From: Bacillales bacterium
GTDB taxonomy: Bacteria > Bacillota_I > Bacilli_A > RF39 > UBA660
Reading direction: 5' to 3'
Assembly (NCBI GenBank): GCA_016288635.1
Contig: JAEEKZ010000018.1
Location: 8,650-72,649 of the forward strand
DNA: 64,000 bases
Numbering within the stretch: position 1 is the first letter of the stretch; every line of letters begins with the position of its first letter. Shown here one piece after another: positions 1 through 64,000 of the stretch. Made by a program: the position numbers and the translations under genes. The notes beneath the pieces were generated by a model. It was not told the origin of the DNA. It did not search any database and saw only the letters and a program-made list of their open reading frames with translations.

Positions 1-48
1 TTTGCATTAACTCGTAAATTTGGTGGACATGCCGGAAGTGATAAGTAG
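1..48 (+). CDS. rpsS: 30S ribosomal protein S19, 3' end only (gene begins upstream of window)
   Basis: Frame 1 reads ...FALTRKFGGHAGSDK* (TAG 46-48), which resembles the conserved S19 C-terminus. It sits directly upstream of rplV as in S10 operons. Confidence 0.8.
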   Translation, partial: FALTRKFGGHAGSDK

Positions 49-56
49 GAGGTACT

Positions 57-404
57 ATGGAAGCATATGCTATACACAAAGATGCTATGATTAAACCTAG
101 ACTTGCAAGAATGACTATGGATTTAATCAGAGGTAAAGATGTTGAAACTGCTAAAGGTATTCTAGAAACTACTAACACAAAAGCAAGTAGATTAATTATT
201 AAAGTTTTAAATTCTGCAGTAGCTAACGCTGTTAATAATAATGGTGCTAATGCTAGCGAATTAACTATCAAAGATTGCTATGTTAATCCTGGTAGAGTTT
301 TAAAAAGAATTCAATTTGCTTCTCGTGGAAATGTTGATAGACACGATAAGAGAACATCACATATTTATGTATGTGTAACTGATGGGAAAGGAGTAGAAGA
401 ATAA
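57..404 (+). CDS. rplV: 50S ribosomal protein L22
   Basis: 115 aa with L22-like sequence ([33 protein letters not shown]). SD AGGAGG lies upstream and the operon order fits. Confidence 0.95.
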
Positions 405-1084
405 TGGGACAAAAAGTTAATCCTATAGGATATAGACTTGGTGTTAATAAAGACTGGACAAGTAAATGGTATGCTGATTCTGATTATTCTGACAAATTAT
501 TAACTGATATTAAAATTAGAAGATTTGTAGAAAAGAATTTAAAAGATGCTGCTATAGCTTCTACAGTAATTGAAAGAAGAAAAAATCGTCTAGAAATTAC
601 TCTTTATACTGCTAAACCTGGTGTTATCATCGGACGTGGTGGAGAAGACATCGAAAAATTAAGAAATAAAATAAAGAAAGAAATTGGGGAAGAAGTACAT
701 ATTAATATAGTTGAGGAAAAGAATCCTGATTTAAATGCTAAATTAGTTGCTGATAATATTGCTCAACAAATTGAAGCTCGTGCACCATTTAGAATGGCTC
801 AAAAGAGAGCTATTAGAAATGCTATGAAAGCTGGAGCTAAAGGTATTAAGACTTGTGTATCTGGTAGATTAGGCGGAGCTGAAATGGCTAGAAGCGAAGG
901 ATATACAGAAGGAACTGTTCCTCTACATACTATTAGAGCTGATGTTGATTATGCTATAAGTGAAGCAAATACGACTTATGGTAAGATCGGTGTTAAAGTA
1001 TGGATTTACAAAAATGTAATTCTTCAAGCTAAGAATAAAGCAAAGAAGGAGGATGAAAACCATGTTGATGCCAAAGAGAACTAA
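404..1084 (+). CDS. rpsC: 30S ribosomal protein S3
   Basis: [14 protein letters not shown]-terminus, KH-like region and [12 protein letters not shown] motif. The start overlaps the rplV stop (TAATG). Confidence 0.96.
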
Positions 1085-1493
1085 ATATAGAAAATCTCAT
1101 AGATGGTCATATGATGGAAAAGCTAAAGGTAATATTAAATTAAATTTAGGTGATTATGGCCTAGTGGCTGAAGAGGGCGCATGGATTTCTGCTAAACAAA
1201 TAGAAGCAGCAAGAATCGCAATGACTCGTTTCATGAAACGTGGTGGTAATGTTTACATTAACATTTTCCCTCATATGCCTAGAACTAAGAAACCTCTTGA
1301 AGTACGTCAAGGAAAAGGAAAAGGTGACGTAAACGAGTGGGTTGCAGTTGTTAAAAAAGGAAAAATTATGTTTGAAGTTTCAGGTGTTACTGAGGACATA
1401 GCTCGTGAGGCTTTACGTCTTGCTTCTCATAAGGTTTCTGTTAAAACAAGATTCGTAATGAAAGAAAAGGATGGTGATTCTCTTGGAAATTAA
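1062..1493 (+). CDS. rplP: 50S ribosomal protein L16
   Basis: Canonical [12 protein letters not shown]-terminus from ATG 1062. The ORF-track start 1053 lies only 1 nt after SD AAGGAGG (1046-1052), so 1062 is preferred. Confidence 0.93.
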
Positions 1494-1683
1494 AGAATTA
1501 AGAAAATTATCTGATGCTGAATTAAACAAAAAGATAGTTGAAGCTAAAAGAGAATTATTCACAAAAAGAATGCAACAAGCTAATGGTAATTTAGAAAAAC
1601 CATCAGAATTAAAGAAATTAAGAAAAGATGTTGCGAGAATGAAAACAATTTTAAGTGAAAGAACTTTAGGAGGGAATAAATAA
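1471..1683 (+). CDS. rpmC: 50S ribosomal protein L29
   Basis: [24 protein letters not shown] is the typical L29 helix. The exact start is uncertain (ATG 1471, GTG 1474 or TTG 1483) and overlaps the rplP 3' end. Confidence 0.88.
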
Positions 1684-1940
1684 TGGCTGATGTTAGACAA
1701 GAATTCGTTGGTAGAGTAGTTAGTTCTACTAATGATAAAACTATTACTGTTTTAGTTGAAACACAAAAGAAACATTCATTATATGGAAAACGTGTTAAAT
1801 ATTCTAAGAAATACGCAGCACATGATCCTGAAAATAAAGCAAAAGTAGGAGATACAGTTAGAATTAGAATGACTAAACCTATTTCTAAAACTAAGAGATA
1901 TGAATTAGTAGATATTCTAAAAGAAGCTGTTATTCTTTAG
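1683..1940 (+). CDS. rpsQ: 30S ribosomal protein S17
   Basis: 85 aa with [19 protein letters not shown] and [19 protein letters not shown], typical of S17. TAATG overlap with rpmC. Confidence 0.95.
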
Positions 1941-1951
1941 GAGGTACTATT

Positions 1952-2320
1952 ATGGTTAGTCAAGAAACAAGATTAAAAGTTGCTGATAATACTGGTGCTA
2001 GAGAATTACTTGTAATTAGAGTTATGGGTGGTTCAAAAGTTAAGTTTGCTAATATTGGTGACGTAGTAGTTGGAACTGTTAAAAAAGCTATACCTAATAG
2101 TTCAGTACCTGAAGGTAAAGTTGTTAAAGCTGTTATCGTTAGATCTAAACAAGGTGTTAGACGTAAAGATGGTTCTTATATCAAATTTGATGATAATGCA
2201 TGTGTATTAATCAGAGAAGATAAAACTCCAATTGGTACTCGTGTATTAGGACCAGTTGCTAGAGAACTAAGAGATAAAGAATACATGAAGATTGTATCTT
2301 TAGCTCCTGAGGTTTTATAG
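1952..2320 (+). CDS. rplN: 50S ribosomal protein L14
   Basis: 122 aa with [20 protein letters not shown], the L14 signature. SD AGGAGG upstream. Confidence 0.96.
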
Positions 2321-2328
2321 GAGGATAT

Positions 2329-2664
2329 ATGAAAGTTAAAGTAGGAGATACTGTATTAGTAATTGCCGGAAAAGATAAAGGCAAACAAGGTAAAGTAATT
2401 AAAACTTTAAAAGCTGATAGTAAAGTTGTAGTTGAAGGTATTAACATTGTTAAGAAACATGCTAAACCTAGATATACTAATGAATCTGGTTCTATCATGG
2501 AAATTGAAGCTCCAATTCATGTATCTAATGTTAAAGTAGTAACTGAAGCTAAAAAAGCAGAAAAGAAAGTTGAAAAGAAAGCTGAAAAACCAGCTGAAAA
2601 GAAAACTGAGAAAAAAGTAGAAAAGAAAGCTACAAAGAAAACAAGTAAAAAGGACGGTGAATAA
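2329..2664 (+). CDS. rplX: 50S ribosomal protein L24 with Lys-rich C-terminal extension
   Basis: KOW-type N-terminus [23 protein letters not shown]. The C-terminal ~40 aa are (A/V)EKK repeats. Confidence 0.93.
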
Positions 2665-2666
2665 TT

Positions 2667-3206
2667 ATGAGTAACTATAAAACTTTATATAATGATAAAA
2701 TCGTTAAAGAATTAACTAAAGAATATGGCTATTCAACAATTATGGCTGTTCCTAAGTTAGAAAAGATTGTTATCAACATGGGTGTTGGTGATGGTGCTAA
2801 AGATGAAAAATTCCTTACAGCTGCTGTAAAGGATTTAGAAGCTATCACTGGTCAAAAACCTGTTATAACAAAAGCTCGTAAATCTATTGCAGGATTCAAA
2901 ATTCGTGAAGGACAAAACATTGGTGTTAAAGTTACTTTAAGAGGAGAAAACATGTATTATTTCATGGAAAAATTAATTAAAGTTGCTTTACCTCGTGTAA
3001 GAGACTTCCGTGGTGTATCTGATAGATCATTTGATGGAAGAGGAAATTATACTTTAGGAATTAAAGAACAATTAATTTTCCCTGAAATTGAATATGATAA
3101 TGTTGTTAAAGTACGTGGTATGGATATTATATTTGTTACTACTGCTGCAACAAATCAAGAAGCTAAGAGTTTATTAAAGGCATTTGGTATGCCATTTAAG
3201 AATTAA
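2667..3206 (+). CDS. rplE: 50S ribosomal protein L5
   Basis: 179 aa with [13 protein letters not shown] and [16 protein letters not shown] motifs. Confidence 0.96.
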
Positions 3207-3220
3207 GGAGGATATGTTTT

Positions 3221-3406
3221 ATGGCAAAGAAAAGTTTAATCGTTAAAAATAGTAGAAAACCTAAATTCAGCACTAGAGCATATACTCGTTGTTCAAGATG
3301 TGGTAGACCTCATGCTGTACTTAGAAAATATGGAATTTGTCGTATTTGCTTTAGAGAATTAGCAAATAATGGTGAATTACCAGGTGTAAAGAAATCAAGT
3401 TGGTAA
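3221..3406 (+). CDS. rpsZ: 30S ribosomal protein S14 type Z (zinc-binding)
   Basis: 61 aa with CSRCGRP...CRIC, giving four Cys in the short S14 form. Confidence 0.95.
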
Positions 3407-3424
3407 GAAGGAGGATAGTTTAGT

Positions 3425-3820
3425 ATGTTTGTACAAGATAAAATAGCTGATATGTTAACAAGAATCAGAAATGCTAATCAAATGAAGTACAAGACAGTTG
3501 ATGTTATTGGTACTAAGATGACTAAAGCAATTGCTGATATCATGAAAAGCGAAGGTTACATTGAAGACTATACATATGTTAGTAATAAAAACGGTGACGT
3601 TATGACATTAACATTAAAGTATAGTGGTAAAGAAAGAGTAATCCAAGGATTAAAACGCATTAGTAAAAGTGGTTTAAGAGTATATGCTAAAACTGAAGAA
3701 CTTCCTCGTGTTTTAAATGGACTTGGTATTGCAATAATCTCTACTTCAGAAGGTCTTATGACTGATAAAGAAGCTAGAGCTAAAGGGTTAGGAGGCGAAG
3801 TACTTGCCTATATTTGGTAA
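3425..3820 (+). CDS. rpsH: 30S ribosomal protein S8
   Basis: 131 aa with [15 protein letters not shown]-terminus and [10 protein letters not shown]-terminus. Confidence 0.96.
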
Positions 3821-3828
3821 GGTTTTAT

Positions 3829-4368
3829 ATGAGTAGAATCGGAAATAGAAAATTAACCCTTGCTGATGGAGTTACTGCAACAGTTGAAGGAAATAAAATC
3901 ACTGTTAAAGGATCTAAAGGCGAATTAAGTTATAATTTTAGTAATTTAATTGAAGTAAAAGTTGAAGATGGAGCTGTTACAACAACTCAAAAGAAAGAAA
4001 CTAAAGAAGCAAATGTTATGCAAGGAACTACTAATTCATTAATCAAGAATATGATTGATGGTGTTAGTAAAGGTTTCGAAAAGGGATTGGAAGCAGTTGG
4101 TGTTGGTTATAGATTTGCTGTTTCAGGTAAAAAGATAACTATTAATGCTGGTTATTCAAATCCAGTTGAAGTTGCTGTTCCAGATGATATTACTGTTGAA
4201 TTAGTAAACAATACTGAAATTCTTATTAAAGGTATTGATAAACAAAAAGTATCTGAATTTGCGGCTAATGTTCGTAAAGTAAGAATGCCAGAACCTTATA
4301 AGGGTAAAGGAATTCGTTATAAAGGTGAACATATTCGTCGTAAAGAAGGTAAGAAAGCTGCTAAATAG
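3829..4368 (+). CDS. rplF: 50S ribosomal protein L6
   Basis: [10 protein letters not shown]-terminus from ATG 3829. The ORF-track start 3814 is a TTG inside the rpsH 3' end. Confidence 0.94.
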
Positions 4369-4379
4369 GAGGTACATGT

Positions 4380-4736
4380 ATGATTAAGAAAGAAGCTAAT
4401 AATAAAGCTCGTGTTTTTAGACACAAGAGAGTTAGAAAAAATATTTCTGGTACTAAAGAATGCCCAAGATTAGACATCTTTAGATCAAATAAAGAAATCT
4501 ATGCTCAAGTAATCGATGATGTTACTGGTACTACTTTAGCATCTTCTTCAAGTTTAACTTTAAAACTTAAGAATGGTGGTAATGTTGAAGCTGCTAAAGA
4601 AGTAGGTAAGGACATTGCTAAAAAATGTAAAGAATTAAAAATCAAAACTGTAGTATTCGATCGTGGAGGTTATTTATTCCATGGTAGAGTTGCTGCTGTT
4701 GCTGAAGCTGCCAGAGAAGCAGGATTGGAATTCTAG
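4380..4736 (+). CDS. rplR: 50S ribosomal protein L18
   Basis: 118 aa with [12 protein letters not shown] and [28 protein letters not shown]. Confidence 0.96.
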
Positions 4737-4744
4737 GAGGACTT

Positions 4745-5254
4745 ATGAGAAAAGATAAAGAAAAAACTGAACAAAAGAAAAATTTATTAGAAGAAAAAGT
4801 CATCCATATTGGTAGGGTAACAAAAGTTACCAAAGGTGGTAGACACTTTCGTTTCTCTGCAACAGTTGCTGTAGGAAATAGAAAAGGTTTAGTTGGAATT
4901 GGTTCTGGTAAGTCTAACGAAGTACCTGAAGCAATTAAGAAAGCTTTACAAGCTGCTAATAAGAATGTAGTAAAAGTATCTTTAATAGATAATCGTACTA
5001 TTCCACATGAAGCTAGATGTAAAGTTGGTAGAGCTGACATTTTATTAAAGCCTGCTAAAGAAGGACGCGGAATCATCGCTGGTGGTGCTGCTCGTGCTGT
5101 TCTTGAACTTGCTGGTGTAAGAGATGTAGTTGCTAAGTCTCTTGGTTCAAATACTCAAGAGAATGTTGCTAAAGCTACATTAGCTGGTTTAGTATCACAA
5201 AGAACTCCTGAACATATAGCTGAACTTCGTGGAAAGAAAGTTGAGGAGTTATAA
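4745..5254 (+). CDS. rpsE: 30S ribosomal protein S5
   Basis: 169 aa with [22 protein letters not shown] and [18 protein letters not shown]. Confidence 0.96.
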
Positions 5255-5255
5255 G

Positions 5256-5699
5256 ATGAAATTAGAGAATTTACCAAAGACAAAAGAATTAAAATCTATT
5301 AAAAGAGTAGGTCGTGGACCTGGATCTGGAATGGGTAAAACATCTACACGTGGAGAAAAAGGTCAAAAAGCTAGAAGTGGTGCTAGTATTAAACCTTGGT
5401 TCCAAGGTGGACAAACTCCTTTATATAGAAGACTTCCTAAGAGAGGATTCAATAATAAAGAGTTTGAAACTGTTTATGCAACAATCAATGTTGAAGATTT
5501 AAATAAATTCTTCAAAGACGGAGATGTTGTTACTCCTGAAGTATTAAAAGAAAGAGGAATAATAAAGAAGGAATTAGGTGGTATTAAAGTTTTAGGTAGT
5601 GGTTCTTTAGAAAAGAAATTGACTGTTAAAGCTCATAGATTTTCTAGTAGCGCTGTTACTAAAATTGAAAATGCCGGTGGCAATACTGAGGTGATCTAA
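5256..5699 (+). CDS. rplO: 50S ribosomal protein L15
   Basis: MKLENLP...[17 protein letters not shown] from ATG 5256, with SD GAGGAG at 5243-5248. It starts 1 nt after the rpsE stop, leaving no room for rpmD. Confidence 0.94.
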
Positions 5700-6970
5700 T
5701 GTTTCGTGGAATAGCCCAGATTTTCAGCAAATCTAATAAAGATTTGAGAAAAAGAATATATTTGACAATGTTATGCTTAGGAATATTTTGTATGGGTACA
5801 ACCATTACTATTCCTTGGGCATCAGCTGTATATAAAGAATTGGGTTTCTTGGAAATATTTAATATTATGAGTGGTGGAGGATTAAGAAACTTTTCAATCT
5901 TCGCATTAGGAGTTTCTCCTTACATTACTGCATCAATCATAACACAATTGCTACAAATGGATATTATTCCATACTTTAGTGATTTAAAAGACCAAGGATA
6001 TGTTGGCCGACAAAAAATGAGTAAAATAACTAGATATTTAGGTATATTTATTGGATTCGTTCAAGCTTATGCTTTATCTGTATTCTATATGAGTGGAGCA
6101 GATACAATGACTATACTTAAAACGGCTTTAGTTATGACTGCTGGTACAGCATTCTGTTTATGGATGGGCGACCAAATTACTACAAAAGGTATTGGTAATG
6201 GTCAATCTATGATCATTATGGCAGGTATTATTCAAAGTATGCCAACAATTTTCACAAGTGCCTATAAAACATTTATTGTTGGAGAGACATTTGCTAGTTG
6301 GTTGGGTGTATTATTATTTATAATATTCCTATTAAGTTATGTATTAATTATAGTTGGAATTGTTTGGATTCAACTTGCTGAAAGAAGAATTCCTATTCAA
6401 TATGCTAATAGAACAAATGGTGCATATGGCGGACAACAAAGTTATTTACCAGTTAAATTAAATTCAGCTGGTGTAATTCCTGTTATCTTTGCATCAATTG
6501 TTACAACAATTCCTGGAACTATAGCAGCATTATTTGATAAAGGAACTGGAGCTGCTTCAACCTTTATTAATAATTATATTGTTTATACATCTACAACAGG
6601 ATTTATTCTATATTTAGTATTAATATTTATATTTGGATATTTCTATACTATATTAACTTTAAATCCTACAGAGATGGCAAAAGATTTAAATGAACGTGGT
6701 GGATATATTCCTGGTGTAAGACCTGGAACTGATACTACAGAATATATTGGATCTTCAATTGGTAAACTTACTGTTGTTGGTAACATATTCTTAATGTTAC
6801 TTGCTGCACTACCAATTATCGTTTCAAAGATTAGTTCATTAGATAGTAGTATTACTATTGGAGGAACTGGTATGTTAATCGTTGTTGGTGTTGCTATTGA
6901 AACATATAAACAACTTGAAAGTAGTTTACTAAGCAGAAGTTATTCTGAGAAGAGAAAGAGATTAAGATAA
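5699..6970 (+). CDS. secY: preprotein translocase subunit SecY
   Basis: 423 aa, about 10 TM helices, with SIFALGVSPYITASIITQLL and GGYIPGVRPG motifs. Canonical position after rplO. Confidence 0.95.
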   Translation: MFRGIAQIFSKSNKDLRKRIYLTMLCLGIFCMGTTITIPWASAVYKELGFLEIFNIMSGGGLRNFSIFALGVSPYITASIITQLLQMDIIPYFSDLKDQGYVGRQKMSKITRYLGIFIGFVQAYALSVFYMSGADTMTILKTALVMTAGTAFCLWMGDQITTKGIGNGQSMIIMAGIIQSMPTIFTSAYKTFIVGETFASWLGVLLFIIFLLSYVLIIVGIVWIQLAERRIPIQYANRTNGAYGGQQSYLPVKLNSAGVIPVIFASIVTTIPGTIAALFDKGTGAASTFINNYIVYTSTTGFILYLVLIFIFGYFYTILTLNPTEMAKDLNERGGYIPGVRPGTDTTEYIGSSIGKLTVVGNIFLMLLAALPIIVSKISSLDSSITIGGTGMLIVVGVAIETYKQLESSLLSRSYSEKRKRLR

Positions 6971-6972
6971 GA

Positions 6973-7626
6973 ATGAAAAGTGTCATATTTATTGCACCAC
7001 CTGCTGCAGGTAAGGGTACACAAAGTAGTATTCTAATGGAAAACTATGGATATACTCATATTTCAACAGGTGATATGTTAAGAGAAGAGATTAGTAATAA
7101 TACTTCTTTGGGGGTTAAGGCAAACGAAATTATGGCAAAGGGTGGACTTGTTGATGATGAAATCATTATTGGAATGGTTGAAAACAAGTTAAATAGTGTA
7201 AAAGGTAAACCATTTATTTTAGATGGTTTTCCTAGAACGCTAAATCAAGCAAAAGCGTTAGATAGTTTACTTGCTAAATTAAATATTGAAGATATTAAAG
7301 TTATTTATATTGATTTAGATTTAGAAACCGCTTTAAAGAGAACTTTAGGTAGAGTTACATGTACTAAATGTGGAGCGTCATTCAATTTGAATAATCCAGA
7401 TTGTATGCCTAAAGTTAAAGGTATATGCGACAATTGTCAAGGTGAGTTAGTTGTTCGTGAAGATGATAATGAAGAATCATTTAGAAATCGTTTCGAAACA
7501 TTTATTAATAACACTAAGCCTATTGTTGATTATTATAAGGAACATAATAATTTGGCAATCATTGAGCCAAATAATGACAAAATGGTTGTTGCTACAATGA
7601 TAAAAGATATTTTGAATTGTGAGTAA
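6973..7626 (+). CDS. adk: adenylate kinase (Zn-lid type)
   Basis: P-loop APPAAGKGTQ, GDMLRE, and a lid with CTKCG...CDNC. Confidence 0.95.
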   Translation: MKSVIFIAPPAAGKGTQSSILMENYGYTHISTGDMLREEISNNTSLGVKANEIMAKGGLVDDEIIIGMVENKLNSVKGKPFILDGFPRTLNQAKALDSLLAKLNIEDIKVIYIDLDLETALKRTLGRVTCTKCGASFNLNNPDCMPKVKGICDNCQGELVVREDDNEESFRNRFETFINNTKPIVDYYKEHNNLAIIEPNNDKMVVATMIKDILNCE

Positions 7627-7732
7627 TAATTTTAGAATAAGTAAGGATATCCCGATCTACTTATGGGGTTCCTTATAATATTACTAGAAACTAGTAAGTC
7701 GCTAAAGCTATACTTTACGGGAGAGTGATATA

Positions 7733-7957
7733 ATGGCAAAGAAAAATAGTGACAAAATTGAAGTAGAAGGTAAGGTTGTTGAGGTATTAAAAGGCAGCGA
7801 TTATGTTGTCGAATTACCGAACGGTCACACTGTAAAAGCCTACGTTTCTGGTAAAATGCGTATTCATATGATACGTATTTTACCAGGTGATACCGTTACA
7901 GTTGAGTTATCACCTTACGATTTAACACGTGGGATTATAACATGGAATAAGAGATAA
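7733..7957 (+). CDS. infA: translation initiation factor IF-1
   Basis: 74 aa S1-like fold with [11 protein letters not shown]...[28 protein letters not shown]. Confidence 0.95.
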
Positions 7958-7970
7958 ATGGAGGTATATT

Positions 7971-8084
7971 ATGAAAGTTAGACCATCAGTTAAGAAAATC
8001 TGTAAAAAATGTAAAATAATTAGAAGAAATGGAAAAGTTATGGTAATTTGTGAAAATCCAAAACATAAACAAAGACAAGGTTAG
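7971..8084 (+). CDS. rpmJ: 50S ribosomal protein L36 (not in ORF track; below size cutoff)
   Basis: My manual translation gives [44 protein letters not shown] is 6 nt upstream and the gene lies between infA and rpsM as expected. Confidence 0.92.
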
Positions 8085-8095
8085 GAGGAGTAAAT

Positions 8096-8470
8096 ATGGC
8101 AAGAATTAAAAACGTTGAATTACCTGGTGAGAAACATACTTGTATAGGTCTTACTGCAATTTATGGTATAGGAAGAAGCTTAGCTAAAACAATTTGTGAA
8201 AAAACTGGAGTTAATCCTGCAAAAAAAATTAAAGATTTAACTGAAACTGAAATTACTGCATTACGTAAAGAAATCGATAATCATTTAGTTGAAGGTGACT
8301 TACGTAGAGAAGTACAAATGAGTATTAAAAATAAAATGGAAATTGGATCTTATGAAGGCGTTAGACATAAAAAAGGTTTACCTGTTAGAGGTCAAAGAAC
8401 TAATAGAAACGCTCATACTCGTAAGGGTAGAGGTAAAGTAGTTGCTAATAAGAAGAAAGTTTCTAAGTAG
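8096..8470 (+). CDS. rpsM: 30S ribosomal protein S13
   Basis: 124 aa with [14 protein letters not shown]...[12 protein letters not shown]. Confidence 0.96.
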
Positions 8471-8483
8471 GAGGTAGTTAGTT

Positions 8484-8867
8484 ATGGCATATAATAGAAG
8501 AAAAAAGAAAGCTAAAACAACTGTTGTTGAAGCAGAAGCACATATTCATTCAACATATAATAATACTATTGTAACAATATCTGACCATGAAGGAAACGCA
8601 ATTAGTTGGTCTTCAGCTGGTAGAATTGGTTACAAAGGAAGCAAGAAGAAAACTCCATTTGCTGCTGGTATGACTGCAGAAGCTGCAGGACAAGCTGCAA
8701 TTGACCTTGGTGTTAAGAAGGTTGATGTTTATGTAAAAGGTCTAGGCCCAGGTAGAGAAAATGCAATTCGTTCATTACAAGCTGCTGGACTTGAAATCAC
8801 AAGTATTATTGATGAAACTCCAGTTCCTCATAATGGATGTCGTCCACCTAAGAGACCTAGAAATTAA
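8484..8867 (+). CDS. rpsK: 30S ribosomal protein S11
   Basis: 127 aa with [16 protein letters not shown] and [15 protein letters not shown]. Confidence 0.96.
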
Positions 8868-8891
8868 TTTAAAGAAAGGATTGAATAGTAT

Positions 8892-9836
8892 ATGGTAAAA
8901 TTTGAAAAGCCTGATTATAAAATAACAGAATATATTGAAAGTAATCATTTTGGAAAATTTGAATTAGATCCACTAGAAAGAGGATTTGGTACTACAATTG
9001 GTAATGCTTTAAGAAGAGTAATGTTATCTAGTTTACCTGGTAGTGCAATTACAAGTGTTAAAATTGACGGTGTTCTTCATGAATTTCAAAAAATTGAAGG
9101 AATTATCGAAGATGTTACAACAATTATTCTTAACTTAAAGAAAGTTGTTGTTAAAAATCATACAAATGATGTCGTTACTTTAAGACTTTCAAAGAATGTT
9201 GAGGGTGAGGTTACAGCAGGCGATTTTGAAAAGAATCCTGATGTTGAAATTATGAATCCTGAATTGGTTCTTTGTACATTAGTTAAAGGCGGTAAAATTA
9301 ATATGGAAGTTACTGTTAATAATGGTAATGGATTTGTTGATTCTAAGACAAATAAATTATTAATGGGTAACGTACCAGCTGGTGTTATTTCAATTGATTC
9401 TAATTACTCACCAATCGAATATGTTAAATACGATGTTGAAGATACTCGTGTTGGACAAAATGAGAATTATGATAAATTAATCATGGAAGTTGCTACTGAC
9501 GGATCAATGTCTCCTGAAGAAGCTATGGCACTTGCTGCAAAAATCTTAATTGAACATTTTAATATTATTACTGACTTAAATTCAATTAGTGATATGTCTG
9601 GAATAATGCAAGAAAAGAAAGTAGATACAATTACTAAGAAGTTAGAAACACCTATTGAGGAAGTTGAATTCTCAGTTCGTGCATATAACTGCTTAAAACG
9701 TGCTAATATCCATACTATTCAAGATTTAGTAGACAAAAGAGAAGTTGAAGTTACTAAGATTAGAAACTTAGGAAAGAAATCTTTAAAAGAAGTTATTGAT
9801 AAAGTTTCTGAATTAGGACTTTCATTTAAGGAGTAG
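8892..9836 (+). CDS. rpoA: DNA-directed RNA polymerase alpha subunit
   Basis: 314 aa with an N-terminal dimerisation domain (LERGFGTTIGNALRRVMLSSLPG) and a C-terminal domain (EEVEFSVRAYNCLKRANIHTIQDL). Confidence 0.96.
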   Translation: MVKFEKPDYKITEYIESNHFGKFELDPLERGFGTTIGNALRRVMLSSLPGSAITSVKIDGVLHEFQKIEGIIEDVTTIILNLKKVVVKNHTNDVVTLRLSKNVEGEVTAGDFEKNPDVEIMNPELVLCTLVKGGKINMEVTVNNGNGFVDSKTNKLLMGNVPAGVISIDSNYSPIEYVKYDVEDTRVGQNENYDKLIMEVATDGSMSPEEAMALAAKILIEHFNIITDLNSISDMSGIMQEKKVDTITKKLETPIEEVEFSVRAYNCLKRANIHTIQDLVDKREVEVTKIRNLGKKSLKEVIDKVSELGLSFKE

Positions 9837-9841
9837 AAATT

Positions 9842-10180
9842 ATGTATAGAAAATTAGGAAGAGAAACAAGACAAAGAAGAAGCATTTTAGCTGGATTAAC
9901 TAAAGATGTTATTAGATATGGTTATGTTGTTACTACTGAAGAAAGAGCTAAAGAAGTTCGTAAATTCGTTGACAAGATGATAACTTATGGAAAGAGAAAA
10001 ACATTAGTTAATCGTAGAAAAGCACTTGCATTTTTACATAATGATTCTGAATTAGTTGCTAAGATTTTTAATGAATTAGCTCCTAAGTATGAAACTAGAA
10101 ATGGTGGATATACAAGAATTATTAAATTAACTGAACGTCGTGGAGATGACGCTCTACAAGTTAGATTAGAATTAGTATAG
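9842..10180 (+). CDS. rplQ: 50S ribosomal protein L17
   Basis: 112 aa with YRKLGRETRQRRSIL...GGYTRIIKL. Confidence 0.95.
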   Translation: MYRKLGRETRQRRSILAGLTKDVIRYGYVVTTEERAKEVRKFVDKMITYGKRKTLVNRRKALAFLHNDSELVAKIFNELAPKYETRNGGYTRIIKLTERRGDDALQVRLELV

Positions 10181-10200
10181 TTTAAACTATACTTTTTTTA
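10174..10200 (+). terminator. intrinsic terminator after rplQ
   Basis: Perfect 7-bp stem AGTATAG/CTATACT (10174-10180 / 10187-10193), 6-nt loop, then T6. AT-rich stem. Confidence 0.55.
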
Positions 10201-10210
10201 TTTTATAAAA

Positions 10211-10237
10211 TTAGCACTTGATATTGACGAGTGCTAA
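10211..10237 (+). promoter_or_regulatory. CIRCE element (HrcA operator) upstream of clpB
   Basis: TTAGCACTT-N9-GAGTGCTAA versus consensus TTAGCACTC-N9-GAGTGCTAA, with one mismatch. It overlaps the -35 box. Confidence 0.85.
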
Positions 10238-10252
10238 TTGGTGTAGTATAAT
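10224..10252 (+). promoter_or_regulatory. sigma-A type promoter of clpB
   Basis: TTGACG (10224-10229), 17 nt, TATAAT (10247-10252), about 20 nt upstream of the clpB ATG. Confidence 0.7.
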
Positions 10253-10273
10253 GTCACCGAAAGGGATGATTAT

Positions 10274-12382
10274 ATGAATAATTATTTTAATAACGAAGAC
10301 GATAATGTGGATGTATTAGAAAAATATGGTAGAGATATTACTGATTTAGCTAAGAACAATAAAATTGATCCCGTTATTGGTAGAGATGACGAAATTAGAA
10401 GTATTACTAGAATTCTTTCACGTAAAACTAAAAATAATCCTGTTTTAATCGGTGAACCGGGTGTTGGTAAAAGTGCCATCGTAGAAGGATTGGCGTTACG
10501 TATTGTTAATAATGACGTTCCAGATAGTTTAAAGAATAAACGTGTTTGGGAACTTGATTTGGCTGCTTTAGTTGCTGGTGCTAAATATCGTGGTGAATTT
10601 GAGGAAAGACTTAAAAAAGTACTTAATAAAATAAAAGAAGAAAATGGTAATATTATCATGTTTATCGATGAAATACACATGATTGTTGCATCAGGTGATG
10701 AAGGCACATTAAATGTTGGTAATATGTTAAAACCTATGCTTGCCCGTGGCGAGATTAAGTGTATTGGTGCTACAACATTAAATGAATATCACAAATTTAT
10801 AGAAAAAGATGGTGCTTTAGAAAGACGTTTTCAAAAGATTATTGTAAGTGCTCCAAGTGTAATTGATACAATCGCTATATTACGTGGTCTAAAAGAAAGA
10901 TTTGAAGTATATCATGGCGTTTCCATAAAGGATAGAGCATTGGTTGCTGCTGCAACAATGTCTGATAGATATATTACTAATAGATTCTTACCTGATAAAG
11001 CAATAGATTTAATTGATGAAGCATGTGCTACAATAAAAGTACAAATGGATAGTGTTCCAGCATGCGTCGATGAATTAACTCGTAAAATAATGTTACTAGA
11101 AATTGAAAGACAATCATTGAAGAAAGAAAAAGATGAACAGAGTAAGATAAGATTAGATAAGATAGATAAAGACTTATATGATTTAAAACTTCAAGAGTCT
11201 AAACTTAAAGAAGATTTTGAAAAAGAGAAAAAAATTACTGGTGATATTCTAGATAAGAAGAGAAAACTAGAAAATTTACGTCATAAATTAAAAGAAGCTG
11301 AAAATATATATGATTTGGAAACTGCTGCAAGATTAAGACATGGCGAAATACCTCAGTTAGAACATGAACTTGAAGAGTTACAAAAGAATAACAATAATAA
11401 GATGATATCTGATACTGTTGATGAAGAGGATATTGCTTCAATTGTTTCTAAGTGGACTGGGGTACCTGTTTCCAAACTAGTTGAGGGTGAAAAAGAAAAA
11501 TTATTAAGTCTTGAGGAAAATATGAAGAAGCGAGTTATAGGTCAGGATGCTGCTTTAAATAAAGTATATAATGCTATATTAAGAAGTAGATCTGGTATTA
11601 AAGATCCTAATAAACCTATTGGATCATTCTTATTCTTGGGACCTACTGGTGTTGGTAAGACTGAAGTTGCAAGAACTCTAGCATATGAATTATTTGATGA
11701 TGAAAGACATATGATTCGTATTGATATGAGTGAATATATGGAAGAATTCAATGTTTCAAGGTTAATTGGAGCTGCTCCAGGTTATGTCGGATATGAAGAA
11801 GGAGGACAATTAACTGAAGCTGTTAGAAGAAATCCATATTCAATAGTACTATTTGATGAAATTGAAAAGGCTCATCCAAAGGTATTTAACATTTTGTTAC
11901 AAATTTTGGATGATGGTCGTATTACGGATAGTCAAGGTGTTACAGTTGATTTTAAAAATACTATTATAATTATGACATCCAATATAGGTAGTGAATATAT
12001 ATTAAGTAATGATTCTAATAAAGAAGAATTAATTAACAAAGAATTAAGTAGAACATTCAAACCAGAGTTTTTAAATAGAATTGATGAAATAGTATTCTTT
12101 AATAACTTGGAAAAGAATGCAATTTATAAGATTCTTGATAAGATTATTATGGATATTCAAAAAGATAGATTAAGTGATAAAAATATTAAGATATCATTAA
12201 GCAATCAACTTAAAGATTATATTGTTGAAAACTCTTATGATCCAGCATTTGGTGCAAGGCCACTAAAGAGATTTGTTGCTGATACTATTGAGTTAATTTT
12301 GGCAAAAGGATTAATAGATGGTACGATAAAAGAGAATAGTAACATTAATCTTGATATTAAAGATGGAAAGATAGTTTTTTAA
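10274..12382 (+). CDS. clpB: ClpB-type AAA+ disaggregase lacking the N-terminal domain
   Basis: 702 aa with two NBDs ([15 protein letters not shown]; [15 protein letters not shown]). A long coiled-coil M-domain lies between them. The protein begins just before NBD1, about 150 aa shorter than classical ClpB. Confidence 0.9.
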
Positions 12383-12393
12383 CTATCTTTTTT
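12367..12393 (+). terminator. intrinsic terminator after clpB
   Basis: Perfect 10-bp stem AAAGATAGTT/AACTATCTTT with loop TTTT, followed by a T-run. It overlaps the stop codon. Confidence 0.7.
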
Positions 12394-12416
12394 GACGCTT
12401 TTTAATTATTTTTTTG

Positions 12417-12517
12417 TTTACTTGTAGCGTTTATTTTGCTATAATACATGCGAGTAAAGAAATTACTCCTTGCTTTATTTTGAAATAAAGCCGTGAAGAC
12501 CGTGAGGAGGTGTAGAG
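12417..12517 (+). promoter_or_regulatory. rpsF promoter plus structured 5' leader
   Basis: TTTACT, 17 nt, TGcTATAAT (12440-12445). The leader has hairpins GAGTAA/TTACTC (12452-12468) and CTTTATTT/AAATAAAG (12473-12490), and a CCGTGA direct repeat next to the SD. Confidence 0.45.
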
Positions 12518-12805
12518 ATGACAAATTATGAGGTTATGTTTATAGTTAAATCTACTATGGAAGATGAGGCTATTGCAAAAACTGCTGAAGATGTAAAATC
12601 TTTAATTAATGGTGAATCTACTGTAACTAGTTTCAAAGATTTAGGTAAGAAGAAACTTGCTTATCCAATTAATAAGGAAGTAAGTGGAAATTATTATGTA
12701 ATGACTGTTACTGCTAGTACAGATGTTATTAAAGAATTTGATCGTAAAGTTAGAATTAATGAAAATGTAATAAGACATTTAATTCTTAATTTAGATGAAG
12801 AATAG
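12518..12805 (+). CDS. rpsF: 30S ribosomal protein S6
   Basis: 95 aa with NYEVMFIV...KKKLAYPINK, in the rpsF-ssb-rpsR arrangement. Confidence 0.93.
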   Translation: MTNYEVMFIVKSTMEDEAIAKTAEDVKSLINGESTVTSFKDLGKKKLAYPINKEVSGNYYVMTVTASTDVIKEFDRKVRINENVIRHLILNLDEE

Positions 12806-12813
12806 GAGATAAA

Positions 12814-13278
12814 ATGAATAAAGTTATATTAATTGGTCGTTTTGCACAGGACCCTGAGATGCGTCAATCTGGTACAGGAGAAGTTGCTAGATATTCTCTA
12901 GCATGCCAAGGAGATTTTACTAATCGTAATGGCGAGAGAGATACTCAATTTATAAGATGTGTTTCTTTTGGTAATACTGCTAATTTAATTGGCAGATATT
13001 GTAAAAAAGGTAATATGATTAGTGCCGTTGGAAGAATTAGTAATAGTTCTTATGATGCAAAAGATGGTTCTAAAAGATATTCTACTGATATAATTGTAGA
13101 AAATATCGAATTTATGGGGTCTAGAAATAATGGAGATAGTGCTCCAGCTGGTGATAACAGTGAAATGTTCCAACCTGCTTTTGAAGGACCTGAAATGGAA
13201 ACAAGTGATATAACTGAAGATCCTTATAAGGATTTTGGAGACGAAATCACATTAAGTAATGATGATTTACCATTTTAA
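12814..13278 (+). CDS. ssb: single-stranded DNA-binding protein
   Basis: OB-fold N-terminus MNKVILIGRFAQDPEMR, a disordered linker, and an acidic C-terminal tip NDDLPF. Confidence 0.95.
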   Translation: MNKVILIGRFAQDPEMRQSGTGEVARYSLACQGDFTNRNGERDTQFIRCVSFGNTANLIGRYCKKGNMISAVGRISNSSYDAKDGSKRYSTDIIVENIEFMGSRNNGDSAPAGDNSEMFQPAFEGPEMETSDITEDPYKDFGDEITLSNDDLPF

Positions 13279-13294
13279 AAAGGAGGAATAGATT

Positions 13295-13510
13295 ATGGCA
13301 GAATTTTATCATAAGAAGAAAAAAATATGTCAAATGTGTGCCGGAAAATCTGTAGATTATAAAGATGTAATGATTATTAATAAATATATTAATGAAAAGG
13401 GCAAAATTTTACCTAGAAGAATGACAGGTGCTTGCGCTAAACATCAAAGATATATTGCAGATCAAGTTAAGCGCGCTAGATTTATGGCATTAATACCATT
13501 TACTCATTAA
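13295..13510 (+). CDS. rpsR: 30S ribosomal protein S18
   Basis: 71 aa with DYKDVMIINKYINEKGKILPRRMTGACAKHQRYIADQVKRARFMALIP. Confidence 0.95.
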   Translation: MAEFYHKKKKICQMCAGKSVDYKDVMIINKYINEKGKILPRRMTGACAKHQRYIADQVKRARFMALIPFTH

Positions 13511-13523
13511 TGGTATTTTTTTT
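13493..13523 (+). terminator. intrinsic terminator after rpsR
   Basis: 8-bp stem ATACCATT/AATGGTAT, 8-nt loop containing the stop codon, then T7. Confidence 0.65.
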
Positions 13524-13533
13524 GCCTTTTTTT

Positions 13534-13542
13534 TGTTATAAT
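13534..13542 (+). promoter_or_regulatory. extended -10 promoter element upstream of rplI
   Basis: TGtTATAAT about 27 nt upstream of the rplI ATG. No good -35 box. Confidence 0.4.
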
Positions 13543-13568
13543 AGTTTTACTTGGGAGGGCATAATAAA

Positions 13569-14009
13569 ATGAAAGTAATATTGTTGGAAGATGTTAAAAA
13601 GCAAGGAAAAAAAGATCAAGTTATTGATGTTAGCGATGGATACGCTAATAATTATTTAATTAAGAATAAATTAGCGGTTCCATATACAAAAACTAGCAGT
13701 AAAATTTTAAAAGATGAGCTTGATGAGAGAAAAGCTAATGAAGAAAAGCTAGTTGCTGAATTAACAGAAATAAAAAAGAAATTAGATGGAAAAACTTATG
13801 ATTTTAAGGTTAGCACTGGTAAAGAAGATAGAGTGTTTGGTTCTGTTTCAACAAAACAAATTGCTGAAAAGTTAGCTTCTCTAGGTTATAAGATAGATAA
13901 GAAATGTATTAAGAGTCAAACAGGTTTAGATACCTTAGGAGTTCATAAAGTTGATATTGAACTTCACAAAAAAGTAAAATTTAGTATTAATGTACAATTA
14001 GTAAAGTAA
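13569..14009 (+). CDS. rplI: 50S ribosomal protein L9
   Basis: MKVILLEDVKKQGKKDQVIDVSDGYANNYL from ATG 13569, with SD GGGAGGG at 13553-13559. The ORF-track start 13551 is a TTG within the SD. Confidence 0.93.
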   Translation: MKVILLEDVKKQGKKDQVIDVSDGYANNYLIKNKLAVPYTKTSSKILKDELDERKANEEKLVAELTEIKKKLDGKTYDFKVSTGKEDRVFGSVSTKQIAEKLASLGYKIDKKCIKSQTGLDTLGVHKVDIELHKKVKFSINVQLVK

Positions 14010-14019
14010 GGTGATAAAT

Positions 14020-15357
14020 ATGGCAAGAATGTTGCCTAACAATTTAGAAGCAGAAATGAGTGTTCTTGGAGTATGTTTCATTAATAGTAGAGACGTCGAT
14101 AAAGTTGTTGAAGATTTAAATGTTGATATGTTTTTTGATGAAAGAAACAAAATTTTATTTAGTGCTATTAAAGAATTGCACGATGAAAAAATACCAATTG
14201 ATGTAACTACTATCAAGAATGAATTGGATAAAACTAAGAAATTAAATTCTATAGGGTTAGATTATATAATGGACGTTATTGATTCTGTTGTTAATACAAG
14301 TAACGTTGAATATTATATGAACATTGTTAAAGAAAATGCTATTAGAAGAGTATTAATTGAAACTACTGATAATATTTCTAAAAATGCATATGATGAAGAA
14401 GATTTAAATATCCTATTAGATAGATCTGAACAAGAAATATTAAATGTAGTTAGACACAGAAGTTCAGGTGAGTTTCTTTCAATTAGTGAAGTATTAAAGA
14501 AAGCACAAGAGAAGTTAGAATTATTATCTAAGACTAAGAGTCCTGTTACAGGATTAGAGACTGGTTTCTATGAATTTGATAAGATTTCAACAGGTTTTCA
14601 ACCTGGTGAAATGATAATTCTTGCAGCTCGTCCTGGTATGGGTAAAACTGCGCTTGCCTTAAATATGGCTACATATGCTGCATCTACAACTAAGAAAGCT
14701 GTTGCTATATTTAACTTGGAAATGCCTGCAGAAATGTTAGTTAATCGTATGATTAGTGCCGTTGGACAAATTGATGCTTATAAACTTCAAACGGGTTTAA
14801 TGGCTGAAAATGATTGGAAAAGATACAATGAAGCTATGAGCCAATTGAGTGATACCAATATTTTTATTGAAGATAATGCTGGTATTACTTGTGGTGAAAT
14901 AAGAGCTAAATGTAGAAGACTTGCAAGCACTGGTAGTGGTTTAGGTCTTGTTGTTATTGACTACTTACAGTTAGTATCTACAGGCAATAGAAGAGTAGAA
15001 TCTAGACAGGTTGAAGTATCAGAGATATCTCGTAGTTTAAAGACTATGGCTTTGGAATTAGGTGTTCCCGTTATAGCTTTATCACAGTTATCAAGAAGTG
15101 CTGAAAAAAGAGAAAATAATCAACCAATGTTAGCGGACTTACGTGAATCTGGTTCTTTGGAACAAGATGCTGATATGGTTTTATTTATAAATAGAAAAGA
15201 TTATTATGAAAAGAAAGATATTAGTACTAAGATAGTTCCTGCAGAACTAGTTATTGCTAAGCATCGTAAAGGTGGTTTGGGAACAGTAGAATTGCAATTT
15301 GATTTAAGTAAAAATTGCTTTAAAAATATATTGAGATCTCAAAAGGAAGATGAGTAA
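14020..15357 (+). CDS. dnaB: replicative DNA helicase DnaB
   Basis: LPNNLEAEMSVLG N-terminus, Walker A ARPGMGKTALALN, Walker B VVIDYLQL, and SQLSRSAEKRE. The start is ATG 14020 or GTG 14011. Confidence 0.94.
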   Translation: MARMLPNNLEAEMSVLGVCFINSRDVDKVVEDLNVDMFFDERNKILFSAIKELHDEKIPIDVTTIKNELDKTKKLNSIGLDYIMDVIDSVVNTSNVEYYMNIVKENAIRRVLIETTDNISKNAYDEEDLNILLDRSEQEILNVVRHRSSGEFLSISEVLKKAQEKLELLSKTKSPVTGLETGFYEFDKISTGFQPGEMIILAARPGMGKTALALNMATYAASTTKKAVAIFNLEMPAEMLVNRMISAVGQIDAYKLQTGLMAENDWKRYNEAMSQLSDTNIFIEDNAGITCGEIRAKCRRLASTGSGLGLVVIDYLQLVSTGNRRVESRQVEVSEISRSLKTMALELGVPVIALSQLSRSAEKRENNQPMLADLRESGSLEQDADMVLFINRKDYYEKKDISTKIVPAELVIAKHRKGGLGTVELQFDLSKNCFKNILRSQKEDE

Positions 15358-16964
15358 TGAAGTTGTTTAAAAATATACTTATAACTATATTTTTATGTGG
15401 TGTTGTATTATTGTTAATATTATTTGACCATAAGGTTACTGTTAATAATGATATAAATAGTTTATATAAAGTTTATATGCATGGTAATTTTTTGGGTTTA
15501 ATAAATTCTTCAGAAGATTTATATTCATTAATTAATAATGAACAAAAAGAAATAATGAAGAAATATAATGTTAAACAAGTTTATCCACCAAATGGTTTTA
15601 ATATTGTTAAAACTAATACTTATAGTAATGATGTATTATCTGTAAACTCAATTTATAATATGATTGAGCAAGAAGATGCATTTACTATTAAAGGGTATGT
15701 TGTTACATTAAAAGGTATTAAATCTGCTAAAATTGAAGAAAATGAAGCAAACGGGGATAAAGAACATAATGAAGATCCGGATTTAGATAATGATGAAAAT
15801 TCTGATTTAGGTGATTTAGGCCCTGGAGAAGAAGATTCTTCAGAAGATGTGCGTATTTATGTATTAGATAAACAAGTATTTGAAGAAGCTATTAATGGTT
15901 TTATTTCATCTTTTATTGATACAGAAACATTAAATAATTATCTAAACGGTACACAAGAAGAAATTGTTGATGAAGGCGAGTTAATAGAAAAATTATATTT
16001 CAATAGAAACATTACTATTAAAGAAGCTTTTATTGATGTTAATAATAAAATATATACAGATTCTGCCGATTTATTACAATATTTATTATTTAATGAAGAT
16101 GCAAAAATTAATCATTATAAAGTAAAACTTGGTGATTCTTTATCATCAATTGCAGAAGATAATAATTTAAATGTATCAGAGTTGTTGATTATTAATCCTA
16201 AATATAGAGAAAAAGATTCTGTATTAAAAGTAAATGATGATATAAATATTACATATATTAATCCTGTAATTGATTTAGTAATGGATATGCATAAAATTGA
16301 AAATGTTGAAACAATGTTTACTAAAAAAACAGTATATGATTCTAATAAAGCATATGGGTATTCAGAAATTACTACTCCAGGAGTTACTGGTATTACAAGG
16401 GTAACTGAACAATATCAAGTTGTTAATGGTGAGGCAAATTCAGAAATTATTATTACCGATAAAGAAGTATTAAGAGAGGCTGTTGCACAAATAACTACTA
16501 AAGGTACTAAAGGATATATTAATAGTGGTACTGGATCGTATGTAGATACTGGTCTTGAATGGGGATGGCCTACAAATACGCCTTATAAGATTACTAGCCC
16601 ATATGGTTATCGTTGGGGTAAAATTCACCAAGGTATAGATATTTCTGGTACAGGTGATGGAAGTCCTATTTATGCAGCTGCAGATGGAATTGTTGTTTCT
16701 GCTGGGCCAAAAACTATTCTAGGGTGGAAAGCCGGTAATTCGATTGTTATTCAACACGCAAATAATTATTATACTTCTTATGCTCACTTGAAGTTTGTTA
16801 GTGTTGCTGTTGGTACTCCTGTTAAAAAAGGACAGATAATCGGATCAATGGGTAAGAGTGGTTTTGCAACAGGTGTTCACTTACATTATTCAATATCTAT
16901 TGGGCGTCCATTTGATGGAAAAAATGGATACAAGTTTTTGAATCCGATGTCATTATACAAGTAG
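15357..16964 (+). CDS. membrane-anchored M23 family metallopeptidase with LysM and G5-like domains
   Basis: N-terminal TM helix, LysM (YKVKLGDSLSSIAEDNNLNVSELLIINP), a G5-like segment, and an M23 core (HQGIDISG...GFATGVHLHYSI). Confidence 0.85.
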   Translation: MKLFKNILITIFLCGVVLLLILFDHKVTVNNDINSLYKVYMHGNFLGLINSSEDLYSLINNEQKEIMKKYNVKQVYPPNGFNIVKTNTYSNDVLSVNSIYNMIEQEDAFTIKGYVVTLKGIKSAKIEENEANGDKEHNEDPDLDNDENSDLGDLGPGEEDSSEDVRIYVLDKQVFEEAINGFISSFIDTETLNNYLNGTQEEIVDEGELIEKLYFNRNITIKEAFIDVNNKIYTDSADLLQYLLFNEDAKINHYKVKLGDSLSSIAEDNNLNVSELLIINPKYREKDSVLKVNDDINITYINPVIDLVMDMHKIENVETMFTKKTVYDSNKAYGYSEITTPGVTGITRVTEQYQVVNGEANSEIIITDKEVLREAVAQITTKGTKGYINSGTGSYVDTGLEWGWPTNTPYKITSPYGYRWGKIHQGIDISGTGDGSPIYAAADGIVVSAGPKTILGWKAGNSIVIQHANNYYTSYAHLKFVSVAVGTPVKKGQIIGSMGKSGFATGVHLHYSISIGRPFDGKNGYKFLNPMSLYK

Positions 16965-16970
16965 GATATT

Positions 16971-17738
16971 ATGAAGGTTTGTAATTTAGCGAGTGGCTCA
17001 AAAGGTAATTGTACTTATATTAAAACTGATAAGTACAATTTGCTTTTTGATGCTGGTAAAAATGTTACATATATTGATACAGAATTAAAATCTATTGGTT
17101 GTTCTGTAGTTGAGATTGATTATGTATTTATAACACATACTCATTCTGATCATATTAGTGCTTTAAAGCCTGTTTTAAAAAAAAGTGGGGCAACTTTAGT
17201 ATGTTCTGAAATAATTTTTAATGAATTAGAAGATTTAAAAGAGTACAATCATGTGGTTTTCTTAGAGAATGACATGGAATTAGATGATGGTACTCTTATT
17301 AGATCGTTTAGATCCAGTCATGACGCGAATGATGCTCGTAATTTTGTTATCTCTAATAATGAAAGTAGTGTTGCTTATATAACCGATACAGGTTATGTTA
17401 ATAGAAATAACTTTAAGATGTTAGAAAATTTATCGTTGTATTTATTTGAATCAAATCATGACATTGAAATGCTAGAAAATGGTCCGTACCCTGTTTGGTT
17501 AAAAAAAAGGGTGTTATCTGACAATGGGCATTTATCTAATAATGCTGCAGGTTTTTACTTATCAAAGTTAATTGGTGATAATACAAAACATGTATTATTA
17601 ATTCATTTGAGTGAAACTAATAATTGTCCTGAGAAAGCATTAGAGACTGTTAATGAAACATTAAAAAAATATGAAATTGAGTTTGGTAACATAAGTTGCG
17701 CTAAGCAAGATGAGCACACTGAGGTATTTGAGATATGA
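16971..17738 (+). CDS. MBL-fold metallo-hydrolase (YycJ/WalJ-like)
   Basis: THTHSDHI metal-binding motif, 255 aa, beta-lactamase-fold pattern. Confidence 0.8.
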   Translation: MKVCNLASGSKGNCTYIKTDKYNLLFDAGKNVTYIDTELKSIGCSVVEIDYVFITHTHSDHISALKPVLKKSGATLVCSEIIFNELEDLKEYNHVVFLENDMELDDGTLIRSFRSSHDANDARNFVISNNESSVAYITDTGYVNRNNFKMLENLSLYLFESNHDIEMLENGPYPVWLKKRVLSDNGHLSNNAAGFYLSKLIGDNTKHVLLIHLSETNNCPEKALETVNETLKKYEIEFGNISCAKQDEHTEVFEI

Positions 17739-18172
17739 TAAAGATTATTTGTTTTGGAAAAATAAAAGATGAATATATAAAGGACATGATAAGTGATTAT
17801 TCTAAAAGAATATCTAAATATAGTAAGCTAGAGATTATTGAATTAAAAGATGATACTAATCAAGCTAATGAAACAAAAAGTATATTAAATGTTATTAAAA
17901 GAAATGAATACAATGTATATTGCGATATAAAAGGTAGATCTTTAGATAGTGTCCAGTTTGCTGATTTGATTGATAAGAGTTTAATTAAATATCCTTCAAT
18001 AACTTTTATTATTGGAAGTAGTGTTGGACTTGCTGATGAAGTAATTAAATTATGTAATGATAGAATTAGTTTTTCTAGTATGACTATGCCTCATGGTTTA
18101 TTTAGGGGTGTTTTGCTAGAACAAGTATATAGAGCGTGTAAGATTAATAATAACGAATCTTATCATAAATAG
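17735..18172 (+). CDS. rlmH: 23S rRNA (pseudouridine1915-N3)-methyltransferase RlmH
   Basis: 145 aa SPOUT-type protein with MIKIICFGKIKDEYIKD...ISFSSMTMPHGLFRGVLLEQVYRA. ATGA overlap with the upstream gene. Confidence 0.88.
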   Translation: MIKIICFGKIKDEYIKDMISDYSKRISKYSKLEIIELKDDTNQANETKSILNVIKRNEYNVYCDIKGRSLDSVQFADLIDKSLIKYPSITFIIGSSVGLADEVIKLCNDRISFSSMTMPHGLFRGVLLEQVYRACKINNNESYHK

Positions 18173-18180
18173 GAGTATAT

Positions 18181-18984
18181 ATGACTTTTTTAGAATTAAA
18201 GGAATGCGAATATGGGTTAACTCATGCTGGAACGTTTCATTCAGATGATGTTTTTGGTTTTGCTTTTTTAAAGATGATTAACCCAGATATTAAAATCATT
18301 CGTTCTTATACAGTTCCTGAAGGATTTAAAGGAATAGTTTTTGATGTTGGTTTTGGTGAGTTTGATCATCATCAGGCTGATAATGAGTGTAGAGAAAATG
18401 GCATTCCATATGCTTCTTTTGGTAAGTTATGGAAAGCATTTGCGCCTTCACTTTATAGTGAAGAAGTAGTTGCTGGTATTGATAAGAATTTTATTGAAAG
18501 TTTAGATAATTCTGATAATACAGGTAGAGAGAATGCTATTGCATTTGCAATTTCAACATTTAATCCTTTGTGGGATAGTGACTCTAATGGCGATAAAGAA
18601 TTTGATAAAGCTGTTGAATGGGCATCTGTCTTACTTGATAATGTTATAAAAACTGAATTAAAAAGAGCAGAGATGCAAGTTGAATTATTAGATATTTATA
18701 AAAGAACTTTTAATAAGAAGATTATTATTTTAGATAGATTTATGCCATTTAAAAAAGCACTTTGGAATACTGAGGCCGTATTTGTTATTTACCCTTCTAA
18801 AAGAGGTGGATTTCAAGTTCAAGGAGTTCCAATTAATGCCGAAACAGTTGAATTAAAAAAGCCTTTTCCCAAAGAATGGTGTTCTATGCCACCTAAAGGC
18901 GTTACTTTCTGTCATAATAGTAGATTCTTAATATCAGTTGATAATTTAGATACTGCGATAAGTCTATGTGAGGGTTTATTATGA
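18181..18984 (+). CDS. MYG1/UPF0160 family metal-dependent hydrolase
   Basis: THAGTFHSDDVFGFAFL and GEFDHHQ motifs typical of MYG1. Confidence 0.75.
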   Translation: MTFLELKECEYGLTHAGTFHSDDVFGFAFLKMINPDIKIIRSYTVPEGFKGIVFDVGFGEFDHHQADNECRENGIPYASFGKLWKAFAPSLYSEEVVAGIDKNFIESLDNSDNTGRENAIAFAISTFNPLWDSDSNGDKEFDKAVEWASVLLDNVIKTELKRAEMQVELLDIYKRTFNKKIIILDRFMPFKKALWNTEAVFVIYPSKRGGFQVQGVPINAETVELKKPFPKEWCSMPPKGVTFCHNSRFLISVDNLDTAISLCEGLL

Positions 18985-19640
18985 TAGGTAATGATTGGGA
19001 TGAAGAACTAACTCTTGTAGAAAGTAGTGAAGGTTTTAAGAGATTTTTATCTATAATAAAAAAAGAGTATGAAACGAAAACAATTTATCCTCCAAAGGAT
19101 TATGTTTTTAATGCTCTAAAATTAACTCCTTATAAAGATGTAAAAGTGGTTATTGTTGGTCAAGACCCCTATCATGGCGAAGGAGAAGCACACGGATTAT
19201 CTTTTAGTGTTCAAAAAGGTATAAAAATACCGCCTTCACTTCAAAATATATATACTGAACTATATAATGATTTGGGAATTAAGCCAAAAGATAATGGAGA
19301 TTTAACTAATTGGGCAAAACAGGGCGTTCTTCTTTTAAATGCAGTTTTAACTGTTGAAAAAGATAAAGCTGGATCTCACAGAAAACTTGGATGGGAACCA
19401 TTTACGGATTATGTTATTAAATTGGTTAATAAAAAGGATACTCCAGTGGTATTTATCTTGTGGGGTAATTTTGCTAAAGAAAAAAAGAAATTAATTACTA
19501 ATCCAAAACACTTAGTAATTATGAGTCCACACCCATCACCTTTGTCTGCTTATGCTGGGTTTTTCGGTTCAAAGCCTTTTTCTAAGACTAATGATTTCTT
19601 AAAGAAGAATGGTTTAGAAATAATTAAATGGGAATTATAA
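18981..19640 (+). CDS. ung: uracil-DNA glycosylase (family 1)
   Basis: GQDPYHG water-activating loop, LLLNAVLTV, and HPSPLSA leucine-loop motif. Confidence 0.94.
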   Translation: MIGNDWDEELTLVESSEGFKRFLSIIKKEYETKTIYPPKDYVFNALKLTPYKDVKVVIVGQDPYHGEGEAHGLSFSVQKGIKIPPSLQNIYTELYNDLGIKPKDNGDLTNWAKQGVLLLNAVLTVEKDKAGSHRKLGWEPFTDYVIKLVNKKDTPVVFILWGNFAKEKKKLITNPKHLVIMSPHPSPLSAYAGFFGSKPFSKTNDFLKKNGLEIIKWEL

Positions 19641-19666
19641 AAAGGAATCTATGTTAGATTCCTTTT
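19640..19666. terminator. bidirectional intrinsic terminator between ung and lemA
   Basis: Perfect 11-bp stem AAAAGGAATCT/AGATTCCTTTT with a 5-nt loop. The A/T runs on both sides serve both convergent genes. Confidence 0.8.
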
Positions 19667-19667
19667 A

Positions 19668-20207
19668 TTATAGTTTAAAATCATCAAGAACTGCATCTTG
19701 CATGTTTTTTCCGTCAAAGTATGGTTTAATTTTAAAATTATGTATTTTAGCAACAATATTTGATGGGAATTTTCTAATTATTTCATTTAATTCCGTATTA
19801 TTTTTATTGTAATAATTCTTTCCTGATGTCAATTCTTCGTCAATTTTTTCAATTTCGCTAAGTATTTCTTTAACTTCCTTGGTATTAATTGAATCATTAT
19901 CATCAATTAATTCTTTAATTAGATTCATCGCTTCAACTAGTTTTCTATCAGTAAAGTAGTTTGTTAGTCTTTTTTCTTTTAAGTCTATATATTCTTTTAA
20001 GTAGTCTTTTTTAGGAAATTCTTTTTTAATAGTAATGTTTATTTCACAAATCTTATCATATTTTTTTCTTAGAGCTTCATCTATTATATTTTCAGATTTT
20101 TCAATTCTTGTTCTGTAGAATTGTAATTTATTAAAATTATATATATATAAAATAGCTAAAGCGGCTAATAATATTACAACAATTATGACTATTGTAAAAG
20201 GATTCAT
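19668..20207 (-). CDS. lemA: LemA family membrane protein
   Basis: N-terminal TM followed by YNFNKLQFYRTRIEKSENIIDEALRKKYD. The length and pattern fit LemA. Confidence 0.75.
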   Translation of the reverse strand: MNPFTIVIIVVILLAALAILYIYNFNKLQFYRTRIEKSENIIDEALRKKYDKICEINITIKKEFPKKDYLKEYIDLKEKRLTNYFTDRKLVEAMNLIKELIDDNDSINTKEVKEILSEIEKIDEELTSGKNYYNKNNTELNEIIRKFPSNIVAKIHNFKIKPYFDGKNMQDAVLDDFKL

Positions 20208-20316
20208 TCTTTATCACCATTGTAATTGTATCAAAAATGACTTCTTTTTTAAAGGGAATTTTTCTTGTTTGCGTATAGATATATTATTTGGTAAAATATT
20301 TATGGTGATGATGAAA

Positions 20317-21537
20317 ATGAAATTTGTTAGTAATATTAGTAGAAATAAGTATATTAATTTTGTTTCAAAACATCAAAAAGCTCATTTTTTACAATCTTAT
20401 GCATGGGGACAATTTGCTATTGTGGGTAAAAAGCAAGATCCTCTTTATGTTGGTATGGAAGACGATAAAGGCGATTTGAAATGTGCTGCTTTATTTTTAA
20501 AGAAAAATACTCCACTTGGTTATAGTTATATCTATTCACCTAGAGGTTTTGTAATTGATTTTAATGATAAGAAATTATTAAAAGAATTTACTGAAGCATT
20601 AAAAGAATATATGAAAAAGAATAAAGTAATATATATTAAGATAGATCCTGATATTAAGTATCAGACAATAGATGAAAACGCTAATAAGATAGATGGAGAA
20701 GATAATTATAAAATATATAACAATCTTAAAGAATTAGGATATATTCATAAAGGATTTAATAAATTATATGAAGGTAATCAACCTAGATATACGTTTAGAA
20801 CCGATTTAACACAGTCTGTTGAGGAAATAGATAGCAAGATAAGTAAATCTTTCTTAAAGAGCGTTAAACGTAGTTATACATACGAATTAGAGATGGATAA
20901 CGAACCTAATATAGATGAATTTTGTAGATTAAATCAATTTAATAGCGATAAAGATGATTTTTCTGCATATTCTAAAGAATATTTCACGGAGTTTTATAAT
21001 CAGTTTAGTAAAGAAAAGACTGTTAAGTTTTTCAATGCCTACGTTAATTATGATAAATTAAATAAAAATATTGATAATAATATTAAGGAAGTTGAAGAAA
21101 AATTAAAAGTAGATAAAAAACATGTTAATGATTTAAATAATCAATTAGAAAGATTAAAGAAAGATAAAGAAACATTTAGCAAGGGTAAAGGTAGAGTTAT
21201 GGTTTGCTCTTTAATATGTGTTTATGCTGGAGATAAAGCGTGGTCTTTATACATTGGTAGTGATGAACTTGCTAATTATACTTTTGCAGTTAGTAGATGT
21301 TATTATGAATCAATGCTTGATGCAAAAGAAAATGGATATAAAGTATATGATTTATTTGGTACTGTTGGAGATCCTAATACAACATACAAGAATTTGGCTC
21401 ATTTGCATGATTTTAAGAGGAAATTTGGTGGAGAATATGTCGAATTTATTGGTGAATTTGATTTAGTTAATAATAAACCTTTATATAGAATGTTACCAAC
21501 ATTACTAAAGATATATAGAAAAATAAGGAAGAATTAA
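20317..21537 (+). CDS. FemAB-family peptidoglycan interpeptide-bridge aminoacyltransferase (copy 1)
   Basis: MKFVSNISRNKYINFVSKHQKAHFLQSYAWGQF N-terminus, a central coiled-coil insert, and a C-terminal GNAT-like half (YDLFGTVGDP). ATG 20317 is preferred because the ORF-track start 20185 overlaps the lemA start. Confidence 0.85.
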   Translation: MKFVSNISRNKYINFVSKHQKAHFLQSYAWGQFAIVGKKQDPLYVGMEDDKGDLKCAALFLKKNTPLGYSYIYSPRGFVIDFNDKKLLKEFTEALKEYMKKNKVIYIKIDPDIKYQTIDENANKIDGEDNYKIYNNLKELGYIHKGFNKLYEGNQPRYTFRTDLTQSVEEIDSKISKSFLKSVKRSYTYELEMDNEPNIDEFCRLNQFNSDKDDFSAYSKEYFTEFYNQFSKEKTVKFFNAYVNYDKLNKNIDNNIKEVEEKLKVDKKHVNDLNNQLERLKKDKETFSKGKGRVMVCSLICVYAGDKAWSLYIGSDELANYTFAVSRCYYESMLDAKENGYKVYDLFGTVGDPNTTYKNLAHLHDFKRKFGGEYVEFIGEFDLVNNKPLYRMLPTLLKIYRKIRKN

Positions 21538-21539
21538 CC

Positions 21540-22787
21540 ATGGAATTTGTAATACTTGATGAAAAAGAATATTTAAGTTATGCATTAAAGAACGAATTTG
21601 TTTCTATTTATCAATTACCTGGATGGGGTAAGTTAAAGAAAGAAAATGGTTGGGACTATTACTTTGTTGGAGTTAAGAAAAAAGATAAGATATGTGGAGC
21701 GGCAATGCTACTTAGAAAGAAAGCCGTTTTAAATCTATATATCTTCTATTCTCCAAGAGGTTTTTTATTAGATTATAATGATATAGAGTTATTAAAATTC
21801 TTTAATGAATGTGTAATTAAATTTGTTAAAGAACATAAAGGATTAATGTTAAAAATTGATCCTAATGTTATTTATAACGTTTTAGATAAAGATGGTAATT
21901 TACTAAATGAAGAAAATCATGATTGTTATGATAATTTGTTAAAAGTTGGTTATAAACATTTAGGTTTTACTAAGAATTTTGAAACAATGCAACCGAGATA
22001 TTTATGTAGATATGATATTCTTGACTCTTATGAAGATACTTTAAATAGTTTTACTAAATCAACTAAGAAAAATATTATAAAGGCTGAGGAAGAGGGAATA
22101 GTTACTAGACCCATAAATGAAGATGAATACGATTTGTTCTATTCTTTATTAAAAAAGAGTGCGGATAATAAACATTTTATCTTAAGACCAAGTTGGTATT
22201 ATAAGAAAATGTATGACTACCTTAAAGACTATTTAACATATTTTATTACTTATCTTGATGTTTCTAAGTATAGAAATTATTTAAATAATAATTTGAGAGA
22301 ATTAGAAAGTAAGCATAAAGAAATTAAAGATAAGATGAGTAAATATGCTAATGTTGGAAGTAAACTAAATAATGAACTTGATATGGTCGAAAAGAGAATC
22401 GACAATGTTAAGAAAGAAATTTCTGAAGCTAAAGATATTAAAGAAGATAAAATTTATCTCGGTGCTTTAATGAGTGTCTTTACTGGTAATGAAGGAATTA
22501 CTTTTATGAGTGGAACAGATTCAGCTTATCGTAAATATAATATGAAATATTCTTTCTATAACGAACATTTAAAGGAATGTATAAAAAGAAAATTAAAATA
22601 TGTTAATTATTATGGTATATCAGGAGATTTAAATCCTAATAGTGAGTTCTATCATATTTATGAGATAAAAAAAGGATACAATCCTAAAATCTTAGAATTA
22701 GTTGGCGAATTCGATTATGTAGTTAATAAATTAAAATATATTGAATATAACGTTGCTTTAAAAGTATATAAATTATTAAAAAAGTAG
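21540..22787 (+). CDS. FemAB-family peptidoglycan interpeptide-bridge aminoacyltransferase (copy 2)
   Basis: 415 aa, colinear with copy 1 (LPGWGKLK, YSPRGFLLDYND, coiled-coil insert, YYGISGD). Confidence 0.85.
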   Translation: MEFVILDEKEYLSYALKNEFVSIYQLPGWGKLKKENGWDYYFVGVKKKDKICGAAMLLRKKAVLNLYIFYSPRGFLLDYNDIELLKFFNECVIKFVKEHKGLMLKIDPNVIYNVLDKDGNLLNEENHDCYDNLLKVGYKHLGFTKNFETMQPRYLCRYDILDSYEDTLNSFTKSTKKNIIKAEEEGIVTRPINEDEYDLFYSLLKKSADNKHFILRPSWYYKKMYDYLKDYLTYFITYLDVSKYRNYLNNNLRELESKHKEIKDKMSKYANVGSKLNNELDMVEKRIDNVKKEISEAKDIKEDKIYLGALMSVFTGNEGITFMSGTDSAYRKYNMKYSFYNEHLKECIKRKLKYVNYYGISGDLNPNSEFYHIYEIKKGYNPKILELVGEFDYVVNKLKYIEYNVALKVYKLLKK

Positions 22788-22794
22788 GCTAGTT

Positions 22795-23562
22795 ATGGAA
22801 GAAAAAAAGAATGAAGAGAGTAAACCTAAGAATAATATAAATATTAAACTAATTGTAACAATTGTAGTTGTTGTAGTTGTTTTAGCTATATTGATTGTTT
22901 TGAGTTTTGTTTTTGGTTTATGGAATAAGAAACATGTTGAGGTATTTAGATATGGATATCAATATGATGAAAAGACTTTAATTATTTCTTCTTTAGAAGT
23001 TCCATATAAGAATTACACATTAAATCAGGCTTTTAAGGATAAAGACATTACATTAGATGATTTTATTAAAAAGTTAACTAAAGTAAAGACTGATGAAAAA
23101 AACACAATATATTCATATGATAGATCAAAAAAGAATATGGGTAATAAGGATTTTTATGTGTTAGTTTGTGAGTCTAAAGAGAAAGTTTATATTAGTAGAT
23201 ATGAGGAAAATTTAGAAAAACTATGTGATATTAAGTATGATGATTTAGATGGTTTATCAATGAATGTTAAAGAGGGTAGTGTTACTTCGACAGGGTGTAC
23301 TCTAGTTATCAATAATACGAATAAATATGAAATACCAGAAGATTATTATATTCAATATAAAAATGGGTTAGTATGGTTAGATTTGGATAAAATTGGTGAA
23401 AAAGAAACTCCTGATAAGGTTTATAAAGATGCAAATTTAGAACTTAACGTTGAATGGAGAAGTATGTATGGTTCACTAGTTAAAGGTAACTATCGTATAG
23501 TTAAAAAAGTTAGCGTTAATGGTATGCTAGTTCATTACATAACTGCAAGTTTTGAAATATAA
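22795..23562 (+). CDS. hypothetical membrane-anchored protein
   Basis: 255 aa with one N-terminal TM (LIVTIVVVVVVLAILIVLSFVFGLW) and an extracytoplasmic domain with no recognised family. Confidence 0.6.
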   Translation: MEEKKNEESKPKNNINIKLIVTIVVVVVVLAILIVLSFVFGLWNKKHVEVFRYGYQYDEKTLIISSLEVPYKNYTLNQAFKDKDITLDDFIKKLTKVKTDEKNTIYSYDRSKKNMGNKDFYVLVCESKEKVYISRYEENLEKLCDIKYDDLDGLSMNVKEGSVTSTGCTLVINNTNKYEIPEDYYIQYKNGLVWLDLDKIGEKETPDKVYKDANLELNVEWRSMYGSLVKGNYRIVKKVSVNGMLVHYITASFEI

Positions 23563-23593
23563 TAAAAGAAGAAAAATAAAACGGAGGAATAAA

Positions 23594-24607
23594 ATGGAAG
23601 AAAAGAATAAAAATATTGGCGTGGAAACAGCAAATGATATAAATAAGTCTATGGATAGTGACGCATCTATTAAAAATCAACAATTAGTTGTAGATCCCAA
23701 GAAGAGTAAATTGCCCTTTATATTATTGTTGATAATTTTACTAATTGCAGGTGGATTTGTAGGGTGGTTCCTTGCTTTAAACACTAGTGGATCTAATAAT
23801 GGACAACCGGTTAAAAAGAATGGAAAGCAAACAGTTGATATTTCATCTGGTGAAGTAACGAAAGCAATCAAAGGATTTGATTATATTAATATTAATTCAG
23901 ATGAATTATTACAAAATGGATTATATAATATCTCGAACTTATCATTAGCGCAAAAGATAGAAACATTAGGTAATATTGTTTATGATAAAAATAGAGGAAT
24001 TATTGCCACTTGCGGTGGACAGTTAATTACTGAAATATCAATAGATGAAATGAATAATTATATTAAGGAAGCTTTAGATATGGTGTTTACTAAAGAAGAA
24101 TTAGAAGCAAATGCTGAAAATAGCTCATATACATACTATGTTTATGAAGACAATGAAGACTCTAAATTCTATGACATTGAGGGCAGAGTTGTTTCAGGAA
24201 GTGGAGATTTTTGGATTTTTATAACTAATGGAAAGTATTATATTATGAGCAACAATTGTGATGGTGGGGATGAAGAATATATATTACATAAAAAACTAAT
24301 AAATGCTGAAAAAGAAGATAATAAATTATATGTCTATGAGAAAAGAGCTTTCTATGATATAGATTATGATGCTGAAGAATTATCAGTTGAAAATGAGGAT
24401 TTATATTCAAAAGTAATAGTTAATTATTTCAAAGATTATGAAAAAACTAAATTCATAGAGTCTCTCGAAGGTGGAAATTATGGTGGGCTTACTTCATATA
24501 CTGAGCAAAGTTCTGAATTATCTTGGGACAATTATAATACGTATAAATATACGTTTATTATAAAAAATGGAAATTATTACTTTCAAAAATATGAATTAGT
24601 TAAGTAG
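23594..24607 (+). CDS. hypothetical membrane-anchored protein
   Basis: ATG 23594 follows SD GGAGGA. One TM (LPFILLLIILLIAGGFVGWFLAL) and an extracytoplasmic domain with no recognised family. Confidence 0.6.
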   Translation: MEEKNKNIGVETANDINKSMDSDASIKNQQLVVDPKKSKLPFILLLIILLIAGGFVGWFLALNTSGSNNGQPVKKNGKQTVDISSGEVTKAIKGFDYININSDELLQNGLYNISNLSLAQKIETLGNIVYDKNRGIIATCGGQLITEISIDEMNNYIKEALDMVFTKEELEANAENSSYTYYVYEDNEDSKFYDIEGRVVSGSGDFWIFITNGKYYIMSNNCDGGDEEYILHKKLINAEKEDNKLYVYEKRAFYDIDYDAEELSVENEDLYSKVIVNYFKDYEKTKFIESLEGGNYGGLTSYTEQSSELSWDNYNTYKYTFIIKNGNYYFQKYELVK

Positions 24608-24623
24608 AAAGGTATTCTACTTG

Positions 24624-24656
24624 AAAAAAAGAGCAAATTACTTTTTGCTCTTTTTT
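24624..24656. terminator. bidirectional intrinsic terminator
   Basis: GAGCAAA/TTTGCTC stem extended by flanking A7 and T6 runs, lying between convergent genes. Confidence 0.7.
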
Positions 24657-26230
24657 AATTTATAAACTATTATTTCATCAAGTGTTTTCTTATTTAATAA
24701 ATAGTATATTGCTAGGCATACAATACCAATTATTGCTAAATATACCATTGTTAATAATTTGCCAAATGAATGAGGTATAAATCTTTCATACATATAAGCT
24801 ATTATAACAAGTATAATAATACTTAATAATAATTTAGGAATTTTTTTAAATGTCTCTGTGTAGTTAAATTGATAATTTCTGTGTAAATAGGTTAGTGTAA
24901 GAACAATGGAAATTGAGTAACCAATTAATGTTGCTAGTAAAGCCCCATAATAAGGGTATATACCAACTTTATTACATAGATGTATAAGAGGTATATCTAG
25001 TAGTGCATTAAGCCCTAGACCCACTAAAACGATGAAATAAACGAATTTGAATTTATTCATGGCGTTTAATGTTGAACACATTACTGTAAATGATCCATCA
25101 AAGAACGCTATTATGAAGTATAATTTCATAATTATTGGGCCAAAAGTTTTTTCTGCATAGAAGATACTCCATATTTCACTAGCAAAGATACTTGTAAATA
25201 AGGATAATGGTAATACTACAAATAATAGTAATTGTAATGCTTTATTAAAGTTTTTATTAACATCATCTACTTTATTTAAAGTATAGCTTGATACTACAGC
25301 AGGTATCAAACTCATTACTAATCCTGTTGATATAGCTGTTACAATACTTGTAAGCTTGCTTCCCCAGGTAGTAAATACACTACTGATTGTTTCAATATCA
25401 ACACCATTTAATCCTACTGAATCTAATCCCCTTATTAAGAGAATCATGTCAGTTGTGTTATATAAGTTATTCGCTGCACTTATTATAATAAATGGAAGAG
25501 AATACATAAGTATTTTTTTTAATACTTCTTTTTTCTCATTTTTGCTAATATCCTTTGTTTGTTCCTTTTCTATATACTTTTTCTTTTTATATGTTAAGTA
25601 TAGGTATGTTATAATTGCCCCTGCAGTTGCTCCTGATACAGCAATACCTACTGCTGTTTTAATATCGGTTTTAAATACATATATTGCTACATATACCCCT
25701 ACAATAATTACAAATATTCTTACTAATTGCTCTATTACTTGACTGAATGATGAGTCTTTAATATATTTGTGTCCTTGTAAATATCCTCTTGTAATACTTA
25801 AATTTGGAACAATTAGTATTGCAAATGATACGCATCTAATTACAAAAGCTATATCTGCGATACTATTTTTCCCAGTTACTTCACCAATTATTAAGTGAGC
25901 AATATCTTTAGCAAATATAAAGCATATTAGAAAACATACTATTGATGTTGCTAATATTATCTTTTGAGCAAGCTTAAACATATATTCTTTTTGTTTTGAT
26001 TTTTTTAGAGCAATATATTCGCTTGTAACTTTACTTATTGCTAGAGGTATACCTGCAGAAGATATTATTAGGAATAAGTTATATATGTTATAAGCATATC
26101 CATATAATGCTCCTCCATCGGTACCTATCATCTTATAAAAAGGTATTACATATAATACTCCAAGAACTTTTGTTAAAATAATTGCAATTGAAGCAAATAA
26201 TGCACCTTCTAGAAATGTGTTTTTCTTCAT
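24638..26230 (-). CDS. MOP-superfamily flippase (MurJ/YtgP/SpoVB-like; putative lipid II flippase)
   Basis: 530 aa, about 14 TM helices, with an N-terminus FLEGALFASIAIILTKVLGVLYVIPF typical of polysaccharide-biosynthesis/MurJ-like proteins. Confidence 0.75.
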   Translation of the reverse strand: MKKNTFLEGALFASIAIILTKVLGVLYVIPFYKMIGTDGGALYGYAYNIYNLFLIISSAGIPLAISKVTSEYIALKKSKQKEYMFKLAQKIILATSIVCFLICFIFAKDIAHLIIGEVTGKNSIADIAFVIRCVSFAILIVPNLSITRGYLQGHKYIKDSSFSQVIEQLVRIFVIIVGVYVAIYVFKTDIKTAVGIAVSGATAGAIITYLYLTYKKKKYIEKEQTKDISKNEKKEVLKKILMYSLPFIIISAANNLYNTTDMILLIRGLDSVGLNGVDIETISSVFTTWGSKLTSIVTAISTGLVMSLIPAVVSSYTLNKVDDVNKNFNKALQLLLFVVLPLSLFTSIFASEIWSIFYAEKTFGPIIMKLYFIIAFFDGSFTVMCSTLNAMNKFKFVYFIVLVGLGLNALLDIPLIHLCNKVGIYPYYGALLATLIGYSISIVLTLTYLHRNYQFNYTETFKKIPKLLLSIIILVIIAYMYERFIPHSFGKLLTMVYLAIIGIVCLAIYYLLNKKTLDEIIVYKLKKSKK

Positions 26231-26322
26231 TTATATCACGTTTCTATTCTATCTAATTTATTGAATTATGTCAAAAAATTACTACAAAAATTTCGATTAG
26301 TTTATTTTCATAAAAAAACATA

Positions 26323-26350
26323 TTGAAAATAAAAAATCGTATGTTATAAT
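26323..26350 (+). promoter_or_regulatory. sigma-A type promoter of the DUF1934-argS-rpoE unit
   Basis: TTGAAA (26323-26328), 16 nt, TGtTATAAT (26345-26350). Confidence 0.65.
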
Positions 26351-26377
26351 GTTCTAGAAAAAACGAGGTGAGTCCTA

Positions 26378-26707
26378 TTGCAAAGTATAGTTGACTATTG
26401 TCTATTCACTGACGATGTTATTGAATTAGATAAGCATGATATTGAGGCTAATTACCTTGTAGATAAAAAGCTTGAATTTGATAATAATATAGTTGATTTT
26501 GTCAATAGAACCCTGTTTCGGACAGGTGAAGATTATACTATGAAAATTGATTTCAATAAGCAAACTTGTGAATTAGTATTTGAAGAAGGAAATACCTTGG
26601 TTGATATAGAATCTAGTTTGACTTTTGAAAACAATGTCGTAACTATAATCTATTCATTTGGTGAAGAAAAGAAGAAGATAGTTATATCTTTAAAGGAGAC
26701 ATTATGA
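26378..26707 (+). CDS. DUF1934 (YwiB-like) beta-barrel protein
   Basis: 109 aa with a TTG start after SD GAGGTG. The position directly upstream of argS matches the Bacilli ywiB-argS arrangement. Sequence similarity was judged only by eye. Confidence 0.5.
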   Translation: MQSIVDYCLFTDDVIELDKHDIEANYLVDKKLEFDNNIVDFVNRTLFRTGEDYTMKIDFNKQTCELVFEEGNTLVDIESSLTFENNVVTIIYSFGEEKKKIVISLKETL

Positions 26708-28311
26708 AAGAAAAATTAATTGATAAAATAAATGTTGTATTAAAAGATATGGGTGTTGAAAATGCTGATTTTTTAGTTGAAATACCTAAAGATGTAAAAA
26801 ATGGTGATTATTCTTCAAACGTAGCTATGAAGCTTGCAAAAGTTCTACATAAGAGCCCTAATGAAATAGGAAAAGAAATTGTTGATAAGATTGATAGAGA
26901 CGGAATTAAAAATATTGAGTTGGTTGGGCCAGGTTTTATCAACTTTTATATGGAAAAAGACTACTTAATTAAGAATATAGATTATATTAATGAAGTAAAA
27001 CTTGATTATGGTAGAAATGAAAATGGTAAGGGTAAGAAAATAAATATTGAATTTGTTAGTGCAAATCCAACGGGAATACTTCATATGGGTAATGCCAGAG
27101 GTGGGGCTTATGGTGACTCACTTGCAAGAATATTTAAATTTAATGGATATGATGTTGTAAAAGAGTATTATGTAAATGATGCTGGTGTACAAATAGATAA
27201 TCTAGGTAAATCAATAAGAGTTAGATATTTGAATTTATTAGGCGTTAAAGAAGAATTACCTGAAAATGGATATCATGGTAATGAAATTGTTGATATTGCT
27301 AAAGAGTTATTTGAAAAAAATGGTGATACATTAAAAGATGCTGATTTAGAGTATTTTAAGAAATATGGTATTGATTATTTGCTTGGTAAGATTAAAGAAG
27401 ATTTAAAGAGATATCGTATTGAATATGATGTATTCTCATCAGAAAAAGATATTAGAACTAATTATTCTTTGGAAGAGTTTATTGATAAACTTGATAAGAA
27501 TGGTTATATATATGATGAAGATGGAGCTAAATGGTTTAAATGCTCATTATTATTTGATGATAAAGACCATGTACTTCAAAAAGAAGATGGAACATATACT
27601 TATTTAATGCCAGATATTATTTATCACTATGATAAATATAAAAGAGGTTTTGATAAGATGATAGATGTTCTAGGAACTGATCATCATGGTTATGTTGCTA
27701 GATTAAAGAGTAGTGTTAAAGCTCTAGGAAATGATCCGGATAAATTAGAGGTTAAATTACTTCAACTAGTTAGATTAATGGAAAACGGCGAAGTAGTTAA
27801 AATGAGTAAAAGATCTGGTAAATCAATTACATTAAGTGATTTAATGGACGATGTAGGGGTTAATGCGGCTAGATATTACTTCTCAAAAGTAAGCTTAGAT
27901 ACTCAAATGGACTTTAATTTGAATTTAGCTAAAGAAAAGTCAAATGAAAATCCAGTATTCTACATTAATTATGCTTATGCAAGAATTTGTAGTATTTTGA
28001 GTAATTATGAGAAAGAATTTAAAATAAAAGAATATACTACACTGAATAACGAAAATGCATATAATTTATTAAAAGTATTATATGAATGGCCAGAGGTAGT
28101 TAAGAGTGCTTCTGATAAGGAATTGCCTCATTTGATAGCAAATTATGCATATGATTTAGCTAGTGCATTCCATTCATATTATGATAAAGTAAGAATTATC
28201 AGCGATGATAAGACAAGTACTGAAGAAAATATCAATTTATTATTTGCAATTAAGTATACTTTAAAAATTTCATTAGAATTAATAGGTGTTGAGCCAATCG
28301 AAAGGATGTAA
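26704..28311 (+). CDS. argS: arginine--tRNA ligase
   Basis: 535 aa class I synthetase with SANPTGILHMGNARG (HIGH region), KMSKRSG (KMSK) and a C-terminal anticodon-binding domain. Confidence 0.95.
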   Translation: MKEKLIDKINVVLKDMGVENADFLVEIPKDVKNGDYSSNVAMKLAKVLHKSPNEIGKEIVDKIDRDGIKNIELVGPGFINFYMEKDYLIKNIDYINEVKLDYGRNENGKGKKINIEFVSANPTGILHMGNARGGAYGDSLARIFKFNGYDVVKEYYVNDAGVQIDNLGKSIRVRYLNLLGVKEELPENGYHGNEIVDIAKELFEKNGDTLKDADLEYFKKYGIDYLLGKIKEDLKRYRIEYDVFSSEKDIRTNYSLEEFIDKLDKNGYIYDEDGAKWFKCSLLFDDKDHVLQKEDGTYTYLMPDIIYHYDKYKRGFDKMIDVLGTDHHGYVARLKSSVKALGNDPDKLEVKLLQLVRLMENGEVVKMSKRSGKSITLSDLMDDVGVNAARYYFSKVSLDTQMDFNLNLAKEKSNENPVFYINYAYARICSILSNYEKEFKIKEYTTLNNENAYNLLKVLYEWPEVVKSASDKELPHLIANYAYDLASAFHSYYDKVRIISDDKTSTEENINLLFAIKYTLKISLELIGVEPIERM

Positions 28312-28320
28312 AATATAAAC

Positions 28321-28779
28321 ATGAAACTAAAAGATTATACAGTAGAAGAACTAGAAACAATGGGGTACGATGAGATTGCTAACCTTGTATTAAGTGAATC
28401 TAATAAAAAGATGAAGCTTATTGACTTATTTGGTAAAGTTAATTTAGCATTAGGACGTGAAGCTGATAGTGATTTAGATCATATTACAGATTTCTTTGAA
28501 TTATTATCTACAAATAAGAAATTTGTTATGTTAGATAATGGTTACTGGGATTTACAAACTAAACACAAGTCACAAGTTGTTATTGAAGATGACGATGAGG
28601 ATTTTGCTGATATGGATGAAGTAGAAGAATCATCTAGTGAAGATGTTGAAGAAGAGGAAGAAAACGCTTCTAATGAAGATATTTTCTATGAAGGTGACGA
28701 CCAAGATACAATTACTGATGATGACGATGATTTAGCCGATTTAATGGTTGTTGGCGAAGAAGAGGAAGAAGTTAACTAA
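28321..28779 (+). CDS. rpoE: RNA polymerase delta subunit
   Basis: HARE-HTH-like N-terminal domain (EELETMGYDEIANLVL...FVMLDNGYWDL) followed by a long Asp/Glu C-terminal tail. Confidence 0.88.
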   Translation: MKLKDYTVEELETMGYDEIANLVLSESNKKMKLIDLFGKVNLALGREADSDLDHITDFFELLSTNKKFVMLDNGYWDLQTKHKSQVVIEDDDEDFADMDEVEESSSEDVEEEEENASNEDIFYEGDDQDTITDDDDDLADLMVVGEEEEEVN

Positions 28780-28805
28780 AAAGACTGCAATGCAGTCTTT
28801 TTTTG
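28778..28805 (+). terminator. intrinsic terminator after rpoE
   Basis: AAAGACTGCA/TGCAGTCTTT palindromic stem followed by T8. Confidence 0.8.
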
Positions 28806-28815
28806 TTGCTAATTA

Positions 28816-28843
28816 TTGAGTTTTTTTCAATGTTTGGTATAAT
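28816..28843 (+). promoter_or_regulatory. sigma-A type promoter of prfA-prmC
   Basis: TTGAGT, 16 nt, TGgTATAAT (28838-28843). Confidence 0.6.
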
Positions 28844-28867
28844 TATTTAGCAAAGGGAGGACTTTTT

Positions 28868-29932
28868 ATGTTTAAAAGACTTGATAATATTGTTGAAAAA
28901 TATGAAGAACTAACAAAAATGTTATCTGATCCAGAAGTATTAAATGATTTTAATAAAGTTAAAGAATTATCTAAAGAACAAAGTGATTTAGAGGAAACAG
29001 TTAATGTTTATAGAGAATATAAGAAAACTAATAATGATATAGCAGAAGCCAAGGAAATGCTTAATGATCCTGAAATGAAAGAAATGGCTGAATTAGAACT
29101 TCAAGAACTAGAAGAAAAATTACCAAAATTATATAGCGAATTAGAGAAACTATTAGTTCCTAAAGATGAATTTGATGATAAGAATATTATTATGGAAATT
29201 CGTGGAGCTGCTGGTGGAGATGAAGCAAATATATTTGCTGGTGATTTATTTAGAATGTATTCATATTATGCAGAACATAATGGATGGAATATTGAAGTAA
29301 CACATCAACTTGAAGGAACAAGTGGAGGATTCTCACAAATAGAATGTATGATTAAAGGAAAAGGGGTTTATTCTAAACTAAAATATGAGAGTGGGTCTCA
29401 TAGAGTTCAAAGAATTCCCGTTACTGAAACACAGGGAAGAGTACATACTTCAACCGCTACTGTTCTAGTAATGCCTGAAGTAGATGATGTTAATATTGAA
29501 ATTAAAGAATCTGACTTAAAGATAGATGTATACCATTCAAGTGGAGCAGGAGGACAATCTGTTAATACATCAAATTCAGCAGTTAGAATTACACACGTTC
29601 CTACAGGCATCATTGTTACTTGCCAAACTGAACGTAGTCAGTTAAAAAATAAAGATAGAGCAATGAAGATGCTTAGAGTAAAAATGTATGATGAACAATT
29701 AAGAAAACAAGAAGCTGAAACAGCAACAAGAAGATCTAAGGTTGGAACAGGCGATAGATCAGAAAAAATAAGAACATATAATTATCCTCAAAATAGAGTT
29801 ACGGATCATAGAATTAATTTTTCTATTATGGAATTAGATAGAGTAATGAACGGTTATTTAGAACCAATTATAGAGGCTTTAATAAATGAAGATATGAGAT
29901 TGAAGCTTGCTGGTGAAAATTTGAATGACTAA
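28868..29932 (+). CDS. prfA: peptide chain release factor 1
   Basis: PVT tripeptide (RIPVTETQGR), GGQ motif (SGAGGQSVN), 354 aa. Confidence 0.95.
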   Translation: MFKRLDNIVEKYEELTKMLSDPEVLNDFNKVKELSKEQSDLEETVNVYREYKKTNNDIAEAKEMLNDPEMKEMAELELQELEEKLPKLYSELEKLLVPKDEFDDKNIIMEIRGAAGGDEANIFAGDLFRMYSYYAEHNGWNIEVTHQLEGTSGGFSQIECMIKGKGVYSKLKYESGSHRVQRIPVTETQGRVHTSTATVLVMPEVDDVNIEIKESDLKIDVYHSSGAGGQSVNTSNSAVRITHVPTGIIVTCQTERSQLKNKDRAMKMLRVKMYDEQLRKQEAETATRRSKVGTGDRSEKIRTYNYPQNRVTDHRINFSIMELDRVMNGYLEPIIEALINEDMRLKLAGENLND

Positions 29933-30638
29933 TGAAGAATTAATTAGAAAATATGTATCAGTTGAAAAACAGGTTGATGCTTTAAAAAAACTAGAAGAGG
30001 GATATCCTGTTCAGTATATAATTGGGAATGTTGATTTCAATGGGGTTAATATTGAGGTAAATGAAGATGTGTTAATTCCTAGATTTGAAACAGAGTTGCT
30101 TGTTGATAAATTAAAGAAATATATTGACAAAGTATTTAGTGATAAAAGAATAACGATAATGGATTTATGTACCGGAAGTGGTGCAATAGCAATATATTTA
30201 AAGAAAAATTGTAATGCTGTTGTTTATGGGTGCGATATTTCTGAAAAAGCGTTAGATGTTGCTAAAAGAAATGCGTTAAATAATAAAGTTTTAGTTAATT
30301 ATACAGAACATGATGTTTTAAATTCAATTGATGGTAAATATGATGTGATTGTTTCTAATCCTCCCTATGTGGGATTTGATGAAGAAGTAGACGAGTTAAC
30401 AAAATATGAGCCGCAAAAAGCCATATTTGCTGATGATAATGGATTGTTATTTTATAAAAAGATATTAACCTATATAGGTAATAACTTAAATGATAAATAT
30501 ATTATTGCATTTGAGATTGGTTGTAAACAAGGTGATGCATTAAAGAAATTGGCATTAGAGAAGTTTCCTGCAGCTAAAATTACTATAGAAAAAGATTTAA
30601 ATAGTAAAGATAGATATATGTTTATAATAAGTGAATAA
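29925..30638 (+). CDS. prmC: release factor glutamine methyltransferase PrmC/HemK
   Basis: SAM-binding DLCTGSGAIA and catalytic NPPY (VSNPPYV). It overlaps the prfA 3' end. Confidence 0.9.
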   Translation: MTNEELIRKYVSVEKQVDALKKLEEGYPVQYIIGNVDFNGVNIEVNEDVLIPRFETELLVDKLKKYIDKVFSDKRITIMDLCTGSGAIAIYLKKNCNAVVYGCDISEKALDVAKRNALNNKVLVNYTEHDVLNSIDGKYDVIVSNPPYVGFDEEVDELTKYEPQKAIFADDNGLLFYKKILTYIGNNLNDKYIIAFEIGCKQGDALKKLALEKFPAAKITIEKDLNSKDRYMFIISE

Positions 30639-30667
30639 AACTATTATTGATAAATAATAGTTTTTTG
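30637..30667 (+). terminator. intrinsic terminator after prmC
   Basis: Perfect 12-bp stem AAAACTATTATT/AATAATAGTTTT with loop GATA, followed by a T-run. Confidence 0.75.
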
Positions 30668-30673
30668 TTTCAT

Positions 30674-30702
30674 TTGACAAAGTTTTTTAAAAAATATAAA
30701 AT
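30674..30702 (+). promoter_or_regulatory. sigma-A type promoter of murA
   Basis: TTGACA (30674-30679), 17 nt, TAAAAT (30697-30702). Confidence 0.65.
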
Positions 30703-30721
30703 TTATTTAGAGGAGAATGGT

Positions 30722-31978
30722 ATGAAACAAATAATTATAAAGGGGAATAAAAGACTTACCGGTACTATTCGAATTGGTGGAGCAAAGAATAGTGTTGTTG
30801 CATTAATGCCTGCTGCTTTGCTTACTGATGGAGTTGTTAAAATAAATAATGTACCTAGTATTTCAGATAAAGATGCTCTTGTGCAAATTATGGAATTATT
30901 GGGAGCAGATGTTAAATGTCTAAGAGGATCTGCAGTAGTTGATTCTAAAAATGTTCATAATGAATTAGTTCCGGAAAATTTAAGTAGAAAATTAAGAGCT
31001 TCTTATTATTTTATGGGAGTATTATTAGGAAGATATAAGCATGCTGAAGTATATTTGCCTGGAGGATGTAATATTGGTTCTAGACCAATAGATCAACATT
31101 TAAAAGGATTTAGTGCTTTGGGTACGGAAATAACAAGAGACGGAGATAAATATATTTTAGATGCTCCAGACTTACATGGCGCAGATATTCTATTAGATTT
31201 TGCTTCCGTAGGGGCAACTATTAATATTATGTTTGCAGCCGTTTTAGCAAAGGGAACAACTAGAATACGTAATGCAGCTTGTGAAACTGAAATAGTTAAT
31301 ATAGCGGATTTACTTGTAAAAATGGGTGCTAAAATTGATGGAGCAGGAACAAGTGTTATTACAATAAAAGGTGTAAAAAAATTGCATGGTGCACAAATTA
31401 AAGTAATTCCTGATAGAATCGAAGCTGGAACATATATTATTGTTGGGGCTTTAACTGGTGATAACCTAGTTGTTAGTGGTGTAGTTCCAAGTCATCTTTT
31501 AGCTTTATTTAATAAACTAGATGATATGAATGTAAAATATAAAATAGTTAAAGATAAAGTATATATTAGTAAAGCAACACGTGTTAAAGCATCAAACGTA
31601 ACTACTTTAGTATATCCTGGTTTCCCAACAGATTTAGGTCAACCTATTCAAGTATTGCTTACTCAAGCAAAAGGGAAATCAAAATTTAAGGAGACTATTT
31701 GGGAAAATAGAATGGGACACGTTCCTCATTTAATAAAGATGGGAGCTAAGATATCAGCTCATAGTACTACTGCAATTTATAGTGGACCAACTGAGTTACA
31801 TGGTGAAGAAATAACCGCTACTGACTTACGTGGTGGTGCTGCGCTTGTTCTAGCTGGTTTACTTGCTGAGGGTACTACTATAATAAATGATGCTGATTAT
31901 ATTCTTAGAGGATATGAAAGAATTATTCAAAAGTTGTCTAAAGTTGGCGCAAATATAGAAATAAAGGAGATTTCGTAA
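30722..31978 (+). CDS. murA: UDP-N-acetylglucosamine 1-carboxyvinyltransferase
   Basis: MKQIIIKGNKRLTGTIRIGGAKNS from ATG 30722 (SD GAGGAG). An active-site loop GGCNIGSRPIDQHL is present. The ORF-track start 30647 lies inside the terminator and promoter. Confidence 0.94.
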   Translation: MKQIIIKGNKRLTGTIRIGGAKNSVVALMPAALLTDGVVKINNVPSISDKDALVQIMELLGADVKCLRGSAVVDSKNVHNELVPENLSRKLRASYYFMGVLLGRYKHAEVYLPGGCNIGSRPIDQHLKGFSALGTEITRDGDKYILDAPDLHGADILLDFASVGATINIMFAAVLAKGTTRIRNAACETEIVNIADLLVKMGAKIDGAGTSVITIKGVKKLHGAQIKVIPDRIEAGTYIIVGALTGDNLVVSGVVPSHLLALFNKLDDMNVKYKIVKDKVYISKATRVKASNVTTLVYPGFPTDLGQPIQVLLTQAKGKSKFKETIWENRMGHVPHLIKMGAKISAHSTTAIYSGPTELHGEEITATDLRGGAALVLAGLLAEGTTIINDADYILRGYERIIQKLSKVGANIEIKEIS

Positions 31979-32080
31979 ATAATTTATTTATTTTCTTGCG
32001 TATTCTAAAAAAATATGTTATATTACTATGGCAAAGGAAGGACTATGTCATGAATTTGACATGGAAAAGGTGAATAATTA

Positions 32081-32284
32081 ATGAAAAAGAACATTCATCC
32101 AGAAGTTAAAGATGCTACAGTAACATGTGTATGTGGTGCTTCATTCAAGACTAAATCAATTAAGGAAAATATCCAAGTTGAAGTTTGTAGTGAATGCCAT
32201 CCATTCTATACTGGAAGCCAAGGAAAAGCTAAGAAAACTGGAAATATTGAAAAGTTTAATAAAAAATATGGTTTTGACAAATAA
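32081..32284 (+). CDS. rpmE: 50S ribosomal protein L31 (Cys-containing type A)
   Basis: MKKNIHPE...CVCG...[10 protein letters not shown], 67 aa. Confidence 0.94.
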
Positions 32285-32308
32285 CAGGAAAGATTTCCTG
32301 TTTTTTGT
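32283..32308 (+). terminator. intrinsic terminator after rpmE
   Basis: 9-bp stem AACAGGAAA/TTTCCTGTT with a 3-nt loop, followed by T5. Confidence 0.75.
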
Positions 32309-32410
32309 TGCGTAAAAAGATTGTAAATAAATAGAGCATTATATATTATTTATTTGCAAAATATGGTATTTTTTAGATAGATACAAGATTGTATTTTAAG
32401 GAGGATTATT

Positions 32411-32851
32411 TTGAAAATAATTATAGCTTGTGATCATGCTGCTGTAGAAAGACAAGAAGAAATCATCAAATATTTAAGAGAAAACGAAATAGAGGTTGAA
32501 ACGGTTGATTTAGATCATTACGATACAGATGATTATCCCGATTTTGCATTTGCTTTGTGTAAAAAAGTGGTTGATGAGGATATTAATGGTATTTTATTGT
32601 GTGGAAATGGTATAGGTATGTCTATTGCTGCAAATAAAGTTAAAGGTATTAGATGTGCAAGAGTAACAAATGTTGATGATGCATTTAAGTGTAAGAATCA
32701 TAATGGAGCAAATGTTATTGCCGTTGGTGCTAATTTAGATTTAGAAGAAACAAAAAATATTATAGATACATTTATAGTTACTAAGCCTGCTTCTGAAGAG
32801 AGACATTTAAGAAGAATAAATAAGATTATAAAGTTTGAGTCAGGTGAATAG
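32411..32851 (+). CDS. rpiB: ribose-5-phosphate isomerase B (RpiB/LacAB family)
   Basis: MKIIIACDHAAV and LLCGNGIGMSIAANKVKGIRCA. TTG start after SD AAGGAGG. Confidence 0.9.
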   Translation: MKIIIACDHAAVERQEEIIKYLRENEIEVETVDLDHYDTDDYPDFAFALCKKVVDEDINGILLCGNGIGMSIAANKVKGIRCARVTNVDDAFKCKNHNGANVIAVGANLDLEETKNIIDTFIVTKPASEERHLRRINKIIKFESGE

Positions 32852-32852
32852 T

Positions 32853-33038
32853 ATGCTTTACCATAAGATTATTTATATAGTTAGTGTTATGACGAGTATA
32901 TTTGCATTATCTGGGATTAATTATGAAAAATTTATAAAAAAAAATAAAATATACGAAACAAGATTCCTAGTTATTTTACTTAGTTTAGCTTTAGGATACC
33001 TTGTGGGATCATTTATTATTGCTTTTATAGAAACATAG
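32853..33038 (+). CDS. small two-TM membrane protein, DUF1146 (YwzB-like)
   Basis: 61 aa from ATG 32853 (SD AGGTGA). The pattern ALSGINYEKFIKKNK..ETRFLVILLSLALGYLVGSFI resembles DUF1146, judged from memory. Confidence 0.5.
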   Translation: MLYHKIIYIVSVMTSIFALSGINYEKFIKKNKIYETRFLVILLSLALGYLVGSFIIAFIET

Positions 33039-33119
33039 TTTTGTCGAATTTTGACGAACTATTTTGATTGTCTTACCTTAACCAGCAATGATACTATTTC
33101 TATAGAAAAGAGGTGTGTT

Positions 33120-33317
33120 ATGGTTGGTCGTGTTAAATGGTTCAATGATGAAAAAGGATATGGTTTCATCGAATATGAAGATTTAGATGATATCTTTGTT
33201 CATTATTCTGTTATTCAAATGGATGGATTTAAAACTTTAACTAGTGGTCAAAAAGTTCAGTTCAAATTGACTAGTACTGAAAAAGGTTTACAAGCATTTG
33301 ATGTTTTAAAAGCATAA
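33120..33317 (+). CDS. cspA: cold-shock protein (CspA family)
   Basis: MVGRVKWFNDEKGYGFIE (RNP1) and DIFVHYS (RNP2), 65 aa from ATG 33120 with SD AAGAGGTG. The ORF-track start 33051 is an upstream extension. Confidence 0.93.
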   Translation: MVGRVKWFNDEKGYGFIEYEDLDDIFVHYSVIQMDGFKTLTSGQKVQFKLTSTEKGLQAFDVLKA

Positions 33318-33341
33318 AAAAAGAACTTATTGTTCTTTTTT
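33316..33341. terminator. bidirectional terminator between csp and the DUF805 gene
   Basis: AAGAAC/GTTCTT stem flanked by A7 and T6 runs. It overlaps the 3' end of the minus-strand gene. Confidence 0.6.
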
Positions 33342-33791
33342 CTTTTTGTTTTTTTTCTTAGTGGTAACATTAGTTTCTATACTTTTTTCTATATTTGGCG
33401 TTCCATCAGTTTTAATATCCATTGGTGTTGGTAATAAATAGATAATTGCGAGAATTGGCCATCCAAATATAAACAAAATATTTATTAATAATATCCATTT
33501 GCTAAGTTTTAATGCGTTTAATCTTCTTGTTTGTTGTGCTAATTTTGGAATTATACAAACTAAGAAATAGATTTCAATCCCATATTGAAAGAAATCTACT
33601 GCGTTGTTTATCCATTTTAATGCAAAAAAGTACATTGAAAGTAAGAAAAAAATATAAAGCATTACTAAGTGGCATAATTCGGTCAGCCAATAATTTTTTC
33701 TTGTTTCTTTTCCTTCAAAGTTTAGACCATTGATCCAAAATTCTTTATTTATTTCCCAAAATGCTTCGAGTATTTTTCTCATTTTGTTCAC
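33327..33791 (-). CDS. DUF805 family inner-membrane protein
   Basis: 154 aa with an N-terminal EGKETRKNYWL motif (DUF805 has GRxxRxxYW), 3-4 TM helices and a Lys-rich tail. Confidence 0.6.
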   Translation of the reverse strand: MNKMRKILEAFWEINKEFWINGLNFEGKETRKNYWLTELCHLVMLYIFFLLSMYFFALKWINNAVDFFQYGIEIYFLVCIIPKLAQQTRRLNALKLSKWILLINILFIFGWPILAIIYLLPTPMDIKTDGTPNIEKSIETNVTTKKKNKKKKEQ

Positions 33792-33897
33792 CTTTAATAT
33801 TAGAATATCATTTTTTTAAACATTTTCAACAAATAATCTTGAATTATTTTGAAGATAGTGTTATTTTCTTATATATTCTTTGTATGGAGGGTTTGGT

Positions 33898-35349
33898 ATG
33901 ACTCTAGAGGATTTGATTAATTTATTAAGAAAATTTAATTATAGCGAAGATGAAATAAAACGAATTGATGATGCCTATAAATATGCTAATATGAAGCATG
34001 GAAATCAAGTACGTCAAAGTGGTGAACCATATATTACGCATCCTTTGCATGTTGCATATACTCTTGTAGGGTTACATGCTGATGTTAATACCATTATAGC
34101 TGCTCTTTTACATGATGTTTTAGAAGATACAAAAACAGAGAAAGAGGAAATAACAAAAAATTTTAATGAAGAAGTTGCTAATTTAGTTGATGGCGTTACA
34201 AATTTATCTGATAAAGATTATTCTTCAAGAGAAATGGCAAAGAAAGCCAGCACGAGAAAACTATTAGTAGCTGCTACAAATGATGTTAGAATTATTATTA
34301 TAAAATTAGCAGATAGACTTCATAATATGCAAACCTTACAGTTTAAGAGTCCTGAGAAGCAACAGGAAAAAGCACATGAAACACTAGACATATTTGTGCC
34401 TACCGCATCTAAGATTGGTACTTACGAATTACAAAGAAATCTTGAGGATTTATCATTTAAATATTTGAATCCGGATCAATACCATATTATTGGCGAATTA
34501 AAAATGAATTTTGCGGAAAATAATGCAATATATGTAGACGAACTTATGAAAAATTGTAGAAAAATATTATTAGCAAATGGTTTAACTGGGTCTGTTGATA
34601 TAAGAGAGAGAAATTTGTATAGTTTATATAATAAAATAAGAAGTGGTTTTAAACCAAATGATATTCACGATATATTGGCAGTTAAGGTCGTTTTAAAACA
34701 AATTAAGGATTGTACTGATTTCTTGGAATATTTAAAAAAATCATATAGGTTTTTCGAAGAGGAATACCGAGATTACATCAGTAATCCTAAACCAAATTTA
34801 TATCAATCGATTCATGCAAGTTGGTATTTATCAGATGACAAAATATTTCAAACAAGAATTCGAACTAGAGATATGGATTTGATTGCTAATAGGGGAATTG
34901 CGGCTTATTGGGATCTAGATAGAGATAATGCTCGTACTAGAATTCAAAGCGAATTTGAAACAAAATTAAGATTATATAAAAATGTTAAAAGATTAAATTC
35001 TATGTTTCCGGATGATGCTCAGTTTTTTGACTCTCTTAAATCGGATGTTTTATCACCTCCAATATCAGTACATGCGTTAAATGGTGATTTAATCGAATTG
35101 CCTAATGGAGCTACTCCTATAGATTTTGCCTATCAAATTCACAAGAGTTTAGGAGATTCAATGGTTGCAGCTACAGTTAATGGAGAGTTTGTACCAGTTG
35201 GTTGTACTTTAAAAAATGATGATGCAGTTAGAATTATCGTTAATAAAACGTGTTATGCACCTAAATATGGATGGGATCAAATGGCTGTAACTAGCTATGC
35301 AAGACAAAGAATTAGGGAATATAATAGAAAGTTTCAAAAAAAAGGTTAA
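33898..35349 (+). CDS. RelA/SpoT homolog (HD hydrolase + synthetase-like + TGS; C-terminal regulatory domains absent)
   Basis: HD domain (HPLHVAYTL...LLHDVLEDT...KLADRLHNMQTL), a synthetase-like domain (YSLYNKI, DILAVKV, YQSIHAS, QTRIRT) and a TGS domain (VHALNGDLIELPNGATPIDFAYQIH). It is 483 aa from ATG 33898 (SD TGGAGGG). Confidence 0.85.
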   Translation: MTLEDLINLLRKFNYSEDEIKRIDDAYKYANMKHGNQVRQSGEPYITHPLHVAYTLVGLHADVNTIIAALLHDVLEDTKTEKEEITKNFNEEVANLVDGVTNLSDKDYSSREMAKKASTRKLLVAATNDVRIIIIKLADRLHNMQTLQFKSPEKQQEKAHETLDIFVPTASKIGTYELQRNLEDLSFKYLNPDQYHIIGELKMNFAENNAIYVDELMKNCRKILLANGLTGSVDIRERNLYSLYNKIRSGFKPNDIHDILAVKVVLKQIKDCTDFLEYLKKSYRFFEEEYRDYISNPKPNLYQSIHASWYLSDDKIFQTRIRTRDMDLIANRGIAAYWDLDRDNARTRIQSEFETKLRLYKNVKRLNSMFPDDAQFFDSLKSDVLSPPISVHALNGDLIELPNGATPIDFAYQIHKSLGDSMVAATVNGEFVPVGCTLKNDDAVRIIVNKTCYAPKYGWDQMAVTSYARQRIREYNRKFQKKG

Positions 35350-35419
35350 TAATTTAGCCTTTTTTGTTTGTCTACTATACGTTTATTTTTGTAAAACTAG
35401 TACATTATAATCTTATTTG

Positions 35420-35428
35420 TGTTATAAT
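35420..35428 (+). promoter_or_regulatory. extended -10 promoter element upstream of abi-htrA
   Basis: TGtTATAAT (TATAAT 35423-35428), 17 nt upstream of the ORF start. A second TATAAT lies at 35406-35411. Confidence 0.4.
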
Positions 35429-35444
35429 GATATGGTAAAGGTGG

Positions 35445-36395
35445 ATGTGTGTGAATACGAATGTCGATACAAAGACTTTTAAAACCTTAGATGAGCAAAT
35501 TGATATTTTAATTCGCAAAGGTCTTATTATCAAAGATTATGATTATACAAGAACTATCCTTTTAAGAGAGAACTACTTCTTCTTAAATGGTTATAGATTA
35601 TTGTTTATGGAATCTAATGCTAATAGGGTCTTTATTAAAGGTGCGACTTTTGATGAATTGTATGCGATGTTCAATTTCGACAGACAGTTGCGTAATATTA
35701 TTTTTAAGAACATCTTAATATTTGAAAATAACATTAAAAGTGTAATAGCATATGTTTTCAGTAGAAATCATGGGTTTAAAGAAAAAGTCTATTTAAATGT
35801 TAATAATTATATTAGAGATGCTAAAAGATTTAAGCAAGTAAATGACCTTTTATATAAAATGAAAAGACAAATAAGGGTTAATGGAAGACAGCATACTGCA
35901 ACTAGTCACTATATTGACAAGTATGGATATATTCCTTTGTGGGTTGCTGTTAAAGTCTTATCATTTGGTATTGTTGGTGAGTTATATACTATTTTGCAGT
36001 ATAAGGATCAAGAAGAAATTGCTGATGTATTTAACATGGATATGGATGCATTAGTTGATTATTTACCTATTCTTGCAAATTATAGAAACCTATGTGCTCA
36101 TGAAGATATTTGTTATGAGAATAAGACGCAAAAAGAGATTGAAGATACTAAATATCATAGAATGCTCTTTATTCCAAAAGATGGAGATCATTATAAATAT
36201 GGAAAAGATGATTTATTCTCATTAGTTATCATTTTAAAACAAGTTTTGGATAATGATGATTTTTGTATGTTTATGCGAGAAGTTAATTATGAATTGGATA
36301 TTCTTGCGGGTAAACTTCATTCAATTAATATAAATAAAGTGTTGGATAAGATGGGATTCCCAGTTAATTATAATGAGATAGTAAGGATGATGTAG
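35445..36395 (+). CDS. Abi-like protein (Abi_2 / AbiD-AbiF type abortive-infection family)
   Basis: 316 aa. N-terminus FKTLDEQIDILIRKGLII, then NYFFLNGYRLLF, LWVAVKVLSFGIVGELY and YRNLCAHEDICYE, matching the Abi_2 pattern as I recall it. Confidence 0.7.
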   Translation: MCVNTNVDTKTFKTLDEQIDILIRKGLIIKDYDYTRTILLRENYFFLNGYRLLFMESNANRVFIKGATFDELYAMFNFDRQLRNIIFKNILIFENNIKSVIAYVFSRNHGFKEKVYLNVNNYIRDAKRFKQVNDLLYKMKRQIRVNGRQHTATSHYIDKYGYIPLWVAVKVLSFGIVGELYTILQYKDQEEIADVFNMDMDALVDYLPILANYRNLCAHEDICYENKTQKEIEDTKYHRMLFIPKDGDHYKYGKDDLFSLVIILKQVLDNDDFCMFMREVNYELDILAGKLHSININKVLDKMGFPVNYNEIVRMM

Positions 36396-37526
36396 ATGAA
36401 TGATTTAAACATTGATTTTAAAACTAAAAAGAAAAAAGGAATTGGCATAGGTGGGCTAGTTTTGGCCTTTTTTGTGGGGTTATTATCAATGTTTTTAATA
36501 TCTAATGCTTATCCTTTAAATACTATTCTTTATAAAACTGAAGATGGTAAAATTGTTTATGAAACAAAGAGTGTTACTGTAACTGATGTTGGAATTGCTG
36601 AATCTGTTAAGAAAGTGTATGATGCTTCAGTTGTTGTAACTGCATATAAAGATGGTAAAATTACATCTACCGGTACAGGGTTTGTATTTAAAAAAGATAA
36701 AAATTTAGCTTATATTTTAACTAATCATCATGTTATTTCTAGTGCTCTAACTACTAGTGGAAAAGTATTTGTTACGTTTACAGATGACACAACACATGAA
36801 GTTACAGTTGTTGGTAGTAATCAATATGATGATATTGCTGTTTTAAGTATAGAAGCATCTAAGGTTAAATCTGTAGCTAAACTTGGAAGTAGTGAAAAGG
36901 CTGAAGTTGGCGATACAACATTTGTTATTGGAGCTCCAATGGGTACTGTTTATTCGTGGACTGTAACTAGAGGTATTTTATCTGGAAAGGATAGATTGGT
37001 TGAAGTTAGTGTAGCTAATAAAAATGTTGTTGATTATGTAATGAGAGTATTACAAACGGATGCTGCAGTTAACTCCGGTAATAGTGGAGGCCCTCTTTGT
37101 AATATTAATGGGGAAGTAATTGGCGTTGTTTCCCTAAAGGTTATTTCAAGTGGTGTTGAAGGAATGGGCTTTGCAATTCCTATTGAGGAAGCTTTACAGT
37201 ATGCTAATAAAATAATGTCGGGACAAGGTAATAAACTCCCTTATTTAGGTTTATCTATGGGCGATATTACTGCAGATATTGCAAATAAATATAATGTATC
37301 TAGTGGTGTTATTGTTAGATTTGTTGAATCTGGATCGTGTGCAGATGAAGGCGGCCTTAAAAAAGGTGATATTATTACAAAGTTAGGAAATACTAAGACA
37401 AAATCAACTATTTATTTAAGATATGCGTTATATAGATATAATGTTGGTGATAAAGTTGAAATAACCTTCTATAGAGATAATAAAGAGATGAAAACAGAAG
37501 TTATTTTAAAGGAAGCAAAGAACTAA
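36396..37526 (+). CDS. htrA: HtrA/DegP-family serine protease with PDZ domain
   Basis: N-terminal TM and a trypsin-like triad context (TNHHV, DIAVL, GNSGGPL). The C-terminal PDZ domain contains GLKKGDIITKLG. The ATG abuts the abi stop codon. Confidence 0.92.
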   Translation: MNDLNIDFKTKKKKGIGIGGLVLAFFVGLLSMFLISNAYPLNTILYKTEDGKIVYETKSVTVTDVGIAESVKKVYDASVVVTAYKDGKITSTGTGFVFKKDKNLAYILTNHHVISSALTTSGKVFVTFTDDTTHEVTVVGSNQYDDIAVLSIEASKVKSVAKLGSSEKAEVGDTTFVIGAPMGTVYSWTVTRGILSGKDRLVEVSVANKNVVDYVMRVLQTDAAVNSGNSGGPLCNINGEVIGVVSLKVISSGVEGMGFAIPIEEALQYANKIMSGQGNKLPYLGLSMGDITADIANKYNVSSGVIVRFVESGSCADEGGLKKGDIITKLGNTKTKSTIYLRYALYRYNVGDKVEITFYRDNKEMKTEVILKEAKN

Positions 37527-37550
37527 GTGTCAACACTTAGTTCTTTTTTA
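37519..37550 (+). terminator. strong intrinsic terminator after htrA (left boundary of island)
   Basis: 12-bp perfect inverted repeat AGAACTAAGTGT/ACACTTAGTTCT followed by T6. Confidence 0.85.
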
Positions 37551-37569
37551 TTTATAAATTAAAAAGGTA

Positions 37570-37599
37570 TTGTAATAAATAGACAAATAGTGTTAAAAT
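37570..37599 (+). promoter_or_regulatory. sigma-A type promoter of the island's first operon
   Basis: TTGTAA (37570-37575), 18 nt, TGtTAAAAT (37594-37599). SD AGGAAGGG precedes ATG 37620. Confidence 0.55.
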
Positions 37600-37619
37600 T
37601 ATTATATTAGGAAGGGTAT

Positions 37620-39023
37620 ATGAAGTTCGTTGAGAGTGTGTTTAACAAGTTTTTTATTAACGTAGACTTTCCATTTGAATCAGCGAGTTTTTCGGAATTA
37701 ATTCAAGATTTATTTCAAAAATATGGCGGAATATTAATTGCTATTTGTGTTGGCGTTGTTGTTTTTTATGTCGTCTCTGCTTTATTTTTAAATAAATTTA
37801 GTAAAAATGTTACTGGTTCTGGATCCATTCTGGCCTGGGTTCCTCTGGGTAGAACTTTTTTGTGTGGAAAATTAGCTCAAGGTCATGTATGGGGTGTTCT
37901 TTTGCTTCTATATCCTTTTGCTTTATATTTCTGGGATATCTTTTCAATACCTGAGCGAACTGTTCCTTATTTTGTCTTAGGATATTTAATAGCATACGTG
38001 GTTACTTTAATTAGCTTGGTCGTAAGGTTTTTTACAGGCTTGGGTGAAAGTAATTCTGGCGGATATATTAATTATAAAGCAAATCAAATTGCATCTGGTG
38101 AGATTGATCCTAATGCTTTTGTAGAAGCAAATGGTACTATGAATTTAACTAAAAAATATATAATGCAAAGTAGAATGAAACAAGCAGAATTTAATAAAAA
38201 TAGGCCTGTTCATAGTTCAAACACTAAACAACAAGGTAATTCTAATCAGGGAGGTACGAATGTGTTTATGCAAATGATAGAAGGAGAAAATAATAATAAT
38301 CAGGCACCAACAGTAGCTGCATCTCCAGAAAACATAAATGAAACAAGTGATAGTAAGTTAGAAAATACAATACCGGTTATTGTATTTAAAAATAAAAATA
38401 ATGCGCCTAAACCAGGTATGCCTATGAGTGGTGGATTTATTCAGCAAGGACCTCAACCCTTCCAGCGTCCTCCAATGAGTCAAGGAAGCCAACCATTTGG
38501 TCAGTCTAATCAGGGACAGTTTGTTAGACGTAATCCTCAGCAGGGAATTCCTCAAGTGATGCAACAACAAGTTGTTCAGCCTCAAGTTCAACAACAAGCT
38601 GTACAGCCACAAATGGTACAACCTCAGATGATTCAGAGAAATCAATACAAGATTAATCAACAACAACAGGCAATCTCTCAACCATTTGGTCAACCTATAA
38701 GGCCACAAACTATGCAACCAACAGGTATGCCACAACAAGCTGTAAACCCTTCACAGCCGCAAATGGTACAGCCTAAGGTTGCTGCGCAGGCAATAGGCCC
38801 TGCACAAGTACAAGTTGCTAGTCAACAGGGATTACCTCAACAAGGATTAAATGCTGGTCAACAACAGCTAGTTCGTCCTCAGGGAATGCCTCAACAGGTA
38901 GCTAGACCAGTTCAACCACAAATGGTACAACCTCAAATGCAACAGCAAGTTGCAAGAACAGTTCAGCCACTGCCTACTCAACAAGGTCTTGGTCAAAATA
39001 CTGGTAATGGGCTAGGAGGCTAA
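37620..39023 (+). CDS. polytopic membrane protein with a ~200-aa Gln/Pro-rich repetitive C-terminal region
   Basis: 467 aa with 3-4 N-terminal TM helices. From about aa 265 the composition is dominated by Q, P, V and M, with reiterated QPQMVQPQM units. No family recognised. Confidence 0.75.
   Translation: MKFVESVFNKFFINVDFPFESASFSELIQDLFQKYGGILIAICVGVVVFYVVSALFLNKFSKNVTGSGSILAWVPLGRTFLCGKLAQGHVWGVLLLLYPFALYFWDIFSIPERTVPYFVLGYLIAYVVTLISLVVRFFTGLGESNSGGYINYKANQIASGEIDPNAFVEANGTMNLTKKYIMQSRMKQAEFNKNRPVHSSNTKQQGNSNQGGTNVFMQMIEGENNNNQAPTVAASPENINETSDSKLENTIPVIVFKNKNNAPKPGMPMSGGFIQQGPQPFQRPPMSQGSQPFGQSNQGQFVRRNPQQGIPQVMQQQVVQPQVQQQAVQPQMVQPQMIQRNQYKINQQQQAISQPFGQPIRPQTMQPTGMPQQAVNPSQPQMVQPKVAAQAIGPAQVQVASQQGLPQQGLNAGQQQLVRPQGMPQQVARPVQPQMVQPQMQQQVARTVQPLPTQQGLGQNTGNGLGG
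38604..38939 (+). repeat. dispersed in-frame nucleotide repeats encoding QPQMVQP
   Basis: CAGCCACAAATGGTACAACCTCAGATG (38604-38630), CAGCCGCAAATGGTACAGCCT (38753-38773) and CAACCACAAATGGTACAACCTCAAATG (38913-38939). Confidence 0.85.
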
Positions 39024-39025
39024 TC

Positions 39026-40678
39026 ATGGAAGCTTTAGCTATTAGTGCAGCAAATTTAGATGTAATAGAAAAAAATATGAATGACGTCGCAAAATCATTA
39101 GGCGGCGTTATTTCTAATGTAAATTATGTTAATTCTCATGTTGCAGAAATTGAAAATAAAGTTGTAGGCTTAAACGATGAAATTAAGAAGCTTGTTGATG
39201 AAATAAGAGAGAATTCAATCGTTAGTAATGCAAGACAATCTATTATGATGAACAATAGTATCTTAGAAAAGAAATTTGGATATTATGATAGTGTTAGAAG
39301 AGCTGCTTCTTCACTAGCTAGTTCTATTAATAAGTCTAAGATTAGTAGATCTTATCTTCAAAAAATAAGATATGATGTTTTATTAAACAATCCGAATTAT
39401 TGGCTTTCTAATGCATATGCTGCTGTTTGTGATTGGTTGATTAATGATAAGGCAAGTTGTGATATTGAAGTTAAAAATGCGCTTAATCAAGATGCTAATA
39501 AAACTTCATTATTCTTTGCTATGCTTTATGTTAAGCTTGATAGAGAGAATGTTGCTTGCAAATGGTTAAGTAAGTATCTATCTACACTTAACCCTTTAAA
39601 ACTAAATGATGATTTTGCATATATTTTTGATTTAATTGCTAATGGAGCTTTTGGTAGTTCAGGATTAGCAATTTTAAAAGAAACTATTGACGGATGGGAT
39701 ACTAGACTAGCTTCAGATGTAAGCGTTCAAAAGGAAGCAATTAATTTTTGGGAATCTTATATAAATTTAGCGAGAAAAGCACATGCCGTACCTTTTTTAA
39801 AATATGTTGATAAAGGTAATGACATCTTGAATAATATAGAAATATCTGAGTTATATGGTGAAATTACAAATAATTTAGAATATATTTTGAATTATGAAGG
39901 CAATAAGAAGAGTCTTGATGATTTATTATATGAAGTATTATTTTCATCTGAAAAGAATGAAAAAGTATATAGAAAAGATAACTTAATGAACCAATTAATT
40001 ATTGAAAATAATGGTGATAGAGAAAAAGCAAAAGAATTATTTGATAAACAAGAAGCAGTTTATGATGAAGAAATGAACTTTCATTTGCTATGCAGTAATA
40101 TAGTTATTAATTTTAATAGATATGAAGTAAGTGGACAAGCTAGAGTTCTTGCGTTGTCATATGTAAAAAAATATATATTTGATGTTTTTCAATATTTCAA
40201 TAGTCAGATCAATAACGATCCTATTAAATTAACATTTTCAGATTTTTCAACTGAAACTGTTGATGGAAGTAATATCAATGAAGCTAAAAATGAATTAGTT
40301 ATGTTTGCCGAAAAGAAATATCCTGTTAATTATAAAAATAATGTGATTATTATTGCAGTAGTTACAATAGTTGGTATTATTGCGCTTGCATTTGCATCAC
40401 AAAATATGATTTTGGTGGCTGCTATATGTTGTGTATTTGTTATAGTAGATTTAGTTTGTGTTTATAATATATTAAAGGATCTAAATGCAAAAAAAGAATT
40501 AAGAGGCAAATTAATTAATGTATATGGTTCTGTTTTAGAGAAAAGTTTTGCGGAGATTACTGATTATAAACGTGGACTTGAAGAAAAGAAACAAGATTAT
40601 CAAAAACTTGTTACATTGCTAGATGGTTTAAATGCAACAAATTCTTTTGCTTCAAGTGATAGAAATGTTCAAATATAG
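39026..40678 (+). CDS. hypothetical protein with N-terminal coiled-coil and C-proximal TM hairpin
   Basis: 550 aa, SD AGGAGG, 2-nt gap to the upstream ORF. It has a heptad-like N-terminus (VAEIENKVVGLNDEIKKLVDEIRE). Two adjacent hydrophobic helices lie at about aa 435-480. No family recognised. Confidence 0.7.
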   Translation: MEALAISAANLDVIEKNMNDVAKSLGGVISNVNYVNSHVAEIENKVVGLNDEIKKLVDEIRENSIVSNARQSIMMNNSILEKKFGYYDSVRRAASSLASSINKSKISRSYLQKIRYDVLLNNPNYWLSNAYAAVCDWLINDKASCDIEVKNALNQDANKTSLFFAMLYVKLDRENVACKWLSKYLSTLNPLKLNDDFAYIFDLIANGAFGSSGLAILKETIDGWDTRLASDVSVQKEAINFWESYINLARKAHAVPFLKYVDKGNDILNNIEISELYGEITNNLEYILNYEGNKKSLDDLLYEVLFSSEKNEKVYRKDNLMNQLIIENNGDREKAKELFDKQEAVYDEEMNFHLLCSNIVINFNRYEVSGQARVLALSYVKKYIFDVFQYFNSQINNDPIKLTFSDFSTETVDGSNINEAKNELVMFAEKKYPVNYKNNVIIIAVVTIVGIIALAFASQNMILVAAICCVFVIVDLVCVYNILKDLNAKKELRGKLINVYGSVLEKSFAEITDYKRGLEEKKQDYQKLVTLLDGLNATNSFASSDRNVQI

Positions 40679-40687
40679 GAGATTCAA

Positions 40688-40900
40688 ATGGAAGAAGGAA
40701 TTAAAGTATTAGGAGATAACAATCCTGGAATTAAACCAGTTACGGATAATATTGTTGAAAGTAAACCAGTAGATAATGATGGAATCAAGCCCGTTAGCGT
40801 TAATCAGAATGTTAATACACAAGTTGCTGGTTCAAATGACGATTATATTGAAGGAATTCCGGATTGGAGTATAGAGCCTGAAGTTCTAATTAAGAGGTAG
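40688..40900 (+). CDS. small hypothetical protein with GIKP(V) repeats
   Basis: 70 aa, SD AGGAG upstream. It has EGIKVLGDN / PGIKPVTDN / DGIKPVSVN repeats and a conserved-looking tail GIPDWSIEPEVLIKR. No TM. Confidence 0.55.
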   Translation: MEEGIKVLGDNNPGIKPVTDNIVESKPVDNDGIKPVSVNQNVNTQVAGSNDDYIEGIPDWSIEPEVLIKR

Positions 40901-40902
40901 CT

Positions 40903-41346
40903 ATGACATATAATGATTGGCTAGATTTTATAAAAAAAATAGAAACAAGTAAATTATCCGATGATATGTTAGATGTTATTAAGAATAATCAGTTAAATGA
41001 TAGTTTTAAAGAAAATGTTCTTACGAAGATGGATGAAGCAATTTATAAAAGACTTTCTACTGCTACGGAAAACATAGCTTCTAAACTTACTTATTTGTTT
41101 GAAGATGAATATTTAATGGAAATGCAGTTGGTTATATTTAAAAAAGAAACAAACATTTTATATAAAATAGTAAAATCAGGGATCTTTCCTCAAGAATATG
41201 TTGAAAAAAGAACAGAACAAATAAGAGATGACGTTGATAAAATATTTGATATTTTATATAACGAAGCAAATAAGATTGATTTTTCAGGTGTTTTAGGAAT
41301 GTCAATAAAAAATAATAGAATAAGGTGGGATAAAGATGAATTATAG
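40903..41346 (+). CDS. hypothetical soluble protein
   Basis: 147 aa, helical-looking. It lies 2 nt after the previous stop and its 3' end overlaps the AAA+ gene by 11 nt. Confidence 0.6.
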   Translation: MTYNDWLDFIKKIETSKLSDDMLDVIKNNQLNDSFKENVLTKMDEAIYKRLSTATENIASKLTYLFEDEYLMEMQLVIFKKETNILYKIVKSGIFPQEYVEKRTEQIRDDVDKIFDILYNEANKIDFSGVLGMSIKNNRIRWDKDEL

Positions 41347-42853
41347 TGAGGTAAAAGAATATTTAGTAAGATATTTAAAAGCAAGAATACCTGTTATTAT
41401 TGTTAATACTGTTGAAAAAGAACGTGTTATTAGAATGCTTAAGGAAATAAGTGGTGAAGCCTCTACAAAGTTTTCTTTATATCAGATGGCAACTGGAGTT
41501 AGCGATTTAGTAACTGGTGATGTTTTATCTGATGAAAAAATGATAATGGGTGTTTTGGATTATGTTAGTTCAGAAATTAAATATCAAAGCAACTATAATT
41601 TTGTTATGGCTGATGTTTCAGACATTAGTTCTCCATCTACTGTTTCAAGATATTTATTAGACTTAATAAATAAATTTGAAGTTACTTCAAGTACTTTAAT
41701 TATTATTTCTAATGAACCTATTTGGAATAATATTTCAAGAATGGGTATAACATTATCATTAGATTATCCTAATTATGATGAATCTGAAACAACTATTAAA
41801 AAATTAGTTGAAAGATATAGAAGCCAAATTAATGTTGAATGGGACGATATGGATTATAAAAACGTTGCTATTTATTTACATGGTTTGAGTGAAATGGAAA
41901 TAAAAAACATTATAATGTCATTAATTGTAAAAGGTAGTGTTACAAAAGAAGATTTAAAAGAATTAAAGTATGCAAAAAGAGATCTATTTACTGATATTGC
42001 AGGACTAGAAGTTGTCGATGTTGATGATGATTTTGAAGTTGCTGGTTTGGAAATATTAAAAGAATGGCTTTATGAGAAAAAAGTGTTTATGAATTCTGAG
42101 AAAAGAGAGGAACTAGAAAATAGAGGTATGACTTCTCCAAGAGGAATACTTTTAGTTGGTGTTCCTGGATGTGGAAAGAGTTTATGTTCTAAAGCAGCTG
42201 CCAATATTTTAAATGTTCCTTTATATAGACTAGATCTTGCTACTGTTCAAGGACAATATGTTGGTCAGTCTGAAGCTCAATTAAAAGAAGCTTTGGATAC
42301 TGCAGAATTCGTTTCTCCTTGTGTTTTATGGATTGATGAAATTGAAAAAGGTTTAAAACAAGGAAATGGAAATAGTACAACAACAAAAATGATAGGACAA
42401 TTCTTATTCTGGCTACAGGAATGTAGAAAACCCGTATTTGTTGTTGCAACCGCAAACAGCATTGAAGATTTACCTCCTGAACTTGTTCGTAAGGGAAGAT
42501 TTGATGAAATATTCTTTGTTGATTTACCAAATAGAGTTGAAAGAAAAGAAGTTATAAAATTATACTCTAAGAAATATCTTAAGATTGAACTTGGAGATTC
42601 GTTTATGAATAAGTTATTAGATATAACAGAAGGATTCGCATCAAGTGATATCGAATCCACAATAAGAGCAATTGCTTATAAAATTATTTCTAATCCTGAA
42701 ATTCAATTAACTGAAGCGTTAATAGAGAGTGAATTATCTAAGGTTTATTCTCTTCAAAAAACTAATCCAGAAAAGATTAAGGCAATTAGAGATTGGGGTA
42801 ATAGTAGAGCTACAAAGGCTTCAAAAGAAGATACTACTTTTGAAACTTTGTAG
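41336..42853 (+). CDS. Ycf46-like AAA+ ATPase (degenerate N-terminal domain + canonical C-terminal AAA module)
   Basis: N-terminus YLKARIPVIIVNTVEKERV resembles the Ycf46 opening (ARYPLIY..T.EE.R). The C-terminal module has Walker A GVPGCGKS, VGQSE, Walker B CVLWIDEIEK and VVATANSIEDLPPELVRKGRFDE. Confidence 0.7.
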   Translation: MNYSEVKEYLVRYLKARIPVIIVNTVEKERVIRMLKEISGEASTKFSLYQMATGVSDLVTGDVLSDEKMIMGVLDYVSSEIKYQSNYNFVMADVSDISSPSTVSRYLLDLINKFEVTSSTLIIISNEPIWNNISRMGITLSLDYPNYDESETTIKKLVERYRSQINVEWDDMDYKNVAIYLHGLSEMEIKNIIMSLIVKGSVTKEDLKELKYAKRDLFTDIAGLEVVDVDDDFEVAGLEILKEWLYEKKVFMNSEKREELENRGMTSPRGILLVGVPGCGKSLCSKAAANILNVPLYRLDLATVQGQYVGQSEAQLKEALDTAEFVSPCVLWIDEIEKGLKQGNGNSTTTKMIGQFLFWLQECRKPVFVVATANSIEDLPPELVRKGRFDEIFFVDLPNRVERKEVIKLYSKKYLKIELGDSFMNKLLDITEGFASSDIESTIRAIAYKIISNPEIQLTEALIESELSKVYSLQKTNPEKIKAIRDWGNSRATKASKEDTTFETL

Positions 42854-42869
42854 TTTTTTTCACATTTAA

Positions 42870-42898
42870 TTGAAAATTATGGGTTTTAATTATATAAT
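42870..42898 (+). promoter_or_regulatory. near-consensus sigma-A promoter in front of the T4SS-like module
   Basis: TTGAAA (42870-42875), 17 nt, TATAAT (42893-42898). I see no terminator hairpin between the AAA+ stop and this promoter. Confidence 0.65.
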
Positions 42899-42928
42899 GT
42901 TACTATGATAAGTATACGAGGTGTTGAT

Positions 42929-43378
42929 ATGACAAATTATAAAAAAATAATGAAGGGGATATTTTATATGATATCTTTCCTTTTAATTGTGACTCCAGGA
43001 ACTTTATATGCAGCAACAACCAAACCTTTCGTTTTTTGTGAGGGAAATGTTTTGGTAGCATTTAGAATTTTAGGATTAGTTATTGCGTTTGTTAAAATTG
43101 GAGTTCCTATACTTTTAATGGTTTTAACAACAATCAATGTATTTAAAGCAATGTTAGCTGGTGATGATAAAGATTATAAAGGCTCTGCAACATTATTTGG
43201 TAAGAGATTATTAATTTCGCTTATTATTTTTATATTGCCTTCTATTATTGATGGAGTTCTAAGTATCGTTTCTAAAGATTATAATAATGTATCATTGAGC
43301 GAAGGATCAAGTGATAGTTTTGCAGCGTGCACTAAATGTATGTTAAATGTTGATTCTTGTCCTCAAAAAATTGGATAG
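42929..43378 (+). CDS. small secreted/membrane protein with VirB2/TrbC-like topology (copy 1)
   Basis: Signal peptide ending LYA-ATT, then two TM helices separated by a charged loop (KAMLAGDDKDYKGS). ATG 42929 with SD GAGGTG is preferred over 42905. Confidence 0.4.
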   Translation: MTNYKKIMKGIFYMISFLLIVTPGTLYAATTKPFVFCEGNVLVAFRILGLVIAFVKIGVPILLMVLTTINVFKAMLAGDDKDYKGSATLFGKRLLISLIIFILPSIIDGVLSIVSKDYNNVSLSEGSSDSFAACTKCMLNVDSCPQKIG

Positions 43379-43398
43379 GATGATTAATTGGAGGAAAA

Positions 43399-43788
43399 AT
43401 GAAAAAGAAAGATTTAAGATTTTTGTTAATTTTGATTATTTGCATTTTATTGGTTCCTATTGTTGTTCATGCTGACGCAGTAGCTAGTTGTAATACATTA
43501 TTGGGAAATCCTAAAAATCCAGATGAGCCAGCATATTATGTTAATATGGCTTTTCAGCTTATAAAATATGTATGTATGGTTTTGCTTCTTATATATTCGA
43601 CTATAGATTTTGCGAAAGCGTTAACAACAGAAGATCAAGCGGCTTTAAAAAATGCTGGTTTGAAGTCTGGAAAAAGAGTTATTTATTTAATAGTATTGTT
43701 TTTTCTTCCAACTTTAATATTCACTATTTTTGAATGGCTTGGTATTGTAAGTGCATCTGATTGCAGTCCAATGCTATCAGGAAATTAG
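43399..43788 (+). CDS. small secreted/membrane protein with VirB2/TrbC-like topology (copy 2)
   Basis: 129 aa with a signal peptide ending VHA-DAV and two TM helices separated by the loop AKALTTEDQAALKNAGLKSGKR. Same architecture as copy 1. Confidence 0.4.
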   Translation: MKKKDLRFLLILIICILLVPIVVHADAVASCNTLLGNPKNPDEPAYYVNMAFQLIKYVCMVLLLIYSTIDFAKALTTEDQAALKNAGLKSGKRVIYLIVLFFLPTLIFTIFEWLGIVSASDCSPMLSGN

Positions 43789-43798
43789 TAGGTGTATT

Positions 43799-46700
43799 AT
43801 GAATAAATATATATGGTCATTAGGATTGCTTGATGGAATTATAAATTGGTTTAATGATGCTTTAGGAGATGTATCCCATTTTTTTCATTGTGTCATTAAA
43901 GGAATCACAACTAATCTACATTTAGGATTAATTGATTTTTCTATGTTTGTTGATAATCTATTTATGTATGTATCTTCATATTTTATTAGGCTATTTACGG
44001 CATTAGCTTCTATTCGACTTTTTCAAGATGATAATACTGTTTATAACGATTTAGCAAAAAAAGTGTATGTTTTTATGGTTTTTCTTATGTTCTTTATTTT
44101 GGCATACAATCTTATATATCATGTTATAGATCCTGATAATAAAAATTCTAAAGTTGGTACTCCTGGTCAAACTGCAAAGAAAATTGTTATTGCCTTGATT
44201 GGTATTTTATTTGCACCAACGGCTTTCAATTTTTTAGGAAATGTCCAAACAGCGATAGTTAAGTATAATACTATTGGTAAGTTAATATTCCCTGATCAGG
44301 CTTCTAATAGCGGTGCAGAGGATGCTGCTGATTCAGCAATTGCAGATATCTATAAAGCATTTGTTTATCCAACAGAAGATCCGAATTCAAACCCTAAATT
44401 GATTAAAAAAGAACTTGTTGTTGGTTTTATTGAAAGTTGTGGTATATGTAATGATATGGATCATTATTACCATGATGGAGAGCCAGATCATTACGGTGGC
44501 GTTGCTGCGTGTAAAAGTCCAAACATATTTTCTGACTTTACATATGAGTCTGTATTTGTAGAAGCCAGAACAGAACATAATTTTTTCCTACTACATGGTT
44601 ATTTGTCACCAAATGTGTTGGTTCAAAATAAAATTGCAACAATGGAATCACAAGTTCATGGTGGTTGGAAGGCTGATGTATATAGAAATAATGGTTTAAC
44701 ATATATACCAGGGGTTCCTTTAATTGTGTTTATTTATTTGTGTTATACAGTATTCTTATTCTTATTTGATTTAGCTTTAAGAATGTTTAATTTATTTTTC
44801 TTGGAGATTATGTCACCAATTGCGTTTGGGATGTATTTACTTCCTCCGTCTAAAGATAAAATGTTTAATACTTGGTTAAGCGCTTATTTTAAAACGTATG
44901 CCTTAGTATTTGTTAAAATGTTATTTCTTTTCATGATGCTTTGGTTAATGCAAAAAACTGTAGAAGCTAATGGTATTATTGCTACTATAATGAGCAGTTT
45001 ATCTTCTGCTTTAGCGGGTATGTCTTTCTTTACTAAGATTTTCTTAACGGTAATTATATTATGCGGTTTATTTAGATTTATTAATAATTTACCTAAATTC
45101 TTGAAAGATTCATTTGGCTTTGATATTAATTCAATGGGTAAATCTAGTGCTAAAGCTATATTTGGCGATATTAAGGAAGGATTTGCTAAAACTAAAAAAG
45201 CAGTTACTGCTCCTTATCATGCTACAAAAAAAGCAGCTGGTCATGCCGCTGGTGCATATGGTGGTGCTAGATATGGTCTAAAGAAGATTAAGGACAATAT
45301 GAAAAATGCCAAAACCACTACTGGTAAAATGAAAGGATTTATGTCTGGGTTAAATGCTCTTAGACATTCTACAGCAGCTGGAATGAAGGCGGAAAATGCC
45401 AGAGCTGGTGTTTTAGCTGGTCAAGCCGCATATCAAGAAAGACAACAAGCATGGAGAAATGAAAAGAATGCTTGGAAAAATATGTTTGCCAATGTTGAGG
45501 AATCTTTAAAGCATATTAAAATTTCTACTGATGGTTTTAGAGATCAAATTAAAATTGTTCTTGAAAATAATAGTGCAAATATTGCTCAAGCAGATGGTGT
45601 TGTTCAAAAAAATATGGATAATGCAAAATTAGCAAAGGTTGTTACAGATAAAGCTGGTGGCAAAGTTGCTAGACTTAGCGATGATCAAATTAGTGCTTGT
45701 ACGGCTAGGGCTAATGATATGGATAAAGAAATTGAAGCAGCTGATTCAGATTTTGCTGCTGCAACTGCATTGCAAACTGCTGCGCAAAATGGCTTTGTTG
45801 TTGCGGACCAAAAAGCAGAGGCTGACTTCCGTACTGAGTTAATTCAAGCAAGGAATGCTTATAAAGCAAGAGTTGGTAGAGAACTTACTGCTGCAGAGGA
45901 AGAAAATGTAGCGACTGGAGTTGTTAATAAGTTTAAGAATGCTAATAGAATTGTTCACTCAACTAATTCTGCACAAACTCAATCTGCGATTTCTGCATAT
46001 TCCGGTGTTGCACAGGAAGCTGCTAAAAGAAAAGAAAGTGCTACAAGGGCTCGAGGTCAATATGAGGCTGCATCTAAAGGGGAAATGATATTTACAGATC
46101 ATGCTGTTAAATCTCAATTTGATCAAAAAGTTCAGGCGGCTTATGATAAAGCTAAAGCTGCAAATCCAAATCTTAATGAAGCTAAATTTAAAGCTGATTA
46201 TGGAAGTACGTTGGCACAACAATATATGGAAGCTGGACTAATGATTTCTTCATCTACCACTTTGGGTGCTAGAGAGTCATATGCTCAAGAATTAGCTTAT
46301 ACTCGTTATGAAGATTTATCTGCTGAACAAAAGGCTTTAATGACTGAAGAGGAATATCACGCTCATCAAGCTTCTGCACAACAGCAAGCAGCTATTTTGA
46401 AAGGCGCTGCTGGTGAAATTGCACTCCAATTTGGTACGGATGGTGGAGATCTTGATACTCTTGGATTATCTTCAAAGGATCGACAAGTTCTTGATAATGC
46501 AATTCAAGCACAATTAGCAACTTCTGAAGTTGTTCAAAGTCTAATTAAATCAGGCGATTTGCAAGAAATTAATGATTCTTTAAGTCGAGCTGGGGTTGTA
46601 AGCGATGCACTTGGCGAATTCCCTACGCCAGAAGATGCAAATGATCCGAAAAAACATGCATTCGATGGACAACGTGGTAAAATTGTTACCGAATTTGCAA

Positions 46701-46813
46701 AACAAATGAAGACTGTTGATTCTTATAATACGAAAGTGTCTCAAGAAGAAAAATTATATCAAGCTAAAACTGGTGGTACCGGAGGTTCCAACGGTTCTGG
46801 TGGATCTAAATAG
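43799..46813 (+). CDS. giant polytopic VirB6/TrbL/ConG-like membrane protein with ~520-aa Ala/Gln/Lys-rich C-terminal extension
   Basis: 1004 aa from ATG 43799 (SD TAGGTG). It has multiple TM helices and the core DLALRMFNLFFLEIMSPIAFGMYLLPPSKDKMFNTWL typical of VirB6-like proteins. The C-terminal half is helical and low-complexity, ending GGTGGSNGSGGSK. Confidence 0.55.
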   Translation: MNKYIWSLGLLDGIINWFNDALGDVSHFFHCVIKGITTNLHLGLIDFSMFVDNLFMYVSSYFIRLFTALASIRLFQDDNTVYNDLAKKVYVFMVFLMFFILAYNLIYHVIDPDNKNSKVGTPGQTAKKIVIALIGILFAPTAFNFLGNVQTAIVKYNTIGKLIFPDQASNSGAEDAADSAIADIYKAFVYPTEDPNSNPKLIKKELVVGFIESCGICNDMDHYYHDGEPDHYGGVAACKSPNIFSDFTYESVFVEARTEHNFFLLHGYLSPNVLVQNKIATMESQVHGGWKADVYRNNGLTYIPGVPLIVFIYLCYTVFLFLFDLALRMFNLFFLEIMSPIAFGMYLLPPSKDKMFNTWLSAYFKTYALVFVKMLFLFMMLWLMQKTVEANGIIATIMSSLSSALAGMSFFTKIFLTVIILCGLFRFINNLPKFLKDSFGFDINSMGKSSAKAIFGDIKEGFAKTKKAVTAPYHATKKAAGHAAGAYGGARYGLKKIKDNMKNAKTTTGKMKGFMSGLNALRHSTAAGMKAENARAGVLAGQAAYQERQQAWRNEKNAWKNMFANVEESLKHIKISTDGFRDQIKIVLENNSANIAQADGVVQKNMDNAKLAKVVTDKAGGKVARLSDDQISACTARANDMDKEIEAADSDFAAATALQTAAQNGFVVADQKAEADFRTELIQARNAYKARVGRELTAAEEENVATGVVNKFKNANRIVHSTNSAQTQSAISAYSGVAQEAAKRKESATRARGQYEAASKGEMIFTDHAVKSQFDQKVQAAYDKAKAANPNLNEAKFKADYGSTLAQQYMEAGLMISSSTTLGARESYAQELAYTRYEDLSAEQKALMTEEEYHAHQASAQQQAAILKGAAGEIALQFGTDGGDLDTLGLSSKDRQVLDNAIQAQLATSEVVQSLIKSGDLQEINDSLSRAGVVSDALGEFPTPEDANDPKKHAFDGQRGKIVTEFAKQMKTVDSYNTKVSQEEKLYQAKTGGTGGSNGSGGSK

Positions 46814-46839
46814 TGGTTTGAAAGGAGTAGTGTGAGATT

Positions 46840-49176
46840 ATGGCAAAAGTAAACAATAATGCACAACCTGAAACAGTTGCATCTGTTTGGGCTACGGTTA
46901 GACAAATCACTAGTGGTGTTGTAGTTCTTAATACTGGTGAACTTGTTTCTGGGGTAAAGATTATCCCTAGAAACATTTTTATCATGCAACAAGATGATAC
47001 AAATGCAATTATTTATGGTTTAAGTAAGTTTTATGACTCAATAGATTTTGACTATTGGTTAATTATTGGTGATAAACCAGTTGATTTGAATAATTATTTT
47101 AATTCAGTTCAGAATATTTATAACACAAGTAGTTCTGAGCATATTAGATCAATTGCACGTGATGACATTGTTAAAGCTAATAAATATGTTTCTGGAGACT
47201 ATGGTGTTTCTGATACAGAATATTTCTTATTATTTAAAGATAAAACAATACAATCAGTACAAGAAAGAATATCTAAGTTAATTAGTGGCATTAGGGAATG
47301 TGATCTTGATGCTACTCAAGTATCAAATGATGAACTTCGTTTAGTTATGGATACATTCTTAAGTAATGGTAAGAAAGCTATCGCTCTTGGCGATGAATCT
47401 GATGATGCAAAAGCAAATAATGATGTTAGTTTTGATGATACATATTTTAAGTATGGTGGAACATTCTCCACTATTCTTAGTGTAATCGGTTATCCTGGTT
47501 CTATTTATCCTGGATACTTGTCAGGTTTAATCAATATTCCTAATGCACGTATTTCAATTAAATATCAAAAAACTCAATTTGACTCATTGAGGAAGATTGT
47601 TGGTAGAGAAATAGCTATTTTAAAGCAAAAATATCAAACAGAAAGAGATTTAGCTTTACAGGAAAAATTAAGAAATGATTACGAAAATTTGGAATCATAT
47701 TTGAAAACAATTAAAGATAATGACATGCAAGTATTTAATTCATGTATGAATATTATGGTTTCTGCGGAAACTCTTGAATTATTAGAAGAACATAAGAATA
47801 ATGTTAGAAGATATCTTGAAAATATGGGAATTTCTTCCATTATTATGATTAAGGAATTGGATTCTGTGCTAAAGTCAATGTTACCTATTTTTGACGATCA
47901 ATTGGTAACTAGAAGAATTAACATTCCTATTCCATCTTATACTATGTCTACAATGTATCCATATGTATTTGACAGTTTAAAGGATCCTGGAGAATCATAT
48001 TTAGTTGGTGGAGATTTTTCTGGTGGTGTAGTTTTATTTGATCAATTTGCTTATTTAAAAAATACATCTTCTAATAGATATAACGCTAATATTATTGCTG
48101 TTGGAGAAAAGATTAATGGTAAAACAACATTATTAAAGTTACTTACTAGAGGTAATGTTAGAAATGGTAATGTTGTTTCGCTTGTTGATGAATCTTCTGA
48201 GTATGATTCTATGACTTCAAATTATGGCGGGGAATATCTTACTTTAGATTCGGATAATGTTGGTGGCATTTTAAACCCATTAGAAATAATAAATGATGTT
48301 ACGGATGACGAGAAGAAACAAGGATTAAATTATACGGCAATGGTTCGTACAATAACTTATTTAAAGGCTTTGTTAAAATATATTAATCCTAATGTTGAAG
48401 ATGATGTTGAGAAGAAATTTGAAGAAGTGTTAACGGTAACTTACAGACGTTTTCATATAGATATGAATACTGATTATTCAGAGATTCAATCTAGTCAGTA
48501 TCCAATATTTAATGATGTGTATGCAACTGTTAAGGGGTCTTATTTGTCTTCTCCAGAAGGATCTGCAGAACGTGATGTTTTAAAAAGACTTGAAAAGTGT
48601 GTTGTTCCTTTTGTAAATGATTATGCAAAGTACTTTAATGGTCATACGACATTAGAAATAAAGGATAATTTTATATCATTTGGGGTAAATTATTTAAATA
48701 CTCCAACCACAGTTAAATTAGGTTTAGAGCTTACAGCGTTAAAATATTGTTGGAAAAGAAGTTGCGATGTTAACCATTTTTCTTCAATAGTATTTGATAA
48801 TGTCAACACATTATTTAGTACTGACAATGTTTTTGCAGCTGATTATATTTCGCAAATAGTAAGAAGATCGTTATTATTTAGAAACGGATGTATTTTCTCT
48901 ATTGAAAATACTAAAGATTTAGTTTATCAAAATACAATTTCTTATACTAAATCTATGTTTGACAATAGTTCTTACTTCTTTGTTATGAATTTAAGAAAAC
49001 AAAATTTTAATTATTTATCTCGAATGATTAAATTTAATGATGCTGAAGAAGCCTTTATTAAATCGATTGGAAAGGGAGATTGCTTATTCCTTTGTGGTTC
49101 TAGAAGACTTCGACTTAATATAATAGTTTCCGATGAAGAATTGACTTCATTTGGATTAAATATAGATTTTCAATAG
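46840..49176 (+). CDS. VirB4-like (TraE/PrgJ/ConE-type) ATPase paralogue with degenerate catalytic motifs
   Basis: 778 aa, colinear over its full length with the 49495-51845 pair. Walker A pattern is kept (GEKINGKT). DPEGE becomes DESSE, Walker B DE becomes DN (IVFDNVN) and ITQQ becomes SIEN. Confidence 0.7.
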   Translation: MAKVNNNAQPETVASVWATVRQITSGVVVLNTGELVSGVKIIPRNIFIMQQDDTNAIIYGLSKFYDSIDFDYWLIIGDKPVDLNNYFNSVQNIYNTSSSEHIRSIARDDIVKANKYVSGDYGVSDTEYFLLFKDKTIQSVQERISKLISGIRECDLDATQVSNDELRLVMDTFLSNGKKAIALGDESDDAKANNDVSFDDTYFKYGGTFSTILSVIGYPGSIYPGYLSGLINIPNARISIKYQKTQFDSLRKIVGREIAILKQKYQTERDLALQEKLRNDYENLESYLKTIKDNDMQVFNSCMNIMVSAETLELLEEHKNNVRRYLENMGISSIIMIKELDSVLKSMLPIFDDQLVTRRINIPIPSYTMSTMYPYVFDSLKDPGESYLVGGDFSGGVVLFDQFAYLKNTSSNRYNANIIAVGEKINGKTTLLKLLTRGNVRNGNVVSLVDESSEYDSMTSNYGGEYLTLDSDNVGGILNPLEIINDVTDDEKKQGLNYTAMVRTITYLKALLKYINPNVEDDVEKKFEEVLTVTYRRFHIDMNTDYSEIQSSQYPIFNDVYATVKGSYLSSPEGSAERDVLKRLEKCVVPFVNDYAKYFNGHTTLEIKDNFISFGVNYLNTPTTVKLGLELTALKYCWKRSCDVNHFSSIVFDNVNTLFSTDNVFAADYISQIVRRSLLFRNGCIFSIENTKDLVYQNTISYTKSMFDNSSYFFVMNLRKQNFNYLSRMIKFNDAEEAFIKSIGKGDCLFLCGSRRLRLNIIVSDEELTSFGLNIDFQ

Positions 49177-49190
49177 AAAGGATGGTTTAA

Positions 49191-49505
49191 ATGAATAGTA
49201 ATTACTTGATTCCTGCTAATTCAAAAAGATCGCAGTTGATTCTTAACTGGCTTAAGCCAATTGATTTAATTATTCTAGTAAGTGGTGCACTAGTCACTGC
49301 TATATTAGCTTTCATTTTTGGTTCTAAAGCGACTTTTGTTGGGCTTGTACTTATGTGTGTGCCATTATTGGTTTGCGTTACACTAGTTCTTCAAGTACCA
49401 AATTATCATAATGTTCGCCAGTTATTAACAAATATTTTTACGTATTTCTTTATAAGACCAAGAACTTATTATTGGAGAGGCTGGTGTGTAGACGATGAAG
49501 AATGA
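49191..49505 (+). CDS. VirB3/PrgI-like small two-TM protein
   Basis: 104 aa with two TM helices (IDLIILVSGALVTAILAFIF; VGLVLMCVPLLVCVTLVL). It sits immediately upstream of, and overlaps, the VirB4-like gene, as VirB3-type genes do in Gram-positive T4SS loci. Confidence 0.5.
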   Translation: MNSNYLIPANSKRSQLILNWLKPIDLIILVSGALVTAILAFIFGSKATFVGLVLMCVPLLVCVTLVLQVPNYHNVRQLLTNIFTYFFIRPRTYYWRGWCVDDEE

Positions 49506-50055
49506 TATATACGCTGGTAGAAATTATTCTGAGGATTGGATTCCAATTAAGCAAATTGCAAATGGAATGATCGAACTCGATACTAATGAATTTGTTTGTG
49601 GCGTAAAAGTTCAGCCAAGGAATATATTTATTGTTCCTCAGCAAGAAAGAACAAATGTTATTAATAACTTATCTTCGTTTTATAATACGCTTGACTATGA
49701 ATTTTGGTTGGTTATTGTTAATAGACCGGTTGATATTGCTGCTTATATAGCTCGTTTACAAGTTTTAGAAAATTCTAATACAATGCATCCTGCTATTAAA
49801 AAAATGGTTAATGAAGATATAGCTAAAGCAAATCAGTTTGTTGGATCTAGTTATAATGTTACTGATACAGAGTATTATTTCTTATTTAAGGAAAAGAAAC
49901 CTGAATTAATAGAGAAAAAGTTAAATGATATTATTGGTGGTCTTTCTGGTGCAAGATTAACTGGTACAAGAGCAACAAATGAAGATATGAGGATGATACT
50001 AGACAATTTCTTCAGTGATTGTAAGAGTACGTCATTTAATTCGGTAGGTGTATAA
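49495..50055 (+). CDS. VirB4-like protein, N-terminal domain encoded as a separate ORF
   Basis: 186 aa aligning with aa ~13-190 of the 46840 ORF (GVKVQPRNIFIVPQQE vs GVKIIPRNIFIMQQDD; DTEYYFLFKEK vs DTEYFLLFKDK). It ends in TAATG, which is shared with the next ORF. Confidence 0.7.
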   Translation: MKNDIYAGRNYSEDWIPIKQIANGMIELDTNEFVCGVKVQPRNIFIVPQQERTNVINNLSSFYNTLDYEFWLVIVNRPVDIAAYIARLQVLENSNTMHPAIKKMVNEDIAKANQFVGSSYNVTDTEYYFLFKEKKPELIEKKLNDIIGGLSGARLTGTRATNEDMRMILDNFFSDCKSTSFNSVGV

Positions 50056-51845
50056 TGCTAAATGTTTTGAAGAGTGAAATAGCCCCAAAGGGTATAATTT
50101 TTAAACCAACAAGTTTTAGATTTGGGGATAATTATGGAGTTATATTTACGATTACTGCTTATCCTAGTAGTATTAATGAAGGATATTTGTCTGATATTAT
50201 AAACTTACCCGGTGTAAGAGTATCAATTAAACATATTCCTATTGGTTTTGATAAAATGAGAAATATGTTAAATAAAGAAATATCTGATTTAAAGTCTCGT
50301 TATGAAAAAGAGAAGGATTTAACATTAAAAGAGAAAATTAAGCAAGATTATGAAACGCAAGAAGCGTTTATTCAAATGCTAGCATCATCTCAGGCAAGAA
50401 TATTTGATTTTCAAATGCATGTTATGTTAACAGCAAATAGTAAGGAACAACTTGAATTTAGAAGATCTCAAGTTAGAAGTTATCTTGAAGGCTTAGATCT
50501 TAGAACAGTTAACTTAATGTTTGAGCAAGAAAAAGCTTTTAAATCAATGGTTCCTATTTTCCCTCCACAAGATATTGAGGAGAGAATTGGTAATGCAATA
50601 CCATCTATTTCTATAGCAGCAATGTATCCATTTGTATTTGATAGTATTAAAGACGATGGGTTGGGTTCATTGCTAGGAATTGATTTTTCAGGTGGAGTTG
50701 TATTATTTAATCAATTTCTATATCAAATTAAAAAGGTTAATAATAGAAATAATGCCAACTTGATCCTTTTAGGTAAGTCTGGTTCAGGTAAATCAACTGC
50801 GGCTAAATTATTGCTTAGAACACATATAAGAAATGGTTGTAAGTTAGTTGTTATAGACCCTGAAGGAGAATTAGAGGATTTAACTAAGAACTTAGATGGC
50901 GACTTCCTAGATGTTGGTAAGGGTGGAAAATTTGGTATGATTAACCCTCTTGAAGTTATTGCCGACGTTGATGAAGAGGAAATAGCTCAAGGATTAGGAA
51001 ATACTATTTTAACTAGAACTATTCAACAAGTTAAAGCGTTCTTAAAGTATTATTCTCCAGATATTGATGATGAGACATTGGGAATGTTTAGTGAAGTTTT
51101 ACAAGAAACGTATAAACGTAAAGGTATAGATTTTGATTCAGACTTCACAAAATTTTCTAGTGATGATTATCCTACATTTACTGAAGTTCACGAAACAGTA
51201 AAAGGACATTTATTGTCTATGGTAAATGCAACGAAAGAACGTGAAATATATGAAAAACTCGAACTTAAGATTAGACCTTTAGTTCATGAAATGAGATTCT
51301 ATTTCGATGGTCATACAACTGTACAGTTAACAAGTAATTTGATTGTATTTAATATTAGAGAAATAATGAATAGTGAAGATAATATTAAAAATGCGTTATT
51401 CTTTAATATTTTGAAGTTTGCGTGGGGCCAATGTCTTGATAGAAATGTAAATACAATATTAATGGTTGATGAGGCGCACGTATTACTTGCTAGTCATAAC
51501 GAATTAGGTGCTGAATTCTTAGCACAAGTTCAAAGACGTGCAAGAAAGTATAATACTGGTACAATTATAATTACGCAACAACCTACAGACTTTGCTGATC
51601 CAAAGATGATTGTTCATGGAAAAGCAATATTTGATAATGCTTCTTATTATCTAATTATGCAACTTCCTAAACAAGCGGTTGAAGATTTGGCAAAATTAAT
51701 TGATATTAATGAATCTGAAATGGAAAGTATAAAACAATATGAGCAAGGAGAAGGAATGTTCTTCTGCGGAAATAAACACATGAGAATTAATGTTGTAGCT
51801 ACCGAGGAAGAATTAGCTTCCTTTGGATATGGTGGAGGACATTAG
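50055..51845 (+). CDS. VirB4-like (TraE/PrgJ/ConE-type) ATPase, catalytic portion with canonical motifs
   Basis: 596 aa with Walker A GKSGSGKST, VVIDPEGE, Walker B ILMVDEAH, RRARKYNTGTIIITQQPTD and a C-terminus EEELASFG. Confidence 0.8.
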   Translation: MLNVLKSEIAPKGIIFKPTSFRFGDNYGVIFTITAYPSSINEGYLSDIINLPGVRVSIKHIPIGFDKMRNMLNKEISDLKSRYEKEKDLTLKEKIKQDYETQEAFIQMLASSQARIFDFQMHVMLTANSKEQLEFRRSQVRSYLEGLDLRTVNLMFEQEKAFKSMVPIFPPQDIEERIGNAIPSISIAAMYPFVFDSIKDDGLGSLLGIDFSGGVVLFNQFLYQIKKVNNRNNANLILLGKSGSGKSTAAKLLLRTHIRNGCKLVVIDPEGELEDLTKNLDGDFLDVGKGGKFGMINPLEVIADVDEEEIAQGLGNTILTRTIQQVKAFLKYYSPDIDDETLGMFSEVLQETYKRKGIDFDSDFTKFSSDDYPTFTEVHETVKGHLLSMVNATKEREIYEKLELKIRPLVHEMRFYFDGHTTVQLTSNLIVFNIREIMNSEDNIKNALFFNILKFAWGQCLDRNVNTILMVDEAHVLLASHNELGAEFLAQVQRRARKYNTGTIIITQQPTDFADPKMIVHGKAIFDNASYYLIMQLPKQAVEDLAKLIDINESEMESIKQYEQGEGMFFCGNKHMRINVVATEEELASFGYGGGH

Positions 51846-51869
51846 AATTAAGATTGGTGGTGAATTAAT

Positions 51870-53261
51870 ATGGATAGTAATTCTGAAGTTGAATCTAGTA
51901 GATCAACTGCTACGAATGAGGTTTCTGATAAAGATGGTTCTGAATTTGTCATAGAAAGACCTGAAGGCGAAAATCTTGAGACGACAATTCATATTAATTC
52001 AGACGGTCATAATAATGGTGATGATCCTCAAAAAGCAAGTTCTTCTAGTGGATCTGATAATTCTCAAAATATGACATTTGATGGGTCTTCTAATAAAGAA
52101 CAATCATCTAATCGCGGGAATTCTGAAAATAATAATAAACCAAATCAGAATTTGAATGCTGATGATGGGGATAAAACTGATGGAACAGGTGATGAGCTAA
52201 ATGATGGTTCATCCGGATCTTCTGATGATGTACTAAATAGTCAGAAAAATGCTTCTGAAACACCTGATATTTACGATATTATGGATAAGGATAAAGATAG
52301 TCCTGATAAAGCAAAGATATCAAAATCAGAAAGTGGTCATTTAGAGGATTCTGATGATGAGGATCCTGAATTTGATCATGAGTTTTCAGATGATGAATTC
52401 AAAGAAGCTGATGATTATCAGAGTGCCACATTGACAAGAACTAGAAGTGTAACCGATTCATCTAGTTCAGATGAGGATGAATCTGGAGAAAAAGCAAAAG
52501 GTGATGGTGAAACTTCAGATGTATCTGGTATAGATGGTGACGATTCTGATGAATTGGGTTCTAAGGATGATAAAACTCAAGATGCATCAAGTGAGGCAGG
52601 AGGAGAGTCTTCTGAGGATCCAAAGACTAGAGTAGAAACTGAAGAAAAAAAAGATTCTGAAAGTGGTTCAGATAATGCTGAAAGTAATAAATCAGCAGAT
52701 TCCGGGGAATCTTCAGATGGATCAAGTGATGAAAAGCCGACTGAAGAATCTAACAAATCAGGCAGTGAAGAAAACAAATCTGATGAGACGCCTGAAGAAT
52801 CGAAGGAGACGGGAAAAACTAGTGAGTCGGAAGATTCAAAGGGTGATGAAAAATCTGATGAAGATTCTGATTCTGATAGTTATGAAAGGCAGAATGAAAC
52901 TGCTGAATCAATGCGTCAAAATAAACTTAGATTTGGTGAGGAAAATGAAGGTTCTGCTCCAACAAGAGATATAACTCGTAATTCTGCTCGAAGTGCTGCT
53001 GGGTCTGAAGATTCAGATTCTTCCGATTCTGAAAAAGATGACAAGAAAGATGCTGAAAAAAAAGAAGAAGAAACAAATGAAGAGTCATCGAAAGAAACAA
53101 AGTCCGCAGATGCAGAAACCACTGAATCTAGGACAGATGAAATAAAAGGCCAAATTGCTGGTAAAGGTAAAAAGATAATGAAGTATATACTTGTAATTAT
53201 CCTTACTTTTATTTGTACTTTAGCTGCTTGTTATCTTATAGTTGGCTTGTGTGGATGTTAA
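51870..53261 (+). CDS. hyper-acidic Ser/Asp/Glu-rich disordered protein with C-terminal TM anchor
   Basis: 463 aa. About 430 aa are low-complexity (S, D, E, K, G, N), followed by a single C-terminal hydrophobic helix (YILVIILTFICTLAACYLIVGLCGC). SD GGTGG upstream. Confidence 0.7.
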   Translation: MDSNSEVESSRSTATNEVSDKDGSEFVIERPEGENLETTIHINSDGHNNGDDPQKASSSSGSDNSQNMTFDGSSNKEQSSNRGNSENNNKPNQNLNADDGDKTDGTGDELNDGSSGSSDDVLNSQKNASETPDIYDIMDKDKDSPDKAKISKSESGHLEDSDDEDPEFDHEFSDDEFKEADDYQSATLTRTRSVTDSSSSDEDESGEKAKGDGETSDVSGIDGDDSDELGSKDDKTQDASSEAGGESSEDPKTRVETEEKKDSESGSDNAESNKSADSGESSDGSSDEKPTEESNKSGSEENKSDETPEESKETGKTSESEDSKGDEKSDEDSDSDSYERQNETAESMRQNKLRFGEENEGSAPTRDITRNSARSAAGSEDSDSSDSEKDDKKDAEKKEEETNEESSKETKSADAETTESRTDEIKGQIAGKGKKIMKYILVIILTFICTLAACYLIVGLCGC

Positions 53262-53275
53262 ATATTTATTAAATT

Positions 53276-53301
53276 AAAAAACATATTTATTATGTTTTTT
53301 T
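53276..53301 (+). terminator. intrinsic terminator inside the island
   Basis: Perfect 10-bp stem AAAAAACATA/TATGTTTTTT with a 5-nt loop. AT-rich. Confidence 0.5.
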
Positions 53302-53334
53302 AATTATTTTTTATATAGATATAAATATAATATA

Positions 53335-53343
53335 TGATATAAT
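53335..53343 (+). promoter_or_regulatory. extended -10 element upstream of the coupling-protein gene
   Basis: TGaTATAAT (TATAAT 53338-53343), 24 nt upstream of ATG 53367. SD AAGGAGGGG. Confidence 0.45.
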
Positions 53344-53366
53344 TAATTAGAAAAGGAGGGGAATTT

Positions 53367-56081
53367 ATGCATTTTAAAGTAAAGAAAAAAGACTTTATTA
53401 TTTTCATTGTTTATTGCGTATTTTTCCTTTATATTTGTGCTTTAGTTGTGGTTAATGCTCTTTGGCTATTGAATAAGGGAGAATTCTATGGTATTTTTCC
53501 GTGGATTGCTGTTTTGTTTCCCTACAATTTTTTAACTGTAATTTTATTCTTAATTGTTGTATTTTGGACATTATCTTCAACTAAAAGTAGTATTTTTGAT
53601 AAAGATAGCGGAGGGAAAGGCTTATTTAGTTTAGTATTTGGTGATAAACCGTCAAACGGTTTTTCAAATTGGTCTTCCGAGAAGGATATGAGAAATGGAC
53701 AAGATGTTGTCAAAATTAATCCTTCAAGTGAAGAAACTAATGCTGCGGGGATTCCACTTATTAATAATGGTAGAGATGTATTTGTAGATAATGGTGAATA
53801 CCATAATATGGTTATCGGTTCTACCGGATCCGGTAAATCTACTACAATCGTTATTCCGTTAGTTACATTATTAGCTCGTCATGGTGAATCAATGATAATT
53901 ACAGACCCTAAGGGTGAGTTATATAGATCATCATCTGAGTATTTAAAAGAAAAAGGTTTTAATATTATACTTTTAAATTTCCGTGAGCCTTCGACAGGTA
54001 ATGCATGGAACCCTTTAGCGCTTCCATATGAGTATTATAAAAATGGTAAAGAAGATAAAGCTATAGAGTTGTTAACAGATATTTCTAAAAATATTATGTA
54101 TGAAAAAACTGATGATGTATTCTGGCAAAACTCTGCAGCTGACTACTTTGCCGGTATAGCTTTAGGATTATTTGAAGATGGAGAAATAGATGAAGTTAAC
54201 TTAAATAGTATAAGTTATGCAGCAAGTATTGGTGAAAAACGTGTGGGTATGAGTACTCTTATTAAAGAATACTTTAAACTTAAGGGTGAAGACTCACAAG
54301 CTTATTCTTATGCATCCGGTACTATTGATGCTCCAAATGAAACTAAGGGAAGTATTTTATCAACATTTAAACAAAAAGTTAGATTATTTACTTCTGGTAA
54401 AGCTTTAAGTGAAATGCTTTCTCATAGTGATTTTGATATGAGAGACATTGGTAGAAATAAAACTGCTGTTTTCCTAATTATTCATGATGAAAAGAAAACA
54501 TATCATGGATTAATGACAATATTTATTAAGCAATGTTATGAAACATTAATCGATGTTGCTCAAGAATGTGGAGGTAAGTTACCTCAAAGAACTAACTTTA
54601 TTCTTGATGAGTTTGCAAATATGCCACGACTTAATGATATTGATTCAATGATATCTGCAGCTCGTAGTAGATTGATAAGATTTACATTTATTATTCAAAA
54701 CTTTGCTCAGTTGGATGGAGTATATGGTAGTGAAGTAGCACTTACTATTCGTGGTAACTGTGGTAACACTGTATATTTGATATCTACTGAAACTAAGGCT
54801 TTGGAAGAAATTTCTAAGTTATGTGGTGATATTAAAGTTAAAGTTGGTAAAGGTGATAAAGAGGTTGAGGAAACTAGACCTTTGATATCTGTTACTGACT
54901 TACAAAAAATGAAACCATTTGAAGCCATTATTATGAGATTGCGTATGGCTCCATTTAGAACACAAATGACACCTTGTTTCAAAATGAACTGGGGTCTTAA
55001 ACAAGGAAATGCAGCATATTATGAAAGAGAATTAACTGAACCAAGGTTATTTGATATTGAAAAATATGTTAATGAACATAAAGAGCAGCCTTCTGGAGGT
55101 ATGCCGGGTATGCCTGGCGGTATGTTCGGTGGAGGTATGTCTGGAATGCCTGGCGGTATGTTTGGCGGAGGAGGCATGGGTGGAAGCATGTTTGGCCCTC
55201 CACCATCTAGTAAACCTTTATTTGAGGATCCTGTTCCAGGTGATAAACCTCCTAAGACAAGATCCACTGATTCTTCAGATACAGCATTCCCTAAGATTTC
55301 TGGATTAGAAAATATTGACTTCAATAATCTCGAGTCTGTTTCAGATGAGGATTTAGATAAGGCGCTTAAAGAACTTAATGAACAACTTAAGAAACTTAAC
55401 GACGAATCTGATGATAATGATGATATTAAGGCAAATGAAAATGATGATGATATTGTTGTCAAGAAAGATAATGACTCTGATTTATTTAAGAGTATGAAAT
55501 TCGATGACGATGATGATGATGACGATGATGATGTTATCATTGAAAATGATGTTAAATACGATGCAAATGATGATTCAAAGGCTATTGATGCAAAAATAAT
55601 TTCTGATTCAGATGACGATAATAAAAAGGATGATAGTTATATTCCTCCTTTTGAAAGTAGTAGATTTAATTTTGAATTTGATGATGATGATGATGACGAT
55701 GATGACGACGATGATAAAAAAGAAGAAGTATCTGTTGTTGGTATTCCAAATATGTTCAATTCTCATGGAAATAAAATTAATAATACCATTAATGTGTCAG
55801 AGATATCAAACGATGATTCAAAGGATGATGCTAAGGCAACGTTTAATTATATTGATGAAAATCAAAATAGTGAAAGTGAGTCTCATGGATATTTAGATGA
55901 TGATTATCAATCTCCAAGTGATAATGCTTCTAGTACCGATAGTAGTGAAATTAAGCCTGATAAATCCTCTACATCAACTGATTCAGATTTTAAATATAAA
56001 GTTGATAATGATAGTGTTATTGTTAACGAAAATATCGTTACAGATGATGAATACTATGATGATTTCTTTGGAGATGAATAA
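53367..56081 (+). CDS. VirD4/TraG-family type IV coupling protein with ~330-aa low-complexity C-terminal extension
   Basis: 904 aa with two N-terminal TM helices, Walker A VIGSTGSGKSTT, ITDPKGE, Walker B FILDEFANM and IIQNFAQL. The tail has Gly/Met repeats and poly-Asp runs. Confidence 0.8.
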   Translation: MHFKVKKKDFIIFIVYCVFFLYICALVVVNALWLLNKGEFYGIFPWIAVLFPYNFLTVILFLIVVFWTLSSTKSSIFDKDSGGKGLFSLVFGDKPSNGFSNWSSEKDMRNGQDVVKINPSSEETNAAGIPLINNGRDVFVDNGEYHNMVIGSTGSGKSTTIVIPLVTLLARHGESMIITDPKGELYRSSSEYLKEKGFNIILLNFREPSTGNAWNPLALPYEYYKNGKEDKAIELLTDISKNIMYEKTDDVFWQNSAADYFAGIALGLFEDGEIDEVNLNSISYAASIGEKRVGMSTLIKEYFKLKGEDSQAYSYASGTIDAPNETKGSILSTFKQKVRLFTSGKALSEMLSHSDFDMRDIGRNKTAVFLIIHDEKKTYHGLMTIFIKQCYETLIDVAQECGGKLPQRTNFILDEFANMPRLNDIDSMISAARSRLIRFTFIIQNFAQLDGVYGSEVALTIRGNCGNTVYLISTETKALEEISKLCGDIKVKVGKGDKEVEETRPLISVTDLQKMKPFEAIIMRLRMAPFRTQMTPCFKMNWGLKQGNAAYYERELTEPRLFDIEKYVNEHKEQPSGGMPGMPGGMFGGGMSGMPGGMFGGGGMGGSMFGPPPSSKPLFEDPVPGDKPPKTRSTDSSDTAFPKISGLENIDFNNLESVSDEDLDKALKELNEQLKKLNDESDDNDDIKANENDDDIVVKKDNDSDLFKSMKFDDDDDDDDDDVIIENDVKYDANDDSKAIDAKIISDSDDDNKKDDSYIPPFESSRFNFEFDDDDDDDDDDDDKKEEVSVVGIPNMFNSHGNKINNTINVSEISNDDSKDDAKATFNYIDENQNSESESHGYLDDDYQSPSDNASSTDSSEIKPDKSSTSTDSDFKYKVDNDSVIVNENIVTDDEYYDDFFGDE
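55095..55205 (+). repeat. in-frame Gly/Met(Pro/Phe) repeat GGMPGMPGGMFGGGMSGMPGGMFGGGGMGGSMFGPPP
   Basis: Near-identical units GGTATGCCTGGCGGTATGTT(C/T)GG occur twice within 55095-55205. Confidence 0.85.
55503..55715 (+). repeat. two GAT/GAC codon runs (about 10 and 12 consecutive Asp) in the coupling-protein tail
   Basis: By manual parsing, 55503-55532 holds 10 Asp codons and 55680-55715 holds 12 Asp codons. Confidence 0.85.

Positions 56082-64000: not shown

Follow-up and report, generated by a model that had tools for sequence, protein, structure and literature searches.

A conserved four-gene cassette pairs a Cdc48-like tandem AAA+ ATPase with a membrane-anchored protein beside T4SS-like genes in a Bacillales bacterium

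Introduction

Does an AAA+ ATPase encoded directly upstream of T4SS-like genes work for the secretion system, or does it belong to something else? This question is raised by five co-oriented genes (termed g1 to g5) located in a 64,000 nt stretch of a Bacillales contig (the window). An earlier note on this DNA had proposed that the AAA+ protein encoded by g5 serves the adjacent Gram-positive-type T4SS as an accessory energiser or as a substrate-processing module, expressed together with it by read-through transcription. As an alternative, the same note offered an independent, undescribed membrane-associated system.

Results

Organization and boundaries of the operon

As described previously, the five ORFs are closely packed on the + strand (37620-42853) 3′ of a strong terminator (Table 1). 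The g1/g2, g2/g3 and g3/g4 gaps measure 2, 9 and 2 nt, g4 and g5 overlap by 11 nt, and a Shine-Dalgarno-like sequence is present at all five starts. The upstream terminator has a 13-bp stem with a T-run behind it; its folding energy is -15.7 kcal/mol (z = -5.0), which is matched by none of 200 shuffled sequences. Two overlapping candidate promoters precede g1: TAGACA-17-TATATT, which matches the consensus at 10 of 12 positions, and TTGTAA-18-TAAAAT, which carries a TG extension. HtrA is encoded directly 5′ of the operon in the window, and also in locus L020. Judged by comparison with other loci, g1 to g5 are real genes and not chance ORFs. More than 100 fetched loci contain full-length homologues of g2, g4 and g5, and each locus checked has the g3 motif.

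The junction of 51 nt that separates g5 from the first T4SS-like gene holds no convincing terminator, in agreement with the earlier note; the hairpin found there is AU-rich, has just 6 bp and scores -4.2 kcal/mol (z = -0.4). The lack of a strong terminator fits read-through into the T4SS-like genes. However, the picture drawn earlier is corrected by a near-consensus promoter match in the same junction (TTGAAA-17-TATAAT, 11/12), the top match of the 9-kb region 35000-44000, which argues against the T4SS assignment.

Table 1. Positions of the operon, its boundaries and its protein features in the window
Feature	Position	Strand	Description
Terminator	37517..37546	+	Intrinsic terminator of the upstream HtrA-like gene; operon 5′ boundary
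Promoter-like sites	37570..37608	+	5′ of g1; consensus matches only
g1	37620..39023	+	467-aa membrane protein, Q/P-rich tail
g2	39026..40678	+	550 aa; predicted membrane-anchored scaffold
g2 TM hairpin	40325..40483	+	Residues 434-486; hydropathy scan and AF2
g3	40688..40900	+	70-aa peptide
g3 motif	40856..40879	+	Conserved C-terminal motif IPDWSIEP
g4	40903..41346	+	147-aa soluble protein
g5	41336..42853	+	505-aa AAA+ ATPase
g5 D1	41336..42001	+	Residues 1-222; degenerate AAA-like module without Walker A
g5 D2	42035..42853	+	Residues 234-505; classic-clade AAA+ module, predicted active
Promoter-like site	42870..42898	+	Junction of g5 and first T4SS-like gene; cassette 3′ boundary

g5 is a tandem AAA+ protein

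The g5 product resembles Cdc48/p97 in being a tandem AAA+ protein; its D1 is degenerate, whereas its D2 is complete and includes an aromatic pore loop. PF00004 matches residues 271-396 (2e-29), and a second domain of 220 residues lies N-terminal to this match. In the AF2 model D1 (pLDDT 84-92) has alternating beta/alpha structure with a helical lid, and Foldseek aligns the whole model over the tandem D1-D2 of p97, Cdc48, NVL, Rix7 and Pex1/6 (E 1e-14 to 1e-16, 530-590 columns). The two-domain ATPase recognized in the earlier note is thus borne out. The sequences GVPGCGKS, YVG, WIDEIE and the RKGRFD box (R385, R388) are invariant in alignment A4; by analogy with AAA+ proteins in general, we take the first three to be the Walker A motif, the pore loop and the Walker B motif, respectively. 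The top PDB sequence matches of the AAA module are VAT and p97 D2 (E about 1e-50). The protein ends in a conserved C-terminal helix, NPEKIKAIRDWG.

Partners of the ATPase

In the g2 AF2 model (mean pLDDT 80), a long N-terminal helix (2-100) precedes a helical-repeat domain (108-393), which is followed by a beta hairpin, a TM hairpin and a second long helix at the C-terminus. The protein has a single hydrophobic stretch, modelled as a helical hairpin (helices 437-457 and 461-533), and the model anchors g2 through this one TM hairpin with most of the protein on one membrane side. Because basic residues flank the hairpin at both ends, the positive-inside rule predicts that both termini are cytoplasmic, and g2 should therefore be a cytoplasm-facing coiled-coil and helical-repeat protein. 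A search at E<=1e-3 recovered 716 family representatives, nearly all of 550-620 aa. These amount to only 716 clusters at 50% identity, which record taxonomy places in at least three phyla and which also occur on high-GC contigs. No g2 relatives were found in Pfam, PADLOC or PDB.

At all loci, g2 and g4 are separated by a small ORF. The 70-aa ORF reported for the window stands, and its 'GIKP repeat' proves lineage-specific; the conserved portion is instead the C-terminal IPDWSIEP...KR. The family pattern, [LF]PxW[SDN][LIV]xP followed by a basic tail, is present in about 30 distinct loci, which belong to low-GC Bacilli, Streptococcus, Fusobacterium and Alpha- and Betaproteobacteria or to high-GC contigs. 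The peptide is probably disordered, with short linear motifs. It is fused onto the C-terminus of g2 in L022 and L035, and in other lineages it carries an N-terminal double zinc ribbon.

The g4 product, a presumed helical adaptor, has an N-terminal (T)YxxW motif whose Tyr is invariant in the cross-phylum alignment A7. Homologues of g4 are invariably encoded between g3 and g5, and g4 gave no family matches. Searches of Pfam, NCBIfam, PADLOC, PHROGs and PDB returned nothing for any of g1 to g4.

The conserved unit is g2-g5

Four genes, g2-g5, form the conserved unit; they co-occur in an unchanged order in distant bacteria and on mobile elements. Of the five-gene set delineated earlier, these four are conserved elsewhere and g1 is not: g1 is a lineage-specific, co-transcribed add-on outside the cassette, confined to the window's species and its nearest relative. 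Its 3-4 hydrophobic segments all lie within residues 30-142, and its tail (201-467) contains 25% Q and 12% P. A g1 homologue search gave no matches; the only homologue seen is in L008/L009 (55-62% identity). A 187-aa membrane protein that occupies the g1 position in other lineages is unrelated to g1.

Carriers of the cassette are gut Bacilli, Streptococcus, Fusobacterium, Komagataeibacter and Comamonas. Synteny of g2, g4 and g5 extends over at least 13 GTDB species of gut Bacilli, loci L027, L028, L034 and L036, a Streptococcus satellite prophage, two Komagataeibacter plasmids, a Comamonas megaplasmid and a Fusobacterium replicon. Both g4 and g5 are present in all metagenomic loci with enough sequence (52/52), and a tblastn search of the plasmid collection with g5 D1 matched exactly the four g2-containing records. 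The cassette stands alone on a 26-kb non-mobilizable plasmid, where it adjoins an IS3 element, and in a 14-kb satellite prophage. Many loci are flanked by integrases or integrase fragments, and gut Bacilli alone provide at least five different genomic contexts. Among 2.9 million IMG/VR contigs, only one carries the cassette.

Neighbouring genes encode HerA-like, dynamin-like, SspH/mad8-like and PLD-SNF2 proteins, L040, L041 and L045 have AbiD-like matches close to the cassette, and the slot between g5 and an optional fifth gene has variable content. AbiD is encoded two genes upstream in the window and in L020, and DnaK and DnaJ are encoded nearby in L036. In Coprovivens-like Bacilli, whose g5 is 62-68% identical to that of the window, the cassette occupies one fixed chromosomal place across many species and has housekeeping neighbours.

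T4SS-like genes are rare neighbours

Two species alone have T4SS-like genes 3′ of the cassette: that of the window (L001-L004) and a relative (L008, L009) whose AAA+ protein is 93% identical. Here the genes directly 3′ of g5 encode small TM proteins, a 1020-aa polytopic protein, VirB4-like and TraG P-loop ATPases, and VirD4. No T4SS genes were found within 7-10 kb of the cassette in 26 other loci (L005-L036), and none in 80 metagenomic cassette loci apart from three weak P-loop matches. Complete small replicons also carry the cassette without any T4SS. The cassette is almost always found without T4SS genes, and the proposed secretion link therefore fails; no known functional annotation was found for the cassette. 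The recurrence of the four genes without a T4SS favours the alternative offered in the earlier note, an independent membrane-associated system. Signal peptides are absent from g2-g5 and membrane-spanning helices occur in g2 alone, so the cassette supplies no channel part. A relationship of g5 to VirB11 was rejected, as the PF00437 family is not matched.

Comparison with known systems

The type II classic-clade AAA+ unfoldases Cdc48, p97 and VAT resemble g5 in the tandem D1-D2 alignment, in providing the best PDB matches, and in a D2 with intact pore loop, Walker A/B motifs and arginine fingers. Unlike them, g5 has a D1 without a P-loop and, because it begins directly at D1, no N-terminal double-psi-barrel adaptor domain; it also has a family-specific C-terminal helix, and its partners are g2-g4 rather than UBX or Ufd1-Npl4-type adaptors. 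Type III-A CoCoNuT loci encode Cdc48-like ATPases of the SpoVK family in which the first AAA module is inactive and the second active (Bell et al., eLife 2024, PMC11090510). By their description, they share with g5 Walker motifs kept only in the C-terminal module and a place in prokaryotic conflict-type neighbourhoods, whereas their C-terminal LRR and beta-barrel fusions and their adjoining McrBC-type systems are missing from g5 (PMC11090510).

The cyanobacterial and plastid protein Ycf46 is similar in size to g5 (about 500 aa), and both reside in small operons with uncharacterised partners; the COG-level label of g5 (JGI) is SpoVK/Ycf46/Vps4. As suggested in the earlier note, the N-terminal motif of g5 may also resemble that of Ycf46. 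The cyanobacterial ycf46 operon differs in having three genes, and is induced by stress and (p)ppGpp (bioRxiv 10.1101/2025.07.21.665879).

The top PADLOC match of g5 is IetA (2e-26, AAA module only). IetAS/SgiAT is a defence and toxin-antitoxin pair on mobile elements that combines an AAA+ ATPase with an S8 protease, and in it the ATPase, of the same COG family as g5, is the antitoxin partner of a toxic protein (PMC10954446). IetA has a single AAA module (about 370 aa) whereas g5 is tandem, no S8 protease is encoded in or beside the cassette, and g2-g4 have no counterpart in the pair. A full-length match to g5 is provided by phage family phrog_8638 (residues 4-500, E 3e-84), with tblastn covering residues 10-497 at 25.6% identity (e.g. 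the AAA+ ATPase of Pseudomonas phage SM1/PaMx31), and the two-domain architecture is thus common to both; g2, g3 and g4 match no phage protein families.

A functional analogy only can be drawn with NSF/alpha-SNAP/SNARE, where one ring of the tandem AAA+ hexamer is likewise inactive, the adaptor is all-helical and the presumed client is a membrane-anchored coiled-coil protein. The active ring is D1 in NSF and D2 in g5, and g2 and g4 have no detectable homology to SNAREs or SNAPs.

Discussion

We propose, with a probability of about 0.5, that g2-g5 constitute an autonomous, horizontally mobile, membrane-tethered unfoldase module that is separate from the T4SS and most likely acts in conflict or defence. 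Its independence is indicated because T4SS adjacency is limited to two species and because the junction contains an 11/12 promoter-like site. A conflict or defence role on mobile elements is suggested by the integrase-flanked loci, the IS3-adjacent plasmid copy, the AbiD, HerA-like, dynamin-like, SspH/mad8-like and PLD-SNF2 neighbours, and the variable slot 3′ of g5, as well as by a g2 family that is small yet spans at least three phyla. Moreover, conflict loci are already known to encode Cdc48-like ATPases with a dead D1 and an active D2 (PMC11090510). Against this role, no effector domain (nuclease, NADase or protease) is recognisable in the cassette, PADLOC models do not match g1-g4, many contexts hold no defence genes, viral contigs almost never carry the cassette, and the fixed locus in Coprovivens-like Bacilli more closely resembles a vertically inherited cellular function.

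The latter observation leads to a less likely explanation, in which the cassette is a cellular envelope-stress or proteostasis module whose unfoldase, tethered to the membrane, would act on damaged membrane-associated proteins by extracting or remodelling them. Such a module would be akin to the stress- and (p)ppGpp-induced cyanobacterial ycf46 operon (bioRxiv 10.1101/2025.07.21.665879). It would act together with proteases such as HtrA. The fixed syntenic chromosomal site in at least 13 small-genome gut Bacilli species with a well-conserved g5, the nearby HtrA or DnaK and DnaJ genes, the intact pore loop and ATPase motifs, and the absence of a toxin-like effector are consistent with such a function. 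Its patchy distribution, with copies on the 26-kb plasmid, in the 14-kb satellite prophage and in integrase-flanked islands, and the multiple contexts within gut Bacilli are not.

It is unlikely that g2-g5 are a generic module for membrane docking or regulation, paired with various FtsK/HerA-superfamily pumping ATPases, which would be HerA-like partners in some lineages and VirB4/VirD4 in that of the window. At least 14 metagenomic loci have a gene for a HerA-like 889-aa protein located 9-20 nt 5′ of g2 on the same strand, within one long co-oriented block; about 12 loci have divergent upstream genes for HerA/FtsK-like 1220-aa and dynamin-like proteins, L005-type genomes have a DUF87 (HerA-type) gene about 9 kb downstream, and the window has its VirB4-like, TraG P-loop and VirD4 genes. 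However, such an ATPase is missing within 7-10 kb in most contexts (type A loci, plasmids, L027, L028, L034, L036), the associated ATPases show only weak P-loop similarity and are not mutual orthologues, and clustering of unrelated systems in genomic islands accounts equally well for the pattern. An energiser role in the T4SS is highly improbable, as an adjacency confined to two close species is missing in more than 100 other loci.

In the preferred model of an autonomous module, g2 would oligomerise through its N-terminal coiled coil at the cytoplasmic membrane face, and its helical-repeat domain would dock the g3 motif and/or the g4 adaptor. Docking would recruit the g5 hexamer, which would thread and unfold a membrane-proximal substrate, possibly g2 or g3 themselves, much as NSF/SNAP acts on membrane-anchored SNAREs or Cdc48 with its adaptors. 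In a conflict or defence role, the g5 ATPase would either restrain a membrane-active partner or activate that partner upon a trigger.

Organization of the g1–g5 locus

Open reading frame analysis of the window confirmed five plus-strand genes (g1–g5) at the positions reported in the earlier note. Adjacent genes are separated by 2, 9 and 2 nt, the final pair overlaps by 11 nt, and each of the five start codons is preceded by a Shine-Dalgarno-like sequence. The DNA is chromosomal and low in GC (about 30%), and ordinary housekeeping genes border the region on either side. Specifically, genes for RF-1, a MurA-type enzyme, RpiB, RelA/SpoT, AbiD/Abi_2 and HtrA lie on the 5′ side, and a T4SS-like block followed by MscS and Suf genes lies on the 3′ side.

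The strong terminator that had been proposed to precede the operon was recovered as a stable hairpin, and g5 is followed only by a weak AU-rich hairpin (z = −0.4). Read-through into the T4SS genes is thus possible, as had been suggested, but, given the promoter-like site in the same junction, the T4SS-like block is probably driven by its own promoter. That block encodes two small TM proteins, a 1020-aa polytopic protein, a 778-aa VirB4-like protein, a 186-aa TraC-like protein, a 596-aa TraG P-loop/AAA_10 ATPase, a 463-aa unannotated protein and a 904-aa VirD4. The window shows neither a relaxase nor an integrase gene, so this may be a T4SS fixed in the chromosome and not a complete conjugative element.

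Features of the window and of homologous loci (L numbers) from other genomes or metagenomes. Types A to C are recurring settings of the g2–g5 cassette.
Locus	Positions	Feature	Details
Window	35445-37526	AbiD/Abi_2 gene and HtrA-like protease gene	PADLOC AbiD, 3e-54; genes joined with zero gap
Window	37517-37546	Terminator hairpin	−15.7 kcal/mol; z = −5.0
Window	37620-42853 (+)	g1–g5	467, 550, 70, 147 and 505 aa
Window	42870-42898	Promoter-like site TTGAAA-17-TATAAT	Best match of the region; inside the 51-nt g5/T4SS junction
Window	42905-56081	T4SS-like block	
L020	5-1955	AbiD-HtrA pair preceding the cassette	Distant locus
L005	12425-13192	255-aa HTH protein	
L005	20813-21491 (−)	DUF87 (HerA-type) ATPase gene	
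L117	20086-20795	DUF87 (HerA-type) ATPase gene	
L028	14306-14821	Fifth gene	
L029	12102-12584	Fifth gene	
L030	1106-1576	Fifth gene	
L032	9486-9971	Fifth gene	
Type A		Integrase fragment, g2–g5, fifth gene, integrase	Satellite-prophage type
Type B		HTH protein, zinc-ribbon/TM protein, HerA-like 889-aa ATPase, g2–g5, acidic HExxH protein, further genes, fifth gene	Single long co-oriented block; gaps 9-78 nt; at least 14 loci
L074	5468-19483	Type B example	Beside integrase
L075	87-16962	Type B example	Beside integrase
L088, L091, L097 and similar (type C)	about 300-7500	Divergent block with HerA/FtsK-like 1220-aa ATPase and dynamin-like GTPase, then g2–g5, fifth gene	About 12 loci; positions refer to the divergent block

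A conserved four-gene cassette

The only g1 homologues found belong to the relative with the 93%-identical AAA+ protein; a database search with g1 residues 1–200 as query gave zero further matches. The gene is missing from Coprovivens-like gut Bacilli, where a 187-aa membrane protein fills its slot (unrelated to g1 by profile comparison, probability 0.2), and in the distant locus L020 the slot is occupied by a different, 130-aa membrane protein. Given the null search and the profile result, g1 was left out of the conserved set.

The remaining genes form a cassette that is widely distributed. A g2-family profile retrieved 716 clusters (50% identity) at E ≤ 1e-3, 327 of them at E ≤ 1e-30, and nearly all members are full-length (550–620 aa). 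Coprovivens-like gut Bacilli carry g2, a small ORF, g4 and g5 in the order seen in the window, with identities of about 41% (g2), 30% (g4) and 66% (g5), and with MscL, U32 peptidase, Zip, an XerC-like recombinase, MgsA and GpsA as flanking genes. The order g2-g3-g4-g5 recurs in other Bacilli MAGs, in contigs of 56–68% GC, in the Streptococcus satellite prophage Javan368 (MK448457, 9.6–14.2 kb), on two small Komagataeibacter plasmids (an IS3 element adjoins one copy; a complete cassette spans 1.1–5.6 kb of NZ_CP134889), on a Comamonas megaplasmid and on a Fusobacterium replicon. The g5 N-domain and g2 match exactly the same four records of the plasmid collection. A metagenome scan yielded at least 432 further relatives, and g4 and g5 are both present in every one of the 52 loci with enough downstream sequence among the 80 fetched. 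A phage-borne origin was rejected as the general case, since 2.9 million IMG/VR contigs contained a single locus and the phage collection contributed just one satellite prophage. A blastn search of E. coli with the Komagataeibacter cassette gave no match at the nucleotide level, which says nothing at the protein level. No description of the cassette was found by literature search.

g5 is a tandem AAA+ ATPase with an inactive first module

The g5 protein matches PF00004 over residues 271–396 (2e-29), and its Walker A (GVPGCGKS, 275–282) and Walker B (VLWIDEIE, 330–337) motifs are invariant across 24 homologues. Also invariant in the alignment of g5 homologues are Y308-V309-G310, which by the usual AAA+ motif conventions would be aromatic pore loop 1, and R385 and R388 (RKGRFD), presumably the SRH arginines. 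By these motifs the second module (D2, residues 234–505) qualifies as a classic-clade AAA+ domain. Its structural model is poor because the alignment was shallow, and the assignment rests on sequence.

The first module (D1, residues 1–222) is modelled with a pLDDT of 84–92 as an alternating beta/alpha domain plus lid; this module lacks a P-loop, the expected position being occupied by VIIVNTVEKER. The chain opens directly with D1, without an N-terminal double-psi-barrel domain, and the full model aligns across D1–D2 of p97, Cdc48, NVL and Rix7. The invariant D2 motifs, the AAA-like D1 devoid of a P-loop and the D1–D2 alignment therefore identify g5 as a tandem dead-D1/active-D2 Cdc48-like ATPase, with D1 assigned from the model and D2 from sequence. 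Although g5 shares the tandem fold of Cdc48/p97, its D1 has no nucleotide motifs and the N-domain is absent, so the likeness is one of fold and not of orthology. Its fold places g5, as a new member, among the tandem Cdc48-like AAA+ proteins whose D1 is inactive.

Homologues of g5 number in the thousands. The closest outside the species (64–68% identity, 496–501 aa) come from uncultured gut Bacilli, one being Candidatus Coprovivens, which NCBI places under Bacilli incertae sedis, and a JGI protein identical to g5 bears the COG label ‘SpoVK/Ycf46/Vps4’. The dead-D1/active-D2 architecture of g5 is the same as that described for SpoVK-family ATPases of CoCoNuT conflict loci (PMC11090510), and a phage family of unassigned function also has this tandem arrangement. 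IetA models match the AAA module of g5 only, and the cassette is not an IetA/IetS pair, since none of the loci examined has an S8 peptidase within the cassette or adjoining it. An ESCRT-III/Vps4 or PspA-type system was rejected, as g1–g5 have no Pfam matches to MIT, Snf7 or PspA_IM30 at E ≤ 0.1; the likeness of g5 to CdvC and Vps4 is confined to the AAA module. The cassette is of a known kind, in which an AAA+ unfoldase works with adaptors of its own; the partner set is unannotated.

The partner proteins

The g2 model (mean pLDDT 80) comprises, from N to C terminus, a helix of ~100 residues, a helical-repeat domain, a beta hairpin, a TM hairpin (residues 434–486) and a long C-terminal helix. 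Basic residues flank the TM hairpin on both sides, and both termini probably lie on the cytoplasmic side. Foldseek found no PDB match for g2 at E ≤ 1e-3, its TPR-like resemblance being weak, and searching PDB sequences with a profile gave nothing beyond coiled-coil noise.

The g3 peptide has a variable, low-complexity N-terminal portion and in every lineage ends in [LF]PxW[SDN][LIV]xP followed by a basic tail. In locus L022 and in L035, where a distant g2 relative occurs without the ATPase, the g3 motif is joined to the C-terminus of g2, a fusion which argues that g3 functions with g2. Other lineages carry an N-terminal double zinc ribbon fused to g3. The g4 protein is small and bears an N-terminal (T)YxxW motif whose Tyr is invariant.

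A fifth gene (~160 aa) lies 5′ or 3′ of g2–g5 in 46 of the 52 metagenomic loci with enough sequence, and is missing from the window and from Coprovivens-like Bacilli. Its product has the motif KCYLGxPYEVH...H[YF], and the invariant residues C93, H102 and H113 suggest a Cys/His enzyme. Its family profile has no PDB relatives, and the protein matches neither Pfam nor PADLOC. Likewise, g1–g4 and their distant homologues have no family match in Pfam, NCBIfam, PADLOC or PHROGs. In PADLOC-DB v2.0.0, g1, g3 and g4 are without matches and g2 gives only weak ones (2TM effector, 0.007; ZorA, 0.014), so that no system-specific model is matched; the distant homologues and the fifth gene give the same picture.

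In the five-gene-type loci L028–L033, several cassette proteins share similar basic-hydrophobic C-terminal tails: TRKVLV, RRAVLLG or RRQVLG in g5, GRRILL or RRRNILI in g4, VRRR or RRKRQK in g3, and ..SSRR[IV].. close to the end of g2. Tails so alike may act as a common docking or degron-like signal. In gut Bacilli g4 often terminates in NEL or DEL, and g5 of the window terminates in ETL.

Recurrent genomic contexts

Three settings recur among the metagenomic loci (types A, B and C in the table). In the type B loci L074 and L075, g2–g5 precede a ~1400–1500-aa protein, then a 244-aa protein and lastly the fifth gene; the large type B protein combines a very acidic, E/D/T-rich N-terminal half with an HEYRH (HExxH) motif. 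The four upstream genes of type C encode proteins of 132 and 182 aa, the HerA/FtsK-like ATPase and the dynamin-family GTPase (846 aa), which has a weak LeoBC match. What lies between g5 and the fifth gene differs from locus to locus.

Both the window and L020 have AbiD two genes 5′ of the cassette, and AbiD-like matches occur near the copies in L040, L041 and L045. SspH/mad8-like and PLD-SNF2 neighbours were each seen at a single locus, plain metabolic or transport genes make up many other contexts, and PADLOC matches among 133 neighbour proteins are mostly to generic kinase, helicase and ATPase domains. A link to defence from these neighbourhoods is only suggestive, by context and not by statistics.

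Coprovivens-like genomes also carry a DUF87 gene ~9 kb 3′ of the cassette, with housekeeping genes between; the L005 fragment is a HerA-type protein, which rules out VirB4. One or two genes 3′ of g5 in these species lies a gene for an HTH protein that is 89–100% identical across them (L005; equivalents in L010–L026). The 275-aa gene beside it is far less conserved (34–62% identity) and sometimes missing.

Possible roles of the cassette

We infer the function of the cassette entirely, and assign a probability of about 0.5 to a conflict or defence-type module. The weight for this reading comes from the patchy, multi-phylum distribution and the carriage on mobile elements. Mechanistically, g2 would be a membrane-anchored scaffold facing the cytoplasm, its repeat domain, together with the g3 motif and/or g4, would recruit a g5 hexamer, and this hexamer would thread a client near the membrane. 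A fuller version is more tentative: g2–g5, with the fifth Cys/His protein in most lineages, might be the core of an undescribed, widely transferred system in which a membrane-tethered Cdc48-like unfoldase, steered by a short linear-motif peptide, exerts control over a membrane-active scaffold, the whole acting as a device for anti-phage defence, abortive infection or mobile-element conflict.

The fixed, vertical-looking locus of small-genome gut Bacilli and its HtrA neighbour would instead fit an envelope-stress or proteostasis module, which we regard as rather unlikely. HerA-like neighbours in type B and C loci are consistent with a pairing of the cassette with FtsK/HerA-superfamily ATPases, VirB4/VirD4 of the window included; such a pairing appears improbable. 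Hardly credible is the original proposal of the earlier note that g5 energises the T4SS, since the adjacency is confined to two related species, the window's own and the relative with the 93%-identical AAA+ protein.

This adjacency was absent from 26 and then from 80 other loci. T4SS genes do not occur within 10 kb of the cassette in Coprovivens-like gut Bacilli, nor in the 80 fetched metagenomic loci save for three weak P-loop matches; co-occurrence was judged within 20-kb loci and thus measures adjacency, a T4SS in trans lying outside their reach. Among the families searched, g5 matches PF00004-type families only, and neither CagE_TrbE_VirB, T4SS-DNA_transf nor T2SSE (PF00437); g5 is not a VirB11-type ATPase. 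With no regular co-occurrence, coupling to the T4SS fails, and the alternative of an independent, undescribed membrane-associated system is supported.

The appealing idea of a Gram-positive-type T4SS recruiting a classical AAA+ unfoldase therefore falls, and a compact cassette of four to five genes remains. The searched libraries give no annotation for three to four of its protein families. Even so, their conservation extends from gut Bacilli to Proteobacteria, and the cassette is carried by plasmids, by satellite prophages and by islands with integrases at their borders. It gives a dead-D1/active-D2 Cdc48-like bacterial ATPase a defined partner set of scaffold, motif peptide and adaptor. If the envelope-stress reading is right, the cassette would offer a handle on the poorly understood Ycf46-like ATPases. 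Should the conflict reading hold instead, the cassette would represent a defence module of a new, membrane-linked type, and as a conflict device it might also show what the enigmatic Ycf46-type ATPases do generally.

What the first reader, a model, noticed from the sequence alone, without database searches (positions are those of the whole stretch)
46840..49176. Full-length VirB4-like paralogue with selectively degenerate catalytic motifs (probable pseudo-ATPase)
The 778-aa ORF aligns end to end with the canonical VirB4-like pair at 49495-51845. Shared segments include GVKIIPRNIFIM / GVKVQPRNIFIV, MYPYVFDSLKDPG / MYPFVFDSIKDDG and EEELTSFG / EEELASFG. It keeps a Walker A pattern (GEKINGKT vs GKSGSGKST). 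However, DPEGE becomes DESSE, Walker B hhhhDE becomes IVFDN, and IIITQQ becomes IFSIEN. Loss of the Walker B glutamate normally abolishes hydrolysis while allowing nucleotide binding. Two VirB4 paralogues in one locus, one catalytic and one apparently dead, suggests a hetero-oligomeric ATPase or a structural scaffold. This is not a standard feature of described Gram-positive T4SSs.
Basis: partly seen in the sequence, partly recalled or inferred. Interest (0 to 1): 0.7.

Follow-up and report, generated by a model that had tools for sequence, protein, structure and literature searches.

The report
Conserved catalytically dead VirB4 paralogue
A gut bacterium's DNA/protein-transfer machine (type IV secretion system) carries a second full-length copy of its motor ATPase that has lost the residues needed to burn ATP but is still kept intact by selection, so it probably serves as a non-catalytic structural or regulatory subunit.

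Summary
ORF 46840-49176 (778 aa) is a full-length VirB4 homologue. It aligns end to end, at 37% identity, with the neighbouring canonical VirB4, which is encoded as two overlapping ORFs (186 + 596 aa).

The copy keeps the GxxxxGKT P-loop and the Walker B Asp. It has lost the Walker B Glu (DE to DN), the "RK" pair and the "TQ" glutamine (RK to LL, TQQ to IEN). These residues are invariant in about 90-119 canonical relatives, and RK and TQ also occur in the solved VirB4 proteins TpsVirB4 and TrwK.

It is not decaying. Three alleles (100/96/86% identity) are intact in the same operon. dN/dS is 0.06-0.10, against 0.013-0.022 for the canonical ATPase ORF. Constraint on the ATPase domain is relaxed about 8-fold, while N-domain residues 191-400 stay tightly constrained.

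None of 84 related loci from uncultured gut Bacilli has a second VirB4. In all of them the canonical gene is split, so the split is normal and the fused dead copy is the oddity.

The closest precedent is Rickettsiales RvhB4-II, a conserved VirB4 paralogue without ATPase active sites. I judge this an independent monoderm variant of a known phenomenon. The structural role, possibly the "outside" position of a VirB4 hexamer of dimers, is inferred and not shown.

The parts
46840..49176 (+). Degenerate, fused VirB4 paralogue (778 aa): the finding itself
   Evidence: ORF. Paralogy. VirB4 family and fold. dN/dS 0.06-0.10. Intact orthologues P0001 (96%) and P0002 (86%) in the same synteny.
48103..48129 (+). 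Walker A / P-loop GEKINGKTT (residues 422-430). The GxxxxGK[ST] pattern is kept, but inner residues differ from the family-invariant GSGKST and vary between orthologues (E/Q, N/T).
48187..48201 (+). DESSE (residues 450-454) in place of the family-invariant DPEGE. D450 and E454 are kept.
48787..48801 (+). Degenerate Walker B IVFDN (residues 650-654). Asp653 is kept. The catalytic Glu is Asn in all three orthologues, and the following AH is VN.
   Evidence: Canonical DEAH is found in 85 of 89 untruncated relatives.
48862..48879 (+). RRSLLF (residues 675-680) in place of RRARKY. The RK pair, conserved in this family, in TpsVirB4 (IRKYN) and in TrwK (IRKQN), is replaced by LL (IL in P0002). This is the putative arginine-finger position.
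   Evidence: RK in 89/89; TrwK and 4AG5 alignments. The Arg-finger assignment is inference by analogy with TrwB R375 (PMC9886983) and FtsK.
48898..48909 (+). SIEN (residues 687-690) in place of ITQQ. The conserved NTP-cleft Gln is replaced by Glu.
   Evidence: The conserved Gln is described in PMC2653234.
49191..49505 (+). 104-aa small membrane protein (three hydrophobic segments) immediately upstream of the canonical VirB4. It occupies the VirB3-like position.
   Evidence: A homologue is present in 82 of 84 related loci. No family hit. VirB3 identity is inferred from position and size only.
49495..50055 (+). Canonical VirB4, N-terminal piece (186 aa, TraC-like PF26593)
   Evidence: The stop overlaps the next start (TAATG).
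50055..51845 (+). Canonical VirB4, C-terminal piece (596 aa). It has complete motifs: GKSGSGKST at 50772-50798, DPEGE at 50856-50870, LMVDE at 51459-51473, RRARKY at 51534-51551 and ITQQ at 51570-51581.
   Evidence: (4AG5, E 1.8e-60). dN/dS 0.013-0.022.
43751..46813 (+). 1020-aa polytopic membrane protein, candidate VirB6-like channel subunit
   Evidence: About 7 hydrophobic segments. Weak NCBIfam hits to the Mbov_0396 / MMCAP2_0566 ICE transmembrane families. Homologues in 27 related loci.
42905..43788 (+). Two small membrane proteins (157 and 129 aa) that begin the conserved T4SS core
   Evidence: homologues in 42 and 36 related loci
51870..53261 (+). 463-aa fast-evolving protein with a C-terminal TM segment. 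It sits in the slot where relatives encode CHAP/lysozyme or M23 cell-wall hydrolases.
   Evidence: (34% aa identity between window and L001; omega about 0.7)
53367..56081 (+). VirD4-type coupling protein (904 aa)
   Evidence: Pfam T4SS-DNA_transf at 4.7e-56, plus TraG-D_C and TrwB_AAD_bind
42870..42898 (+). Best promoter-like site (TTGAAA-17-TATAAT, 11/12) ahead of the T4SS core operon
   Evidence: This is a consensus match only; the promoter count in the region is not above the shuffles.
56080..56097 (+). Terminator-like hairpin plus T-run after the coupling-protein gene

Best explanation
The 778-aa ORF is a duplicated VirB4 that became a non-hydrolysing subunit of the same type IV secretion machine.

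Shown:
- It is a bona fide full-length VirB4 (N-domain plus RecA-like C-domain).
- It lies inside the T4SS core operon, between the VirB6-like and VirB3-like genes.
- It has lost the Walker B Glu, the conserved RK and the conserved TQ, while keeping the P-loop Lys/Thr and the Walker B Asp.
- It is kept intact under purifying selection. The strongest constraint is on N-domain residues 191-400, and constraint on the ATPase domain is about 8-fold weaker than in the canonical copy.

Inferred:
- It cannot hydrolyse ATP at a useful rate and may or may not still bind nucleotide.
- Because it also lacks the probable trans-acting Arg, it would not support catalysis in a neighbouring subunit. It is therefore unlikely to sit inside the catalytic ring.
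- The most economical model is that it pairs through its N-domain with the canonical (split) VirB4 and takes a non-ring, scaffold position. That position would be equivalent to 'VirB4outside' in the R388 hexamer of dimers. There it would anchor or stabilise membrane partners while the canonical copy forms the active central hexamer.
For: - Paralogy and colinearity.
- VirB4 identity: NCBIfam VirB4_plasma at 1.1e-72 over residues 32-768; PDB 4AG5 at 2.6e-19; AF2 C-domain pLDDT 80-96 with Foldseek TM 0.85 to 4AG6/4AG5, followed by TrwK chains.
- Motif loss fixed in all three orthologues, against 119 canonical homologues and 84 loci from other genomes. The same RK and TQ are seen in TpsVirB4 and TrwK.
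- Enrichment of loss in nucleotide-site motifs: p = 0.012.
- Purifying selection: omega 0.095, 0.062 and 0.100 at dS 0.34-0.92.
- Omega by domain, degenerate copy: N-a 0.124, N-b 0.044, C-domain 0.113. Canonical copy: 0.092, 0.027, 0.014.
- Operon context: 14-26 nt gaps or overlaps between genes and no internal terminator.
- Identical synteny in the 86%-identical relative across 9 contigs.
- Only the duplicate is accelerated. The canonical copy is no more divergent than expected from its T4CP.
- Literature: Walker B Glu mutants abolish ATPase activity in the related Cag-beta (PMC9886983). The R388 IMC contains VirB4central and VirB4outside, joined only through N-domains (PMC9259494). A virB4 active-site mutant still stabilises VirB3/VirB8 and supports pilus formation, as cited in PMC2653234. 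RvhB4-II provides a precedent (PMC4676284).
Against: - No biochemical or structural data exist for this protein.
- A hexamer-of-dimers arrangement has not been shown for any monoderm T4SS.
- Retention of GxxxxGKT plus the Walker B Asp could reflect a maintained nucleotide-dependent function that is not purely structural.
- Q689E puts a new carboxylate in the active-site cleft and could in principle substitute as a catalytic base.
- The first 190 residues of the model are low-confidence (pLDDT below 50), so nothing can be said about the N-terminal interface.
- Only three alleles from one narrow lineage exist, so the selection estimates rest on few comparisons.
- The origin of the copy is unresolved: it could be an in-situ duplication or an acquisition from an unsampled fused relative.
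Confidence: 0.62

Rival explanations
1. The paralogue is still an active ATPase with a rewired active site. The Glu that replaces the conserved cleft Gln (Q689E), or E454 of the DESSE motif, would take over as catalytic base. The two VirB4s would then form a mixed or alternative motor.
For: P-loop G422/G427/K428/T429-430 and Walker B D653 are retained, and E689 is fixed in all three orthologues. The C-domain is still under purifying selection (omega 0.11). ASCE ATPases are known to place the catalytic Glu at different positions (general knowledge).
Against: Several elements are lost at once: the Walker B Glu, the universally conserved RK, T688 and the PEG of DPEGE. Constraint on the C-domain is 8-fold weaker than in the canonical copy. 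P-loop inner residues vary between close orthologues (E/Q, N/T). The score to 4AG5 falls from 208 to 72 bits.
Confidence: 0.1
2. The paralogue is a regulator or inhibitor rather than a building block. As a naturally dominant-negative VirB4 it would cap or poison assembly, or serve exclusion or immunity, and so tune when the T4SS is active.
For: Catalytic-site VirB4 mutants are dominant-negative in A. tumefaciens (general knowledge; Dang et al. 1999 is listed in the references of PMC3969286). The conserved N-domain (omega 0.044) would allow binding to the canonical copy or its partners.
Against: The gene sits mid-operon between core genes with 14-26 nt spacers. This implies constitutive co-expression with the machine rather than separate control. 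The full-length fold is retained, including a selectively maintained C-domain.
Confidence: 0.15
3. The paralogue is a relic: a duplicated or horizontally acquired VirB4 gene on its way to pseudogenisation, with no function.
For: It is restricted to one narrow lineage (0 of 84 related loci). It lies on a long branch and has degenerate motifs.
Against: A 778-codon frame is intact in three alleles from at least 10 contigs of independent samples. dN/dS is 0.06-0.10 at dS up to 0.92, similar to the T4CP (0.11). Orthologues differ by only 14% while paralogues differ by 63%, which indicates an early burst followed by stasis.
Confidence: 0.03
4. The paralogue belongs functionally to the lineage-specific upstream module (37620-42853, which includes a Cdc48-like AAA+ ATPase) rather than to the canonical T4SS. 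Together they would form an accessory apparatus that merely borrows a VirB4 fold.
For: The 467-, 550-, 70-, 147- and 505-aa genes and the degenerate VirB4 share the same narrow distribution. All are absent from the 84 related loci and present in L001-L006.
Against: The paralogue is separated from that module by three conserved T4SS core genes. It lies downstream of the best promoter-like site at 42870. No evidence links the upstream genes to VirB4.
Confidence: 0.1

Closest known systems
Rickettsiales RvhB4-II (VirB4b) of the rvh type IV secretion system
   Same: It is a second, full-length VirB4 paralogue that has lost conserved NTP-cleft residues, including the conserved Gln. It evolves faster than the canonical copy yet is strictly conserved, and it has been proposed to act as a non-powering structural component (PMC2653234, PMC4676284).
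   Different: - It is an independent duplication in a diderm alphaproteobacterial P-type T4SS.
- rvhB4-II lies far from the other rvh genes and is accompanied by duplicated VirB6/8/9.
- The duplication is ancient and order-wide.
- Here the copy is in a monoderm, mycoplasma-ICE-like T4SS. It is adjacent to its partner in one operon, only VirB4 is duplicated, and the copy is confined to one narrow lineage. It is fused, whereas the canonical gene is split.
Mycoplasma/Spiroplasma ICE VirB4 (NCBIfam NF045975, Mbov_0397 family; ICE CDS17/TraE)
   Same: This is the best-scoring curated family for both copies, covering nearly the full length. The neighbouring 1020-aa protein weakly matches the Mbov_0396 ICE membrane protein.
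   Different: Scores are 245 bits (degenerate copy) and 335 + 50 bits (canonical pieces), all below the 590-bit equivalog cut-off. Identity to Spiroplasma plasmid copies is about 22%. The window contains no ICE hallmarks: no DDE transposase, integrase or relaxase was found.
Thermoanaerobacter pseudethanolicus VirB4 C-domain (PDB 4AG5/4AG6) and R388 TrwK (PDB 7O41/8RTD)
   Same: They share the fold (TM 0.85 to 4AG6; TrwK chains come next). The motif positions are alignable.
   Different: Those proteins have the complete Walker B DE, RK and S/TQ motifs. The degenerate copy has DN, LL and IE.
VirB4outside protomers of the R388 inner-membrane complex
   Same: This is a functional analogy only. These VirB4 molecules sit outside the catalytic hexamer, are held through the N-domain and contact VirB8 tails (PMC9259494). 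That role needs no ring-dependent catalysis.
   Different: In R388 the same gene product fills both positions. No such architecture has been shown in monoderms, and nothing here tests it.

Membership tests
VirB4 / TraC / CagE family of T4SS ATPases (fold and domain architecture) | Two-domain architecture: an N-terminal VirB4 domain plus a C-terminal RecA-like P-loop domain of the HerA/FtsK clade | tested here: met
   NCBIfam VirB4_plasma profile positions 126-890 of 894 match residues 32-768. Pfam CagE_TrbE_VirB matches residues 207-333. 4AG5 matches residues 383-767. Foldseek gives TM 0.85 to 4AG6 and then full-length TrwK.
VirB4 / TraC / CagE family of T4SS ATPases (catalytic competence) | Walker A GxxxxGK[ST] | tested here: met
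   GEKINGKT at residues 422-429, with G, G, K and T kept in all three orthologues. Retention of these few residues across three close sequences is not statistically significant.
VirB4 / TraC / CagE family of T4SS ATPases (catalytic competence) | Walker B hhhhDE with the catalytic Glu | tested here: not met
   IVFDN: Asp653 is kept and Glu is replaced by Asn in all three orthologues. Three alignment methods agree.
VirB4 / TraC / CagE family of T4SS ATPases (catalytic competence) | Conserved motifs C/D: the R-K pair after Walker B and the T/S-Q of the NTP cleft | tested here: not met
   RK is replaced by LL/IL and TQQ by IEN/VEN. RK and TQ are present in 89/89 and 84/89 related canonical copies, and in 4AG5 and TrwK.
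VirB4 / TraC / CagE family of T4SS ATPases (catalytic competence) | Measurable ATP hydrolysis and hexamer formation | not testable with these tools
   This needs purified protein.
NCBIfam NF045975 VirB4_plasma (Mbov_0397 ICE conjugal transfer ATPase), equivalog | Whole-protein score at or above the curated cut-off of 590 bits | tested here: not met
   245 bits for the degenerate copy and 334.6 + 50.5 bits for the canonical pieces. It is a related family but not an equivalog.
Degenerate VirB4 paralogues of the RvhB4-II type (functional class, not an orthologous family) | Coexists with a canonical VirB4 in the same genome and system | tested here: met
   The canonical split VirB4 lies 319 nt downstream in the same operon.
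Degenerate VirB4 paralogues of the RvhB4-II type (functional class, not an orthologous family) | Substitutions in NTP-cleft residues together with conservation of length, and faster but constrained evolution | tested here: met
   compare PMC2653234 and PMC4676284.
Degenerate VirB4 paralogues of the RvhB4-II type (functional class, not an orthologous family) | Orthology with RvhB4-II (shared ancestry of the duplication) | tested here: not met
   The nearest relatives are the monoderm 'Bacilli bacterium' VirB4s at 37-44% identity. All best matches are to monoderm or mycoplasma-type VirB4 families. The duplication is therefore independent.
Integrative conjugative element (ICE) conjugation module | Relaxase plus integrase or transposase, with element boundaries, next to the T4SS genes | tested here: not met
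   No relaxase, integrase or DDE transposase domain was found in the 39 ORFs that were scanned (the larger ones). The flanks are RelA, AbiD and HtrA on one side and MscS and Suf on the other. Small ORFs and distant families were not searched exhaustively.

The most novel reading that the evidence does not exclude
This monoderm T4SS has genetically separated the two structural roles that a single VirB4 plays in the R388 hexamer of dimers. The canonical split VirB4 would build the catalytic central ring. The fused, catalytically dead paralogue would be dedicated to the peripheral 'outside' scaffold position. This would be the first indication that monoderm T4SSs also use a two-tier VirB4 assembly. 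It would also provide a natural system in which ring and scaffold functions can be mutated independently.
Probability: 0.25. Interest if true: 0.65.

Novelty: new variant of a known kind. Interest (0 to 1): 0.5.

Why it matters
VirB4 is the one ATPase common to all type IV secretion systems. Its dual role as motor and scaffold is hard to separate experimentally, because a single gene supplies every copy in the machine. A naturally occurring, selectively maintained, hydrolysis-dead paralogue beside an intact one could help separate the two roles. It arose independently of the Rickettsiales case and lies in a monoderm system whose architecture is essentially unknown. This suggests that non-catalytic VirB4 positions are a general feature of T4SS design.

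It also flags a practical annotation issue. In this large clade of uncultured gut Bacilli the functional VirB4 is a two-ORF gene, while the only single-ORF 'VirB4' is the dead copy. The impact is limited by the narrow distribution (one lineage, three alleles) and by the existing Rickettsia precedent.

Tried and rejected
- **Close orthologues in GTDB genomes.** A scan of GTDB representative genomes with the single protein found none. A second scan with alignment A1 found at least 579 species, but only canonical copies.
- **Origin of the copy.** In NJ trees the degenerate clade is the longest branch. With a Mycoplasmatota plasmid outgroup it falls sister to all canonical sequences in 165 of 200 bootstraps. 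This is the expected long-branch artefact. It conflicts with the raw similarity, which is highest to the P0003 clade that also contains the window's canonical copy. I therefore leave the origin unresolved: in-situ duplication with re-fusion, or acquisition from elsewhere.
- **Acceleration of the canonical copy after duplication.** Rejected. Its divergence tracks that of the T4CP, as in other lineages.
- **Alternative genetic code (TGA = Trp) to explain the split.** Rejected. Table 4 changes ORF ends only trivially, and the split stop is TAA.
- **Other duplicated T4SS components, as in Rickettsia.** None found, apart from a weak similarity between the two small membrane proteins.
- **Defence-system membership of neighbouring genes.** Only generic AAA (IetA-like) and AbiD hits were found.
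- **Primary papers on VirB4 catalytic residues.** Wallden 2012 and Pena 2012 are not held. The Arg-finger assignment therefore rests on analogy.
- **N-terminal structure.** The AF2 model of the first 190 residues is unusable (pLDDT below 50).
- **Heteromer modelling.** No multimer prediction tool was available.
Full report
**1. What is in the sequence**

The window is AT-rich (about 30% GC). Nearly all genes are on the + strand, and GC skew is strongly positive throughout. It is chromosomal. It carries SecY, RpoA, a ClpB/C-type ATPase, DnaB, ArgRS, RF1, MurA, RelA/SpoT, HtrA, MscS and Suf genes.

Between HtrA (36396-37526) and MscS (56158-56970) lies a same-strand gene cluster. It is bracketed by terminator-like hairpins at 37517-37546 and 56080-56097.

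The reported ORF at 46840-49176 is real: ATG start, 778 aa, preceded by AAAGGAG.

**2.

By BLASTP the 778-aa protein aligns with the 596-aa ORF 50055-51845 over residues 192-772 (37% identity, one gap, E 4e-153). It aligns with the 186-aa ORF 49495-50055 over residues 17-178 (37% identity, E 5e-43). All quoted motif pairs are present.

One small correction: the C-terminal string is SDEELTSFG.

A larger point concerns the canonical 'pair'. It is one VirB4 gene split at a TAATG stop/start overlap. The split is not damage:
- Hundreds of homologues are 594-597-aa proteins preceded by a ~180-195-aa 'TraC-like' ORF.
- In 91 of 91 canonical loci examined the C-terminal ORF is about 550-650 aa and is never fused.

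The fused architecture of the degenerate copy is therefore the exception in this family.

**3. It is a genuine VirB4**

| Test | Degenerate copy | Canonical copy |
|---|---|---|
| NCBIfam NF045975 (mycoplasma ICE VirB4, Mbov_0397) | 245 bits, E 1e-72, residues 32-768 | 334.6 + 50.5 bits |
| T. pseudethanolicus VirB4 C-domain (PDB 4AG5) | E 2.6e-19, 72 bits | E 1.8e-60, 208 bits |

Both NCBIfam scores are below the 590-bit equivalog cut-off.

An AlphaFold2 model built on a 48-sequence alignment has a confident C-domain (pLDDT 80-96). Residues 200-350 are moderately confident, and the first 190 residues are unusable. Foldseek places the model on 4AG6/4AG5 (TM 0.85 normalised to the target) and then on full-length TrwK/VirB4 chains of the R388 machine.

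**4. Which catalytic elements are lost**

I compared the copy with 119 canonical homologues and with 84 loci from other genomes.

| Element | Canonical | Degenerate copy |
|---|---|---|
| Walker A | GSGKST invariant | G422, G427, K428, T429/T430 kept (GxxxxGKT); inner residues changed and variable between orthologues (E/Q423, N/T426) |
| DPEGE | invariant | DESSE |
| Walker B | DEAH in 85 of 89 | Asp653 kept; Glu to Asn654 in all three orthologues |
| R-K pair | 89 of 89 | L/I-L |
| T-Q-Q | 84 of 89 | I/V-E-N |

The R-K pair and the T/S-Q are also present in TpsVirB4 (IRKYN...ISQ) and in Gram-negative TrwK (IRKQN...ATQ). They are therefore signatures of VirB4 as a whole.

BLASTP, MAFFT and HMMER all give the same register. 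No acidic residue lies near position 654, so the 'shifted Glu' refutation fails.

The loss is selective. The copy keeps 9 of 27 nucleotide-site motif columns, against 116 of 194 other family-invariant columns (Fisher p = 0.012).

Supporting knowledge:
- Walker B Glu substitutions abolish hydrolysis in the related T4SS ATPase Cag-beta (PMC9886983).
- In TrwB the trans-acting Arg finger lies about 18 residues after Walker B (PMC9886983).
- By that analogy, and by comparison with FtsK from my own knowledge, the lost Arg of 'RK' is the likely finger. This is inference.
- The conserved Gln is described as part of the NTP cleft in PMC2653234.

**5. It is maintained by selection**

Only two other sequence clusters are orthologous: P0001 (96% identity) and P0002 (86% identity). 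The next best hits drop to 44% and are canonical proteins.

Both orthologues sit in the same gene order: VirB6-like, 778, ~104, 186, 596, ~465, T4CP. P0002 occurs on 9 contigs from independent samples.

Nei-Gojobori dN/dS:

| Gene | dN/dS |
|---|---|
| Degenerate copy | 0.095, 0.062, 0.100 (dS 0.34-0.92) |
| Canonical 596-aa ORF | 0.013-0.022 |
| Canonical 186-aa ORF | 0.09 at the same (86%) distance; 0.017 vs the 96% relative |
| T4CP | 0.11 |

dN/dS by domain, window versus L001:

| Region | Degenerate copy | Canonical copy |
|---|---|---|
| N-domain, first part (1-190 / 186-aa ORF) | 0.124 | 0.092 |
| N-domain, second part (191-400 / C-ORF 1-215) | 0.044 | 0.027 |
| C-domain (ATPase) | 0.113 | 0.014 |

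Constraint has been released about 8-fold on the ATPase domain specifically, and it has not been abolished.

The paralogues differ at 63% of positions, while orthologues at dS of about 0.9 differ at only 14%. This indicates an early burst of change followed by stasis. The canonical copy is not accelerated: its divergence from relatives matches that of its T4CP.

**6. Distribution and origin**

A pattern scan of GTDB representative genomes found relatives in at least 579 species. Most are titled uncultured Bacilli, Tenericutes or Mycoplasmatota from gut metagenomes. None of the 84 loci retrieved from other species has a second VirB4 within ±10 kb. The paralogue is therefore confined to the window's lineage.

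The same lineage also uniquely has an upstream module at 37620-42853. It comprises a 467-aa membrane protein, 550-, 70- and 147-aa proteins, and a Cdc48/VCP-like AAA+ ATPase.

Within the cluster only VirB4 is duplicated.

Phylogenetic placement is unresolved. The copy is most similar to the P0003 clade, which also contains the window's canonical copy. An outgroup-rooted NJ tree pulls its long branch to the base, and I regard that as long-branch attraction. The simplest history is an in-lineage duplication followed by re-fusion of the two ORFs, but acquisition from an unsampled fused relative is not excluded.

**7. Mechanism**

*Shown:* this is a full-length VirB4 fold. It is co-operonic with a complete T4SS core. 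It lacks three independent catalytic elements and is under purifying selection that is strongest on the second half of the N-domain.

*Inferred:* the protein does not hydrolyse ATP. Because it also lacks the probable trans Arg, it would disable a neighbouring site in a mixed ring, so a productive hetero-hexameric motor is unlikely.

The R388 structure offers a ready niche. Twelve VirB4 molecules form a hexamer of dimers. Six 'outside' protomers are attached solely through N-domains and contact VirB8 tails, while the six central ones form the ring and contact VirB3 (PMC9259494, PMC12857230). A VirB4 active-site mutant still stabilises VirB3/VirB8 and supports pilus formation in Agrobacterium (cited in PMC2653234).

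I therefore favour a dedicated scaffold or 'outside' subunit (confidence about 0.6 for non-catalytic T4SS subunit, and about 0.25 for the specific outside-protomer model).

Rivals:
- a rewired active site using E689 (0.10);
- a built-in negative regulator (0.15);
- a partner of the lineage-specific AAA+ module (0.10);
- a decaying relic (0.03, contradicted by dN/dS).

**8. Comparison with what is known**

The closest known case is Rickettsiales VirB4b/RvhB4-II. It is a second full-length VirB4 with seven substitutions in NTP-cleft residues. It evolves faster yet is strictly conserved, and it has been proposed to stabilise rather than power the channel (PMC2653234, PMC4676284).

The present case shares that behaviour but is not orthologous. 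It is an independent duplication in a monoderm, mycoplasma-ICE-like VirB4 lineage. The copy is adjacent to its partner, no other components are duplicated, and the copy is fused while the active gene is split.

A 2025 review states that Gram-positive VirB4 homologues retain all signature motifs (PMC12857230). My literature searches found no monoderm example of a degenerate paralogue.

I classify it as a new variant of a known kind.

**9. Verdict**

The caveats are the Rickettsia precedent, unproven nucleotide binding, and the arrangement of the two copies, where a scaffold is more likely than a mixed catalytic ring.
- Interest is moderate (0.5). This is a clean, selectively maintained pseudo-ATPase in an unexplored T4SS family. 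It is useful for dissecting VirB4's motor and scaffold roles, but it is narrow in distribution and conceptually anticipated.

Noticed in passing
window 42905-56081; loci L008-L091: The same minimal T4SS core is found in at least 579 GTDB species of uncultured gut Bacilli/'Tenericutes': two small membrane proteins, a VirB6-like protein, a VirB3-like protein, the split VirB4, a hydrolase slot and a VirD4 T4CP. It is embedded among housekeeping genes. No relaxase, integrase or transposase was detected in this 64-kb window or in the loci inspected. It may be a chromosomally fixed system rather than an ICE.
   Followed up: partly
window 49495-51845 (junction at 50053-50057): The canonical VirB4 is encoded as two ORFs (186 + 596 aa) with a TAATG stop/start overlap. 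This split is conserved in 91 of 91 related canonical loci. A related split also appears on a Mycoplasmatota plasmid (L092).
   Followed up: yes
window 37620-42853: A lineage-specific five-gene module lies directly upstream of the T4SS core: a 467-aa protein with 3 TM segments, 550-, 70- and 147-aa proteins, and a 505-aa Cdc48/VCP-like AAA+ ATPase that also gives PADLOC IetA-like hits. It is absent from all 84 related loci and syntenic in L001-L006. Its function is unknown.
   Followed up: partly
window 51870-53261: A 463-aa ORF with a C-terminal TM segment evolves very fast (34% aa identity and dN/dS of about 0.7 between the window and L001; 0.45 against L007). It sits where relatives encode CHAP/lysozyme or M23 cell-wall hydrolases. 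It has no family hit.
   Followed up: partly
window 35445-36395: An AbiD/Abi_2 abortive-infection-type gene (PADLOC AbiD at 3e-54) lies between RelA/SpoT and HtrA.
   Followed up: no
window 20185-22787: There are tandem FemAB-family paralogues (29% identity). MurA, a MurJ/Wzx-like flippase and an M23/LysM peptidase are also present. The organism therefore makes a cross-bridged peptidoglycan, despite relatives being labelled 'Tenericutes/Mycoplasmatota'.
   Followed up: no
loci L012, L013, L016, L025, L036 and others (titles): Several MAG records carrying this Bacilli-type T4SS are titled Muribaculaceae, Methanobrevibacter or Phocaeicola vulgatus. These are probably mislabelled or contaminated bins.
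   Followed up: no
window 1-64000: GC skew is strongly and uniformly positive (about +0.2 to +0.37) and almost all genes are on the + strand, across 64 kb that begins in the ribosomal-protein/SecY/RpoA operon. TGA is a rare stop codon (5 of 63 ORFs of at least 100 aa on the + strand).
   Followed up: no
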